Source: Candidatus Hermodarchaeota archaeon
GTDB taxonomy: Archaea; Asgardarchaeota; Lokiarchaeia; Sigyniarchaeales; SOKP01
Assembly (NCBI GenBank): GCA_048885535.1
Contig: JBHLLO010000023.1
Coordinates: forward strand, 1-41,800
Reading direction: 5' to 3'
Length of the DNA stretch: 41,800 nt
A model generated the notes under the pieces. That model saw nothing but the letters and a program-made list of their open reading frames with translations, searched no databases and was not told where the DNA came from. Positions 1 to 41,800 of this stretch are shown one piece after another; positions within the stretch are counted from its first letter, which is position 1, and the number at the start of each line of letters is the position of its first letter. Made by a program: the position numbers and the translations under genes.

Positions 1-1428
1 TGCTTTTACCATATCTGGACTTATACCATTGGAGTCATATAATTCTATCATAGTTTCTGTGGAAATGTCTCCCTTTTTCATGATTTTCTCTAAAATCTTT
101 CCCGCTTTTTTCTTAGTAGTATAAAACTTCTCCCTTTCAACATTTAAGATTTCTCGAATTTCATCTAAATGTTCTGAGACTTCAGGGAAAATTCCTTGTA
201 ATTCTTCCGCATGCCATTGACAGACGTCTGCCATATCAATATCCCAATTAAAACGATCGATAAAACTTATAGCACGACGGAATATTACTCTTAAATTATA
301 GCCTCCACCAACGTTAGACGGTAATTTTCCATCATTAATTGCGAATAATAAACTACGGCTGTGTTCAGCAATAGAGTAAAGAGCAGTCATTGGCATTATT
401 TTTGATCTTAATTCCTTTACACCAATTTTTAATTCATTAGCTACACGATCCCAAGCAGCGTCCATATTTTCTACTTCGTCCATGTTTAGATAAGCAGAAT
501 ATTGTGAAAAACGATTATACAAGTCCAAATCTAAATCAATTTTAGTAATTTCTCTTAGTTTTGACAGTACAAAAGGAAAAATTGCTTCATATATATTTGG
601 TGTTCCTTGCGAAAACCATGCCACCCGCTCTTGACCAAGGCCCATATCAAGAACTTTTAGTTTTAATTCTCTTGGACCTTCAGGAGTTTGCTCAAACATT
701 GTATATACTTGATTGAAAAGCTCCACACCTCTGCTAAAAAATTCAAGACTACACCCAAAAGAACCACCGCCGGCCCATGAGTCTTCATGAATCGTAATTT
801 CTTCTAGAGGGAGTCCTACTCCTTTATGAATAAAATCATGTATATCCATAAAGAGTTCACCCTGATTCCATTCTTCAGGGGATACAAATGTATGCTGTCC
901 TATCATAACAAAACCAGTACAATGTGAAGATGTCACACCTACATTTTCAATATCATTGAATCTCAAGCAAAATTGAGGGATTATTAGCTTCTTAGCGGGA
1001 GGTTCTACTTCTCCAGTAATAACATAAGGTTGAAACGCTGATATTGATGCAATTGTAAATTCAGAAGTTGGATTCCAACGCGCAACACAAGGATATCTTT
1101 TAATAGGGACATATCCTCTTGGTTCTAGAATCTCAACAATTTTTTCCCAAACCCCTATAAAAGATAATTTAATTTGGGAAGGATTATCGACTGTAACTTG
1201 GAATCCACCGGAACACACTGGTTCTCCGCAGATCTTCCTCTCTTTAAGTGTAGTCCAGAAATAATTTCCGCAACATTCACAGTGTTTTCGCATGTAACCT
1301 AAACTTCTAAGTTCCTTGGTTGGGAAATACACATCTGGATTTTTAGATGCGATCTTTTTGAAAATGCTTTTTAATTGCTTATCAATGTGAGCATCTTTTA
1401 ATTCCAATCGTTCTTTATCTGAGAGCAC
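1..1428 (-). CDS. alaS: Alanine--tRNA ligase, archaeal type (5' part; runs off the window's left edge)
   Basis: Not in the ORF track. Manual translation from GTG at 1428 (an in-frame TTG at 1437 is possible) gives an archaeal N-terminal Zn motif (YMRKHCECCGNYFWT...ICGEPVC), then RYPCVARW, FTIASISAFQP, QFCLRFNDIENVG, WAGGGSFG, DMGLGQER, IAEHSRSLLF, SNVGGGYNLR and LYDSNGI. Confidence 0.93.
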   Translation of the reverse strand, partial: MLSDKERLELKDAHIDKQLKSIFKKIASKNPDVYFPTKELRSLGYMRKHCECCGNYFWTTLKERKICGEPVCSGGFQVTVDNPSQIKLSFIGVWEKIVEILEPRGYVPIKRYPCVARWNPTSEFTIASISAFQPYVITGEVEPPAKKLIIPQFCLRFNDIENVGVTSSHCTGFVMIGQHTFVSPEEWNQGELFMDIHDFIHKGVGLPLEEITIHEDSWAGGGSFGCSLEFFSRGVELFNQVYTMFEQTPEGPRELKLKVLDMGLGQERVAWFSQGTPNIYEAIFPFVLSKLREITKIDLDLDLYNRFSQYSAYLNMDEVENMDAAWDRVANELKIGVKELRSKIMPMTALYSIAEHSRSLLFAINDGKLPSNVGGGYNLRVIFRRAISFIDRFNWDIDMADVCQWHAEELQGIFPEVSEHLDEIREILNVEREKFYTTKKKAGKILEKIMKKGDISTETMIELYDSNGISPDMVKA

Positions 1429-1670
1429 TTTAATCAAATTATGATAATCAAAACTATTTTATAAAATAATTAAGAAAATTATGATTCTCCTAATAATTTC
1501 ATTTAATATTTCATTTCTTAACAATTTTATTATATATCTTCTTAATTCAACTTCTAATAAAAAACAATGATCTTATCAGTAGTATTACATTGATAAAGCT
1601 TTTATATTATAAAATTAAATTTTACCTACAACGAAATCTAATTGTAATTAAAGAAAGAGGTTAAATTCAA

Positions 1671-1973
1671 GTGGCTCATATTTTAGTTACTGGTTGGACT
1701 CCCCAAAGCAAAGGAGATGAAATGATAAAAGTCTATACAGCAAAGGACAAACCAGAATACCCAGATTTTGTAAAAAGAGTACACCATTGGATGGCAATGT
1801 CTCCAGAAGGTATGATTAAAACTTATGCCGTGTATGAATGCCCTGACGATAAAATATTAGAAGCGTTGAAAGCAATTGGCAGAAGATATACTATTTATAC
1901 TCAAGTGGAGGGGTACAAATACTTTCCTGAAGTATTATTTGATGCTCAAGAAATAATTAAATTATTTCTTTAA
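1671..1973 (+). CDS. Hypothetical protein (100 aa)
   Basis: Clean ORF with GTG start, preceded by AAGAGG and followed by a T-tract; no recognisable motif. Confidence 0.65.
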   Translation: MAHILVTGWTPQSKGDEMIKVYTAKDKPEYPDFVKRVHHWMAMSPEGMIKTYAVYECPDDKILEALKAIGRRYTIYTQVEGYKYFPEVLFDAQEIIKLFL

Positions 1974-1991
1974 TTTTAATTTCTATTTTTT

Positions 1992-2441
1992 TTATAATTC
2001 TAAAACTTGGAGTCTTGAATATCCTTCTTTAATAAAGTCATAATCTAGAAATTCTATTTTTTCAGGTATAATTTTTAAAATAAGTTTTCTTCTTCCGCGT
2101 ACAATCTTTTGTGCTTTTTTGAATTCTTCATCTCCCTCTTTTAAAAATACCAACCTATCTTTACCTGAAGATGTAATTTGCAAACCTTGTATTTTTCCCT
2201 CTGACATTGGAGTATAAATACCAATACTAACAATGGGATTTTCTTTGATATTATCTACTTTTTTACCTGGGGTAGGTCCAACATATATATTGAAATCATC
2301 AATATTTTTATCAATATAAAAATCCATAGGAGTTGCTCGAGGAATATTTTTAGAACATGTACATAATACAAGAACTTTCCTCTTCTTTAGAAATTCAAGA
2401 ATAGCTTTTTTAAGAGCTATTTCTGGCATTTTTTTAGGCAT
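1992..2441 (-). CDS. Pyridoxamine 5'-phosphate oxidase-like FMN-binding split-barrel protein
   Basis: VLCTCSKNIPRATPM, K..NIKENPIVSIGI, GLQI and LKIIPEKIEFLD are typical of the PNPOx-like family. Confidence 0.75.
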   Translation of the reverse strand: MPKKMPEIALKKAILEFLKKRKVLVLCTCSKNIPRATPMDFYIDKNIDDFNIYVGPTPGKKVDNIKENPIVSIGIYTPMSEGKIQGLQITSSGKDRLVFLKEGDEEFKKAQKIVRGRRKLILKIIPEKIEFLDYDFIKEGYSRLQVLEL

Positions 2442-2512
2442 TTAATATTCAACTTAACCAAATTAGACTAATATATGTTGAAGATAAGGAGGAGATGATT
2501 TATAAATGATTT

Positions 2513-3652
2513 TTAATGATGCAAAAAATCAGGTTGAGGAAATTCTGTTTCTTCGATTACTGACATAACATATGGTGATATAGGTCCTCTTCCTAAAGCC
2601 ATTATTCTAATTTTTGACTTAAGTGATGGATCCAAAGCTGTTCCAAACTTAAGTGAGGCTTCTTCAGGAATTTCATTTGAGATTGTGGCGATGATTTTGT
2701 CAATTTTGGATAAAGAAATTTTATGGTCACCTGTGACTGAGACAATACATTTATCTACTTGCTTAGGATCAGGTTCCAAAAGGGGATTATGTAAAGCCAA
2801 TTTAGCCTTTTTTACTAGATCTAGTTCATCACCAAAAGATTCTGTTATACCAATCAAACCACTTGGAACCTCGCCTTTCTTTTCAAAAACTTTTCTAACG
2901 TCAGCATAATCAATGTTTATTAAACCACAATTATTAATTAGATTAAGAATTTCGCGAATACATCTAATTAGAACCTCATCCATTATTTTGAAACCAGTTA
3001 AAATGGGAATATTGTCGTTAAACCTTAAAAGATTATCATTAGGTATTGGTATAAGGCAATCAGTATGTTGAATAATTTCCTTTAATCCCAATTTTGCTCT
3101 TTTTTTTCGTTCTTTTCCTTCAGATGTGAAGGGAATTGAACAAAATGTAACTACTGTGGCATCATTTTTCTTAGCTTCCCTTGCAATTATAGGAGCGGCG
3201 CCAGTACCTGTGCCTCCACCTAAGCCAAATGTTAAAAAAACAACATCTGCTTTCAATGTTTCAGATAATCTTTCTATATCCTCTTCGGCCGCTGTAGCCC
3301 CAATGTTGGGGTCATTACCGGAGCCTAGTCCGTTACATGTCTCTTTACCTATTAGAAGTTTTTTACTCGCATTTGAATAATATAAATCATGTGCATCGGT
3401 ATTGACATTTATAGTTTCTACAAAATCATTTCCAATATCTTGCATTCTTGATACAGTGTTGTTACCAGCACCCCCAATTCCTACAACGACACTTCTAATC
3501 TTTAGTATTTTTAATAAATCAGATAAATATTTATCATCATCAAGGTCAGATATTTGGTTACTTTTATTATAACGAGCAATTTCATTGAATCTTGATCTAA
3601 CTGAGATTCTTGATTTAGCAAGATCAGTTAAATCGTATTTTTTATCGTTCAT
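2513..3652 (-). CDS. ftsZ: Cell division GTPase FtsZ
   Basis: VGIGGAGNN, NTD, GLGSGNDP, tubulin signature GLGGGTGTG, PFTSEG, PND and an intact T7 loop (INIDYADVR). Confidence 0.93.
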   Translation of the reverse strand: MNDKKYDLTDLAKSRISVRSRFNEIARYNKSNQISDLDDDKYLSDLLKILKIRSVVVGIGGAGNNTVSRMQDIGNDFVETINVNTDAHDLYYSNASKKLLIGKETCNGLGSGNDPNIGATAAEEDIERLSETLKADVVFLTFGLGGGTGTGAAPIIAREAKKNDATVVTFCSIPFTSEGKERKKRAKLGLKEIIQHTDCLIPIPNDNLLRFNDNIPILTGFKIMDEVLIRCIREILNLINNCGLINIDYADVRKVFEKKGEVPSGLIGITESFGDELDLVKKAKLALHNPLLEPDPKQVDKCIVSVTGDHKISLSKIDKIIATISNEIPEEASLKFGTALDPSLKSKIRIMALGRGPISPYVMSVIEETEFPQPDFLHH

Positions 3653-3681
3653 TTAATTTACCTTAAATGGTTTCTTGATAT

Positions 3682-3745
3682 ATAATATCAGTATTATATC
3701 AGAATAATATAGGAAAGTATTATTCTTGTATTACTGATGTATTAT
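3682..3745. promoter_or_regulatory. Long imperfect inverted repeat upstream of ftsZ
   Basis: AGAATAATA (3701-3709) pairs with TATTATTCT (3718-3726). It is nested in ATCAGTA (3687-3693)/TACTGAT (3732-3738) and ATAAT/ATTAT. The region is AT-rich and function is unproven. Confidence 0.35.
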
Positions 3746-3991
3746 CCTAAAGCATATATGTTAAGGTAACTAGTTCGAATAGACGTTAAGATTGAAGATC
3801 TATTTCCTCTAATATTAAATAAATTTCAGTTAACCTAATTTTAAAATTGTTTTAAATTTATAGAAAATGACTAAGTATGATATATTCAATAATTTATAAT
3901 TTGTTCACATAAAAAATAGGAAATTTAATTTAAGAATTAAATTTATAAGATTAAATTTTCATTTTGAATATAGGAAGGGGTTTTAGTTATA

Positions 3992-4231
3992 ATGGAAATT
4001 GATTATAATAACGAGAGCAGTGGAAAATCCGTAAATAGTTCAGAGCATAAAGAATCAATAATAAATGTTAGAGCCATTCTAAGTTGCCCCTCTTGTGGAT
4101 ATAGAAAGAAATTCAAAAATCAGTTTCCTCGTAATCAATTAGAACTTTTAGTTGTAGCGGTTAAAATTTTTGACTTTATGACGTGTAGTTGTGGGGAATT
4201 GATAAAATTAGATCTAGAGTTTGATTTTTAA
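3992..4231 (+). CDS. Small zinc-ribbon-like protein
   Basis: 79 aa with CPSCG...CSCG; divergent from ftsZ; G-rich RBS-like sequence upstream. Confidence 0.7.
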   Translation: MEIDYNNESSGKSVNSSEHKESIINVRAILSCPSCGYRKKFKNQFPRNQLELLVVAVKIFDFMTCSCGELIKLDLEFDF

Positions 4232-4291
4232 ATTTTCTTTATTAGACCTCCTTATAACTACTGAAATTTAAGGCTAGAAGTTTTTTGCTTC

Positions 4292-5602
4292 TTAAATATC
4301 TAATTTAATCTTCCCATATACGCCCCCTCCACCAGGGGTATAACGAATTTCATCGCATCTAAAGGCACTTATAACTGACGCAATTTCCTTATCAAATTCT
4401 TCTAACTCAGATATTGGAAGATCTATTAAAATTGAAAATTCAGTTCCGAATTTTTCAATTATTTGATTGTACTGATTTAATACGGTTTTGCTATTAATAC
4501 TTTTAACTCCTCGAACGGATCTGATTATATCGATTAAAGGAATTGCATTAATATATTTAGGACGATGATCTGGATGTTTCGGTTTATCATAAGAGGCAAT
4601 AGTGTCAATTCTTTCACTCACTCCTAATTTAATTTTAAAGTTTTTATTAAATTCTTCTTTACATGCTAAACAATTAACTTTTTCCTTTGCTACTTGATGG
4701 ATGAATTCTTTTCTAGACATTAATGGATCGGCTGAAAAAAATATTATAGCGTTGTCAGTTATTTTATAGTTAGAAAGAATCCCAGATATTGCCTTTTTAC
4801 CTTTTTTGAAAAATAATCTTCTTCTGCATTTACTACAAAACATATTATAATATTTTCCTAATTTGGGATGCAAGCCAACATTTAATGTAACTTTTCTTCC
4901 ATTTTTTCTTTTTAAAGCAAGCTCTACTTCAGCGAAAGAGGGATTATCCATATCTAATTTATTAAATTCTCTACCTAATGAACGTGGATCTTGGGAGTGG
5001 GCATCACTATTGCTTAAAAAAGTAATGTTTTTTAAAGTTTCTAAGCGATCTGCTAAATCAGTGTTAGCAGATAAACCTAATTCTAGAAAAATGACTTTTT
5101 TAACAACCGTCTGATAACAATCTTCTAATGTTTTATATTTTTTTTGACGAAATATTGCTTTAAAAGGTGTAAAGGCATGGGCAGGTCCGATTAAACCCCC
5201 CTGATCAGTTATTACATCAACCAATTCTGCAGGAGATAGATCAACTCTTGGACGACCACCCCATTCATTAAAAATGTTTTTTGAATAATTCTTTAATTTA
5301 TTTTGAGTTACCTTAACTGAATCAAAATCAGGAAATAATATAATGTGATGAATGCTATCATTATCTTCAATCTCAGTTTGCAGAATGAACGAAATGCCTT
5401 TATAATAGTAGCTTTTATCATTATTTCTCTTAAGATTATTTTCCAAATATCTTAGCCAATCCGGTTGTAGAACATCTCCCGTACCCAAAATATGAAGGCC
5501 TTTTTTCAAACATGTCTCTCTCATTGTGTCTAAATTTAATGATTTAGACACTGCAATAGAATGTGGAGAGTGAATGTGAAGATCGCAATTAAATGAATCC
5601 AT
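4292..5602 (-). CDS. PHP-domain phosphoesterase with Zn ribbon, endonuclease Q / TIGR00375-like
   Basis: DLHIHS, GTGD, HHIILFP, GPAHAFTP, ELGLSA, NSDAHS, LGREFN, GKYY..CxxC...CxxC, GV.ERI, GTEF and PGGGGVYG. Confidence 0.85.
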   Translation of the reverse strand: MDSFNCDLHIHSPHSIAVSKSLNLDTMRETCLKKGLHILGTGDVLQPDWLRYLENNLKRNNDKSYYYKGISFILQTEIEDNDSIHHIILFPDFDSVKVTQNKLKNYSKNIFNEWGGRPRVDLSPAELVDVITDQGGLIGPAHAFTPFKAIFRQKKYKTLEDCYQTVVKKVIFLELGLSANTDLADRLETLKNITFLSNSDAHSQDPRSLGREFNKLDMDNPSFAEVELALKRKNGRKVTLNVGLHPKLGKYYNMFCSKCRRRLFFKKGKKAISGILSNYKITDNAIIFFSADPLMSRKEFIHQVAKEKVNCLACKEEFNKNFKIKLGVSERIDTIASYDKPKHPDHRPKYINAIPLIDIIRSVRGVKSINSKTVLNQYNQIIEKFGTEFSILIDLPISELEEFDKEIASVISAFRCDEIRYTPGGGGVYGKIKLDI

Positions 5603-5654
5603 TATAATTCAGACATTTTGATTGAATAAAAAAGTTAATAAGACTAATAATTTG

Positions 5655-6710
5655 TCATTTAAAACTCATATCTCTGCACTTCTTAGCTTTATCGAACATT
5701 TTTAATTTTTCATAACAATAAGCCAAACTTTTGCAAAAATCTAAGTTTTTAGGTTTTAATTTAAGAAGGTTTTCATACTGTATGATAGCCTTTTTATAAT
5801 CTTTTTTGATGTTACAATACATTTCTCCTAACTTCAATCTTGCTGAAATATTATCTGACTCTTTATCTAAGACCTTTTGATAATAATAAATAGCATTATC
5901 ATAGTCATTTAATGCATAGTAGCTAAATCCTAAATTCTCAAATAAAATAGGGTCGTCAGGAGTAATTTCTAATGCTTTTTTAAAACATATAACTGATTCA
6001 TTATATTTTTCTTTAAGATTATATGATAGTCCTAAATCGTTCCAAGCCTCAATAAAGAAAGGATCGATCTCAACAGCTTTTTTATAATAATCAATAGCTA
6101 AATCATAATCATTTAATTCATAAGCTATATCTGCTAATTCGCACCATAAGTCAGCGTTATCAGGTTCTAATTCTAGTGCTTTTTTATAGTAGAGAATGGC
6201 CTTATCATAATCTTTTATATCATAATAAAGTGTAGCTAAGTTATTGCAAAGTAAGGAATCATCAGGATTAATTTTTATAGCTTTTTCGTAACATTTTATT
6301 GCTTTCTTGTGTTGTTCCTGTTTTCGATAAATTAAAGCCATATTATTCCAAGCATCTGTATTGCTTGGTTCATATTCTAAAGCTTTCATATAATAATCTA
6401 ATGCTGTTTGAAAATCATTCTTATCTTCATAAGCAAATCCTAAATTATAATATATCGTAGCATCAGAAGGGTCTAATTCTAATGCTTTTTTATAATATGT
6501 AATAGCTTTATCTAATTCTTTTTTCATTGAAAAAGCTAACCCTATATTATTATAGACTTCAGAAAAATAGGGATTTATTTCTAATGCCTTTTGATAGCAC
6601 TCTATCGCCTTATCGAAATTGTTTATATTATAATAAGCATCTCCTAAATTAATCCAAGCATCAGCATCTTCAGGATCTAATTTTACAGATTGTAAATATC
6701 GTTCAATCAT
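5655..6710 (-). CDS. Tetratricopeptide repeat (TPR) protein
   Basis: About 9-10 tandem 34-aa repeats (W/Y.NLG..Y......A...Y.KALE..P); no catalytic domain. Confidence 0.92.
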   Translation of the reverse strand: MIERYLQSVKLDPEDADAWINLGDAYYNINNFDKAIECYQKALEINPYFSEVYNNIGLAFSMKKELDKAITYYKKALELDPSDATIYYNLGFAYEDKNDFQTALDYYMKALEYEPSNTDAWNNMALIYRKQEQHKKAIKCYEKAIKINPDDSLLCNNLATLYYDIKDYDKAILYYKKALELEPDNADLWCELADIAYELNDYDLAIDYYKKAVEIDPFFIEAWNDLGLSYNLKEKYNESVICFKKALEITPDDPILFENLGFSYYALNDYDNAIYYYQKVLDKESDNISARLKLGEMYCNIKKDYKKAIIQYENLLKLKPKNLDFCKSLAYCYEKLKMFDKAKKCRDMSFK

Positions 6711-6774
6711 ATTTATTGTTACTAGTTCTATATTTTTTTTATGATAGATTATTCTTATTTTTTTAGAATAATTG

Positions 6775-7812
6775 CTAAATTATTATCATTTTGTCATGTA
6801 TTTGATCAGTCAGTAAAATTCTATAGTATTCTTTCTTTTTCTTAAAAATAACTCTCTCTAATTTACCTTCAACCATAACTTTCTCTCCTTTCATAGCTTG
6901 CTCACAAAATCTTCCTCTGTAAGATGCAACTTCATTAACTTCATCTAGATTAACATCATATGTTTTAGTCTTAATCTTTGAAGTTCTTATAGGTCTTATT
7001 TTATAGGAACATGGAGTAAAAATAGCATTCAGGTCATCAACAATTTCTGCTTTAAGTTTTATTCTTCCCATATTTTTATACAAATAATCATAGTAAGTTC
7101 CTTCCCAATCATTGGGGCTTTTCAGATATCTGATAAAAAATTCAAATCCTCTAAACGTACCTTGGTGTAATTTTCGTCTCTCATATTGCAGAAACTTATC
7201 AAATGGTATATTAGAGTCTCCCACTCTCCATTTATAATGAGAAAAATATTCTTCTTGAGTATATTTCCTGCAGTAATTATGAGTTCGGAAAATATTTTTT
7301 AAATTTTCTTGGAAATTCCGACTTATATCAGTTCCATAAATGATTAGGTCAATATCAGATTGATCTCTACTTAATCCAATCATCTGAGAACCAGTTATCC
7401 CTATTGAATTATGTGGAACACCACCTTTTTCAATAAATAGCTCACATAGCTCTTTAGAACACTTCTCAAGCTGACTCATAGGGGATATAAGACATAATTC
7501 TTGATAGTAATCATGTGGAGTATAAATTTTTTTAATTTCCTCATTTTTTACTCCTTGAACTTCAACATCTAGTTGTTTGGAAAAGAATATGTAATTAGGA
7601 TATCTATTTTTCAGGAGTGAGTATCGCTCTTTCAAATCGTAGACTTTTTTATATTTTTTTCCATTTTTAATACGATCGCCATCAGAACTAGGATAAAAAC
7701 GAATAAAACATATTTTACGATCTGAAGGATGATGAATCCCTTTAACATCAAAAAAGAGATTATTATAGTGGGTTTCAATATAATCTCCTTCAATTCCTAT
7801 TGGAATTTTCAT
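6775..7812 (-). CDS. Pol-beta-superfamily nucleotidyltransferase (archaeal COG1665-like)
   Basis: GITGS...SDIDLIIYG (GS/DxD motif), N-terminal F.VKG..HP and C-terminal GE.V.V.GKLE. Confidence 0.75.
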   Translation of the reverse strand: MKIPIGIEGDYIETHYNNLFFDVKGIHHPSDRKICFIRFYPSSDGDRIKNGKKYKKVYDLKERYSLLKNRYPNYIFFSKQLDVEVQGVKNEEIKKIYTPHDYYQELCLISPMSQLEKCSKELCELFIEKGGVPHNSIGITGSQMIGLSRDQSDIDLIIYGTDISRNFQENLKNIFRTHNYCRKYTQEEYFSHYKWRVGDSNIPFDKFLQYERRKLHQGTFRGFEFFIRYLKSPNDWEGTYYDYLYKNMGRIKLKAEIVDDLNAIFTPCSYKIRPIRTSKIKTKTYDVNLDEVNEVASYRGRFCEQAMKGEKVMVEGKLERVIFKKKKEYYRILLTDQIHDKMIII

Positions 7813-7833
7813 AAATTTCCCGAAATATAATAA

Positions 7834-8916
7834 TTAATATTTTGAAGGAGTTTTTGTTTTAATTTTGTGTTTGGGAATCTCTTTAGCTTTTCTTAATTCA
7901 TTCTCAAATTCTTTTTTCTCTTTAAGCAATCTCTCTTTATCTCTTTCTAATTTTTCTCTTTCTCTTCGAATAACACTCTTTTCATTTGTTATATTTGATT
8001 TTTCCTTTTCTAATTGCTTAATGTCATTACTTAAAACTTTGAATTTATCCTCTAATTTATGGATTTTATCTTGTAATGAGAAATAATTACTTTCTGCTTT
8101 TGGGACTTTCTTATTTAATTCATTTATTCTTGCCTCTTGCTCTTGTTTCTTACGTTCTAGATCTCTTACATTTCTTTCTACCTTATCTTTAAAATTTTCC
8201 AAATCTACTTTTTTCTTTTCAATCTCACGATTCTTATCTTTCAGATCTTTCCTTTTATAACGAATTCTTTCTTTTTCATCTTTTAATTTTTGTTTTTCAT
8301 CATGAATTCGATTTTTTTCATCAAAAATTTCTCGCTTAAAATCAGTGACTTCTTTGTCTAGGTTATCTCTCTCTCTTGTTAGGGTTTTGATTTCATTTCT
8401 TAAATCCATTAATTCACTTTCTAATTTTTCAATGGTTCTTTCTAAGGCACTTTCTCTCCTTTCCATTCCAGGTATTTTAGTTTTTATCTGCTTAATACGA
8501 TCTTCTGTTCTTTCTCTTTCTTTTCTTAAATTATTCTTTTCTCTATCTAATATATCTTTTAATTTCTGTAATTCAGCTTTCTTTTCATCTAATTCTCTTT
8601 CTTTTAACTGTAGATCATTTTTATGTTGTTTTATTTCATTTCTCATTCTTTGTAATTCATTCTGTAAGCTTCTATGTTGATTTAAAAGATCCTTAACTTC
8701 AAGCTCTTTTTCTTTTCTTTTCTTTTCAAGATCTTTTATATTTTCTTTATATCCTTCAAGTTTTTCAATAATTTTTTCCCATTCAGCTTTTTCTTTTTGT
8801 AACTTTATTGTTTCTTCTTTTATTTGTCTTAATAACTTTGCATCTGGAATGATATCTACCGTTTCTTCTGGAGTTTTTTCTTTTATTTGATATTTAGGTA
8901 TTTTATTTTCTTTCAT
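7834..8916 (-). CDS. Long K/E-rich coiled-coil protein
   Basis: About 300 aa of near-continuous heptad pattern. ATG at 8916 (after AGGGA) is preferred over TTG at 8961. No Walker A motif or TM segment. Confidence 0.8.
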   Translation of the reverse strand: MKENKIPKYQIKEKTPEETVDIIPDAKLLRQIKEETIKLQKEKAEWEKIIEKLEGYKENIKDLEKKRKEKELEVKDLLNQHRSLQNELQRMRNEIKQHKNDLQLKERELDEKKAELQKLKDILDREKNNLRKERERTEDRIKQIKTKIPGMERRESALERTIEKLESELMDLRNEIKTLTRERDNLDKEVTDFKREIFDEKNRIHDEKQKLKDEKERIRYKRKDLKDKNREIEKKKVDLENFKDKVERNVRDLERKKQEQEARINELNKKVPKAESNYFSLQDKIHKLEDKFKVLSNDIKQLEKEKSNITNEKSVIRREREKLERDKERLLKEKKEFENELRKAKEIPKHKIKTKTPSKY

Positions 8917-9114
8917 TGTATCTACATACAATCCCTTCTTATTATTAAGATATAAAAACAATATTTCTAAAGTTTTCGTACCTAAAGGACAAAATATATA
9001 TTATGTTTGTTATCCTAATTTCATTTATATAATAAGAGTATTATTATTTATATAAAATATATTGAGAATAAACTTCAAAATTATCTTAATTATTAATTAT
9101 AAGGTGATAAATCT

Positions 9115-9504
9115 ATGGATTTTGATGAAGAATTTGATGAAGAGTTTGATGAAGATTTGGATGAAGATCTAGATGAAGATATAGAAGAACCTTCTATGAA
9201 AACCCCTAGTGAAGAAGTTAAATCCAAAACTCCTACTGTAAAACCAGTTGTTGAAGGAAAAAAGATTTCAGTATTCTTTCTATCCACTATTGGTCCTGGT
9301 GAGAAAAAGCAAAAACTTTTGGTTTATACAGGGAACAAAGTAGGAGATATTAAGAAAACCGTTGCGAATTTATTTGGTTTAGACCCTGCAGATTTTCATT
9401 TATCTTCTGGTGGAGTCACTATGGAAGAGGACACCGCATTAAGTGAATATCATGTAGTTGAGGGAGATGATATTTTGTTGATTCCAGCAAGTACTGCCGG
9501 TTAG
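9115..9504 (+). CDS. Ubiquitin-like modifier 1 (acidic N-terminal extension; C-terminus PASTAG)
   Basis: The C-terminal ~80 aa align by eye to ubiquitin (FHLSSGGVTMEEDTALSEYHVVEGDDILLI vs [30 protein letters not shown]). It ends in Gly-stop and has GGTGA 7 nt upstream of the ATG. Confidence 0.88.
   Translation: MDFDEEFDEEFDEDLDEDLDEDIEEPSMKTPSEEVKSKTPTVKPVVEGKKISVFFLSTIGPGEKKQKLLVYTGNKVGDIKKTVANLFGLDPADFHLSSGGVTMEEDTALSEYHVVEGDDILLIPASTAG
9121..9189 (+). repeat. 12-bp coding tandem repeat (FDEE/FDED/LDED) in the Ubl1 N-terminus
   Basis: TTTGATGAAGAA, TTTGATGAAGAG, TTTGATGAAGAT, TTGGATGAAGAT, CTAGATGAAGAT, then partial ATAGAAGAA. Confidence 0.85.
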
Positions 9505-9555
9505 AGATGAAACAATGAAGTAAGTAGAGGATCTATTCATCAATTCGTTAAAATA

Positions 9556-10350
9556 TTAATTTTTTTCTTTTCGTGTAGGAATTATAACAATCTCATCATC
9601 ATCATCTAAATTATAATCACTTATTTTCAAATTTTCCTCCAAGATTATACCTCCTGATGATATTACAAAATTACTTAAATCATAATCAAATAAAACTCCG
9701 ATCTTCTCTTTAATTTCACTAACGAAGTTAGACATTTCAACAATTATTATTTTTGTTTTTTCACCTGGTTCTATTAAGGATCTCACATAAACACGTATTT
9801 TCTCTTGCATTTCAATATTAATTTTAGGTGGAGTGAAGATAATTTGTTCTATTTCTTTGTCTTTATTTATTATCATATCTTCAATTAATTGTGTTCTTTC
9901 CCGGGGAGAAAAGTATAATAACTCTCTTAAGAAAAATATTTTATCCATTTTTGAAAGATCTAAGAGATTTATTTTCTCTAATTCTTCAGAGTTAAAAACT
10001 GAAAATATATAGTCATCCATTGTTGGTATATTTTTATATGATTCATCTGAATTTGCATATGTATCTATTAATGGCATAGCGTCAAAATAATCCTCAACAA
10101 GCTCATTTCTATATTTCTTTAACGATTTTTTTTTCGACATAAATTTAGGTTTCTTTATTTTTTTACTTGGTATAGATTCAGATTGCGTTATTATATAAAA
10201 AGTGGAAGTAGATATTACAGCAACACTACCAATGGTAAAAAATAGGTAAAATGGAAAATTATCTATTTTTAATATGAATAGGATTACATAGATTAATATA
10301 AAAGTAATGTAAAGAGTAATAATACTTAATACTCTACTTTTTCTTTTCAT
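9556..10350 (-). CDS. Two-TM membrane protein with C-terminal non-conjugatable ubiquitin-like domain
   Basis: Basic N-terminus followed by two hydrophobic helices. The C-terminal domain (VRSLIEPGEKTK...IKEKIGVLF...FVISSGGIILEENLKISDYNLDDDDEIVIIP) is homologous to the neighbouring Ubls but ends TRKEKN. Confidence 0.85.
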   Translation of the reverse strand: MKRKSRVLSIITLYITFILIYVILFILKIDNFPFYLFFTIGSVAVISTSTFYIITQSESIPSKKIKKPKFMSKKKSLKKYRNELVEDYFDAMPLIDTYANSDESYKNIPTMDDYIFSVFNSEELEKINLLDLSKMDKIFFLRELLYFSPRERTQLIEDMIINKDKEIEQIIFTPPKINIEMQEKIRVYVRSLIEPGEKTKIIIVEMSNFVSEIKEKIGVLFDYDLSNFVISSGGIILEENLKISDYNLDDDDEIVIIPTRKEKN

Positions 10351-10424
10351 GGTTTTTTTAATTTTTTTCTAATTTTCTAATTTATCATTTAAAATATAAA
10401 TTCAATTGGTATAAATTTGAAATT

Positions 10425-11102
10425 TTAGTTTGAATTATGTGTTATCAATTTAATGATATTATCGTAGTTCTGTAAATCTAATTTAAATAAAACCCTCTTG
10501 TTGTCTTTTTCAGTTTTTATTATTTTTAAATTAATTAGTATTTTTAGATATTTTTTGATTGTATTATAATTCTTTTTTAATTCCTTGGCAATTCTAGTTA
10601 ATTTTAATTTTTTATTTTCAATCTTCATCAATTCAATTATTTCTTTTACAATGTCTTGATTAAGATAATAATAAGGTTCATCTAATTCTGGATCTGAACC
10701 ATATTCAAAAACCATCCTTTGATTGTCTATTTTTCTTGATCTGGTAAATTGGAATTTTTCTAAGCACGATAAATGCCAAAGGGCTTGATTACTTCCAATA
10801 TTTATAGCCTTCATAATTTCATTAATATTCGAGGGATTCTTCTTGACATAATTGTATATCTCGTTTCTTATTGGATGTTCAATAATATTATTTTTCATTA
10901 ATTTAGTTCCAGGAATTAGTATTCGTTTTTTGATAAGATTTTTAATGATTTTCTCAATCATATTTCTATTTAAGTAAGGGTAAGCTTTCGATCTATTGTT
11001 AATAAAAGTAATAATATCCTCCAACGAAAAGAAGGGTTTCTTATTTAAATATTCCTTTACTAACTCAAGAACAACAGAGTTAACTTTATCTGGAGAACTC
11101 AT
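10425..11102 (-). CDS. Winged-helix (ArsR/COG3398-like, tandem HTH) transcription regulator
   Basis: R.EIYNYVK.NP..INEI.......NQALWHL..LEKF, plus a second HTH (LTRIAKELKKNYNTIKKYLKIL); divergent from the Ubl2-E1 operon. Confidence 0.75.
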   Translation of the reverse strand: MSSPDKVNSVVLELVKEYLNKKPFFSLEDIITFINNRSKAYPYLNRNMIEKIIKNLIKKRILIPGTKLMKNNIIEHPIRNEIYNYVKKNPSNINEIMKAINIGSNQALWHLSCLEKFQFTRSRKIDNQRMVFEYGSDPELDEPYYYLNQDIVKEIIELMKIENKKLKLTRIAKELKKNYNTIKKYLKILINLKIIKTEKDNKRVLFKLDLQNYDNIIKLITHNSN

Positions 11103-11360
11103 AAGGTTTTATATTTACGCTGTTTACAATTTTGATTTTTACTTCCAAATCTTCTCTCTAAAACGATATTTTCTAGCTTATATATATTAGATATTCATTC
11201 AATTTATAGATATATCTTAGAAAGATAGAAACATTAATCTTATTTTTTTATTGAAAATGATAAAAAATTCAAAATCATTCCAATTGGTTTTATAATATCT
11301 TTTTTATGCAATTTTATTAAGTTTATTCAAAAAAACTTAAAAAAAAAAGAAGTGATATAA

Positions 11361-11687
11361 ATGAGTTTTAAAGATGATTTTGATGAAGATTTGGAACCTG
11401 TTAAATCTAAAACACCAGTATCTAAAACCCCTGCTAAAGGAAAAAAATTGACTTTATATTTCATGTCAACCATCGGACCCGGTGAAAAGAAGGAAAAGTT
11501 AACTGTGAATGACGCTAATCAGGTAAATGATATCAAACAAACTTTAGGAAATCTATTCGGACTCGATCCTGATGAATTTCATTTATCATCTGGTGGTGTT
11601 ACCATGGATGAGGACAGTCAATTAGGAGACTATAACCTAAGTGACGGTGACGATATTCTTTTAATCCCAGCTAGTACTGCCGGGTAA
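11361..11687 (+). CDS. Ubiquitin-like modifier 2 (C-terminus PASTAG)
   Basis: Paralogue of 9115..9504 (56/82 identical over the domain, counted by hand); first gene of the E1-E2-JAMM-RING run. Confidence 0.9.
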   Translation: MSFKDDFDEDLEPVKSKTPVSKTPAKGKKLTLYFMSTIGPGEKKEKLTVNDANQVNDIKQTLGNLFGLDPDEFHLSSGGVTMDEDSQLGDYNLSDGDDILLIPASTAG

Positions 11688-11721
11688 ATTTTTAAATTTT
11701 TCTTCATAAATTATAAATTAA

Positions 11722-11742
11722 GGGCAATAAGCCCCTTTTTTT
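11722..11742 (+). terminator. Short GC hairpin plus T7 tract between Ubl2 and E1
   Basis: GGGC-AATAA-GCCC followed by C and TTTTTTT. Confidence 0.45.
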
Positions 11743-11767
11743 CTTTTATTTAATAAAGGTGATAATA

Positions 11768-12991
11768 ATGGATAAAAAATCAGATTTTTTTGACAAAGCG
11801 TTATCAAGCGAGGAGAGAAATTTATATGATCGGCAATTTCGCCTAGAAGGATGGTCCCAGAGATTAGTAAAAAACTCGAGAATATTAATTGTAGGTGTGG
11901 GAGGATTAGGATGTGAAATTGCTAAGAACTTAGCAATGTTAGGTGTAGGTCACTTAGATCTTGTAGATTTAGATATCATTGAGTATTCTAATTTAAACAG
12001 ACAAGTTCTTTTTGCGGGGGCAAAGATCGGAACACCTAAAGCAATTGCAGCCACTAAAAAATTAATAGAAATAAATCCTAATATTAATGTTAAGGGATAC
12101 CACAGTTCGCTTGAGCGATTAGATCCCATGTTATATCAAATGGCTGATGTTGTGATTGGAGGTCTTGATTCAATGAATGCACGCTTAAATTTAAATGCAC
12201 ATTGTATAAGATTTAGAAAACCATTAGTTGATGGTGGTGTATCTGGTTATCATGGTCATATTTATACAATTTTTCCGTATCAGAATGCCTGCTATGAATG
12301 TAATCCATTACCTATAGGAGAAACTGATGAGATGGCGGCGTGTACGGTGGTTGGAATACCTCGTAAAAGAATTCATTGTGTTTTTAAAGGAGATATGGCA
12401 TTTAGAGAAAAATTCGATCGAGATCCAAATCCAAAAGACATAAATGAAATAAGGTTTATTCAAAAGGTTACCAATGAATTAGTAATTAAACACAGTTTCT
12501 TACCTGAATATACTGAAGATGATATTGTGAAAATTCTTGATAGACACGATCCAGGGATAATAACTATAAATGCAGTTATTTCTGCTTTACAATCTCATGA
12601 AGCGGTAAAGATTCTTCATTGGAATAAAGGACATAAAGGATTAGGAGAACCAATTAAAGATTATGTGATATTTAATGCAATGACAATGAAATTTTATCAC
12701 ATCGAGAAACCGAGGAACACTGAATGTTCTCAATGTGGAAGGCAAGTTAGACGTGTAGCTATAAAAATGAATTCGCAATCACCTTGCATTAAAATAATTA
12801 AAACATTACAGAAAAATGGATATAATTTGGAACCTGAGTTTGAACCCGTATTAACATTATTGGATTTTAATGATATTAAAGTAATTGACTTAGAAAAGAA
12901 TCCAATTGAAAATGGTTTAAGAAATCATGAATTTATAACGGTTGCAGGGTTTAAAGGTGGAGAAATTTATGTAACTTTAAAATTAAAATAA
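11768..12991 (+). CDS. Ubiquitin-like activating enzyme E1 (ThiF/UBA family)
   Basis: YDRQ, GVGGLG, DLDIIEYSNLNRQ, Zn motifs CYEC and CSQC, and catalytic-Cys motif ACTVVGIPRKRIHC. ATG at 11768 follows GGTGA-N5. Confidence 0.92.
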   Translation: MDKKSDFFDKALSSEERNLYDRQFRLEGWSQRLVKNSRILIVGVGGLGCEIAKNLAMLGVGHLDLVDLDIIEYSNLNRQVLFAGAKIGTPKAIAATKKLIEINPNINVKGYHSSLERLDPMLYQMADVVIGGLDSMNARLNLNAHCIRFRKPLVDGGVSGYHGHIYTIFPYQNACYECNPLPIGETDEMAACTVVGIPRKRIHCVFKGDMAFREKFDRDPNPKDINEIRFIQKVTNELVIKHSFLPEYTEDDIVKILDRHDPGIITINAVISALQSHEAVKILHWNKGHKGLGEPIKDYVIFNAMTMKFYHIEKPRNTECSQCGRQVRRVAIKMNSQSPCIKIIKTLQKNGYNLEPEFEPVLTLLDFNDIKVIDLEKNPIENGLRNHEFITVAGFKGGEIYVTLKLK

Positions 12992-13093
12992 GGTTCTAAT
13001 CAAAAAATATTTTTTATATCATTTAATGAAATAGATACTTATAAAAGAGTAAATTTTTAATATAAAATTAAACAAAGTAAAGGGATTAAGAAA

Positions 13094-13621
13094 ATGAGTA
13101 TAAGAAGTAGCCGTATTTCCCGAGATTTTGCAGGATTAAAAAAAATGGTTAAAGAGGGGAATCTTGTTCAGTTAGTTCCATTTAACCCTAAAAAGAAAAG
13201 TATTGATCATTTAGCTTTAACAATCAAAGGTCCTAAAGGCACTGCCTATTCAGGTGGCCTTTTTAAACTGGAAATGAAATTCCCTGCTCAATATCCAAAA
13301 CAACCACCTTTCGTAAGAATTCATACTCCTATTTGGCATCCTAATTTTTGGCCAAAACCTAGTGAATACAAAGGTCAGAGAAATATTTGTCTAGCTTTAG
13401 TAGATCCCACATTAGTTGGTCAAAAGGGTGGATGGAGTCCCTCAAAAACAGCTGTTACGGTTGTTCAGGCCATAATTGCCATGTTAAACACACGTGGTAA
13501 ATATGTAAATCCAACCGACGTTTTTAATAAAAAAGCGGCTATAGAAATGATGAAAGATCCTAAATTTTTTGAAAAAAAAGTTAAAAATTTAGTTAAAAAA
13601 TATGCTAGAAGTAAATGGTGA
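13094..13621 (+). CDS. Ubiquitin-conjugating enzyme E2 (UBC fold)
   Basis: IKGPKGTAYSGGLFKL..FP.QYP..PP, TPIWHPN, ICL (catalytic Cys99), WSP and NP.D.FN..AA. Confidence 0.93.
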   Translation: MSIRSSRISRDFAGLKKMVKEGNLVQLVPFNPKKKSIDHLALTIKGPKGTAYSGGLFKLEMKFPAQYPKQPPFVRIHTPIWHPNFWPKPSEYKGQRNICLALVDPTLVGQKGGWSPSKTAVTVVQAIIAMLNTRGKYVNPTDVFNKKAAIEMMKDPKFFEKKVKNLVKKYARSKW

Positions 13622-13626
13622 TATTT

Positions 13627-14445
13627 ATGGACCCATCAAATTCGAATGAAGAATCAATTAAAGAAGAAATTAAAAAAAAAATTAAGGAGATAATTAAGAA
13701 AGAGTTATTAAATGAAATCTATGAAGAGTTAAAGTCAGAAGAAAACGAACTCGTAAACGAGATTAGCACTATGATTTCTCAAAGAGAACCCGAAAAGCAA
13801 TCGATAAAACATACTGCTAACCAAGCTTCTATTCAAGCCTCAATAACTAAAGCATCCCAAAAAGTTATTGCTGTAGATGAAATAGAAAAAGAAGTATATA
13901 TTTCAGTCAAGGCAATTCTAAAGGTAGCAAGTCATGCTCTTAAATATGCCAATTCAAAAATCCCAAGAAAGAATTGGGTAGAAGTAATAGGATTACTTGC
14001 AGGTAAATTAGACAATCACAGTAATATATTACATATTGAAGATTACTATCCTATGGGACATGGAACAGCTGTTTATGCTGAAATAAAAGATTATAAAAAT
14101 TATGCAAGGGCTTTTCGAGATATTAAAAAAGAGAAATTATTTATTTGTGGATGGGCACATAGTCATCCCTCTTATGGGTGTTTTATGAGTAATGAGGATA
14201 TTGGCACTCAATCAAGGTATCAAACGCTCTGGGATAAAGCTGTTGCCCTTGTTATTGATCCTTATCTTATTGATGGAACATCAGCAGGATTTGAGATTTA
14301 TCGTGCAAATCTGAAAACAAAGGCCTGGTATCCTTTAGTGTATGGTATTAAAGGAACATTGGATATTAAGATGCTTCCTGAAATCTTAGAATTTATGAAT
14401 CCAATCATTCAAGGAAAACCAGCATATTTAGAATATGATGAATAA
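13627..14445 (+). CDS. JAMM/MPN+ metallo-isopeptidase (Rpn11/CSN5-like)
   Basis: EVIGLL plus GWAHSHPSYGCFMSNEDIGTQ and ALVIDP; ATG at 13627 follows GGTGA-N5; ~90-aa charged helical N-terminal extension. Confidence 0.92.
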   Translation: MDPSNSNEESIKEEIKKKIKEIIKKELLNEIYEELKSEENELVNEISTMISQREPEKQSIKHTANQASIQASITKASQKVIAVDEIEKEVYISVKAILKVASHALKYANSKIPRKNWVEVIGLLAGKLDNHSNILHIEDYYPMGHGTAVYAEIKDYKNYARAFRDIKKEKLFICGWAHSHPSYGCFMSNEDIGTQSRYQTLWDKAVALVIDPYLIDGTSAGFEIYRANLKTKAWYPLVYGIKGTLDIKMLPEILEFMNPIIQGKPAYLEYDE

Positions 14446-14477
14446 TAATTTGCGTTATAATTGGTGATAATCAAACT

Positions 14478-15608
14478 GTGCTTAAAACTAAGGGTTTAGC
14501 AATAATATTTATTCTATTCTTAATAATTGGCATAATACATGGTTTTATTATCACTTTTTCATTAAATATCTTCTTTACTTGGCCGCTAATTGGCTTATGG
14601 GTTATATTTACCCTTAAAATTCTAGAAAATGTAAAACGCCATCGAGAATTTAATTCTCCTTACAATACAGCCTTTTTTGTGGTAATTCCATTGTTTATTG
14701 GCATCTTTTACTCAATTTGGGGCTATTTTACTGGTATCTTAGGTCAAAACTTAATAGAGGGTTCAAGTTTATATTTTAGTTGGTGGAGCATTATTTTTGG
14801 ATTTCCATTTGTACTATACGGATCTTATTCACTTTATCGTTGTTTTAAGAAATATAATGTAATTTATTTTGGTACAAAATCAATAAATGCGAGAAGATTA
14901 GGTTATATCTTAGCTTTCATAGTTGTTCTTTTTATTATGATATATTGGATAGCTTTTTATTCGGTTAATGTTTTTTATGATTCTCCCCTAACCCCGCTTC
15001 ATTTTTCTTTAAACCTTAATCTTTTAATATTACTTATTACAACCTTATTAATACTAATTATTTTTGGATTTGTTGGCTCGAAACAATCCTTACCAACATT
15101 AACTCGTGAATATATCACACAACGTACGAGAAGATTGAATTCATTAACTTCCCCATCTACTTTAAATTCATCTAGAAGGCGAAATACATCATCCAGACCT
15201 AATCCCTCAACTAGAACTACTACACGTACGACTATAAGAAGAACACCAACTACCGTTAGAGAAACAACTAGAACTAAGACAAAAACGAGTACTCAAACTA
15301 AAAGAGTTAAAGCTCATGATTTTTCGAGATATAAACCAAAAGCATCATATCTCTCAGTAGAAGATTTTAAATGTATTTTTTGTTTTAAATTACCAAAACT
15401 TCCTGATGATAGAGGGAGGGGGGTAGTTATCTGTCCAAAATGTAGATATCCTGCACATGCAGATGAATTTAGAGATTGGATGCAAACATCCAATCTCTGT
15501 TCAAGATGTAGTGCTCCCATTTCATCTTCATATAGAAGAAACCCTAGAATAATTAGTGTAAAGAATTATTTGATGATCTATTCACATTTTCTAAAAAAGA
15601 AAAGCTAA
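14478..15608 (+). CDS. Multi-pass membrane protein with C-terminal RING-variant finger (putative E3 ligase)
   Basis: About 6 hydrophobic helices, an S/T/R-rich linker, then C-x2-C-x16-C-x2-C-x4-H-x2-E-x3-W-x6-C-x2-C; last gene of the Ubl operon. Confidence 0.8.
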   Translation: MLKTKGLAIIFILFLIIGIIHGFIITFSLNIFFTWPLIGLWVIFTLKILENVKRHREFNSPYNTAFFVVIPLFIGIFYSIWGYFTGILGQNLIEGSSLYFSWWSIIFGFPFVLYGSYSLYRCFKKYNVIYFGTKSINARRLGYILAFIVVLFIMIYWIAFYSVNVFYDSPLTPLHFSLNLNLLILLITTLLILIIFGFVGSKQSLPTLTREYITQRTRRLNSLTSPSTLNSSRRRNTSSRPNPSTRTTTRTTIRRTPTTVRETTRTKTKTSTQTKRVKAHDFSRYKPKASYLSVEDFKCIFCFKLPKLPDDRGRGVVICPKCRYPAHADEFRDWMQTSNLCSRCSAPISSSYRRNPRIISVKNYLMIYSHFLKKKS

Positions 15609-15630
15609 CTCTTTAATTATTTTAAATGAT

Positions 15631-16590
15631 TCAATTTAAGATTTCTAATTCTTTCTTTAAATCTCCTATGGTAGTTTTTAATTCCGCATAAACATTATGA
15701 GGATGAATTGATTCATAACTTTCTATTTTAAAGATTATTTTAAACTTTTCATCTAGATTGGGGAAATCTCTTAAAATGAAGTTTTTTGCCATTTCCCTTA
15801 TTACATCTTCTGCGAATAAAGGTTTCAGATGAGCACTTCTAACAAGTTTCGCCTCTTCTGGTCTTTTTAAAACAGATTGCATCTTTCCACTCATTGAATC
15901 TTCTATAATATCGATAATGTCTAATACATCAATTTTATGATTATTTAAATCTTTAATTTGAACTATAATAGTTCCAGTCGATCTTTGATTATGGGAACTA
16001 AAGGGCAAGATATTAAGAAGTTTTTGAATGACTTCAGGTGGGAGATTGATGTCATTTCTATTTTTGATGATCTGTTCAGCGTATTCTTGACTCATTTCTT
16101 TAGCACATGGGCAAACCGTCATTCCAACAGCACTGGCCCCAATATAATAGTTAAAGTCGATTTCTTCTTTATCATTCTTCCTAGCTTTTACATAGGAAAT
16201 TATATCATAAGCTTTTTGAATTGTTCTTTGTTCGTTGTCTTTCACTTGGACAATTATTTTTCCTTCTAATTTTACCTCAACTTTCTCTGTATAAGGATGT
16301 CTTTCTAATAATTGTCGAGCAATTCTATCTCCTACAACTTCAACAGAAGGTGTAGGCTTAAATATTACTTCGTTTATAATCTCCTCAATAGTCTCTGAGG
16401 TACGGGACATATGAATACCTCTTTTATGACTAGGCAATGAAATCAATGCTGAGATTTTAGGATAAAATGAGAATTTTTTATTTTCTTGAATAATATCAAC
16501 TTTCTTTTCTACTCCTACAATTCCAACCTTATCAATAGGGATGTTTACCCTCGAAATTGAGTCTTGCAGATCTTTTTTAAATTGATTAAT
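15631..16590 (-). CDS. mptA: GTP cyclohydrolase MptA (FolE2 family), probable ATT start
   Basis: RGIHMSR, GMTVCPCA, SHNQR, LKRPEE, PLFAEDVIR and ESIHPHN. The frame stays open 48 codons beyond the TTG at 16446 and contains the conserved DLQD...IDKVGI.GV, back to ATT at 16590. Confidence 0.88.
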   Translation of the reverse strand: MNQFKKDLQDSISRVNIPIDKVGIVGVEKKVDIIQENKKFSFYPKISALISLPSHKRGIHMSRTSETIEEIINEVIFKPTPSVEVVGDRIARQLLERHPYTEKVEVKLEGKIIVQVKDNEQRTIQKAYDIISYVKARKNDKEEIDFNYYIGASAVGMTVCPCAKEMSQEYAEQIIKNRNDINLPPEVIQKLLNILPFSSHNQRSTGTIIVQIKDLNNHKIDVLDIIDIIEDSMSGKMQSVLKRPEEAKLVRSAHLKPLFAEDVIREMAKNFILRDFPNLDEKFKIIFKIESYESIHPHNVYAELKTTIGDLKKELEILN

Positions 16591-16683
16591 TTAAAATCAC
16601 CGAAATTTATTTGCTTCTACCAATTCTAATAATTAATATTTAATTAAATTATTTCTTGATAAAAAGTAAAACTTTCCTTACTT

Positions 16684-17847
16684 ATGAGTGATGAAGGTAT
16701 ATTCTGTGATTATGGTCTAATCGGTGATAATTTAGAACTTAAAAAAAATATAAAGATAAAGTTTGATGAATCTGGGAACTTAAAAGAGATTTCATATAGC
16801 AATATTGAGGACATATTAGAATTTCCAGATTATAAGTCGAACTTATTGTTAATACCTGGCTTAATTAATTCTCACATTCATATAGGAGATAGTTTTGCAA
16901 AGGAACAAGGGTTTAATAAGCCTTTAAAAGAGGTTGTTGCACCTCCTAATGGTATTAAACATCAAATGTTAAGTAAAGTTTCAAAAGAAGTAATTGTAAA
17001 GGGAATCAAGAAAGCAATAGATGAAATGGTATCAAACGGGATTACATCTTTTATTGACTTTAGGGAAGGTGGAATCCAAGGTCTTAATATATTATCTGAG
17101 ACTCTGACAACTTATTCTGATATCAATTATCTTGCTTTTGGAAGATATGTCGAAGAGGGAGAAATTAAAAAATTATTCGAAGTAGCAGAAGGAATTGGTT
17201 TACCTAGTTATGCTAACATATCTCCTGAACTTAAAGAAAAATTAATGAAATATAAAGGGGAGTTTGAAAAATTAATTGCATGTCATGTAGCTGAACTTAA
17301 AAGAGAGAATGATCTTATCAATCAAATTTTTCAGGATGGGATTATTGATATTTTTATTCATGGAACTCATTTTAGTGAAAGTGACCTAAAATTATTAAAA
17401 GAAAAGGAAAAATCCTTAATACTATGTCCGCGTTGTAATGGTTATTTTGGAGTAGGATTTCCTCCCGTTAACAAAGTATTTGAATTAAAAGTACCTGTGG
17501 CGATTGGAACAGATAATGTAATGGCTAATAGTCCCGATCTATTCGAAGAGTTGCGATATTTATATCGAATCTTGAGAATATTAAACAATAACGCATATAT
17601 ATCTGCATTAGATTTGTTGAAAATGGTTACAATTAATGCAGCAAAAATTTTTAATATTCAAAATCATGTAGGATCCATTATTAAGGGAAAGCGCGCAGAT
17701 TTTTTCATAATTGATTTAAATGATCCAAATTATTATGTATCGAATTTAGATATTGAGAGGTTCTATACTTTGATCCTAGGAAGAACTAAGACATCTAATA
17801 TTAAGAAAACATATATTAGGGGTAAACTTGTACATGAAAAATGTTAA
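16684..17847 (+). CDS. Metal-dependent amidohydrolase / deaminase
   Basis: PGLINSHIHIGD, HVAE, IHGTH, LCPR.N, GTDN and G..ADF. Confidence 0.85.
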   Translation: MSDEGIFCDYGLIGDNLELKKNIKIKFDESGNLKEISYSNIEDILEFPDYKSNLLLIPGLINSHIHIGDSFAKEQGFNKPLKEVVAPPNGIKHQMLSKVSKEVIVKGIKKAIDEMVSNGITSFIDFREGGIQGLNILSETLTTYSDINYLAFGRYVEEGEIKKLFEVAEGIGLPSYANISPELKEKLMKYKGEFEKLIACHVAELKRENDLINQIFQDGIIDIFIHGTHFSESDLKLLKEKEKSLILCPRCNGYFGVGFPPVNKVFELKVPVAIGTDNVMANSPDLFEELRYLYRILRILNNNAYISALDLLKMVTINAAKIFNIQNHVGSIIKGKRADFFIIDLNDPNYYVSNLDIERFYTLILGRTKTSNIKKTYIRGKLVHEKC

Positions 17848-18499
17848 AAAACCTTATATTATGTTAAGTACAGCAATGACGATCGATGGGAAGATTTCCT
17901 CGAAAAACGGGGATTCTGAGATATCGGATGAGGAGGATTGGAAAGAAGTTCATAAAATTAGGACTCAAGTAGATGCAATCATGGTTGGAAAAAACACGAT
18001 ACTTCGAAACAACCCTAAACTTCATATTAAATTCTATCAACATACAGGTTATTATCGTATTGTGATAGATAGTAATTTATCTATACCAATCGATTCACAA
18101 ATAATAAATTTTAAGCCAGAAATGTATCCTACTATAATATGTACTACAGAAAATGTTACCGAGGATAAGATTAACCGCTTTAGGACGAAAAATGTTAAAA
18201 TTATCAAAAGTGGAACAGGAAATCAAGTAGATATTAAATTATTAATGGAAAAATTATATAATTTTGGAATTAGATCAATTCTTTTGGAAGGAGGAGGAAA
18301 TCTAAATTGGAGCTTCCTTAAAGAAGATTTAGTGGATGAGATAAGAATATTTGTAGCGCCGTGGATTGTTGGAGGAAAAAATGCAATCTCATTCGTTGAG
18401 GGTGATGGATTCAATAAAATGATTGAAGCTCCTAGGTTTAGATTAATTAAAGTTAGACAAAGAGAGAATTATGTTATTCTAAAATATAAGAGAAAGTAA
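17834..18499 (+). CDS. 2,5-diamino-6-ribosylamino-4(3H)-pyrimidinone 5'-phosphate reductase (ArfC/Rib7, RibD C-terminal type)
   Basis: AMTIDGKI, VHKIR...DAIMVG..T...NPKL, LLEGGG.LN and VAP.IVGG; ATG at 17834. Confidence 0.88.
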   Translation: MKNVKKPYIMLSTAMTIDGKISSKNGDSEISDEEDWKEVHKIRTQVDAIMVGKNTILRNNPKLHIKFYQHTGYYRIVIDSNLSIPIDSQIINFKPEMYPTIICTTENVTEDKINRFRTKNVKIIKSGTGNQVDIKLLMEKLYNFGIRSILLEGGGNLNWSFLKEDLVDEIRIFVAPWIVGGKNAISFVEGDGFNKMIEAPRFRLIKVRQRENYVILKYKRK

Positions 18500-18500
18500 A

Positions 18501-19622
18501 ATGAGTGAAGATACAAATATCTATGAAAATTTGTCTATTCAGAAGATTAAAGAATCGGTAAAAGAGATTAAATCATCTTTACCTAAGGAGAATCGAAATA
18601 TTATTACTTTCTCAAGAAATTTCACTTTATCTTTATCTAACTATTGCCAAAATCAATGCAAATATTGTTTTTATAACTATAAGGTAGCTAAATTAAATGG
18701 TTTAAGTAACACTACCCTTCTGGAAAATGAGCAGATGATTAGCTTGGTTCAGAAAGCAGTCGAATTAAACTGCCGGGAAGCATTATTAATGTCTGGAGAA
18801 AGACCAGATAGCTTCAATGAGGTTATTGAAGAATTGAGAAATAGAAAGTATGACGATTATATACAATTCGTTATAGATATTTGCTCATATCTTCTAAATT
18901 ATAATTTGTTGCCTCACACTAATATAGGGGTACTTACATTTGGCGAATTGCAGAGATTGAAGAATTCAAATGCTAGTATGGGTCTGATGCTTGAAAGTAG
19001 TAATAAAGAACTTTTTAAGAAGGGGGCTGTCCATGAAATATCACCTGGGAAGTTACCAGAGAAAAGAATTGAACATATAAAGAATGCTGGTAAGTTGAAA
19101 ATTCCTTTTACTACTGGTTTATTGTTGGGTATTGGTGAAAGCTTCAAAGACAGAATTAATGACTTACTCTTAATAAAAAATTTACATGATAAATATGGAC
19201 ATATTCAAGAAGTTATAATACAGAATTTTGTGGAAAAAGAGGGGATTCAATATCATCCAAAGAAACCGATATCCATTAAAGAGACTTTAAAAACAGCTGG
19301 TATAGCAAAATTAATATTTGGAAATGAAATTGCGATACAAATTCCACCTAATTTAATTCAAGGGTATGAAAAAAATGCAATTGAACTGGGAATCGATGAT
19401 TTTGGAGGGATATCTCCATTTACAATTGATTATATTAATCCAGATCACCCATGGCCCCAAATTGATAAATTGAAAGCAATTTGTAACTCTTTTGGATACG
19501 AATTAAAAGAAAGGCTTCCTATTTATTCGAAATATATACAAAAATCTGAATTCTGCCCAGTAAGTATTAAAAAAATTATAGATAATATAAAGTTAGATGT
19601 TGCAAATTTACAATCAAATTAA
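18501..19622 (+). CDS. cofG: FO synthase subunit CofG (radical SAM)
   Basis: TFSRN, CQNQCKYC, EAL.MSGE, LPHTN.G, SMGLMLE, IPFTTGLL.GIGE, HIQEVIIQNF, QIPPNL and DFGGISP.T.D.INP..PWP. Confidence 0.93.
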   Translation: MSEDTNIYENLSIQKIKESVKEIKSSLPKENRNIITFSRNFTLSLSNYCQNQCKYCFYNYKVAKLNGLSNTTLLENEQMISLVQKAVELNCREALLMSGERPDSFNEVIEELRNRKYDDYIQFVIDICSYLLNYNLLPHTNIGVLTFGELQRLKNSNASMGLMLESSNKELFKKGAVHEISPGKLPEKRIEHIKNAGKLKIPFTTGLLLGIGESFKDRINDLLLIKNLHDKYGHIQEVIIQNFVEKEGIQYHPKKPISIKETLKTAGIAKLIFGNEIAIQIPPNLIQGYEKNAIELGIDDFGGISPFTIDYINPDHPWPQIDKLKAICNSFGYELKERLPIYSKYIQKSEFCPVSIKKIIDNIKLDVANLQSN

Positions 19623-20721
19623 ACCTAATATCAAATCGATATTAGAGAAAGGTCTTAATTCTGAGAGGATCTCATCACAAGAAGCTTTAGAACTTCTAAA
19701 GGTGACTGGAAAAGAGTTCATTGCACTTCAACATACGGCAGACACAATTTGTTTTCAGAAAAAGCAAAATGTTGTCACATTTGTAGTAAATCGAAACATA
19801 AATTTTACAAATATTTGTTATCAAGGATGTAAATTTTGCACATTTAGCGTTCCTATCACAAGTGAAAAAGGGTTTTTGCTAAATATTGAGGAAATAGAAG
19901 AAAAAGTTAAAGAAGCAAATAGCAATAATTGTTCTGAAGTTTGTATTCAAGGAGGTCTACATCCAAAATTACAATTCGAATATTATTTAGAAATATTAAA
20001 AGCTGTAAAAAAAATAAATCCAAAAATCCATATACATGCATTCTCCCCTCAAGAAATATATTATATGTCAAAAATATCTGGTAGTTCGATTGAAGATACT
20101 TTAAAAACATTACAAGAAAATGGATTAGATTCTATTCCTGGTACTGCAGCCGAGATTTTGGTTGACAGAATAAGAAATATCATATGTCCAAACAAGTTAA
20201 GTACTTCTAAATGGATTGAAATTATATCAACAGCACATAAATTAGGAATCCCAACAACTTCGACTATAATGTATGGACACATTGAAGATTTAGATGATAG
20301 GATCACCCATTTAGAGATTTTAAGAGATATTCAACAAAAAACTCAAGGTTTTACTGAATTTGTTCCTCTACCTTTTGTAAAAGAAAACCCTCTGTTGTCA
20401 CGACTCAGAGATTTTCCATTAAAACCAAGCTATGGAATGGCAGATTTGAAATTATTTTGTGTGGCAAGGATATATTTTAATAATTATATTGATAATATCC
20501 AATGTTCATGGGTAAAATTAGGACCAAAATTTGCACAAGTGTCTCTTAATTATGGTGTAAATGATTTTTCAGGAACTTTAATGGAAGAGAACATATCTAA
20601 GAGTGCTGGTGCTGAATTTGGAGAATATTTATCTCCTGAAGAAATCATTAAAATTATTAAAAATGCTGGTAAAATACCTGCTCAAAGAGATACATTATAT
20701 AACATTGTGAATTATTTCTAA
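19597..20721 (+). CDS. cofH: FO synthase subunit CofH (radical SAM)
   Basis: VTFVVNRNINFTNICYQGCKFC, EVCIQGG, HAFSPQE, PGTAAEIL, TIMYGH, FTEFVPLPF, NIQ.SWVKLG and GTLMEENI; follows cofG. Confidence 0.93.
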   Translation: MLQIYNQIKPNIKSILEKGLNSERISSQEALELLKVTGKEFIALQHTADTICFQKKQNVVTFVVNRNINFTNICYQGCKFCTFSVPITSEKGFLLNIEEIEEKVKEANSNNCSEVCIQGGLHPKLQFEYYLEILKAVKKINPKIHIHAFSPQEIYYMSKISGSSIEDTLKTLQENGLDSIPGTAAEILVDRIRNIICPNKLSTSKWIEIISTAHKLGIPTTSTIMYGHIEDLDDRITHLEILRDIQQKTQGFTEFVPLPFVKENPLLSRLRDFPLKPSYGMADLKLFCVARIYFNNYIDNIQCSWVKLGPKFAQVSLNYGVNDFSGTLMEENISKSAGAEFGEYLSPEEIIKIIKNAGKIPAQRDTLYNIVNYF

Positions 20722-22580
20722 ATTTCATGATCTTGTAGATAATTTAAGATATAACGCTGTGCTATTAAATCTGAACTTACTTTTCCCAAAACTTCTCCAT
20801 CCTTAACAACTGGCATTGCAGATATTTGATATTGTTCTAGTTCTCGAATAATATCTAAAATTGTGAATTCAGGCATGGCAGTAATAACTTCTTTGGTCAT
20901 AATCTGTTCAAGTGATATATCTGTTTTTCCCTCAGCTGTAGATTTCGTTATATCCCAATCAGTAACCACTCCAACAAGTTTACCTTTAGAGAGGACAGCT
21001 ATAATTCCGCTATTTTTTTCTATCATTAATACTGCTGCTTCTTGAATACTGCAATTAACATCTATAGTAGGTATTGGAATCATAATATCTTTTGCTTTTT
21101 GCTCCCTTTCTTTTGCTGTTAATCTTTGAAGGCTAATTCGCTCTGCAGCAGCACAAGGAAGCATATCTGGATTATTTGCCAATAAATCGATTAATTCAAT
21201 CATATTATGACTAATTACATCCTTTCTATAATCCTCACCAGCAACTAACCGTTTCTTAGATAGCTCTGCAAATTCTTTAGCATGATCTGATAACCATTGG
21301 TTAACTTCTGTACGATTTCCAAGAAATTTTTCAGGTATTTGAAGGTGATCAGGAGTTTTGATTAAATGTTCTTGAGCAGCAAAGATTACTCCACCAGAAT
21401 TTACTAAATAATCATTTGCAATCATAACTCCTTTTTCTCGATATACAATTTGTTCCATACGTATCCTAGCAGCTTTTCTATTTGGATCAGGAGAATATGT
21501 ATTTGCGCCTTCAACTATCACTGCCCAATTACCCATTCTTTCTACTAACATTGAAGGATTCTCTGATTGCCATACACCCAGATAATTGAATATAGGGGCT
21601 GCAGGTATCAAGCAAAAGGCATTTTCAAGTAATAAATTATTTGAATTTGTAGAGAATTTTATTGGATGTTTATAACCTTCTGGATAAATTTTATTTTGAT
21701 AGTAAGTATTAGTAACCAACCCATTTTCCTTCCATAAGTTAAATAATTCATTGACTGGCAAACCTGATTGATTATATAAGTATCCTTCTAAATCACTGAT
21801 TCCAATTATTTTGACTAATGGAATTCTCTCTTTTAATATGCGAGAAGCATGAGCACCTACGGCTCCAAAACCTTGAATCAAAACAGTCAAATTTTCTAAC
21901 TTTGGAATATCTAAGTTTACAAATTGAGGAAGAACACGTAGTCGAGGCATTATTTCTAGCAAAGTTTGTAATGCGGTCACAACTCCTCCAGCAGCTGCTC
22001 CTAGTTCATCTATACGGTTTCCGCCCATATCTGCTGGTTTTGATACTGCGCTGTCTAAACCATTTTCTATAGCAATTGTTTTCATATCAGAATCATTAGT
22101 ACCTACATCTGGTCCAGGAACATATATTTCTTTATAACGATGAATTAAATGAGCAAATCCTTTAATTATTTCTTCATGTATTTCCTGTGATAACGCTCTC
22201 TCAGCTACTATACCAGATTTACCACCCCCATACGGAAGATTAGCTGCTGCATTTTTAAGCGTCATCCCACGTGCTAAGTTATAAATATCTGAGGGCGTTA
22301 TATCTGGAAGCATTCTTATTCCTCCCATTGAAGGCGTTCCCATAGAAAGAGAATCAACTACTAAATACCCACCAATTTCTAATGAAGAGTTTTCATCCCA
22401 CATACAACTAACAAGCTTTGGACCAACTTTATCAGCAATGATTCCTAAACGTGAAAGAAGGTGTACATCTACACTACTAAATTCTAAATAACATCTTCCA
22501 TTCTCCTTTTTAAGACGAGTTTTAAGTGTTACTTCTGGAAGTCTTTCTTTTAGGAAAACGGCCATTCCTTTTGGAATCAT
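20718..22580 (-). CDS. Glu/Leu/Phe/Val dehydrogenase fused to a C-terminal CBS pair
   Basis: GGIRM, MTLKNA, GGGKSG, GPDVGT, QGFGAVG, EGAN and NSGGV; the last ~125 aa are two CBS motifs (GVVTDWDI, AMPVV). Confidence 0.88.
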   Translation of the reverse strand: MIPKGMAVFLKERLPEVTLKTRLKKENGRCYLEFSSVDVHLLSRLGIIADKVGPKLVSCMWDENSSLEIGGYLVVDSLSMGTPSMGGIRMLPDITPSDIYNLARGMTLKNAAANLPYGGGKSGIVAERALSQEIHEEIIKGFAHLIHRYKEIYVPGPDVGTNDSDMKTIAIENGLDSAVSKPADMGGNRIDELGAAAGGVVTALQTLLEIMPRLRVLPQFVNLDIPKLENLTVLIQGFGAVGAHASRILKERIPLVKIIGISDLEGYLYNQSGLPVNELFNLWKENGLVTNTYYQNKIYPEGYKHPIKFSTNSNNLLLENAFCLIPAAPIFNYLGVWQSENPSMLVERMGNWAVIVEGANTYSPDPNRKAARIRMEQIVYREKGVMIANDYLVNSGGVIFAAQEHLIKTPDHLQIPEKFLGNRTEVNQWLSDHAKEFAELSKKRLVAGEDYRKDVISHNMIELIDLLANNPDMLPCAAAERISLQRLTAKEREQKAKDIMIPIPTIDVNCSIQEAAVLMIEKNSGIIAVLSKGKLVGVVTDWDITKSTAEGKTDISLEQIMTKEVITAMPEFTILDIIRELEQYQISAMPVVKDGEVLGKVSSDLIAQRYILNYLQDHEI

Positions 22581-22740
22581 TTTTAAATCAATTTATAATA
22601 TAGAAAATTAATCTTTAGTTATGTTTACTATTATGAGTCTTTCTAATTTAAAAGTGTTTGGTTAAATTTTAGAATCTTAAATAAAACTAAATATGAATTA
22701 ATTAAAAGTTAGGTATGGAATAATGAAATAAAATATTAAT

Positions 22741-24315
22741 TTATTCATCTTGGATATAAGCCTTTCCAAAATGTAAACATGTTTCGGCTTTATGTAATTC
22801 TCTTCCAAGATAATTTAAGTGAAAAATGTTTTCAGTTAATTGAGATTGAATTATTTTTTTGCTAAGAGTCTCTGCGTTTTCCCCAATGAACGTATAAAGC
22901 AATTGATGTTGGTTTGAATAAAATATTACATATATTTTTTTAGAGTAATGATTTATATAGATTCTAAAGTATCCTTTTTCGTCAGGAATATAAGCTTGGT
23001 TTAATCCTTTTACTATTATTGCATCTTTTCTATCAATTAGTGGATTTTTTTGAGATTTTTTCTTTTTGGCTTTAAAGATTTCTATTCCTAAGTTTATTGG
23101 TGGAGTCCTTTTGCTTTTTGCTAGATAATTTAACTTAATACTCTCTTTTAATTCTTTTACTCCTCCGATCAATTTAGTGCTATGTTCAACGGTAAAAACA
23201 ATTCCAATGTCTAATTCAGTAGCAATGCTAGCTAAGAGTCCATTGATTCCCACAGAGTCAATATCCATCAACTCTACAACATTAGAAATCCCAAAGAACA
23301 TTGGTAATTCAAATTTTAAATTATTTTCTTCAGCTACTTCTTTTTTATATAGAAAATAAGTTTCTAGTGAAGGACAAATTCCAGGTGAAATAGGCGTTTC
23401 TAGTAGAGGGTCAGCAATTATTTTACTAAACCCATAGCTCTTAAGTTGATCTGTTAATTCAAATAATTTTTTCACCCTTATTTCTGGTTTTTTTGGAAAA
23501 TATGCTGCCTTAACATTCGTGGGTAAAATCACTACAGGGAGATCTTTGGGCAAATCTAAACATTCATTATAATTTCCAAAATCAAGACTAAGGATCATAT
23601 CGACTCCTTCATCTACTGCGGCAAAAATCTCCTCCTTTAACATTGAATCAATACTTATTAGAGTATCAAAATTCTTTCTGATGAGTTTGATTATTTGCTT
23701 TATTCTCTCTGGATTTGGTTTATTTGAAACACATCCTATATCGATTATATCAGCACCAGATTCAATATAATGTTTTACTTTCTTTAGTATGTTTTGATCA
23801 TCTTTCTCAGTGCAATTTACGATTTCTGCAATTATGGGAGGGGGTAAATTACGTCCTACAATTATATCTGATCTTTGTTCATTGATATAGAAAGTATGAT
23901 GAGAGATGTTATTTCTAGCAGTGTCATATTGTGCTTTTATATGTTCTTGATAGTCTTTCTCACCAGAAATCTTTATAAGTTTATTAGCGGGAATTTTATT
24001 TGATAGATTTATATCTTCTAAATTTTGTAGTATTAAGGGTAAATCGGAAGCGAATTCTGGACCTTTCCGTACTTTGACAAGATACTTTCTTTCTAAAGTA
24101 GTAGTGTCCCATTGAATAAATCCAGGAAGTAAAACTAAATCAAAATCTAATACATGGATGCTATTAAGTATTTTATCAACAATCTCTTCAGATAAAAACG
24201 CTGAGACCGTAATATGAGCCTTATAAACTTCAATTATATAATTAGTAATAGATTGAGCGATTTCTTTTATTATTGGAAAGCTATTTAAACCGGTTATAAT
24301 AAGTATTTTATGAAT
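22741..24315 (-). CDS. Dihydropteroate-synthase-like protein (archaeal TIGR00284-like, pterin-binding plus DUF4346-like tail), probable ATT start
   Basis: The ORF track shows only the last 300 aa. I translated the frame further: it is open for 224 more codons (HKILIITG, LLPG, KGP, IIAEI, GADIIDIG, ISIDS) with no ATG/GTG/TTG, back to ATT at 24315 directly after a TAA. The C-terminus has D.KGYF and YLGREL.KAE. Confidence 0.85.
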   Translation of the reverse strand: MHKILIITGLNSFPIIKEIAQSITNYIIEVYKAHITVSAFLSEEIVDKILNSIHVLDFDLVLLPGFIQWDTTTLERKYLVKVRKGPEFASDLPLILQNLEDINLSNKIPANKLIKISGEKDYQEHIKAQYDTARNNISHHTFYINEQRSDIIVGRNLPPPIIAEIVNCTEKDDQNILKKVKHYIESGADIIDIGCVSNKPNPERIKQIIKLIRKNFDTLISIDSMLKEEIFAAVDEGVDMILSLDFGNYNECLDLPKDLPVVILPTNVKAAYFPKKPEIRVKKLFELTDQLKSYGFSKIIADPLLETPISPGICPSLETYFLYKKEVAEENNLKFELPMFFGISNVVELMDIDSVGINGLLASIATELDIGIVFTVEHSTKLIGGVKELKESIKLNYLAKSKRTPPINLGIEIFKAKKKKSQKNPLIDRKDAIIVKGLNQAYIPDEKGYFRIYINHYSKKIYVIFYSNQHQLLYTFIGENAETLSKKIIQSQLTENIFHLNYLGRELHKAETCLHFGKAYIQDE

Positions 24316-25402
24316 TTAAATCACTGAATAACTTTTTTTTTTCAAATGGAATATATATATCATCTAATATTGACCCTGTTGCTTCCTTTATTTTTAAATT
24401 ATCTATTATAGGTTTAAATCTTCCTCCCAATAATCCATTTGCAATGAAAGCTGCGCCTTGTGCAGCATGTTTAGATAAATGACTGTAAGATTTCATTAAT
24501 TTTACTGGAGCAAGATCATTAAGATTTGTTATAAAATTATCTTTTAGATGTTTTAAATCAGATTGGCGCCCAGCTAAAAGAACTTCTTTTATCTTTTCCT
24601 TTCTAGAGAAAGATGAAGATATAGCGTACACAGCCTTCTTTACACTAGAGATATAAGCATTAAGGGCAATATTTGTTTGTTCATCTCTCTCTGCTAGTAA
24701 AGAGATTTCCTTTAAGCTTAAGTCTTTATACCCTGCAATGGAGGATACACCTCCCTTATAAATATTTTTTTTCTTAATTGTTTTAATTAAATAAGCTAAT
24801 TCTCCATCAAGGCTTCCACATGCTCTGAATCCCATAATATTAGAACCACCAATACCATCAATTATTTTCCCATCTTCAATTGCTAATACGGCAGTAAACC
24901 CATAACCTATCTCAACCATAATAAAATTTGTATTTTCAGGTGGGACACCAAATCTTTCCATTTGATCTCTAATTCCTGTAACTGTGGTACATAATTTATC
25001 TGCGGTTCCCATATCTATTTTATTAATTTTCCTAAATCGCGGAATAGTTGGCAAATGCTTAACTCCTGGTACAATTACTCCAGGAATTTTTTCAGCCTTG
25101 ATTAAGCGTAAAACTTCCCCTAATCCTATCAATTTATTTTTTTCTTCTCTGTCGAATTTTAATAGCGTAAAAAAGATATCCTTTTCAGTCAAATCAGATA
25201 CCTTCTTTAGTGGAAGTCCAAAACCACTCGGTGCTACCATTAAATCTATGTTTTCTACAGATTTTATGATTGAAATTACTTTTTGAGGATTTTTAATCAA
25301 CTCTTTTGTAGGAATTGATGAATCTAATATAATGTCATCTCCCTCTAAACCAAAGAAATCCCAACTAGCAGTCCCGGGATCGATTCCGATTACTCTATAC
25401 AA
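24308..25402 (-). CDS. DUF1464 family protein (ASKHA-fold, butyrate-kinase-like)
   Basis: VIGIDPGT.S.D, APSGFG.P, PGV.HLPT.P..RK.N.IDMGTADK, G.IIDG.GG, G.LDGE.AY and AA.GAA.IA.GL.GG. Confidence 0.82.
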   Translation of the reverse strand: MYRVIGIDPGTASWDFFGLEGDDIILDSSIPTKELIKNPQKVISIIKSVENIDLMVAPSGFGLPLKKVSDLTEKDIFFTLLKFDREEKNKLIGLGEVLRLIKAEKIPGVIVPGVKHLPTIPRFRKINKIDMGTADKLCTTVTGIRDQMERFGVPPENTNFIMVEIGYGFTAVLAIEDGKIIDGIGGSNIMGFRACGSLDGELAYLIKTIKKKNIYKGGVSSIAGYKDLSLKEISLLAERDEQTNIALNAYISSVKKAVYAISSSFSRKEKIKEVLLAGRQSDLKHLKDNFITNLNDLAPVKLMKSYSHLSKHAAQGAAFIANGLLGGRFKPIIDNLKIKEATGSILDDIYIPFEKKKLFSDLNS

Positions 25403-25595
25403 TGAAAATCAGATATTTTTGAAATTGACTATATATGAAAGTACAATAATTCTTTTTATATTTACTAGTTTCAATCTATGAATTATTAGTTTTAAGTCAA
25501 TGTTTTAAATTATATGAAAGGACTAATTCTTAAAATTTAATTCAAATAATATTCTAATAATTATTAATTAAAAAGATTTAATATAAATAAACAAG

Positions 25596-26138
25596 GTGGA
25601 AGAAATTACTCCAGTGGACGTTTTTGTTTGTAAAATCTGTGGGGAAGCTTATATAGGCAAGGAAGCTCCAAGTCGTTGCCCTTTCTGCGGTGCATACAAA
25701 AAGTATATAGTTAAAGCAAAAAATTATGATGATAAAAATGATTGGAATGTAGAATTAAATGAAAAAGATCGCGTTAATGCAGAAAAAGCCTTAGAAGTTG
25801 AAGTTTCTAATACTATTTTTTATAAATGCGCAAGTAAAAAAGCAAATAATCTTGAAGCTCAAAAATTGTTTAAAATCTTATCAAAAGTAGAAAACGAACA
25901 CGCCTCTGTATGGAAGAAAATATTAAAGCTAGACAAGGTTGAATTTCCTGAATATATCGATTGTGCGTCTGACTATATACCAAACCTTGAAGAATCACAC
26001 TCCCGAGAAGAGCGCGCCATAAAGTTTTACAGTCAAGCTGCAGCAGAATGTTCAAATCCCCGTGTAAAGGAAATTTTTCAGGCTTTTGTTGAGGTAGAAA
26101 CAGACCATCTTAAATTATCCGAACAAAGGCTTAAATAA
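25596..26138 (+). CDS. Rubrerythrin-like protein (N-terminal rubredoxin-type site plus ferritin-like domain)
   Basis: CKICG...CPFCGA followed by E..N..FY, ENEH, EERAIKFY and ETDH. Confidence 0.87.
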   Translation: MEEITPVDVFVCKICGEAYIGKEAPSRCPFCGAYKKYIVKAKNYDDKNDWNVELNEKDRVNAEKALEVEVSNTIFYKCASKKANNLEAQKLFKILSKVENEHASVWKKILKLDKVEFPEYIDCASDYIPNLEESHSREERAIKFYSQAAAECSNPRVKEIFQAFVEVETDHLKLSEQRLK

Positions 26139-26190
26139 TTCTTTATTTTTCATATTTTTTTTAATAAATCAAATATAATTCTGAAATCTT

Positions 26191-26910
26191 ATGGTAAATA
26201 CATTTAAAGAAATTGGACTTAAAGAAGGATGTTTATATGAGATATTAGCTACTACATTTTCTATAAAAAGTAAGGAATTAATACCAAATGCGTCTTGTAT
26301 GGGCATTAGGTTGCAGGATCAAGAAACAATTGTCATCAACCCATATCAAAATACACTAACTTATAAGAACTTGAAAGAAAATTGTCTTATTTGCATTAAT
26401 TTCTTAGAAAATATCTATTTATATGCATTAGCAGCATTGAAGGGACCTTATCTATCTGAGAGTCTTAGAGAATTTCCTATAGAATATTATAATTACTATG
26501 GTTTAAAAAGAAATGTTAAAATAAAAGAAAACAAAATCAAATTGCCATTTGTCAGAGATGCATGGGCAATACTAATCTGTGAGTCAATTAATGAATCGAC
26601 TTTTATTAAAAAAGATGATTTTGGAGAGGTTAATTTACCTATATTCACCCTGAAAGCACTTGAAATATTAAAATTTAAAAACTCACATAAATTCTTTAAT
26701 AGAGCTGAGAATTTGACTCTAGAAACTATAATTTTAACAACAAAATTGAAAGTTGCTTACGAAATAAAAAGAATTGATTTAATAAAGAGTTACCAGAATA
26801 AGATTGAAGATACTATACAAGATATAAGAAGATTTGGTAGAAACCCAGAAGTTATTAAAAGTTTAGAGTTAGTAGAGGAATATATTCAGAATTTAAAAAG
26901 AATAATTTAA
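26191..26910 (+). CDS. DUF447 family protein (flavin-reductase-like split barrel)
   Basis: E.LATT, PN...MG, T.TY.NL and NRA...LE.II..T; lies among pterin-pathway genes. Confidence 0.7.
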   Translation: MVNTFKEIGLKEGCLYEILATTFSIKSKELIPNASCMGIRLQDQETIVINPYQNTLTYKNLKENCLICINFLENIYLYALAALKGPYLSESLREFPIEYYNYYGLKRNVKIKENKIKLPFVRDAWAILICESINESTFIKKDDFGEVNLPIFTLKALEILKFKNSHKFFNRAENLTLETIILTTKLKVAYEIKRIDLIKSYQNKIEDTIQDIRRFGRNPEVIKSLELVEEYIQNLKRII

Positions 26911-27293
26911 GCTATTTTTTCAATATACATAAGTGGATATTTTAAATCTTCAATCCATTCAATTTTTGCAAAAATTTTTACTGATTTATACTGAACTTCA
27001 ATTTCAGCTCTAATTACTTTACCAGATATTTCATCATAAGCAAATTCATTTGATTTATCTCCTATAATTTTGTCCCCATCAAGTACTATCTTTACATTTT
27101 TAACATAGGGTTGACAAGATATAGAAGCTTCAATTCCTTTTTCAATAGAGTTAATAATATTTTTATTTGAAGATACTGGAATTCCACATAGAATATGGTA
27201 GAGTGCTCCGAGTTTTATTCCTATTTCAAAACAAGCTCTTTCTCTATCAGATACATCTGTTGGAAAAAAGTTATCATAATTTTTTGTTGACAT
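26907..27293 (-). CDS. mptD: Archaeal dihydroneopterin aldolase MptD
   Basis: SDRERACFEIGIKLGALYH..CG.PV, IE.SI..QPYV, Y.E.SG and L.YPLMYIE. Confidence 0.88.
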   Translation of the reverse strand: MSTKNYDNFFPTDVSDRERACFEIGIKLGALYHILCGIPVSSNKNIINSIEKGIEASISCQPYVKNVKIVLDGDKIIGDKSNEFAYDEISGKVIRAEIEVQYKSVKIFAKIEWIEDLKYPLMYIEKIA

Positions 27294-28306
27294 TATTCAT
27301 CATCTAAGTATTCTATTTTAGCTCCACGATTATTAGGTTTGCAGATATAAATATGACCTCCAATGTCCTTTAAATTCATCTGAACATCTTTTAATATTTT
27401 ATTCGCTTCAGATTCAGATTCAGTTATTCCAACTACACTAGGACCAAAAGATGACATTCCATAAGCTTTTATTCCGTAATCTTCAAAGTAATTCAAAAGT
27501 TCCTTTACAATATCATGTTGAAGGCTAATTTCAATTTTTTTGAAACCAATGTTTTGAATTCGTTTTATACCCTCTCCAAAACATTTTAAATCATGTTTTA
27601 GTATACCAGGTATAACTTTCATTATTATTTGATGAGATACCTCATTTACTTCTTCTTTTGGAATAGGAGCATAATTCTGAAAAATACTAATTTCATCATC
27701 TCCATATGCTCCTTTACCTACATTTGGTATAACAAGAACAAATCTCCAATGCTCTGGAATATCATACCTAAAAAGAGTAAGTGCAGGTTCAACATTTTTG
27801 GACGCTGAAGAGGGTAAAAAAGTTTCTTTTTCTTTTCCTTGACCAAAATCATGTCCTGCATCTAAAATAAAACCCCCTTTTTCAAAACCTCGCCATCCGA
27901 TTCCTGATGTTCCCCCTCTTTCTACAATCTTTGTTAACTCTTCTAATTCAACAGTTTTAATATTTTTCAATAGTGTGATAGCAGTGGCAATTGCTAAAGA
28001 TAATTGGGTTTTTGAACCTAATCCCACATGGCTAGGATAGTATCTTTTAAGATGGAAATGAAAATTCTTATTACTAATATTAAAGATTTTAAAAACCTTT
28101 GAAGCTTTTTCGTTAATCACTTCAATAGATTCACGATAATATTTATGAGCTTCAATTTTAAATTCCTTGGCATTGTTAGAGGCCTCGAAAATAACATTTG
28201 GACGATCTAACATTAATCCAATTCCCCCATCCACCCTACCAGTATATCCATTTTCGTCTATTAATGAAAGATGAATCCTACAAGGCGCTGTTATTTTAAT
28301 TTTCAT
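27293..28306 (-). CDS. mptG: Beta-ribofuranosylaminobenzene 5'-phosphate (RFAP) synthase, GHMP family
   Basis: P.RIH.SLID.NG..GRVDGG.G, HVGLGS.TQ, RGGTSGIG..F..GGFILD.GH, F.PSSAS, GFKK.E, GMSSFGP and NNRGA. Confidence 0.92.
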   Translation of the reverse strand: MKIKITAPCRIHLSLIDENGYTGRVDGGIGLMLDRPNVIFEASNNAKEFKIEAHKYYRESIEVINEKASKVFKIFNISNKNFHFHLKRYYPSHVGLGSKTQLSLAIATAITLLKNIKTVELEELTKIVERGGTSGIGWRGFEKGGFILDAGHDFGQGKEKETFLPSSASKNVEPALTLFRYDIPEHWRFVLVIPNVGKGAYGDDEISIFQNYAPIPKEEVNEVSHQIIMKVIPGILKHDLKCFGEGIKRIQNIGFKKIEISLQHDIVKELLNYFEDYGIKAYGMSSFGPSVVGITESESEANKILKDVQMNLKDIGGHIYICKPNNRGAKIEYLDDE

Positions 28307-28538
28307 GGTTAATTAATACAAATTCAGAGCTACTAGCTAGAATTTTCAAGATAATTTAAATGTAGTATAATTATTCGAATCGACATATAATTCCTTAATT
28401 TCATTATGCGAACTATTATAAAAAAGGTAATCTTATTTTATAATTTGTAATCATTAAATTGATAATCTTTTAACATAGTTGTCAAAACTGAATAGGTTTA
28501 TAGTTTTCAAGAGTGAAGGGTGAGTAAAGATAGTAAGA

Positions 28539-28895
28539 GTGCTTATTGTAGAGGATGATTTGTCATTAAGAACACTCTATCAGAAAGCATTAAGTTCAAG
28601 AGGATATGAGGTAATTGGTCTGGCTAAGGATGGGGAGCAAGCTGTTAAAATGTACAGCGATTTTTCAGAAAAACCAGATGTAATTATTATGGATCATAGG
28701 ATGCCAATTAAAAATGGAATTGAAGCGACTAAGGAAATTTTAAACAATTCAGTAGAAAAGAAACCAAAGATTATTTTTGCGAGCGCAGACCAGACAATTA
28801 AAGATTTAGCACTTTCTATAGGAATAACTAGTTTTAAAAGTAAGCCATTCACGCTCGAAAATCTTTTTAATAATATTGAGAAGGCTATAAACTAA
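28539..28895 (+). CDS. Stand-alone response regulator receiver (CheY-like)
   Basis: IVEDD, PDVIIMDHRMP..NG, SA and KPF. The start may be the in-frame ATA at 28530 (GGTGA-N6). Confidence 0.9.
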   Translation: MLIVEDDLSLRTLYQKALSSRGYEVIGLAKDGEQAVKMYSDFSEKPDVIIMDHRMPIKNGIEATKEILNNSVEKKPKIIFASADQTIKDLALSIGITSFKSKPFTLENLFNNIEKAIN

Positions 28896-29005
28896 TTTCG
28901 ATGATAATAAAATCATTGAGCTATAGATTACTTAATGCTAATAATATTATTATTATAAAAAGATTTTTTTTGATTGAACTTTTTTTTCAATAAACTGCAA
29001 TAAAA

Positions 29006-30403
29006 GTGAAAAATTTGAGCGATCTAGAAGGTTTAACAAGAAATTTAATGAAAAAAGGAAATTCTGATGAAGAAATTCTTAAACGGTTAATCCAAGAATA
29101 CCGAGATTTTAAGGATATAGACGAAGAATCTGCCTTGAAGTATGGAAGAGCAATCTTAGAAGAGTGTAAAAGAAGCGATTTAAAATCTGTATCCAATAGA
29201 TTCATAAAAAATTTATTAAAAGTCAATAATTCAGGAATAACCGTTGGTAAGCAAGGCGTCGGATGTCGAGGAGCAGGAGATTTTTTTGTTCATAAATTGC
29301 TAGCAGATCTTTCAGAAACCGAATATAGAGCATTTCTTTCACCTTCTTCATTAGATGATGCTGGTGCAGTCCGTTTATGCGATATTGAAGATTTTAAAAG
29401 TGAAAAATTAGACGGAAATAATTTAATTATTGTATCAAAAATGGAAGGAATTCACTCTCGCTTAAGTGATTTTCCCTTTATATGTGGATTCCACGTTACA
29501 AGAGCTGCATTGAGGGACCTTTATGTTAAGGGAGCAAAACCAATTTCAATAATAGTTGATACTCATTTAGGAGACGACGCAGATGTCGGTAAACTCTTTG
29601 ATTTTATGGCGGGTGTGTCTACTATTTCGGACTTAGCAAGGGTACCTATCACTGCAGGATCTACATTGAGGATAGGGGGTGATATGGTTATTGGAGACCG
29701 CTTTGTTGGGGGTATTGGAGCTATAGGACTAGCCAATAGAGTTCTTGCTCGAAGAAATATAAAGCCTGGTGATAAAGTATTAATGACAGAAGGTTCTGGG
29801 GGAGGCACTATTGTTACTACTGCGATTTATTCTGGAAATCATGATGTTGTGAAGGAAACGCTAAATATTAAATTCTTAAAAGCTTGTGAAGTTATTTTTA
29901 ATGCGGATTATTTTGATAATATACATGCGATGTGTGATGTAACAAATGGAGGTCTTAGGGGAGATTTATATGAGATAAACTATGAAGCCAATTGTGGAGT
30001 AATTGTATTTGAAGAGGAAATTAGAAATTTGGTGAATCCTATTGTTCTTAACCTTTTAGAAAAAGTAAAAGTAGATTATTTGGGGGTATCTTTAGATGCG
30101 TTACTTGTATTTTGTCCTAGTAATATTTCGGGTAAAATTATTTCAGATTTAAAAAATAATGGCATTAAATCTGCTGAAATTGGAATTGTTGATTCCTCAA
30201 ACCAAGTATCAATTACCTATGGAGATGACCGTAAGAAAAGCATTTTACCTAAATTCCGAGAGTCAGCATATACTAAAATCAAACAAGAAGTTGGTGAAGA
30301 ACCTCCAGATTTACAATTTCAAATGGAAAAGCAAATTGAAGTGGCAGCATCTAAGGCTTTAGAAAAACGAAAAGAAATAATCAAACACATCAAAAACAAT
30401 TAA
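29006..30403 (+). CDS. AIR-synthase-related (PurM/HypE/ThiL fold) protein
   Basis: GVGCRG.GDF, DDAG, GIHSRLS, ALRD.YVKGA.P, GSTLRIGGD and DVTNGG.RGD. Confidence 0.8.
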   Translation: MKNLSDLEGLTRNLMKKGNSDEEILKRLIQEYRDFKDIDEESALKYGRAILEECKRSDLKSVSNRFIKNLLKVNNSGITVGKQGVGCRGAGDFFVHKLLADLSETEYRAFLSPSSLDDAGAVRLCDIEDFKSEKLDGNNLIIVSKMEGIHSRLSDFPFICGFHVTRAALRDLYVKGAKPISIIVDTHLGDDADVGKLFDFMAGVSTISDLARVPITAGSTLRIGGDMVIGDRFVGGIGAIGLANRVLARRNIKPGDKVLMTEGSGGGTIVTTAIYSGNHDVVKETLNIKFLKACEVIFNADYFDNIHAMCDVTNGGLRGDLYEINYEANCGVIVFEEEIRNLVNPIVLNLLEKVKVDYLGVSLDALLVFCPSNISGKIISDLKNNGIKSAEIGIVDSSNQVSITYGDDRKKSILPKFRESAYTKIKQEVGEEPPDLQFQMEKQIEVAASKALEKRKEIIKHIKNN

Positions 30404-30404
30404 T

Positions 30405-31235
30405 CTAGTTGTTGTTAAGCGATAATATCTCGTTTAGTGAACCCGATCTGAATCCTTCTAAATCAATCGTTATATAACAAAAACCTAACTCTTTAAATTT
30501 AGATTTAATTTTAGATATATTCTCTTTATTTAGAATATATGGAAGATCTTCTGGCAAAAATTCAATCCTAGCTAGTTTCTCTTCATGATACCTTACCCGT
30601 AATTGCTTTAGTTTGAATGTAATTTTTAAGAACTTTTCCCCCTCTTTTATCATATTGAGTTTTTTTTCATCGATTTTTTGATTGTACGGAATACGTGATG
30701 AAAAACAAGCCATAGAAGGTTTTGTTTTAACCTCTAAGTTATAAAATTCTGCGATTTTCCTTATATCCTGTTTCTTGAATTTAAAATTAATATAAGGTGT
30801 GGAAATATCTAATTCTTTTAAAGCTTGCATTCCAGGTCTATAATCAGAGAGATCATCTAAGTTTGACCCATCAATAATAATATCAAATTTTTTTTTATCT
30901 TTAATTTTAATAATATCTTTATATAAGCCAGTTTTACAGATATAACATCGATTATGAGGATTCATTTTAAAATCTTTATTCTCAAGTGGATTTCTTTCAA
31001 TTATGATATGAGAAATATTATATTTTTTTGCAAATTTACTTGCTTCTTGAATTTCTTCATCAGGATAGAGAATTGATTTTTCCGTTACAAGAATTGTATC
31101 TTTTGCATGCTTTTTCGAAAGAAATGCAAGTAGACTGCTATCCACCCCACCTGAAAAAGCAACAATTACTTTTTTATTATTCAAAAATGATATAAGATTT
31201 TTAGTTTTAGATTGTAAATCATCTGACAACTTCAT
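30405..31235 (-). CDS. larE: ATP-dependent sacrificial sulfur transferase LarE (PP-loop)
   Basis: AFSGGVDS, N..NRCY.CK, DGSN.DD..DYRPG..A, KPS.AC..SRIPY, RVR.H and DL.GFRSGS.N. Confidence 0.9.
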   Translation of the reverse strand: MKLSDDLQSKTKNLISFLNNKKVIVAFSGGVDSSLLAFLSKKHAKDTILVTEKSILYPDEEIQEASKFAKKYNISHIIIERNPLENKDFKMNPHNRCYICKTGLYKDIIKIKDKKKFDIIIDGSNLDDLSDYRPGMQALKELDISTPYINFKFKKQDIRKIAEFYNLEVKTKPSMACFSSRIPYNQKIDEKKLNMIKEGEKFLKITFKLKQLRVRYHEEKLARIEFLPEDLPYILNKENISKIKSKFKELGFCYITIDLEGFRSGSLNEILSLNNN

Positions 31236-31343
31236 GTTATTTTAAGAAATGATAAAAATTAATTTAATTTTCTGCTAGAAGGAGAAATTTATGGCTTTAA
31301 AGATTTAATTTGCAATCCAAAGATTTAAATATTGTTTTTTCTA

Positions 31344-31385
31344 TACTATACATAGCACAGTATTGAACAAATACTATTGATCAAA
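31344..31385. promoter_or_regulatory. Candidate PadR operator region
   Basis: TACT-N11-AGTA (31344-31362), overlapping AGTATT-N5-AATACT (31359-31375), and a direct repeat TATTGAACAAA/TATTGATCAAA just upstream of the PadR ATG. Confidence 0.45.
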
Positions 31386-31419
31386 AAATTGAAAAAATAA
31401 ATATAAGAAGGTTGATAGA

Positions 31420-31938
31420 ATGATTAAACGAATTAAAGGATTTGATCCAGAATTTCTTGATTATGCATCGAAATTTGAATCTGAGATAAACAGAGGCATT
31501 TCCGGATTATGTATTTTATCTATTATTAATCGATATGGAGATGAAGGAGTACATGGTTATCAGATATCAAAGGATTTACAAGACCAGACTAAAGAGATTT
31601 TGATAATTGAAGAGGGAACATTATACCCAATTTTAAGGAAATTAGAAGACGATGGGATAATAAGGTCTAAGAGAGAAAAAACAGGTCGAAAGCGAAAGTT
31701 TTACTTTATTACGGCAAATGGAATAAAAGTATATAATTACTTATCAGGCTTTTTTTCTAAACTGACTGAGGCAATAGCACCATTATTTGATGTAAACGTA
31801 AATCTGAAACCTGAACGATATTTATTCTGCCCTAATTGCGCTAACAAAATCGACCTTACAACTTTGGAATTAAGATATTGTGATGTATGCGGTCATAATA
31901 TTGAAATGGAAATAAAAGAAAGAGGTTTTGAAAAATGA
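31420..31938 (+). CDS. PadR-family regulator with C-terminal Zn ribbon
   Basis: HGYQI, EGTLYPILRKLE..G.I, GRKRKFY.IT..G; tail CPNC...CDVCG. Confidence 0.9.
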   Translation: MIKRIKGFDPEFLDYASKFESEINRGISGLCILSIINRYGDEGVHGYQISKDLQDQTKEILIIEEGTLYPILRKLEDDGIIRSKREKTGRKRKFYFITANGIKVYNYLSGFFSKLTEAIAPLFDVNVNLKPERYLFCPNCANKIDLTTLELRYCDVCGHNIEMEIKERGFEK

Positions 31939-32924
31939 GTGAAAAGAATATGGAATTTTTAGTAAATGAGTATATAAAAGAAGTTAAGAAAGTACTACCA
32001 GATTGGCTAAAAGATAAAAAAGAACATAAAGAAATTTTAGCTGAGCTTGAGGAACATATATGGGAAAAAGCGGAAGAATTATCAGATTCAGGGCAAGCGA
32101 ATGTGAAGTCCATTCAAATGGCTATTAGTCATATGGGAACTCCAAAGAGCATCGCAAAGGAATATAAAAGACGAGGGACACCTAAAGTATACATTACAAA
32201 GGAAATGTGGCCACTTTATCTAAATGTGTTAGTCATTGTATTTGCTATCATCATAATTCTTAATATAGTTGGCTTAATCCTTAACATTGTATCTGGAACA
32301 ACAGATGTAGGAGAATTATTAGGAAGTTTAATTGGAGGGATTCAAAGTGGATTATTCGTATCGTTTGCTATTATATCTGTCATTTTTGTGGCATTATCTA
32401 TGGAAGGATATTTTCCAGAAGATTTTAAATCGAAAAAAGAGCTTGATAAGGAAGCTTCAAGAGTTGAAGCCGGTTTACCACCTAAACCATTTATAAAACC
32501 TGTAGGCGAAATTATAGGAGGGGGTTTTGGATTAGTCATTGGAATTTTATTTATATTCCAACCATTTCCTGCTGGCTTATTTATTGCTGACTTTCTATTA
32601 TTACTTCGCATTTTTGGAATTTTTATGATAATTGCAGGTTCTTTTGACATTACTAGGGGCGTTATTGGAAATCGTCGACCAACAACACATCAAATCATAC
32701 ATGTGATCAAAATACTATTAAAAATTGGAGTTATACCTTTCTTGATAATCTTATTGAATCGTCCAGACATATTTCCATGGTTCAGTTCCCCATGGGTTCA
32801 CGTTGGAATACCCCCTGAGTTTCATGAAGCTTACCGCATTGGGATGATAGTATTAGTTGTAATTATTACATTGACTAATATTGAAGATATTTATAGAATC
32901 TGGAAACTTCAGAAATATAAATAA
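31935..32924 (+). CDS. HAAS-domain (DUF1700-like) multi-pass membrane protein
   Basis: Y..EV...LP....E.EEHI......MG.P..IA.EY followed by ~6 TM helices; overlaps the PadR stop (ATGA). Confidence 0.78.
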   Translation: MSEKNMEFLVNEYIKEVKKVLPDWLKDKKEHKEILAELEEHIWEKAEELSDSGQANVKSIQMAISHMGTPKSIAKEYKRRGTPKVYITKEMWPLYLNVLVIVFAIIIILNIVGLILNIVSGTTDVGELLGSLIGGIQSGLFVSFAIISVIFVALSMEGYFPEDFKSKKELDKEASRVEAGLPPKPFIKPVGEIIGGGFGLVIGILFIFQPFPAGLFIADFLLLLRIFGIFMIIAGSFDITRGVIGNRRPTTHQIIHVIKILLKIGVIPFLIILLNRPDIFPWFSSPWVHVGIPPEFHEAYRIGMIVLVVIITLTNIEDIYRIWKLQKYK

Positions 32925-32931
32925 ATAATTA

Positions 32932-32951
32932 TTTTTTTTGTTTTTTTTTTT
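32932..32951 (+). terminator. Oligo-T terminator between convergent genes
   Basis: T8-G-T11 right after the stop at 32924; A-tracts near 33002-33047 could serve the opposite strand. Confidence 0.55.
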
Positions 32952-33049
32952 ATATTGTATCTGTGAATTAATTTTTTTGACTTAATTCAAATGTAATTCT
33001 CAAAAAAAGGATTTTGTTTGAAGAATTAAAAAAAATAAATAAAAAAAGA

Positions 33050-34336
33050 TTAATAAACTCTTTTTATCTTTTGAATTTTATAGATTTTATAGAAATTAAC
33101 AATCATTCCAATAATTATTCCAACAACTATTAAGATTATTACCCAGAAGTAAATCATGTAAGCTGGATCAGCGGTATTTAATGGAATTATTAAAACTGTG
33201 CCACCCGAAAAGAAAGAAATTGGAAAAATTCCAGGTTTATCGATTAAAAATAAGAACAGGGGTATAAATGAAGCGTTATAGCACGTTTTTATTCCTAATA
33301 AAATTTGTTGGGCAGTATAATTTCTTGTACCTGCAATTAATCTGACAAGGTCAAATAAACCACCCACAAATATCAGAAGACCAAAAATCTTAAGCCAATC
33401 TAAGAACTCAATTAGAAATCCGCTAATTGCAGCAAAAGGTTGTATAACCAAGAATAATCCAAAAATAATTCCTGCGATAGCACCAAAAATAAGTTCACCC
33501 AGAGTGACTGGTTGCATCTTTTTCATTTCTCGCTTTTGTTCAGCTATAGCTTTCTTTTCTTCACGAAGGCGCTTAGTTCTTTCCAACTTTTCTTCTCTCC
33601 GAATTTTTGCTTCTAATAATTTTTGTTCTCGTCGTAATTCTGTTGCTGCTAATCTTTCTTGCCTTAAAGCTTTAACTTCAGCAAATCTATCTTCAATCCT
33701 TGCTTTAGATTCTGCAATTACTTCTTTAACTTTTTCTTTTGCCTGATTAAGTCTTTCTTTTGTATATTCCTTAGTTTCTTCTAATTCTTGCTGTGTTAGA
33801 TGGAAGGGGAAGACTAATGCTAGTCGGGAAGGAATTACTCCAAAATCTTCAGGGAGAAAACCTTGCATTGAGAAAAATACGAATAAGACAGTTATTACGA
33901 CAGTAGTGATTAAACATCCAATCCAAATACCGGAAATCATCCCTCCTATGGCTTCCCACCATGGTGGAGTGAATAACCTAAAAATACCAATTATAACATT
34001 TATAATAACTACGATCGTAAAGAAGAAAAGCATTGTTCTTAAATAAAATTCAAAAAGCTCTTCAGTTATATATAACTTAGGTGTACCACGCCTCTTATAA
34101 ATCCTAGCAATAGTTGCTGGGGATCCAATTTGGATTAATGCTTGTTGGATATCAGCAGGAGTCGGATCTTCTCCCCCTGCGATTTTTCTCGCCTCCTCTA
34201 AGATTTGTATATTAAGATCATTTAATATCGCATTCACTTCTTCCTTTTTGGGTTTTAACCATTCAGGTAACTTCTTTCGTACCTCTTCTAAATAATTATT
34301 AATCAATTCGTTTTCAGAATAGCTCAAATTTACCAA
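33050..34336 (-). CDS. HAAS-domain membrane protein, paralogue of 31935..32924, with a cytoplasmic coiled-coil insertion
   Basis: Shares LP.WLK, G.P..IA..YKRRGTPK.YIT.E, SM.G..PEDF, GE.I.G and QPF with the upstream gene; ~95-aa E/K/R-rich insert. Confidence 0.78.
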   Translation of the reverse strand: MVNLSYSENELINNYLEEVRKKLPEWLKPKKEEVNAILNDLNIQILEEARKIAGGEDPTPADIQQALIQIGSPATIARIYKRRGTPKLYITEELFEFYLRTMLFFFTIVVIINVIIGIFRLFTPPWWEAIGGMISGIWIGCLITTVVITVLFVFFSMQGFLPEDFGVIPSRLALVFPFHLTQQELEETKEYTKERLNQAKEKVKEVIAESKARIEDRFAEVKALRQERLAATELRREQKLLEAKIRREEKLERTKRLREEKKAIAEQKREMKKMQPVTLGELIFGAIAGIIFGLFLVIQPFAAISGFLIEFLDWLKIFGLLIFVGGLFDLVRLIAGTRNYTAQQILLGIKTCYNASFIPLFLFLIDKPGIFPISFFSGGTVLIIPLNTADPAYMIYFWVIILIVVGIIIGMIVNFYKIYKIQKIKRVY

Positions 34337-34520
34337 CCTTAGTAGTATTTTTATTTCAGATTTATTTAGATATTTTGATATTATAAAAAAGTTTTATCAT
34401 TCTATTAAAAAAAATGGAGACCAGTTTTCAATACTATTCTTTAAATGGTTGTAGAGTTAATTTATTTATAAACAGCAGCAAATATTAATTAATAATTAAA
34501 AATAGTTCTTTTTGAAAAGA

Positions 34521-35948
34521 ATGAGATACAAGTCCAATGAATTTCAAGAAATTAATAAACGGAGAAAATTCGGAATACACCTTACTTCCGAAGAAATTTT
34601 CCACAAATATATCTATCCAGAAATAGAGCATCTTTTAAAGGGTTATATCTGGGTTGATCTCTATGCTGGTGAGGGTAATCTAATTTTGCCAATCTTGCAT
34701 TATATACATCCGAAAGAACGGCAGGAGTTCTTTTCAAGTCATCTCTTTTTGTTCGACGTTCAAGAAGAAATGGTTGAAAAAAGTGTAAACAATGCACAAT
34801 CTTATGGAATACCTGAAAATGTGGCAAAACACAATATTTTAATTCGAGATAATCTTGACAGCTTTCCTAAGTTTCTTAAAGAAAAAGAGCTTCCAATTTT
34901 TCATATTACAAATCCACCATATTTATATTTAGGATATATTAAAAAACATCATGAAACTCAGCATTATTTTAAATATTTCAAGGGAGATAATAATGGTTAT
35001 CAAGATTTATATCAAATAGCTATGATAAATGATTTAAGAAATGGAATTGAAAATCTAATTTACATTATCCCTTCAAACTTTCTATATGGAGCCTCAATAT
35101 CTAATAAATTCCGATTAGATTTCTTTAAGAATTATAAAATACTAAAAATGGTTATTTTTGAAACTAAAACTTTTGAATTTACAGGGACTCATATATGTAT
35201 TGGCTTCTTTAAGGCAAAAAAAATTCCTAAAGTGGAAAACTTAAGATTTCCAGGCATTAAGATCAAAAAGAGGAACCAAATCATCCGAAAAGAATATGAA
35301 TTAAAACCCAATTATAAATTTAGAGCGGGATACGAATTTGCTGCGTTTTTAAAAAGATACCGTGCCAAAAATCCCCTTAAAGTAGAGTACTATTTAACAG
35401 ATAAGATGGTTTTAGGAAATTTAGGTCCTAATAAGACTGAGTTAATTGATGCAAATCAATATAAAAAAAATACTTATAAAAAACTAATATTAGGAATAAA
35501 TGAAGAATTAAAACAAAAATTAGAGTCAAACATATTATATATAAGGACTGTTGATACAGGTTCATACAATGGAAGGGTAGGCTTAGGAATTATTAAAGAC
35601 GATTTTAATGTCTATGGAATTTATGTATCTGGTAAACCCTATCGAACACATCCAATTCAAATTTTTTTTGAACCACAAGTGTCCTTAGAAGATCAATTTT
35701 TACTAAAAAGTTATTTTAATTTTATTTTAGAATACTTTAGAAAGACTCTGGATAGTGAATTTCTCACTACATATAAATACTCAAATGCAGATTATACAAG
35801 AAAGTATTTAGGGTTAAATCAAACGAGAAAATTAATAGAAACCTTTCCCATTAAAAATTTGAATAAATTTGAAAGGCAAAGTTTAAAAGGATTAATAGAA
35901 AGTAATAAATTTGATGAAGTTAAACAACTGGTTGATCAAGTTAAATAA
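34521..35948 (+). CDS. Amino (N6-adenine) DNA methyltransferase, orphan
   Basis: Motif I DLYAGEG, motif IV TNPPY, DLY, IIPSNF, in gamma-class order. ATG at 34521 (TTG at 34512 is the alternative). Confidence 0.8.
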   Translation: MRYKSNEFQEINKRRKFGIHLTSEEIFHKYIYPEIEHLLKGYIWVDLYAGEGNLILPILHYIHPKERQEFFSSHLFLFDVQEEMVEKSVNNAQSYGIPENVAKHNILIRDNLDSFPKFLKEKELPIFHITNPPYLYLGYIKKHHETQHYFKYFKGDNNGYQDLYQIAMINDLRNGIENLIYIIPSNFLYGASISNKFRLDFFKNYKILKMVIFETKTFEFTGTHICIGFFKAKKIPKVENLRFPGIKIKKRNQIIRKEYELKPNYKFRAGYEFAAFLKRYRAKNPLKVEYYLTDKMVLGNLGPNKTELIDANQYKKNTYKKLILGINEELKQKLESNILYIRTVDTGSYNGRVGLGIIKDDFNVYGIYVSGKPYRTHPIQIFFEPQVSLEDQFLLKSYFNFILEYFRKTLDSEFLTTYKYSNADYTRKYLGLNQTRKLIETFPIKNLNKFERQSLKGLIESNKFDEVKQLVDQVK

Positions 35949-35952
35949 ATAT

Positions 35953-36825
35953 TTAAATACTTGCAAGTAGAAATGCAACTAACCCTAAAAATGCTCCAAT
36001 TTTTAGAAATAAACTTATTTTTTTAAATCTTTCTCTAGATTCCTTAGAAAAGAGCATTAATATTATTGCATATCCAACTACAGCTAAACCAAAAATCATT
36101 GATAAGAGGAATAAAATATGATTAATGATAGGAGTAAAAAATGGTAAAATAAAGAAAACTATGGCTAAAATAGAAAAAATAATGGCAAATTTTGTAGATT
36201 TTTTAATTCCAATTGTAATTGCCAAGGTTTTTACATTTAATTCACTATCCCCTTCGATATCTTCACAACCTTTTATTACCTCACGTGAAAGCAAAAGAAA
36301 GAATGAAGTTAAAAAAAAGAAATAAATGTATGAAGGAATTATTGCATTATTTAATATCGCTCCATAAACTAATCCAATCGAAAATGAAACACTTACAATT
36401 AAATTTCCAAAAAAGCCACTTTTTTTACCCCATTTTGCATAGACCCATCCAATAAATCCAAAAAAAACCGCAAGGAGGATATTTAAAAAACCAATTCTAA
36501 AGTAAAGACTATGAAATATAGATATTCCTACCCCAATACCATATGTAGAAAAAAAAATGATTTTCGCTTGTTGAATACTAATTCTTCCACTTGGAATTGT
36601 TCTTCCTGGGCGATTTATTTTATCTATTTCAAGATCATAGATATCATTAATGACCATACCTGATCCAGCAATGAAGAAGTAAGTTATAGCCCCTAGGATA
36701 ATATTTACAATAATAAGACTAAGTGGAATATTAATTCTTGTATTTAAAATACCGATTATAACGGTAAAACTTCCCATTATATCATTTATAGGACGCAGTA
36801 TTTCAATAATATCCTTTAGTTTCAT
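35953..36825 (-). CDS. Digeranylgeranylglyceryl phosphate synthase (UbiA family)
   Basis: RP.N, INDIYD..IDKINRPGR.IPSG, GN..V and REVIK..ED..GD....KTL; multi-TM; adjacent to GGGPS. Confidence 0.9.
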   Translation of the reverse strand: MKLKDIIEILRPINDIMGSFTVIIGILNTRINIPLSLIIVNIILGAITYFFIAGSGMVINDIYDLEIDKINRPGRTIPSGRISIQQAKIIFFSTYGIGVGISIFHSLYFRIGFLNILLAVFFGFIGWVYAKWGKKSGFFGNLIVSVSFSIGLVYGAILNNAIIPSYIYFFFLTSFFLLLSREVIKGCEDIEGDSELNVKTLAITIGIKKSTKFAIIFSILAIVFFILPFFTPIINHILFLLSMIFGLAVVGYAIILMLFSKESRERFKKISLFLKIGAFLGLVAFLLASI

Positions 36826-36838
36826 GTGGAGTATGACC

Positions 36839-37666
36839 TTATTTTAATGGATAACTTTTTTTACACTGATTGCCTGCTTCCTTTATCTCTTCGATAATAG
36901 ATTTTAGTGAAATTCCATTATCATGTAAGATGTTATTTTCCAAATAAGTCCCCATTACAATTATACTTGCTCCTGCTTCAATGAATTCTCGAGCAGTATC
37001 TCTACTAATAACACCTCCTCCGACAATTATAGGAATATTTAACATACCAGAGCAAAGTCGAATAATTTCTGAAGGCATTCGCTCACTCCCAGAGCCAGCT
37101 TCTAAATAAATCAATTTAAAACCAATCATTTCAGCTGCAAGAGAGTAAGCTGCCGTTAATTTCGGCTTATTCCGTGGAAGAAGCTTAGCTCGTCCAATCC
37201 AGCCAGCTGTGCCTCCAGGTTCAACTATTAAATAAGCTGTTGAAATTGGCTCGATATTCAAAACTTTAATTGTATATGAAGCAAGTGCTTGACTTCCTAT
37301 AATATTATTTATATCCTCGGAATTTAAGAGAGACATGAATAAGATGGCATCTGCCTCTTTAGAAATATTAGTAATTCCTCCAGGAAATATTATTACTGGC
37401 AAATCAACTTTTTCTTTTATGGCCAAAATTGTATCATCAACAAAACGTTGGTCAAACACTGTACTCCCTCCAATGAGAATAGCATCAGTCCCCGCCTCAT
37501 AAGCATATTCTGCTATCTTAGCTGCTTTTTTTGGACTTTGTTTGACTGGGTCAGGATCAATTAAGGAAAAATGTAAAGCACCTTGGCTATTAATCTTATT
37601 TATAATATATTTATAAGTGCTTATATTCATAGATTTACTTGTCAATATATCGACCATAAAATTCAC
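36839..37666 (-). CDS. Geranylgeranylglyceryl phosphate synthase (group II)
   Basis: LIDPD, TDAILIGGS, FPG, ADAILFMSLLNS, YLEAGSG and VGGG. The exact start is uncertain. Confidence 0.92.
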   Translation of the reverse strand: MNFMVDILTSKSMNISTYKYIINKINSQGALHFSLIDPDPVKQSPKKAAKIAEYAYEAGTDAILIGGSTVFDQRFVDDTILAIKEKVDLPVIIFPGGITNISKEADAILFMSLLNSEDINNIIGSQALASYTIKVLNIEPISTAYLIVEPGGTAGWIGRAKLLPRNKPKLTAAYSLAAEMIGFKLIYLEAGSGSERMPSEIIRLCSGMLNIPIIVGGGVISRDTAREFIEAGASIIVMGTYLENNILHDNGISLKSIIEEIKEAGNQCKKSYPLK

Positions 37667-37675
37667 ATTTAATAA

Positions 37676-39070
37676 TTAATTTACTTTTTTAGTATTTATT
37701 AACATTTTTCTAATTTTGTCGTAAACTTGAATTACTTTTTTTTTCCATTCTTCAAATTCAAAGATAGTTTCTGGAAATTTTTTGTATAAATTTGAAATTT
37801 CTTTCATTCTAATTCTTAAATAATTTAGGTCTAATAATAAGTTAGGTTGAGCAATTCCTTTGATTGCTTTATTTACCATACTCAGAAGATTTAGATTCAA
37901 ACCACCAGTTGATGAAATTTCCAATATTTCATCTCCAGTTAATAGATCCTTTTCCAACCCAAAATTTAGTTCATTGTTATTCAGCACTTGTAAAGTCATT
38001 CTAAGTAAGTCTAATGCTGCAAATTCTGCTCCAAAACTTGTCATGACCTTACTATTATATTCCCATAAAGTATTGATTGAGAAATCTTCCTTTTCAACCG
38101 CATTTAGGGAAGTTTCTGCTGCAAAAAATCCAGCTCTCATTGAAGGATCAATACCTCCACCATGTAGTGGATTTACTTGAGAAGCAGCATCTCCTATAAA
38201 CATTATTCCGTCATCTGCGCATGACCAGATAGGTCTTCTTACAGGTACGACACCTCCACCAGAAGAAATAATTTCATAATTTGACGTTTTTATGAATTCT
38301 TCAAATACATTTTTTCGATAATAATCCTTTATTTTACCTTTATATTCAGGGAAGGTACCTAACCCTATATTAACAGAAGACTCATTTTTAGGAAAGTACC
38401 AAATATAACCTCCTGGTGCTTTTTCTTGGTCTAAGATAATTGAAATATATTCTTGATCTTTTACTTCCTGATCTTTAGGTGAAAATTTAACAATTTCTCT
38501 AAAACATAAAATTATATCGCTCTGAGATATGCTCTTTTCAATTAATTCACTTTTTATTTTTTTTCGTAAAGGAGAATGAAAACCTGATGCATCAATAACA
38601 ATTTTAGATTTCAATTCTTTTTTTTCCCCACTTTTTAGTTTTACTTTTACACCGGAAACAGATTTTTTTGTATAAAGTAAATCTAAAACCATTGTATTAT
38701 CTAAAAATTGTGTAATTCCATGATCTAATGCCTCATTTAAGAGTCTTTGCCCAAATTCTTGTCTATTTACTATGTAGCCTGCTTGTTTTGGATCCATAAG
38801 CTCGATACATTTTTTCAAATTAGGGGAATATAGTTTAGCACCTTTTATGTGACAAGATAGCTCATTTCCCTTAGGGGGATTAAGTTTCAAAAACTCAAAT
38901 ATGTCAGTACCTACAGCATCCCCACATATTTTATCTCCAATTTTAGCTTTTTCTTTTCGATCAATAAGACACACATCTAACCCGCTTTTTGCTGCAAATC
39001 GAGCTGCTGTAGTTCCACCTGTACCTGAACCTACAATAATCAAATCAAAGGAACTTTTAATTGTTTCCAT
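37676..39070 (-). CDS. (Di)geranylgeranyl(glycerophospholipid) reductase, FAD-dependent
   Basis: G.G.GG, K.CGDAV, IDASG, PGGYIWYFPK, NIGLG and GDAA..VNP.HGGGI. Confidence 0.88.
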   Translation of the reverse strand: METIKSSFDLIIVGSGTGGTTAARFAAKSGLDVCLIDRKEKAKIGDKICGDAVGTDIFEFLKLNPPKGNELSCHIKGAKLYSPNLKKCIELMDPKQAGYIVNRQEFGQRLLNEALDHGITQFLDNTMVLDLLYTKKSVSGVKVKLKSGEKKELKSKIVIDASGFHSPLRKKIKSELIEKSISQSDIILCFREIVKFSPKDQEVKDQEYISIILDQEKAPGGYIWYFPKNESSVNIGLGTFPEYKGKIKDYYRKNVFEEFIKTSNYEIISSGGGVVPVRRPIWSCADDGIMFIGDAASQVNPLHGGGIDPSMRAGFFAAETSLNAVEKEDFSINTLWEYNSKVMTSFGAEFAALDLLRMTLQVLNNNELNFGLEKDLLTGDEILEISSTGGLNLNLLSMVNKAIKGIAQPNLLLDLNYLRIRMKEISNLYKKFPETIFEFEEWKKKVIQVYDKIRKMLINTKKVN

Positions 39071-39120
39071 TATGTTATCATTTAGTATAATTTTGGATAA
39101 TTCTTAAAGAATTGAATTTT

Positions 39121-39864
39121 TTATATGAGAGTTAATAGAAATATTATTAAAGTTGTTAAAATTGGCACAGTTAAATCATCCCAGGTACTTGGAGAGATTA
39201 ATTCAACAACAGTAGCTAATGCACTAGTAATGAAAGATATCAATAAAGCAAATTCAATTGAAATATGAGTTTGATATATTGGATTTGTAACTCCCAAAAG
39301 GGTAAATGCAATAAAGCATAGAATAAAGCCACTCCCAAAAAAAGATAGAGACCCCTCTAATGTTCTGGTTGCCTTTATCCATGGAATTTTTATTTTTATT
39401 CGTCCATATCTTTTTCCGATGATCGATGCGATTGTATCAGAAACAATCATAAGTAATATTCCAGCTATTGGAAAATATAATTGATCTGGAGCAAATATTA
39501 CAAATAAAGTTATCAATCCCGTAAGAGATAAACAATAGTGAAATGGACCTTGGAGATAACCTACTTTTTCCTCTGCCTCTTCTCCAATTGAATCATATAA
39601 TTCTTTTAACTGCTTTACTTTCGACTTTTTGGAACTAAATAATACTAAAACTGTGAGAGTGCCCGCAATTATCACTGGCCACCATTTCCATGCATAATAA
39701 GGACTTGAAAATACAGCTAATCCAGCAAATAAATGTACGATTTTTCTTGCTTGAAATTTTGAAATTTTATCTCTCTTTTTTAACTGAACAGGTATGAGGA
39801 TGGTCGCAAATATGTAAATGTATGTGAGCAGTACGATTATTAAATCAAATAAATAGGGATTCAT
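39121..39864 (-). CDS. CTP-dependent isoprenoid alcohol kinase (phytol/dolichol kinase, VTE5/SEC59 family)
   Basis: RKIVH, G..Y, D..A..IG.RYG, RT.EGS and E.ISP...DDL.VP; multi-TM. Confidence 0.82.
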   Translation of the reverse strand: MNPYLFDLIIVLLTYIYIFATILIPVQLKKRDKISKFQARKIVHLFAGLAVFSSPYYAWKWWPVIIAGTLTVLVLFSSKKSKVKQLKELYDSIGEEAEEKVGYLQGPFHYCLSLTGLITLFVIFAPDQLYFPIAGILLMIVSDTIASIIGKRYGRIKIKIPWIKATRTLEGSLSFFGSGFILCFIAFTLLGVTNPIYQTHISIEFALLISFITSALATVVELISPSTWDDLTVPILTTLIIFLLTLI

Positions 39865-40060
39865 TGAAACCGATTACATTTAAAATTAATTCTAATTATA
39901 CCAAAAAAAATTTTATTTTTTAAAAACAAAATGACACTATTCTGAGTATTAAATGTAATAAAGAGAGAGAAGGCTTTTTTTTAAATAAAACATTATTTAG
40001 TATAAAGTAATATAGACTCAATAGTCTGTAGAATTCCGATTATAATAAAAAAGTTAGAAT

Positions 40061-41269
40061 ATGACCCCCTTTTCACTACTAATAAAGCCTGCCTCTGCGG
40101 ATTGTAATTTACGATGTGATTATTGTTTTTATATTGATCATTTGAGTGTTAGAGAACCAAAACCAAGAATGTCAGAAGAAGTTCTTGAACATTTAATTGC
40201 AAGCTATATGAGAACTGATCAAAATAATCATTATGTTTTTGGTTGGCAGGGTGGAGAACCTACACTTATGGGATTGAATTTTTTTAAAAAAGTTGTGGAA
40301 CTTCAAATTGAATATGCTCCTCGAGGAAGTACAATAAGCAATGGACTTCAAACCAATGGAACTCTTATTACAGATGAATTTGCAAGATTTTTTGGAGAAT
40401 ACAAATTTCTATTGGGAGTTAGTTTAGACGGTCCAGAATCTCTACATGATTATTACAGAAAAACTATAGGTCAAAAACCCACACATTCATTAGTGATGCG
40501 CGGAATAAAAAAATTAAGAGAAAATAATGTTGAATTCAATATTTTAACCTTAATTAATGACCTGACCGTGAAAAAAGGCAAGGAAATATATCAATATTTA
40601 CGAGAAAATAGATTTTTCTACCAACAATATATTCCTTGTATTGAATTTGATGCTAATTTTAATCTAATGCCTTATTCGATAACTGGTGAAGATTGGGGGC
40701 AATTTTTGTGTGATATTTTTAATGAATGGGTTAAGAAAGATATTAATAATATATCTATTCGTTTATTCGATTCTATACTCGATTTCTTAGTAAATAAGAG
40801 ATATAATGTCTGCCATATGGGGAATAATTGCTGCCAATATTTTCTTATTGAATATGATGGGAGTGTGTATCCTTGCGATTTTTTTGTGAGGACCGATTTA
40901 CTTCTTGGAAATATTTTAAACAATACATGGGAGGATTTATTAGGCTCTCCTATTTACCATCAATTCGGAAATCAAAAAGCCCACTGGAATAATTCTTGTT
41001 TTTATTGCCAATATCTTATTTTTTGTCATGGAGATTGTCAAAAATTTCGTCCTGGAATTGTTCAGAATAAGAGGGTCTTAAGCTTCTTATGTGAGGGCTG
41101 GAAAAGATTTTATAAACATACACTACCATATTTTAAAATAATTGCAAATCAGATAAAAGAAAGTAAAACAACAAATATCTCAATCTCAAATAAATCAAAA
41201 AAAATTAGTAGAAATAAACCTTGTCCATGTGGAAGTGGTAAAAAGTATAAGAATTGTTGCTTAAAATAA
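40061..41269 (+). CDS. Anaerobic sulfatase maturase-like radical SAM/SPASM protein with C-terminal SEC-C motif
   Basis: KPAS.DCNLRCDYCFY, WQGGEPTL, QTNG, SLDGP, YPCDF, CxxC...C.G.C, and RN.PCPCGSGKKYK.CC. Confidence 0.9.
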   Translation: MTPFSLLIKPASADCNLRCDYCFYIDHLSVREPKPRMSEEVLEHLIASYMRTDQNNHYVFGWQGGEPTLMGLNFFKKVVELQIEYAPRGSTISNGLQTNGTLITDEFARFFGEYKFLLGVSLDGPESLHDYYRKTIGQKPTHSLVMRGIKKLRENNVEFNILTLINDLTVKKGKEIYQYLRENRFFYQQYIPCIEFDANFNLMPYSITGEDWGQFLCDIFNEWVKKDINNISIRLFDSILDFLVNKRYNVCHMGNNCCQYFLIEYDGSVYPCDFFVRTDLLLGNILNNTWEDLLGSPIYHQFGNQKAHWNNSCFYCQYLIFCHGDCQKFRPGIVQNKRVLSFLCEGWKRFYKHTLPYFKIIANQIKESKTTNISISNKSKKISRNKPCPCGSGKKYKNCCLK

Positions 41270-41327
41270 AAGTTTATAATACAATTAGAATTTGATAAGT
41301 TGAACAAATAAATTCAGACTTAAAATT

Positions 41328-41800
41328 ATGCTCAGAGTAGGGATAATCGGGTGTGGAGATATAGCTAATCTTAACATATTAGGATACCTATACTCTCAAG
41401 AAACAGAACTTGTCGCAGTTTGCGACAGTGATGTTAAAAGAGCCACTGAGAAGGTAGAACGTTGGGGATTAAGAATGATTAATATTTATAAAGATTATAA
41501 AAGGATGGTCGATAGAGAAGAGCTTGATATTGTAGAGGTTTTAACTCCCCATAATCTTCATGCTCCAATGACTGAATACTGTGCAAAAGCTGGAATTTCA
41601 GGTATTTCTGTCCAAAAACCGTTAGCTCACACCATTGAAGATTGTGATAGAATTATCCAAGTTTGTAAAGAACAAAAGGTTAAGTTAAAACTTTATGAAA
41701 ATTTTCGATTCTATCCTATTTTTTTAAAAGCAAAAGAGTTGCTGAATCAGGGAATTATTGGAGAACTCTTAAATTTTCGAATAAATACTATTGTAACTGG
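41328..41800 (+). CDS. Gfo/Idh/MocA oxidoreductase (5' part; truncated by window end)
   Basis: Manual translation: MLRVGIIGCGDIA..., LVAVCD, DIVEVLTPHNLH, VQKPLA and YENFRFYP. Confidence 0.88.
   Translation, partial: MLRVGIIGCGDIANLNILGYLYSQETELVAVCDSDVKRATEKVERWGLRMINIYKDYKRMVDREELDIVEVLTPHNLHAPMTEYCAKAGISGISVQKPLAHTIEDCDRIIQVCKEQKVKLKLYENFRFYPIFLKAKELLNQGIIGELLNFRINTIVT

Follow-up and report, generated by a model that had tools for sequence, protein, structure and literature searches.

A candidate membrane-localised ubiquitin-like conjugation system with its own modifier in Asgard archaea

Introduction

What kind of conjugation system does an Asgard archaeon encode when genes for ubiquitin-like modifiers (Ubls), an E1, an E2 and a JAMM peptidase lie together with genes for two membrane proteins? 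Operons of the form ubiquitin-E1-E2-srfp(RING)-Rpn11 are known from Caldiarchaeum subterraneum and Asgard archaea (Hennell James et al. 2017, PMC5654768), and a Helarchaeial ubiquitin cascade has also been described (bioRxiv 10.1101/2023.07.25.550441), insofar as the sections of these two accounts drawn on here report them. The locus studied here lies in a 41,800-nucleotide stretch of DNA (the window) and was read in an earlier note as a complete conjugation locus and a candidate ERAD-like system. We consider it probable, though well short of certain, that the locus gives Asgard archaea a dedicated ubiquitin-like conjugation system, one that works at the membrane and apart from the organism's di-Gly ubiquitin.

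Results

A complete cascade with a modifier of its own

All eight open reading frames that the earlier note had placed between window positions 9115 and 15608 were recovered at the same coordinates, and they encode two free Ubls, a 2-TM protein with a Ubl fold (TM-Ubl), a double winged-helix (wHTH) protein, an E1, a UBC-type E2, a JAMM protein and a six-TM protein with a C-terminal zinc domain (TM-RING; Table 1). The description of this region as a complete Asgard Ubl-E1-E2-JAMM-RING locus is borne out by Pfam matches and by intact catalytic motifs, namely G46-x-G-G-x-G and two C-x2-C motifs in the E1, H82-P-N and C99 in the E2, and E123 with H182-x-H-x7-S-x2-D in the JAMM protein, whose start codon overlaps the 3' end of the E2 gene. 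The nearest solved relatives of the cascade enzymes are eukaryotic E1s (SAE2, UBA1 and UBA3), UBC E2s and Rpn11. A terminator consensus scan of the region returned 6 sites against 2.5 expected.

Table 1. Features of the locus and its coiled-coil neighbour, in window coordinates
Feature	Position	Strand	Description	Basis
Coiled-coil protein	7834–8961	-	375 aa; SKTP-type motifs at both ends; candidate substrate or partner	
Ubl1	9115–9504	+	Free ubiquitin-fold modifier, 129 aa; acidic N-terminal tract, SKTP motifs, ...STAG end	
TM-Ubl	9556–10350	-	2-TM hairpin (N-in), then a Lys-rich linker, a helical middle part and, at the C-terminus, a Ubl domain that lacks a terminal Gly	
wHTH protein	10425–11102	-	Double winged-helix protein, presumed regulator of accessory module	Pfam HTH_5, E 1.1e-5
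Ubl2	11361–11687	+	Free modifier, 108 aa; two SKTP motifs, ...STAG end	
Terminator-like hairpin	11720–11737	+	Hairpin, then T-run, between Ubl2 and E1; possible attenuator	Consensus scan only
E1	11759–12991	+	410 aa; ThiF-type adenylation domain	Pfam ThiF, E 1.1e-58
E2	13094–13621	+	175 aa; UBC fold	Pfam UQ_con, E 1.9e-25
JAMM	13615–14445	+	Predicted JAMM/MPN+ isopeptidase, 276 aa	Pfam JAB, E 2.5e-13
TM-RING	14478–15608	+	376 aa; six predicted TM helices (aa 1-200), Ser/Thr/Arg-rich linker, RING-variant (aa 275-376)	
Zinc-ligand motif	15372–15509	+	C299-x2-C302-x16-C319-x2-C322-x4-H327-x2-E330-x10-C341-x2-C344	Alignments

Ubl2 matches the Pfam ubiquitin family above its cut-off of 25.4 bits (29.2 bits, E = 8e-7) and Ubl1 below it (21.8 bits, E = 1.6e-4). 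Both end in Ala-Gly, and the ...STAG ending is kept in 17/17 aligned Ubls, with extensions of 1-4 residues past it in other lineages. Elsewhere in the source genome lie two di-Gly Ubls and a second E1/E2 pair; the locus modifier is a separate, non-di-Gly ubiquitin paralogue alongside these genomic ubiquitins. The earlier note had missed this status.

SKTP motifs occur in the N-terminal tails of 16 of the 17 aligned Ubls, and across the whole genome (4663 ORFs) only Ubl2 and a divergently encoded coiled-coil protein hold at least two copies; [ST]KTP as such is not enriched genome-wide (22 observed, 17.9 expected). The coiled-coil protein, which gives sub-threshold coiled-coil matches only in Pfam, adjoins the operon in 10 of 22 clustered loci and was not found in any f9, f14, f18, f26 or f32 locus among these 22. 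The motif [IVM]-x-x-K-[TV]-P lies inside the first 40 aa of all 10 coiled-coil homologues, whose last 20 aa likewise contain it once, or a near variant (10/10). As SKTP is common to the modifier tail and both coiled-coil ends, sequence makes the coiled-coil protein a candidate substrate; the motif may act as Lys acceptor, docking site or Thr-Pro phosphosite.

The SUMO system, with Ubc9, a psi-K-x-E consensus and SUMO-2/3 N-tail chains, offers a working analogy only, in that here too a short consensus motif containing Lys is shared between candidate substrates and the disordered N-tail of the modifier. The motif sequence differs from psi-K-x-E, however, its acceptor role here is putative, and the E2 scores no better against Ubc9 (3e-11) than against solved ubiquitin E2s (8e-15 to 1e-13).

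The cascade and its membrane RING protein are conserved together

In 24/24 fetched loci, spread over many families of the phylum, Ubl, E1, E2, JAMM and TM-RING occur together, bar genes cut off by short contigs, and TM-RING follows JAMM in every one (12/12 and 12/12). TM-RING was matched in 33/41 relatives and in 167/301 genomes of the phylum. Four genomes without it, which are not independent because they represent only two genera, give an E2 match at only 41-44% identity, taken on sequence to be the second-cascade paralogue, and also lack the coiled-coil protein.

This distribution bears on the idea that the locus is an antiviral or conflict system like Bil or CBASS-Cap2, with Ubl conjugation aimed at invading elements. 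We regard that idea as highly improbable: the operon is single-copy and syntenic in most genomes of many families, unlike patchy defence islands, and is flanked by housekeeping genes. Its gene set of Ubl, E1, E2 and JAMM does resemble bacterial Bil operons, and the E1 matches PADLOC 'E1-E2' models (best E 7.4e-19), but these matches span the generic adenylation domain only, the E2 scores 0.0081, and JAMM, Ubl, TM-RING and TM-Ubl have no PADLOC match.

The zinc domain is a RING variant at profile level

The claim that the RING protein is polytopic is borne out by six TM helices predicted from hydropathy and charge, the fourth of which falls under the hydropathy threshold; the inferred N-in/C-in topology agrees with the positive-inside rule. 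Its zinc domain is less straightforward. Pfam returns zf-RING_16 only (E = 0.066; 13.3 bits, cut-off 27.4) and calls no RING in the window protein, every per-member match lying under cut-off; zinc-ribbon families score about equal to RING families on TM-RING members, and UBZ and Cas12f-TNB families score similarly. Searched against solved structures, the zinc-domain profile found eS27 zinc ribbons first (E = 0.049), with RING ligases at E = 0.47 and 2.6, and the domain has just seven Cys/His ligands. Such results would suit a zinc ribbon or Ubl-binding module in a protein acting as substrate, receptor or anchor, which would leave E1 and E2 to act with no E3, as SAMP- and Bil-type systems do.

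We find this alternative distinctly unlikely in view of profile-level comparisons, the invariant residues and the model described below. In hhalign the zinc domain aligned to 10 zf-RING_2-type proteins with 98.5% probability (E = 1.5e-15, 54 columns), in register with Pfam-positive RINGs ligand by ligand and through the F-x2-W helix. Of 1.84 billion proteins searched, the C-terminal domain profile matched only 120 representatives at E<=1e-3. Ten of its 19 weakest matches were scanned: 9 carry zf-RING_2 at the corresponding place, and six of these 9 exceed the Pfam cut-off. The zinc-ligand pattern is invariant in alignments A1 and A2 and kept in 21/21 orthologues. The Ile after C1, Trp334 and Arg343 are also invariant in the aligned domain. 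Ligand position 6 is taken by an invariant Glu, E330, which in the alignment falls where Pfam-positive archaeal RINGs have the second His of H-x2-H; with Glu as this one canonical ligand, a two-zinc cross-brace is putative. The earlier identification as a RING protein is thus upheld at profile level, as a predicted RING variant with Glu at ligand position 6, and does not extend to a Pfam RING call.

A model of the E2 with the RING domain scored ipSAE 0.64 (runs 0.67, 0.58 and 0.64; best of 3 controls 0.00), a score that expresses likeness, not binding, and may come from the tool's memory of solved E2-RING pairs; in calibration, 58/80 solved complexes and 2/110 mismatched pairs reached the mark. 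The runs share at least 97% of contacts, with a partner pLDDT of 87. In the modelled interface, helix 1, loop 4 (68-69) and loop 7 (108-112 and 115-117, including S-P-S) of the E2 meet the residues after C1 (I300-K304), W334 and S342-R343 of the RING, which would place the domain on the operon E2's canonical RING-binding face. In the Caldiarchaeum system, mutations were made at the E2 loop-4/loop-7 and RING Ile/Trp/Arg positions to which these modelled surfaces correspond, according to the portions of that study used here (PMC5654768).

A membrane-anchored Ubl is a family-specific accessory

A membrane-anchored Ubl is present as had been proposed, with an N-in hairpin predicted from hydropathy and charge; its Ubl domain (Pfam ubiquitin, E = 1e-7, residues 189-255) ends ...IPTRKEKN and, having no terminal Gly, is non-conjugatable. 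The expectation that both membrane genes are conserved by the cascade held for TM-RING (24/24 loci) and only in part for TM-Ubl: full-length TM-Ubl occurs in 86/151 genomes of the class, all 86 in family f1, and is absent in this survey from most lineages keeping the operon. It is therefore a late accessory and not a core part. The wHTH gene, whose product also matches ArsR/SdpR-type proteins, always adjoins TM-Ubl, including in a separate module in genus g16, where TM-Ubl stands with its own RING paralogue. TM-Ubl and wHTH are thus an accessory module limited to one family.

Likeness to eukaryotic membrane ligases

Hrd1, gp78, TRC8/RNF139, RNF121 and Doa10/MARCH6 are polytopic RING ligases of the ER and endomembranes, and HERP/Usa1 and TMUB1 are membrane UBL-domain adaptors working with a membrane RING ligase. 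By analogy, the locus would share with the former a multi-pass membrane domain and a cytoplasmic C-terminal RING that would recruit a UBC E2, and with the latter a TM hairpin and non-conjugatable Ubl domain tied to a membrane RING ligase. In the ERAD-like system proposed earlier, the TM domain of the ligase would recognise damaged or orphan membrane proteins, leading to tagging, Cdc48 extraction and the proteasome, with TM-Ubl acting like HERP/Usa1 or TMUB1. Besides this architecture and the membrane-anchored Ubl of f1, beside its own RING paralogue in g16, the proposal gains from 7 loci of other families in which a RING-less paralogue of the TM domain is encoded just downstream (hhalign 96.9%, E = 1.3e-10), an arrangement that points to a hetero-oligomeric membrane complex.

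The specific components of such a pathway did not emerge, and we think the proposal unlikely. Genes for Cdc48, proteasome, Derlin or rhomboid do not recur in 22 clustered neighbourhoods, nor do they appear among scanned ORFs between window positions 5655 and 22580. No solved structure and no named Atlas cluster was found to resemble the TM domain in sequence (best solved match SV2A, E = 0.63; Hrd1, Doa10 and TRC8 not found). Unlike its eukaryotic counterparts, the RING is one Cys/His ligand short, and the Ubl domain of TM-Ubl, unlike that of HERP or TMUB1, is C-terminal and a copy of the locus modifier (about 30-45% identity to the free Ubls, tblastn), in a protein limited to one archaeal family. 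The conserved extra partner is instead a soluble coiled-coil protein sharing a motif with the modifier, which itself differs from di-Gly ubiquitin. The ERAD claim is not supported on these counts and stays an analogy, because no Cdc48, proteasome or Hrd1-like membrane-domain link was found.

Discussion

Compared with the Caldiarchaeum/Asgard operons, as represented in the parts of the published accounts considered here, the locus has in common a ubiquitin-fold modifier, ThiF-type E1, UBC E2, JAMM peptidase and RING, together with pro-form C-terminal trimming and an E2 loop-4/loop-7 contact with RING Ile/Trp, both predicted here. These archaeal RINGs have Cys at the eukaryotic RING-H2 His4 position, and an extra 'C3B' cysteine is noted in the Caldiarchaeum RING paper (PMC5654768). 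Relative to the same material, the differences are a 376-aa six-TM ligase in place of a small soluble RING, Glu at ligand 6, a modifier ending A-G with an acidic/SKTP tail where ubiquitin ends G-G, coexistence with di-Gly Ubls and a second E1/E2 pair, and no ESCRT genes near the locus.

For the dedicated membrane-localised system favoured here, we infer the following enzymatic steps. The modifier, a ubiquitin paralogue whose disordered N-tail is acidic and bears SKTP and whose end is an invariant ...L-I-P-x-S-T-A-G, would be made already mature in the source genome, and in other lineages JAMM would trim 1-4 extra residues. The ThiF-type E1 would adenylate the terminal Gly and hand the modifier to Cys99 of the UBC-type E2, which, once charged, would dock on the cytoplasmic RING of the six-pass protein for conjugation at the membrane inner face. 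The likeliest acceptors would be Lys residues within SKTP-type motifs, which the divergently encoded coiled-coil protein has at both ends and the modifier in its tail, where they would allow chains. The JAMM enzyme would reverse the mark.

Since the ligase is a six-pass membrane protein, tagging would probably take place at the cell membrane. In the source archaeon's family, an added module of non-conjugatable 2-TM Ubl, wHTH regulator and second modifier gene would supply a membrane-tethered Ubl that probably recruits or tunes the same machinery.

A complete conjugation locus in a Lokiarchaeal genome

The window belongs to a 3.09-Mb genome of 112 contigs (92% complete, ~30% G+C), of which it forms contig C23, and its source organism belongs to the Loki lineage of the Asgard archaea. 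Public-record relatives of the putative membrane ligase of the locus, TM-RING, come from metagenome-assembled genomes labelled Promethearchaeota/Promethearchaeia, including Loki_b31 and Loki_b32, and, among the sequencing runs listed, the stretch is present in DNA runs from sediment and mangrove only and in no RNA run. An earlier note had described a complete Ubl-E1-E2-JAMM-RING locus at 9115-15608, which is confirmed by open reading frames, Pfam matches, intact motifs and solved relatives (Table). The E1 retains its nucleotide loop and two C-x2-C pairs, the E2 its H82-P-N and C99, and the JAMM peptidase its catalytic residues (E123 and H182-x-H-x7-S-x2-D); in a search of solved sequences their closest relatives were SAE2, UBA1 and UBA3 for the E1, many UBC E2s for the E2, and Rpn11 for the JAMM peptidase. 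Such clustering of modifier, E1, E2, JAMM and RING genes with intact motifs is that of the Caldiarchaeum/Asgard operon type.

A consensus scan, using a bacterial consensus, found promoter-like sites in the region to be no commoner than in shuffles. Directly downstream of the operon, at 15631-20721, lie genes for a type I GTP cyclohydrolase FolE2, an amidohydrolase, a RibD_C protein and two radical-SAM proteins, one of them with a CofH C-terminal region; this looks like a cofactor cluster for F420 or riboflavin-related biosynthesis, with no relation to the operon.

Table. Features of the locus, of the rest of its genome (G000) and of related loci (L, fetched loci; C, contigs; G233, a relative's genome; g16, a genus)
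Feature	Position	Strand	Description
Ubl1	9115-9504	+	129 aa; Pfam ubiquitin, E 1.6e-4, below cut-off
TM-Ubl	9556-10350	-	264 aa; ubiquitin domain residues 189-255, E 1e-7
Double winged-helix protein	10425-11102	-	225 aa; HTH_5, E 1.1e-5
Ubl2	11361-11687	+	Pfam ubiquitin, E 8e-7; first in co-oriented run
E1	11759-12991	+	ThiF, E 1.1e-58; co-oriented run
E2	13094-13621	+	UQ_con, E 1.9e-25; co-oriented run
JAMM peptidase	13615-14445	+	JAB, E 2.5e-13; start overlaps E2 stop
TM-RING	14478-15608	+	376 aa; zf-RING_16 only, E 0.066, below threshold
Di-Gly Ubl pro-forms	C1:59578-59898 and C18:15208-15522	-	1 or ~20 extra residues after ...Q-A-G-G
Second UBC-type E2	G000:C15, L003 9947-10456	+	169 aa; UQ_con, E 1e-24
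Second, longer E1	G000:C15, L003 13452-15026	-	524 aa; 3 kb from second E2
Other zf-RING_2 matches in G000	C25:19277-19408, C13:6882-7016, C33:10765-10893, C22:13261-13392, C81:9429-9557, C6:58247-58423		
RING-less TM paralogue	L034:10741-11328+, L035:6180-6800-, L036:4644-5219-, L041:8921-9466-, L042:3615-4202-, L044:3168-3743-, L045:9241-9834-		
Soluble RING paralogue	L129:8634-9302 (G233, g16); also L130	+	222 aa; Thr/Arg-rich linker and RING domain

A predicted six-helix protein with a probable RING variant

The hydropathy of TM-RING gives five clear helices and one weaker, aromatic helix, and its Lys and Arg residues cluster at the N-terminus, in two loops (47-65, 120-140) and over the last 176 residues, with none in the other loops. 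These properties fit a predicted topology of six TM helices, N-in/C-in, with a cytoplasmic linker and zinc domain. The zinc domain shows a pattern that is invariant in 12 aligned orthologues, C-x2-C-x14-16-C-P-x-C-x4-H-x2-E-F-x2-W-x6-C-S-R-C, and that is kept, Glu included, in 21/21 orthologues from many families, giving seven Cys/His ligands at RING/PHD-like spacing with Glu at ligand position 6; a binuclear cross-brace RING has eight zinc ligands, spaced C-x2-C ... C-x(1-3)-[CH]-x(2-5)-[CH]-x2-[CH] ... C-x2-C.

No curated RING model matched TM-RING significantly (best zf-RING_16, at 13.3 bits versus a cut-off of 27.4), and Pfam matches across the 12 orthologues were all below cut-off (Prok-RING_1 in 11/12, zf-RING_16 in 10/12, zf-RING_2 in 5/12). 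The zinc-domain profile likewise found nothing significant among solved sequences (best eS27, E 0.049), and against 1.84 billion representatives it retrieved only 120 proteins at E<=1e-3, about 100 of which share the TM-RING architecture. The weakest matches (E 5e-9 to 1e-3) were other proteins, and in the 10 of 19 that were scanned with Pfam, zf-RING_2 matched the same region in 9/10, above the curated cut-off in 6/10. These proteins have H-x2-H where the TM-RING family has H-x2-E, and alignment of the two families with hhalign (probability 98.5%, E 1.5e-15) gave profile-level homology between the zinc domain and proteins that pass a RING model. Our reading, from sequence profiles and modelling, is that the zinc domain is probably a variant RING in which ligand 6 is Glu.

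In the ESM Atlas, the top match was the family's own cluster (score 0.97), followed at the level of a lead only by bacterial clusters (0.76-0.81) with Prok-RING in 13-24% of members. A collection of 5.8 billion proteins held 368 relatives at E<=1e-3; among the best 120 of these 368, none had a precomputed Pfam domain and all source names given were ‘hypothetical protein’. Six other zf-RING_2 matches occur in the window's genome, three above cut-off and none of them the window's TM-RING, and show that its RING repertoire is wider than this protein.

The earlier note had also asked for a complex prediction of the E2 with the RING domain. Modelled with two zinc ions, the pair reached an ipSAE of 0.64 (runs 0.67, 0.58, 0.64) against a best of 0.00 for three controls, with contact agreement of at least 97% and a partner pLDDT of 87. 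The calibration mark for this score was reached by 58/80 solved complexes versus 2/110 mismatched pairs, relative to which our model used custom alignments and a ligand. The modelled contacts are those of a textbook E2-RING interface: the E2 contributes helix 1, loop 4 and the loop-7 S-P-S, and the RING side the residues after C1, Trp334 and Ser342-Arg343, such that, in the model, a post-C1 residue and the central-helix Trp engage the canonical helix-1/loop-4/loop-7 face of a UBC E2. Equivalent E2 and RING positions are important by mutation in the Caldiarchaeum cascade (PMC5654768, in the part of the paper covered). Because E2-RING pairs are abundant among solved structures, the model's pass shows likeness to solved pairs, not binding.

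A STAG-ending modifier and a probable second cascade

The locus modifier does not end in di-glycine; instead, the ending L-I-P-x-S-T-A-G is common to all 17 aligned Ubls. In several lineages 1-4 residues follow …STAG, and these extensions would mark its Gly as the mature end and give the JAMM peptidase a processing role in those lineages. The closest solved proteins to the modifier are ubiquitins, with a single ubiquitin at ~1e-6. A UFM1-like system was considered and dropped because the E2 is a canonical UBC (UQ_con, H-P-N), not UFC1-type; a Ufm1-family modifier was also rejected, with matches to Pfam ubiquitin and solved ubiquitins and none to a Ufm1 family at E<=1.

A defence system of the Bil/CBASS-Cap2 type is unlikely: the E1 matches PADLOC models through its adenylation domain only, the E2 reaches E 0.0081, and JAMM, Ubl, TM-RING and TM-Ubl have no PADLOC match. 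We prefer to read the locus as a dedicated, membrane-localised Ubl conjugation system.

Elsewhere in the genome, contigs C1 and C18 each encode a di-Gly Ubl ending in ...Q-A-G-G plus an extension; the neighbours of these two genes are metabolic genes and a coiled-coil protein, with no ESCRT genes. The second E2/E1 pair, on C15, probably serves the di-Gly Ubls and, given both sets of genes, the organism is predicted to run at least two cascades. The window locus is distinct from the di-Gly ubiquitin system of the published descriptions, in the portions of them covered here.

Conservation of TM-RING and a late accessory module

TM-RING was matched in 33/41 relatives, including 22/24 other genomes of the same genus, and its profile in 167/301 genomes sampled from the phylum. 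Full-length matches occur in 58/68 genomes of family f1, 6/7 of f2, and in genomes of f6, f14 and f20; f9 (27/28), f26 (20/21), f18 (8/11) and f32 (2/2) have divergent matches of equal size, and among the 301 genomes the profile had no match in f11 (0/76), f7, f21 or f24. The gene directly follows the JAMM gene in 12/12 loci of the order and 12/12 loci of other classes, with E2, E1 and Ubl genes beside it as far as the contig extends; f9 has a permuted order (E2, JAMM, TM-RING, TM paralogue, Ubl, E1). Clustering the ORFs of 22 loci placed E1, E2, JAMM and TM-RING each in 22/22 and the Ubl in 21/22, counts that express linkage, not prevalence, because the loci were chosen through TM-RING.

One single-contig 4.4-Mb genome of the same order matches only over ~40-45 residues of the RING region (G032:C1:594198-594329), with a TAA within the 69-aa frame, and this may be the remnant of a lost TM-RING gene.

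Directly downstream of TM-RING, families f9, f18, f26 and f32 encode a ~195-aa multi-pass protein that is a RING-less paralogue of the TM domain of TM-RING (hhalign 96.9%, E 1.3e-10, 180 columns). This paralogue suggests that the membrane domain of the putative ligase functions as an oligomer.

The earlier expectation that both membrane genes are kept with the cascade holds for TM-RING, which stands beside JAMM in 24/24 loci, and only in part for the two-TM protein TM-Ubl, whose full-length relatives (E<=1e-49; 86/151 genomes of the class) all fall in f1 (genera g1, g12, g16, g17). Outside f1, matches in the 151 genomes cover the Ubl domain only, through free modifiers. The Ubl end of TM-Ubl lacks a Gly in 5/5 copies seen. 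In g16, the TM-Ubl, winged-helix and Ubl genes lie apart from the main operon and are followed by a 222-aa soluble paralogue of the linker-plus-RING part, present in that genus only; TM-Ubl is thus part of a separable accessory module, still accompanied by a RING of the TM-RING type. In the window's lineage the ancestral Ubl and E1 flank this module.

The linkers of the 222-aa paralogue and of the window's TM-RING (…R-R-T-P…) repeat R-T-P, in which Arg replaces the Lys of the K-T-P motif described below; that it could act as a pseudo-substrate is pure speculation.

The SKTP motif and a candidate substrate

In every modifier the N-tail is disordered and includes an acidic Phe/Leu tract, after which 16/17 aligned modifiers have the motif [IVM]-x-x-K-[TV]-P once or twice, usually as S-K-T-P (the SKTP motif). 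A divergently transcribed coiled-coil protein (7834-8961, minus strand) adjoins the operon in 10/22 clustered loci (f1, f2, f3, f4, f6, f20), and all 10 homologues have the motif in their first 40 residues and the same or a close variant in their last 20. Across the 4663 ORFs of at least 60 aa in the whole genome, two or more copies of [ST]KTP occur in Ubl2 and the coiled-coil protein only. The total count is at chance level (22 [ST]KTP observed versus 17.9 expected), and genome-wide substrate prediction from single motifs was dropped. We infer that the motif is an acceptor or docking site and the coiled-coil protein a principal target; in an analogy to SUMO tails, chains might form through the motif in the modifier's own tail.

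Comparable motifs occur in other families. The f26 locus L035 encodes, directly downstream of the operon (5205-6065, minus strand), a 286-aa Lys/Pro-rich, apparently disordered protein with several K-[TI]-P motifs of the Ubl-tail type. The second Ubl of f4 forms the C-terminal domain of a large protein of 583-585 aa (L016:2213-3964+, L017:9691-11448-), in which a vWA domain is followed by an SKTP linker and a STAG-type Ubl that is briefly extended; as far as can be told, the whole protein might be conjugated by way of its own C-terminus.

Four genomes without TM-RING, which represent two genera and are not independent, also lack the coiled-coil protein, and their sole E2 match, at 41-44% identity, is taken to be the second-cascade paralogue. 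A relative's genome, G157, was rejected as a case of the coiled-coil gene kept without the operon: its short contig (2646 bp) includes the start of a Ubl gene and therefore says nothing on operon loss.

Two further genes lie near that for the coiled-coil protein. A 345-aa protein (6775-7812, minus strand) with no Pfam or NCBIfam match, in which a nucleotidyltransferase-like G-S...D-x-D stretch can be seen by eye, is kept beside the coiled-coil gene in same-genus loci, with part of it also on the G157 contig; and upstream of the coiled-coil gene is a 351-aa all-TPR protein (5655-6710, minus strand; TPR_1, E 7e-87) with relatives in 6/22 loci.

Relation to known systems and implications

The earlier note had proposed ERAD-like membrane-protein quality control. 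The architecture makes this a fair analogy, likeness to a polytopic membrane RING being one of architecture only; however, genes for Cdc48, the proteasome or Derlin-like proteins neither recur in the 22 clustered neighbourhoods nor occur among the scanned ORFs of window 5655-22580. Among solved or named families, no relative of the TM domain could be detected: its profile showed no homology to Hrd1, Doa10, TRC8 or Derlin in a search of all solved sequences (best SV2A, E 0.63), and the TM part alone had no usable match in the ESM Atlas. Moreover, TM-Ubl is a late, family-level addition, and the conserved additional partner, a coiled-coil protein, is soluble. The ERAD proposal was thus not borne out, and we regard it as improbable, in favour of a dedicated membrane-localised conjugation system.

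Both Aigarchaeota and Asgard archaea are already known to have Ub-E1-E2-RING-JAMM operons. In the parts of the publications covered, Caldiarchaeum and Asgard ubiquitin operons have small soluble RING proteins and a di-Gly ubiquitin (PMC5654768, bioRxiv 10.1101/2023.07.25.550441), whereas here the Caldiarchaeum/Asgard soluble RING is replaced by a 376-aa protein with six predicted TM helices and the di-Gly modifier by one ending in S-T-A-G. In these two sources and the covered parts of PMC9192718, PMC11188069, PMC13328587, PMC11354881, PMC12962969 and PMC13734099, we found no Asgard ubiquitin operon described with a polytopic membrane RING, a family that supplements (PMC5654768 Supplementary Fig. 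1 clusters I-III, asCOG tables) may list; nor, in the same texts, any description of a …STAG modifier, SKTP motif or TM-Ubl module in such operons.

Taken at its broadest, and held tentatively as a possibility we would not yet favour, one reading is that Asgard archaea as a group have a second, membrane-embedded ubiquitylation system, in which a six-pass RING ligase, joined in some classes by a RING-less TM paralogue, would conjugate a dedicated ubiquitin paralogue that lacks di-Gly to the SKTP Lys of a membrane-proximal coiled-coil scaffold and of the modifier's own tail; this would be a prokaryotic forerunner of the eukaryotic endomembrane RING ligases (ERAD, MARCH and related) and a case of SUMO-like consensus-site conjugation outside eukaryotes. 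Asgard ubiquitin operons are a main line of evidence for an archaeal origin of eukaryotic protein tagging, and eukaryotes depend on membrane-localised ubiquitylation for ERAD, receptor down-regulation and organelle quality control. The system is compact and testable: its five genes are small, its RING domain is soluble and ~100 residues long, its modifier is encoded in mature form and its candidate substrate has a defined motif. Naming the TM-RING family would improve the annotation of many Asgard genomes. The conservation of a putative membrane-embedded E3 across much of the phylum is directly relevant to how membrane-associated ubiquitylation arose: a membrane-built ligase beside E1, E2 and JAMM genes across many Asgard families would mean that membrane-localised ubiquitylation predates eukaryotes.

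Follow-up and report, generated by a model that had tools for sequence, protein, structure and literature searches.

What is encoded at the end of a Lokiarchaeial ubiquitin-like operon, and could the product serve the pathway as its E3 ligase? Small soluble RING E3s have been described in archaeal ubiquitin operons, and such systems have been reconstituted. In eukaryotes, membrane-embedded RING ligases drive ERAD, the recycling of peroxisomal receptors and the turnover of surface receptors. To our knowledge, RING ligases embedded in the membrane have so far been regarded as eukaryotic. We approached the question through a 41,800-nucleotide stretch of DNA from a Candidatus Hermodarchaeota archaeon (contig JBHLLO010000023.1), referred to throughout as the window, in which a polytopic membrane RING protein of 376 amino acids plus stop is encoded at positions 14478..15608 (+ strand). 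Its reading frame opens with a GTG codon, and a Shine-Dalgarno-like word, GGTGA, can be read directly 10 nt upstream (14463..14467, +). The ORF has 368 homologues at E<=1e-3, and the membrane RING family is present in 197 of 400 Asgard genomes.

The gene closes a conserved Ubl-E1-E2-JAMM operon

The operon begins with Ubl2 (11361..11687, +; Pfam ubiquitin, E 8e-7), whose C-terminus reads ...STAG at the stop codon, followed by an E1-like (ThiF) activating enzyme (11759..12991, +; PF00899, E 1e-58) and an E2 (UQ_con; 13094..13621, +; PF00179, E 2e-25) in which HPN, Cys99 and the WSP loop are invariant (alignment A3). A JAMM/MPN+ protease (13615..14445, +; PF01398, E 2.5e-13), whose gene overlaps that of the E2 by 7 nt, lies immediately upstream of the RING gene.

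The RING gene is linked to this operon, to which the preliminary description had assigned it, and is its invariant last gene. Directly upstream of the RING gene and on the same strand, a JAMM gene is found in 74 of 74 related loci, with a same-strand E2 upstream in 71 of 71 and an E1 in 65 of 65. A set of 80 loci was retrieved through the motif itself, and motif counts within that set are circular. In more distant genomes, including other classes of the phylum, JAMM adjoins the RING gene in all 6 regions and the E2 is adjacent in 5, the sixth contig being only 2.3 kb long. The same conserved cluster also holds, on the opposite strand (9556..10350, −), the gene for a membrane-anchored protein with a ubiquitin-like domain (residues 189–255; Pfam ubiquitin, E 1e-7) and without a C-terminal Gly. 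This gene occurs in 52 of the 55 loci with enough flank, and its product is a possible partner of the RING protein. The genome encodes further canonical RING proteins as well, which could in principle serve the E2.

Membrane domain, topology and linker

The N-terminal part of the protein is a transmembrane (TM) domain of six helices (14493..15077, +), assigned from hydropathy, positive-inside counts and model helices with pLDDT 75–90. TM helices 1–3 span residues 6–28, 31–49 and 65–87 (nt 14493–14561, 14568–14624 and 14670–14738, +), and TM helices 4–6 span residues 100–118, 141–164 and 181–200 (nt 14775–14831, 14898–14969 and 15018–15077, +). Kyte-Doolittle windows gave five clear hydrophobic peaks; the sixth helix (residues 100–118) was assigned by eye, and the AlphaFold model has a helix there too. 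About six helices had already been noted from the letters alone.

Lys and Arg together number 2, 3, 6 and 39 in loops 0, 2, 4 and 6, against 0, 0 and 0 in loops 1, 3 and 5. Both termini and the zinc domain are therefore predicted to be cytoplasmic, a call made by the positive-inside rule rather than by a trained topology predictor. Two of the cytoplasmic loops are strongly conserved. Loop 2 (residues 50–64, ENVKRHREFNSPYNT; 14625..14669, +) has a mean pairwise identity of 0.81 (alignment A1), equal to the conservation of the RING, and loop 4 (residues 119–140, LYRCFKKYNVIYFGTKSINARR; 14832..14897, +), at 0.84, is the segment with the highest conservation; the full-length AlphaFold model predicts a β-hairpin in it, with strands 128–131 and 134–137. 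Against known structures, VIA-align and Foldseek returned nothing above noise for the TM domain (best Foldseek E 0.7); the ESM Atlas yielded no usable match to it, and Pfam and NCBIfam gave none.

The TM domain is followed by a disordered, basic linker rich in Ser, Thr and Arg (residues 201–295; 15078..15362, +), recognised by its composition (T23, R16, S14 and K7) and by a pLDDT of 28–40. The linker of about 70 residues noted earlier corresponds to the low-complexity core, while the whole linker comprises 95 residues. In 31 of 31 homologues it is 93–117 residues long, with a net charge of +14 to +26 and 4–11 Lys, and the N-terminal tails of both Ubls are acidic. Such properties would suit a protein that mainly receives the modification or acts as the pathway's receptor, its linker lysines being modified or the linker binding the acidic Ubl tails, so marking the membrane. 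We regard this reading as very improbable, as the linker sequence is poorly conserved (pairwise identity 0.46) and the invariant RING core described below would be left unexplained.

The C-terminal domain has a predicted RING fold

In the full-length AlphaFold model the RING part reached a pLDDT of only 50–58, and the domain was therefore refolded alone. The resulting AlphaFold2 model (mean pLDDT 87.2, pTM 0.75) predicts a β-hairpin followed by a helix (residues 328–335), consistent with the ββα fold of the RING cross-brace. Compared with 48,161 chains using VIA-align, the model best matched 3lrq_A (rmsd 4.0, 75 residues aligned) at a Z of 8.2, about 8 being middling by the tool's own note, followed by RING1B, CHIP, TRIM21/25 and Rad18. 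The best 50 matches (Z 8.2 to 5.2) are RING/U-box ligase entries or complexes containing such domains. No title naming PHD, LIM, FYVE or zinc ribbon occurs among these best 50 matches of 48,161 chains, although under the rule of the tool a family missing from the list is not thereby excluded. Foldseek returned matches of a similar nature, with a best E of 4.9e-3 and nothing at E<=0.001.

Profile comparison points the same way. Using hhalign, we aligned 18 Glu-bearing domains of the membrane family with 4 RING paralogs from the same genome and 7 soluble relatives, two of which are named Heimdallarchaeal, and obtained a probability of 98.2% (E 3.3e-14, 60 columns). Of the 7 soluble relatives, which carry His, three exceed the Pfam zf-RING_2 threshold of 27.3 bits (28.6, 30.3 and 28.2), and divergent members of the membrane RING family match zf-RING_2 at E 0.003–0.02. 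The window's protein itself reached no Pfam RING model, its single match being zf-RING_16 at E 0.066, and a PF13639 search of its own genome at E<=1 does not recover the domain. By its predicted fold and its homology to canonical RINGs, we conclude that the C-terminal domain is a RING.

Which type of RING this represents was judged from ligand spacing (PMC5240574). The RINGv type named in the preliminary description is ruled out, as the domain has ml3-x2-ml4-x4-ml5, against ml3-x1-ml4 and ml4-x7-ml5 in RING-v (PMC5240574, Table 1). Instead, the spacing fits the PHD and RING-C2 types (PMC5240574), bar Glu at ligand 6. The domain could then be a PHD-like or other treble-clef reader of peptide, Ubl or nucleic acid that does not engage an E2: the spacing ml3-x2-ml4-x4-ml5-x2-ml6 is as given for PHD fingers (ml3-x2-4-ml4 and ml4-x4-5-ml5; PMC5240574), and the adjoining linker is strongly basic. 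This appears highly unlikely in view of the 50 best structural matches and of the profile match to paralogs that themselves match zf-RING_2. Moreover, the central helix bears Trp334 at ligand 6 + 4, where it had been placed from the start; this position is a signature of RING-H2 and RING-v (PMC5240574) and argues for a RING rather than a PHD finger. Profile and structure searches thus favour a RING-type cross-brace over PHD, LIM or zinc ribbon.

An amphipathic helix flanks the RING on its C-terminal side (residues 361–375; 15558..15602, +; helix 77–91 of the domain model). TRIM, Rad18, RING1B and CHIP domains dimerise through flanking helices, and these best structural matches aligned with our model through its residue 88–92. 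The predicted helix is thus a candidate dimerisation helix, which suggests that the protein could form a dimer.

Glutamate occupies the sixth zinc-ligand position

The RING-type zinc-binding core reads CxxC-x16-CxxC-x4-H-x2-E-x3-W-x6-CxxC, with F301 preceding the second Cys and W334 as the Trp. A regular-expression match located it at residues 299–344 (15372..15509, +), in exact agreement with the ORF and motif of the preliminary description. In the cross-brace, C319, C322, C341 and C344 would form an all-Cys site II, and C299, C302 and H327 would form site I together with Glu330 in the usual Cys/His place. Seven of the eight metal ligands are therefore Cys or His, and the sixth is Glu330 (codon GAA, 15465..15467, +). 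Glu at this position had been reported earlier from the motif, and the alignment bears it out: in the hhalign comparison Glu330 falls in a Cys/His column, opposite ligand 6 of the paralogs.

To assess conservation we used 107 aligned rows, which are cluster representatives of the membrane RING family. C302, C319, C322, H327, W334, C341 and C344 occur in 107 of 107 rows and C299 in 106, the exception being a fragment; such invariance of ligands and Trp334 places the motif beyond chance. Position 330 is occupied by Glu in 99 rows, by His in 7 and by Ala in the remaining one. A quick ML tree puts every His330 row on the same side of one branch (SH-aLRT 98), and Ala330 is confined to one lineage (P0131; L096), so a carboxylate ligand at this position is not strictly indispensable. 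Asp329 was ruled out as the ligand in place of Glu330, being present in just 64 of 107 rows; the conserved carboxylate is Glu330.

We propose that Glu330 coordinates zinc. Glu is an unusual ligand for structural zinc, and the domain might instead be a RING-type E3 with a single structural zinc in site II, site I being held partly or wholly by a hydrogen-bond or salt-bridge network around His327 and Glu330, half-way to a U-box or SP-RING. The mixing of U-box and RING domains at equal Z in the fold list would be in keeping with this, as would the Ala330 lineage, which keeps the gene and its operon place. A metal-free site I is nevertheless hard to square with C299, C302 and H327, invariant in 106–107 of 107 rows. 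In addition, the sister group has His instead of Glu, and in RING-D domains of plants ligand 5 or 6 is an Asp (PMC5240574). We therefore consider a single-zinc domain unlikely, though worth bearing in mind, and proceed with a RING in which Glu330 would complete site I.

Predicted E2-binding surface and proposed ligase function

The residues expected to contact an E2 are in place. The position before ligand 2 is hydrophobic in 105 of 107 rows (F76, I17, V9 and L3) and His in the other 2, and the Trp at ligand 6 + 4 is found in all 107; their role is taken from PMC5240574 and from mutants of the Caldiarchaeum small RING protein srfp, in which I30 and W58 are required for activity (PMC5654768). 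The residue following the last Cys is Ser here and N36, D33, S13 and G9, with R4 and K3, among the 107 rows of the family, so that the window's protein has no basic linchpin after ligand 8. A linchpin residue is absent from some active RINGs. In the soluble His-bearing relatives the position is K/R; many active RINGs have Arg or Lys there, and in srfp it is R69 (PMC5654768). Prediction of a complex of the E2, the RING domain and two zinc ions gave 0.70, 0.36 and 0.67, and a control with the E2 replaced gave 0.64, which is no evidence either way.

These observations bear on a further alternative, in which the RING-like domain is architectural and docks the Ubl machinery or a partner at the membrane, with the E2 working independently of any E3. 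RING-like C-terminal zinc domains of IFT-A and GATOR2 subunits are architectural and not known to be catalytic. The sole match in a PDB sequence search was the C-terminal zinc domain of IFT144 (E 0.21), and the Foldseek list for the domain model also includes IFT-A and GATOR2 chains; the weak zf-RING_16 match and the last Cys without a basic linchpin fit the same picture. However, active ligases match at least as well as the IFT-A and GATOR2 chains do, the gene keeps its place behind the E2 and JAMM, and the hydrophobic residue and Trp are kept, both of which srfp needs for E2 use (PMC5654768). An architectural role consequently strikes us as quite improbable.

We favour the view that the protein is a membrane-embedded RING-type E3 of the Lokiarchaeial ubiquitin-like operon, which the evidence makes likely but not assured. 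A prokaryote closely related to eukaryotes would then probably possess an E3 ligase bound to its membrane. The six TM helices would anchor the protein in the cytoplasmic membrane, leaving both termini in the cytoplasm, and the basic, disordered tether of roughly 95 residues would bear the C-terminal RING. By analogy with RING E3s including Caldiarchaeum srfp, the surface formed by Ile300/Phe301 and Trp334 may dock the operon E2 charged with Ubl, and docking would promote Ubl transfer onto lysines of membrane or membrane-proximal proteins, a modification that the neighbouring JAMM protease could reverse. Substrates or partners would most likely bind at the conserved cytoplasmic loops of the membrane domain. 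The computations establish the gene, its linkage to the operon, the topology by rule, the RING fold, the homology to canonical RINGs and the Glu at ligand position 6, and they lead us to propose zinc ligation by Glu, docking of the E2, activity as a ligase, the substrates and a dimer.

A bolder reading, which we hold to be distinctly unlikely, sees in the operon a prokaryotic forerunner of Hrd1-type quality control. In it, membrane proteins would be recognised by the six-helix domain with its invariant loops, or extracted with its help, and tagged with Ubl by the tethered Glu-variant RING, and the protein encoded at 9556..10350 would act as Usa1/HERP does for Hrd1. The Cys2-His-Glu site might then be a labile, regulated switch of ligase activity responding to pH, metal or redox.

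Throughout Lokiarchaeia and in related Asgard classes, the Ubl-E1-E2-JAMM operon ends with the gene for a six-pass membrane RING protein. Its invariant Glu in the place of a zinc ligand offers a natural experiment on how far the RING zinc site tolerates change, and all parts of the system are small enough for in vitro work.

Comparison with known systems

Our search found no published description of a polytopic membrane RING in such an operon; the operon figures of the PMC5654768 supplement and of Spang et al. 2015 lay outside it and might draw the gene as a Lokiarchaeal 'srfp'. The available parts of 10.1101/2023.07.25.550441, PMC9192718, PMC11188069, PMC12962969 and PMC13328587 describe no polytopic membrane RING of the operon; in PMC9192718, the accessible text gives IPR018611 as the only entry used to search for E3s.

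Among known systems, a close one is srfp, whose E3 activity has been proven in vitro and which belongs to the Ub-E1-E2-srfp-Rpn11 operon of Caldiarchaeum subterraneum (PMC5654768). Both proteins are archaeal and are encoded with Ubl, E1, E2 and JAMM/Rpn11, and in both the RING cross-brace has a hydrophobic residue ahead of ligand 2 and a Trp in its helix. Compared by description only, srfp is small and soluble, with a RING-H2 (C3H2C3) and a basic linchpin, whereas the window's protein has 376 residues, six TM helices, a 95-residue tether, a C4-H-E-C2 ligand set and Ser after the last Cys.

In ligases of the Hrd1/gp78 and Pex2/10/12 types, as in our protein, several N-terminal membrane helices precede a cytosolic RING, and the fold matches of the RING part include the HRD1 RING (6f98) and a Pex complex (7t92_C, Z 5.2). 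For the membrane domain, VIA-align and Foldseek (best E 0.7) detected no homology to the Hrd1/gp78 or Pex types; Hrd1 9z0e_C ranked 8 (Z 7.1, rmsd 5.1, 154 residues aligned), tied with unrelated helical proteins. The likeness to Hrd1/gp78 drawn in the preliminary description therefore holds for the TM-then-RING architecture but finds no significant structural match in the TM domain. Unlike these ligases, the window's protein has its RING at the extreme C terminus, past a long tether, and a different ligand type.

Plant RING-D domains resemble the present one in placing a carboxylate among the metal ligands (Asp at ml5 or ml6) of a RING that is complete in other respects (PMC5240574). They differ in the residue (Asp, not Glu), in spacing (x1/x2, against x2/x4 here) and in distribution, the change being found in scattered plant genes but fixed across a whole old family here. 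A U-box has a RING-like fold without zinc ligands; with seven invariant Cys/His ligands, our domain is not a U-box.

Nearest in sequence pattern are soluble C4HC3/C4H2C2 RING paralogs, from the same genome and from Heimdallarchaeia, which share CxxC-x12-16-CxxC-x4-H-x2-X-x3-W-x6-CxxC with the membrane protein; those of the same genome read CxxC-x12/13-CxxC-x4-H-x2-[C/H]-x3-W-x6-CxxC. Unlike the window's protein, these paralogs bear Cys or His at X, follow ligand 7 with Pro and ligand 8 with K/R, lack a membrane domain and are encoded outside the operon.

Gene, topology and linker of the membrane RING protein

The ORF at 14478–15608 (+ strand), in a window of about 30% G+C, starts with GTG, has the word GGTGA 10 nt ahead of this codon, and encodes the 376-residue membrane RING protein. 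Its hydropathy profile contains five clear peaks, and a sixth TM helix (residues 100–118) was assigned by eye and is supported by the structure model, in keeping with the roughly six helices proposed in the preliminary description. Lys and Arg residues number 2 in the N-terminal stub, 3 in loop 2, 6 in loop 4 and 39 in the tail, and 0 in each of loops 1, 3 and 5. By the positive-inside rule, this distribution places both the N terminus and the RING-bearing C terminus in the cytoplasm. The linker (residues 201–295) contains 23 Thr, 16 Arg, 14 Ser and 7 Lys and was modeled as disordered, with a pLDDT of 28–40 in the full-length model. It is followed by the zinc motif CxxC-x16-CxxC-x4-H-x2-E-x3-W-x6-CxxC at residues 299–344 (nt 15372–15509), exactly the pattern and position first described.

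Conservation of the zinc ligands

Of 6133 candidates from a word-indexed search, 368 were family members at E ≤ 1e-3, all unnamed or “hypothetical” and from Promethearchaeota/Lokiarchaeota-type MAGs; 31 of the 120 relatives listed by this search were used for the full-length alignment. Searching 1.84 billion cluster representatives exhaustively with a profile yielded only 122 matches at E ≤ 1e-3. The domain alignment combines window residues 285–376 with 106 of these; the 16 omitted rows are N-terminal fragments that lack the domain (P0158, P0163, P0171, P0172, P0174, P0186, P0198, P0212, P0218, P0223, P0235), C-terminal pieces in which the leading Cys pairs are absent (P0189, P0221), and domains with a frameshift or truncation (P0167, P0188, P0236).

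C302, C319, C322, H327, W334, C341 and C344 are present in all 107 rows, and C299 in 106, the exception being a fragment. At position 330, 99 rows have Glu, seven His and one Ala; the neighboring Asp329 is found in only 64. The His-bearing rows are soluble proteins of 126–203 aa, two with Heimdallarchaeal names in the source; of the seven, three score above the Pfam cut-off for zf-RING_2 and the other four slightly below it. A quickly built ML tree of all 107 domains, itself short and with 56 of 104 forks open, places the His rows together on the same side of one branch (SH-aLRT 98). The lineage with Ala for Glu330 (AHADAF.DW; P0131, and locus L096 at 8857–10149 on the minus strand of its contig) retains the operon position and all Cys/His ligands.

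The C-terminal domain is a RING with Glu330 at ligand 6

In the genome from which the window comes (3.09 Mb, 112 contigs), zf-RING_2 gave three matches above cut-off and four weaker ones, none of which is the domain of the membrane RING protein. The RING paralogs of this genome share that domain's ligand spacing and have Cys (L081, L083) or His (L084) in place of Glu330. When 18 Glu-bearing domains were made into a profile and compared with a profile of four own-genome paralogs and the seven soluble His-bearing proteins, the two matched with 98.2% probability (E 3.3e-14, 60 columns), pairing AHADEFRDW with YHYLCVADW. At the sequence level, the alignment and the paralogs bear out the earlier assignment of Glu to the sixth zinc-ligand position. 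We conclude that the C-terminal domain is a RING, with Glu330 at ligand 6.

Among the own-genome proteins, the long coiled-coil protein L081 (contig C25) has a C4HC3 RING at its end. L085 (C81) and L086 (C6), of about 400 aa, carry a pair of RING/PHD-like C4HC3 fingers behind N-terminal regions whose resemblance to von Willebrand A was judged by eye.

The full-length structure model was poor across the RING. A domain-only model built on the domain alignment reached a mean pLDDT of 87.2 and a pTM of 0.75, with a β-hairpin (316–318/325–327), a helix (328–335) and a C-terminal helix (361–375). When this model was compared with 48,161 chains using VIA-align, RING and U-box ligase domains occupied the best 50 rows throughout, led by 3lrq_A (Z 8.2, rmsd 4.0, 75 aligned) and followed by RING1B (Z 7.5), CHIP (7.1), TRIM21 (7.1) and Rad18 (7.0). 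A few of the 50 are spliceosome, PRC1, BRCA1-BARD1, RAG1, Roquin and cytoplasmic-lattice entries, which presumably contain U-box or RING domains. As a Z of about 8 is middling for this tool, the argument rests on how uniform the list is, taken with the profile match. Foldseek returned no match for the domain model at E ≤ 0.001 (best E 4.9e-3); its list resembled that of VIA-align, with IFT-A, GATOR2 and the HRD1 RING in addition.

Among solved structures, the best sequence match to nt 15330–15605 was the C-terminal zinc domain of IFT144 (PDB: 8bda_I; E 0.21), which has CPxCxFPAxAxxF in common with the membrane RING domain and is without the His and Glu.

Membrane domain

Mean pairwise identity in the full-length alignment is 0.81 in cytoplasmic loop 2, 0.84 in loop 4 and 0.835 in the RING, versus 0.56 in helix 1 and 0.46 in the linker. 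The high identity of both loops indicates that the membrane part is more than an anchor. For the TM domain, neither Pfam nor NCBIfam gave a family match, and comparisons with solved folds stayed at noise level (best Foldseek E 0.7). Hrd1 ranked eighth among unrelated helical proteins in VIA-align (Z 7.1); the proposed likeness to Hrd1/gp78 is therefore one of layout, six helices followed by a RING.

Operon context and distribution

The membrane RING gene is preceded on its own strand by Ubl2 (11361–11687), E1 (ThiF, E 1e-58), E2 (UQ_con, E 2e-25) and the JAMM protease (E 2.5e-13). The reading frames of E2 and JAMM share 7 nt, and the GTG start follows the JAMM stop after a gap of 32 nt. A one-genome-per-species scan gave 128 relatives, and 80 loci from this set were retained. 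Because these were found with the patterns [ED]DFKCIFC and ADEFKDW, the 80/80 motif count is circular; the gene order is non-circular evidence. Where upstream DNA sufficed, JAMM precedes the membrane RING gene on the same strand in 74/74 loci, with E2 in 71/71, E1 in 65/65 and Ubl in 60/61. The divergent genes, too, are kept in most loci: a wHTH regulator (53/58), a membrane Ubl-domain protein (52/55) and a second Ubl (54/55). In six regions from more distant genomes, one with Ala at position 330, JAMM adjoins the gene in all six and E2 in five, the sixth contig being 2.3 kb.

Across 400 genomes of the phylum, a profile search found the family in 197, including 117 of 134 from the window organism's own family; several other families gave weaker and partial matches and others none, absences whose meaning is limited by incomplete MAGs. 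The literature searched did not describe this membrane RING protein.

Both window Ubls (11361–11687 and 9115–9504) end in STAG directly at the stop codon, so that only one Gly closes each protein, as Ala-Gly instead of Gly-Gly. In 42 of 63 related loci (L001–L080) the last residues of Ubl2 are PASTAG; the remainder have 1–4 residues beyond AG, which suggests that JAMM processing is needed in some species. The membrane-anchored UBL-domain protein at 9556–10350 (−) combines two hydrophobic helices at the N terminus with a C-terminal ubiquitin fold (Pfam E 1e-7) without a terminal Gly, an architecture reminiscent of Usa1/HERP. At the cluster edge, a 375-aa K/E-rich coiled-coil protein (7834–8961, −) is kept in 47/52 loci.

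Elsewhere in the window, a cofactor gene cluster (15631–20721 and 22741–28306) comprises a folE2/MptA-type GTP cyclohydrolase, an amidohydrolase, RibD_C, two radical-SAM CofG/CofH-like genes, pterin-binding DUF4346, DHNA and a GHMP kinase. A 620-aa fusion of a Glu/Leu/Phe/Val dehydrogenase with two C-terminal CBS domains lies at 20718–22580 (−), and an FtsZ/tubulin-family GTPase at 2513–3652 (−; Pfam Tubulin E 6e-39, FtsZ_C E 2e-12).

Proposed mechanism and comparison with known RING proteins

The best reading of these data is a putative membrane-tethered RING E3 of the Ubl operon. The protein would bring the operon's charged E2 to substrates in or near the membrane, and the JAMM protease would reverse the mark. 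That it binds E2 and stimulates transfer seems probable by analogy with the Caldiarchaeum cascade, reconstituted in PMC5654768, as well as with a soluble Helarchaeial RING E3 (10.1101/2023.07.25.550441). Glu330 probably binds zinc: in favor of ligation, the remaining three ligands of site I do not vary and Glu is exchanged for His, whereas the Ala lineage argues against it.

The membrane RING protein has ml3-x2-ml4 and ml4-x4-ml5 spacing between metal ligands (ml), as do the Asgard paralogs, and a Trp four residues after Glu330. Table 1 of PMC5240574 gives x1 and x7 for RING-v, so that an assignment to RING-v is ruled out by spacing; the same source gives x2–4 and x4–5 for PHD fingers. It also describes plant RING-D domains with Asp at ml5 or ml6, a precedent for a carboxylate at ligand 6, but as Asp rather than Glu. 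The last Cys is followed by Ser in the window protein and mostly by N, D or S across the family, unlike the K/R of the soluble His-bearing relatives. The Caldiarchaeum small RING finger protein (PMC5654768) requires R69 at this position, where the membrane RING protein has Ser.
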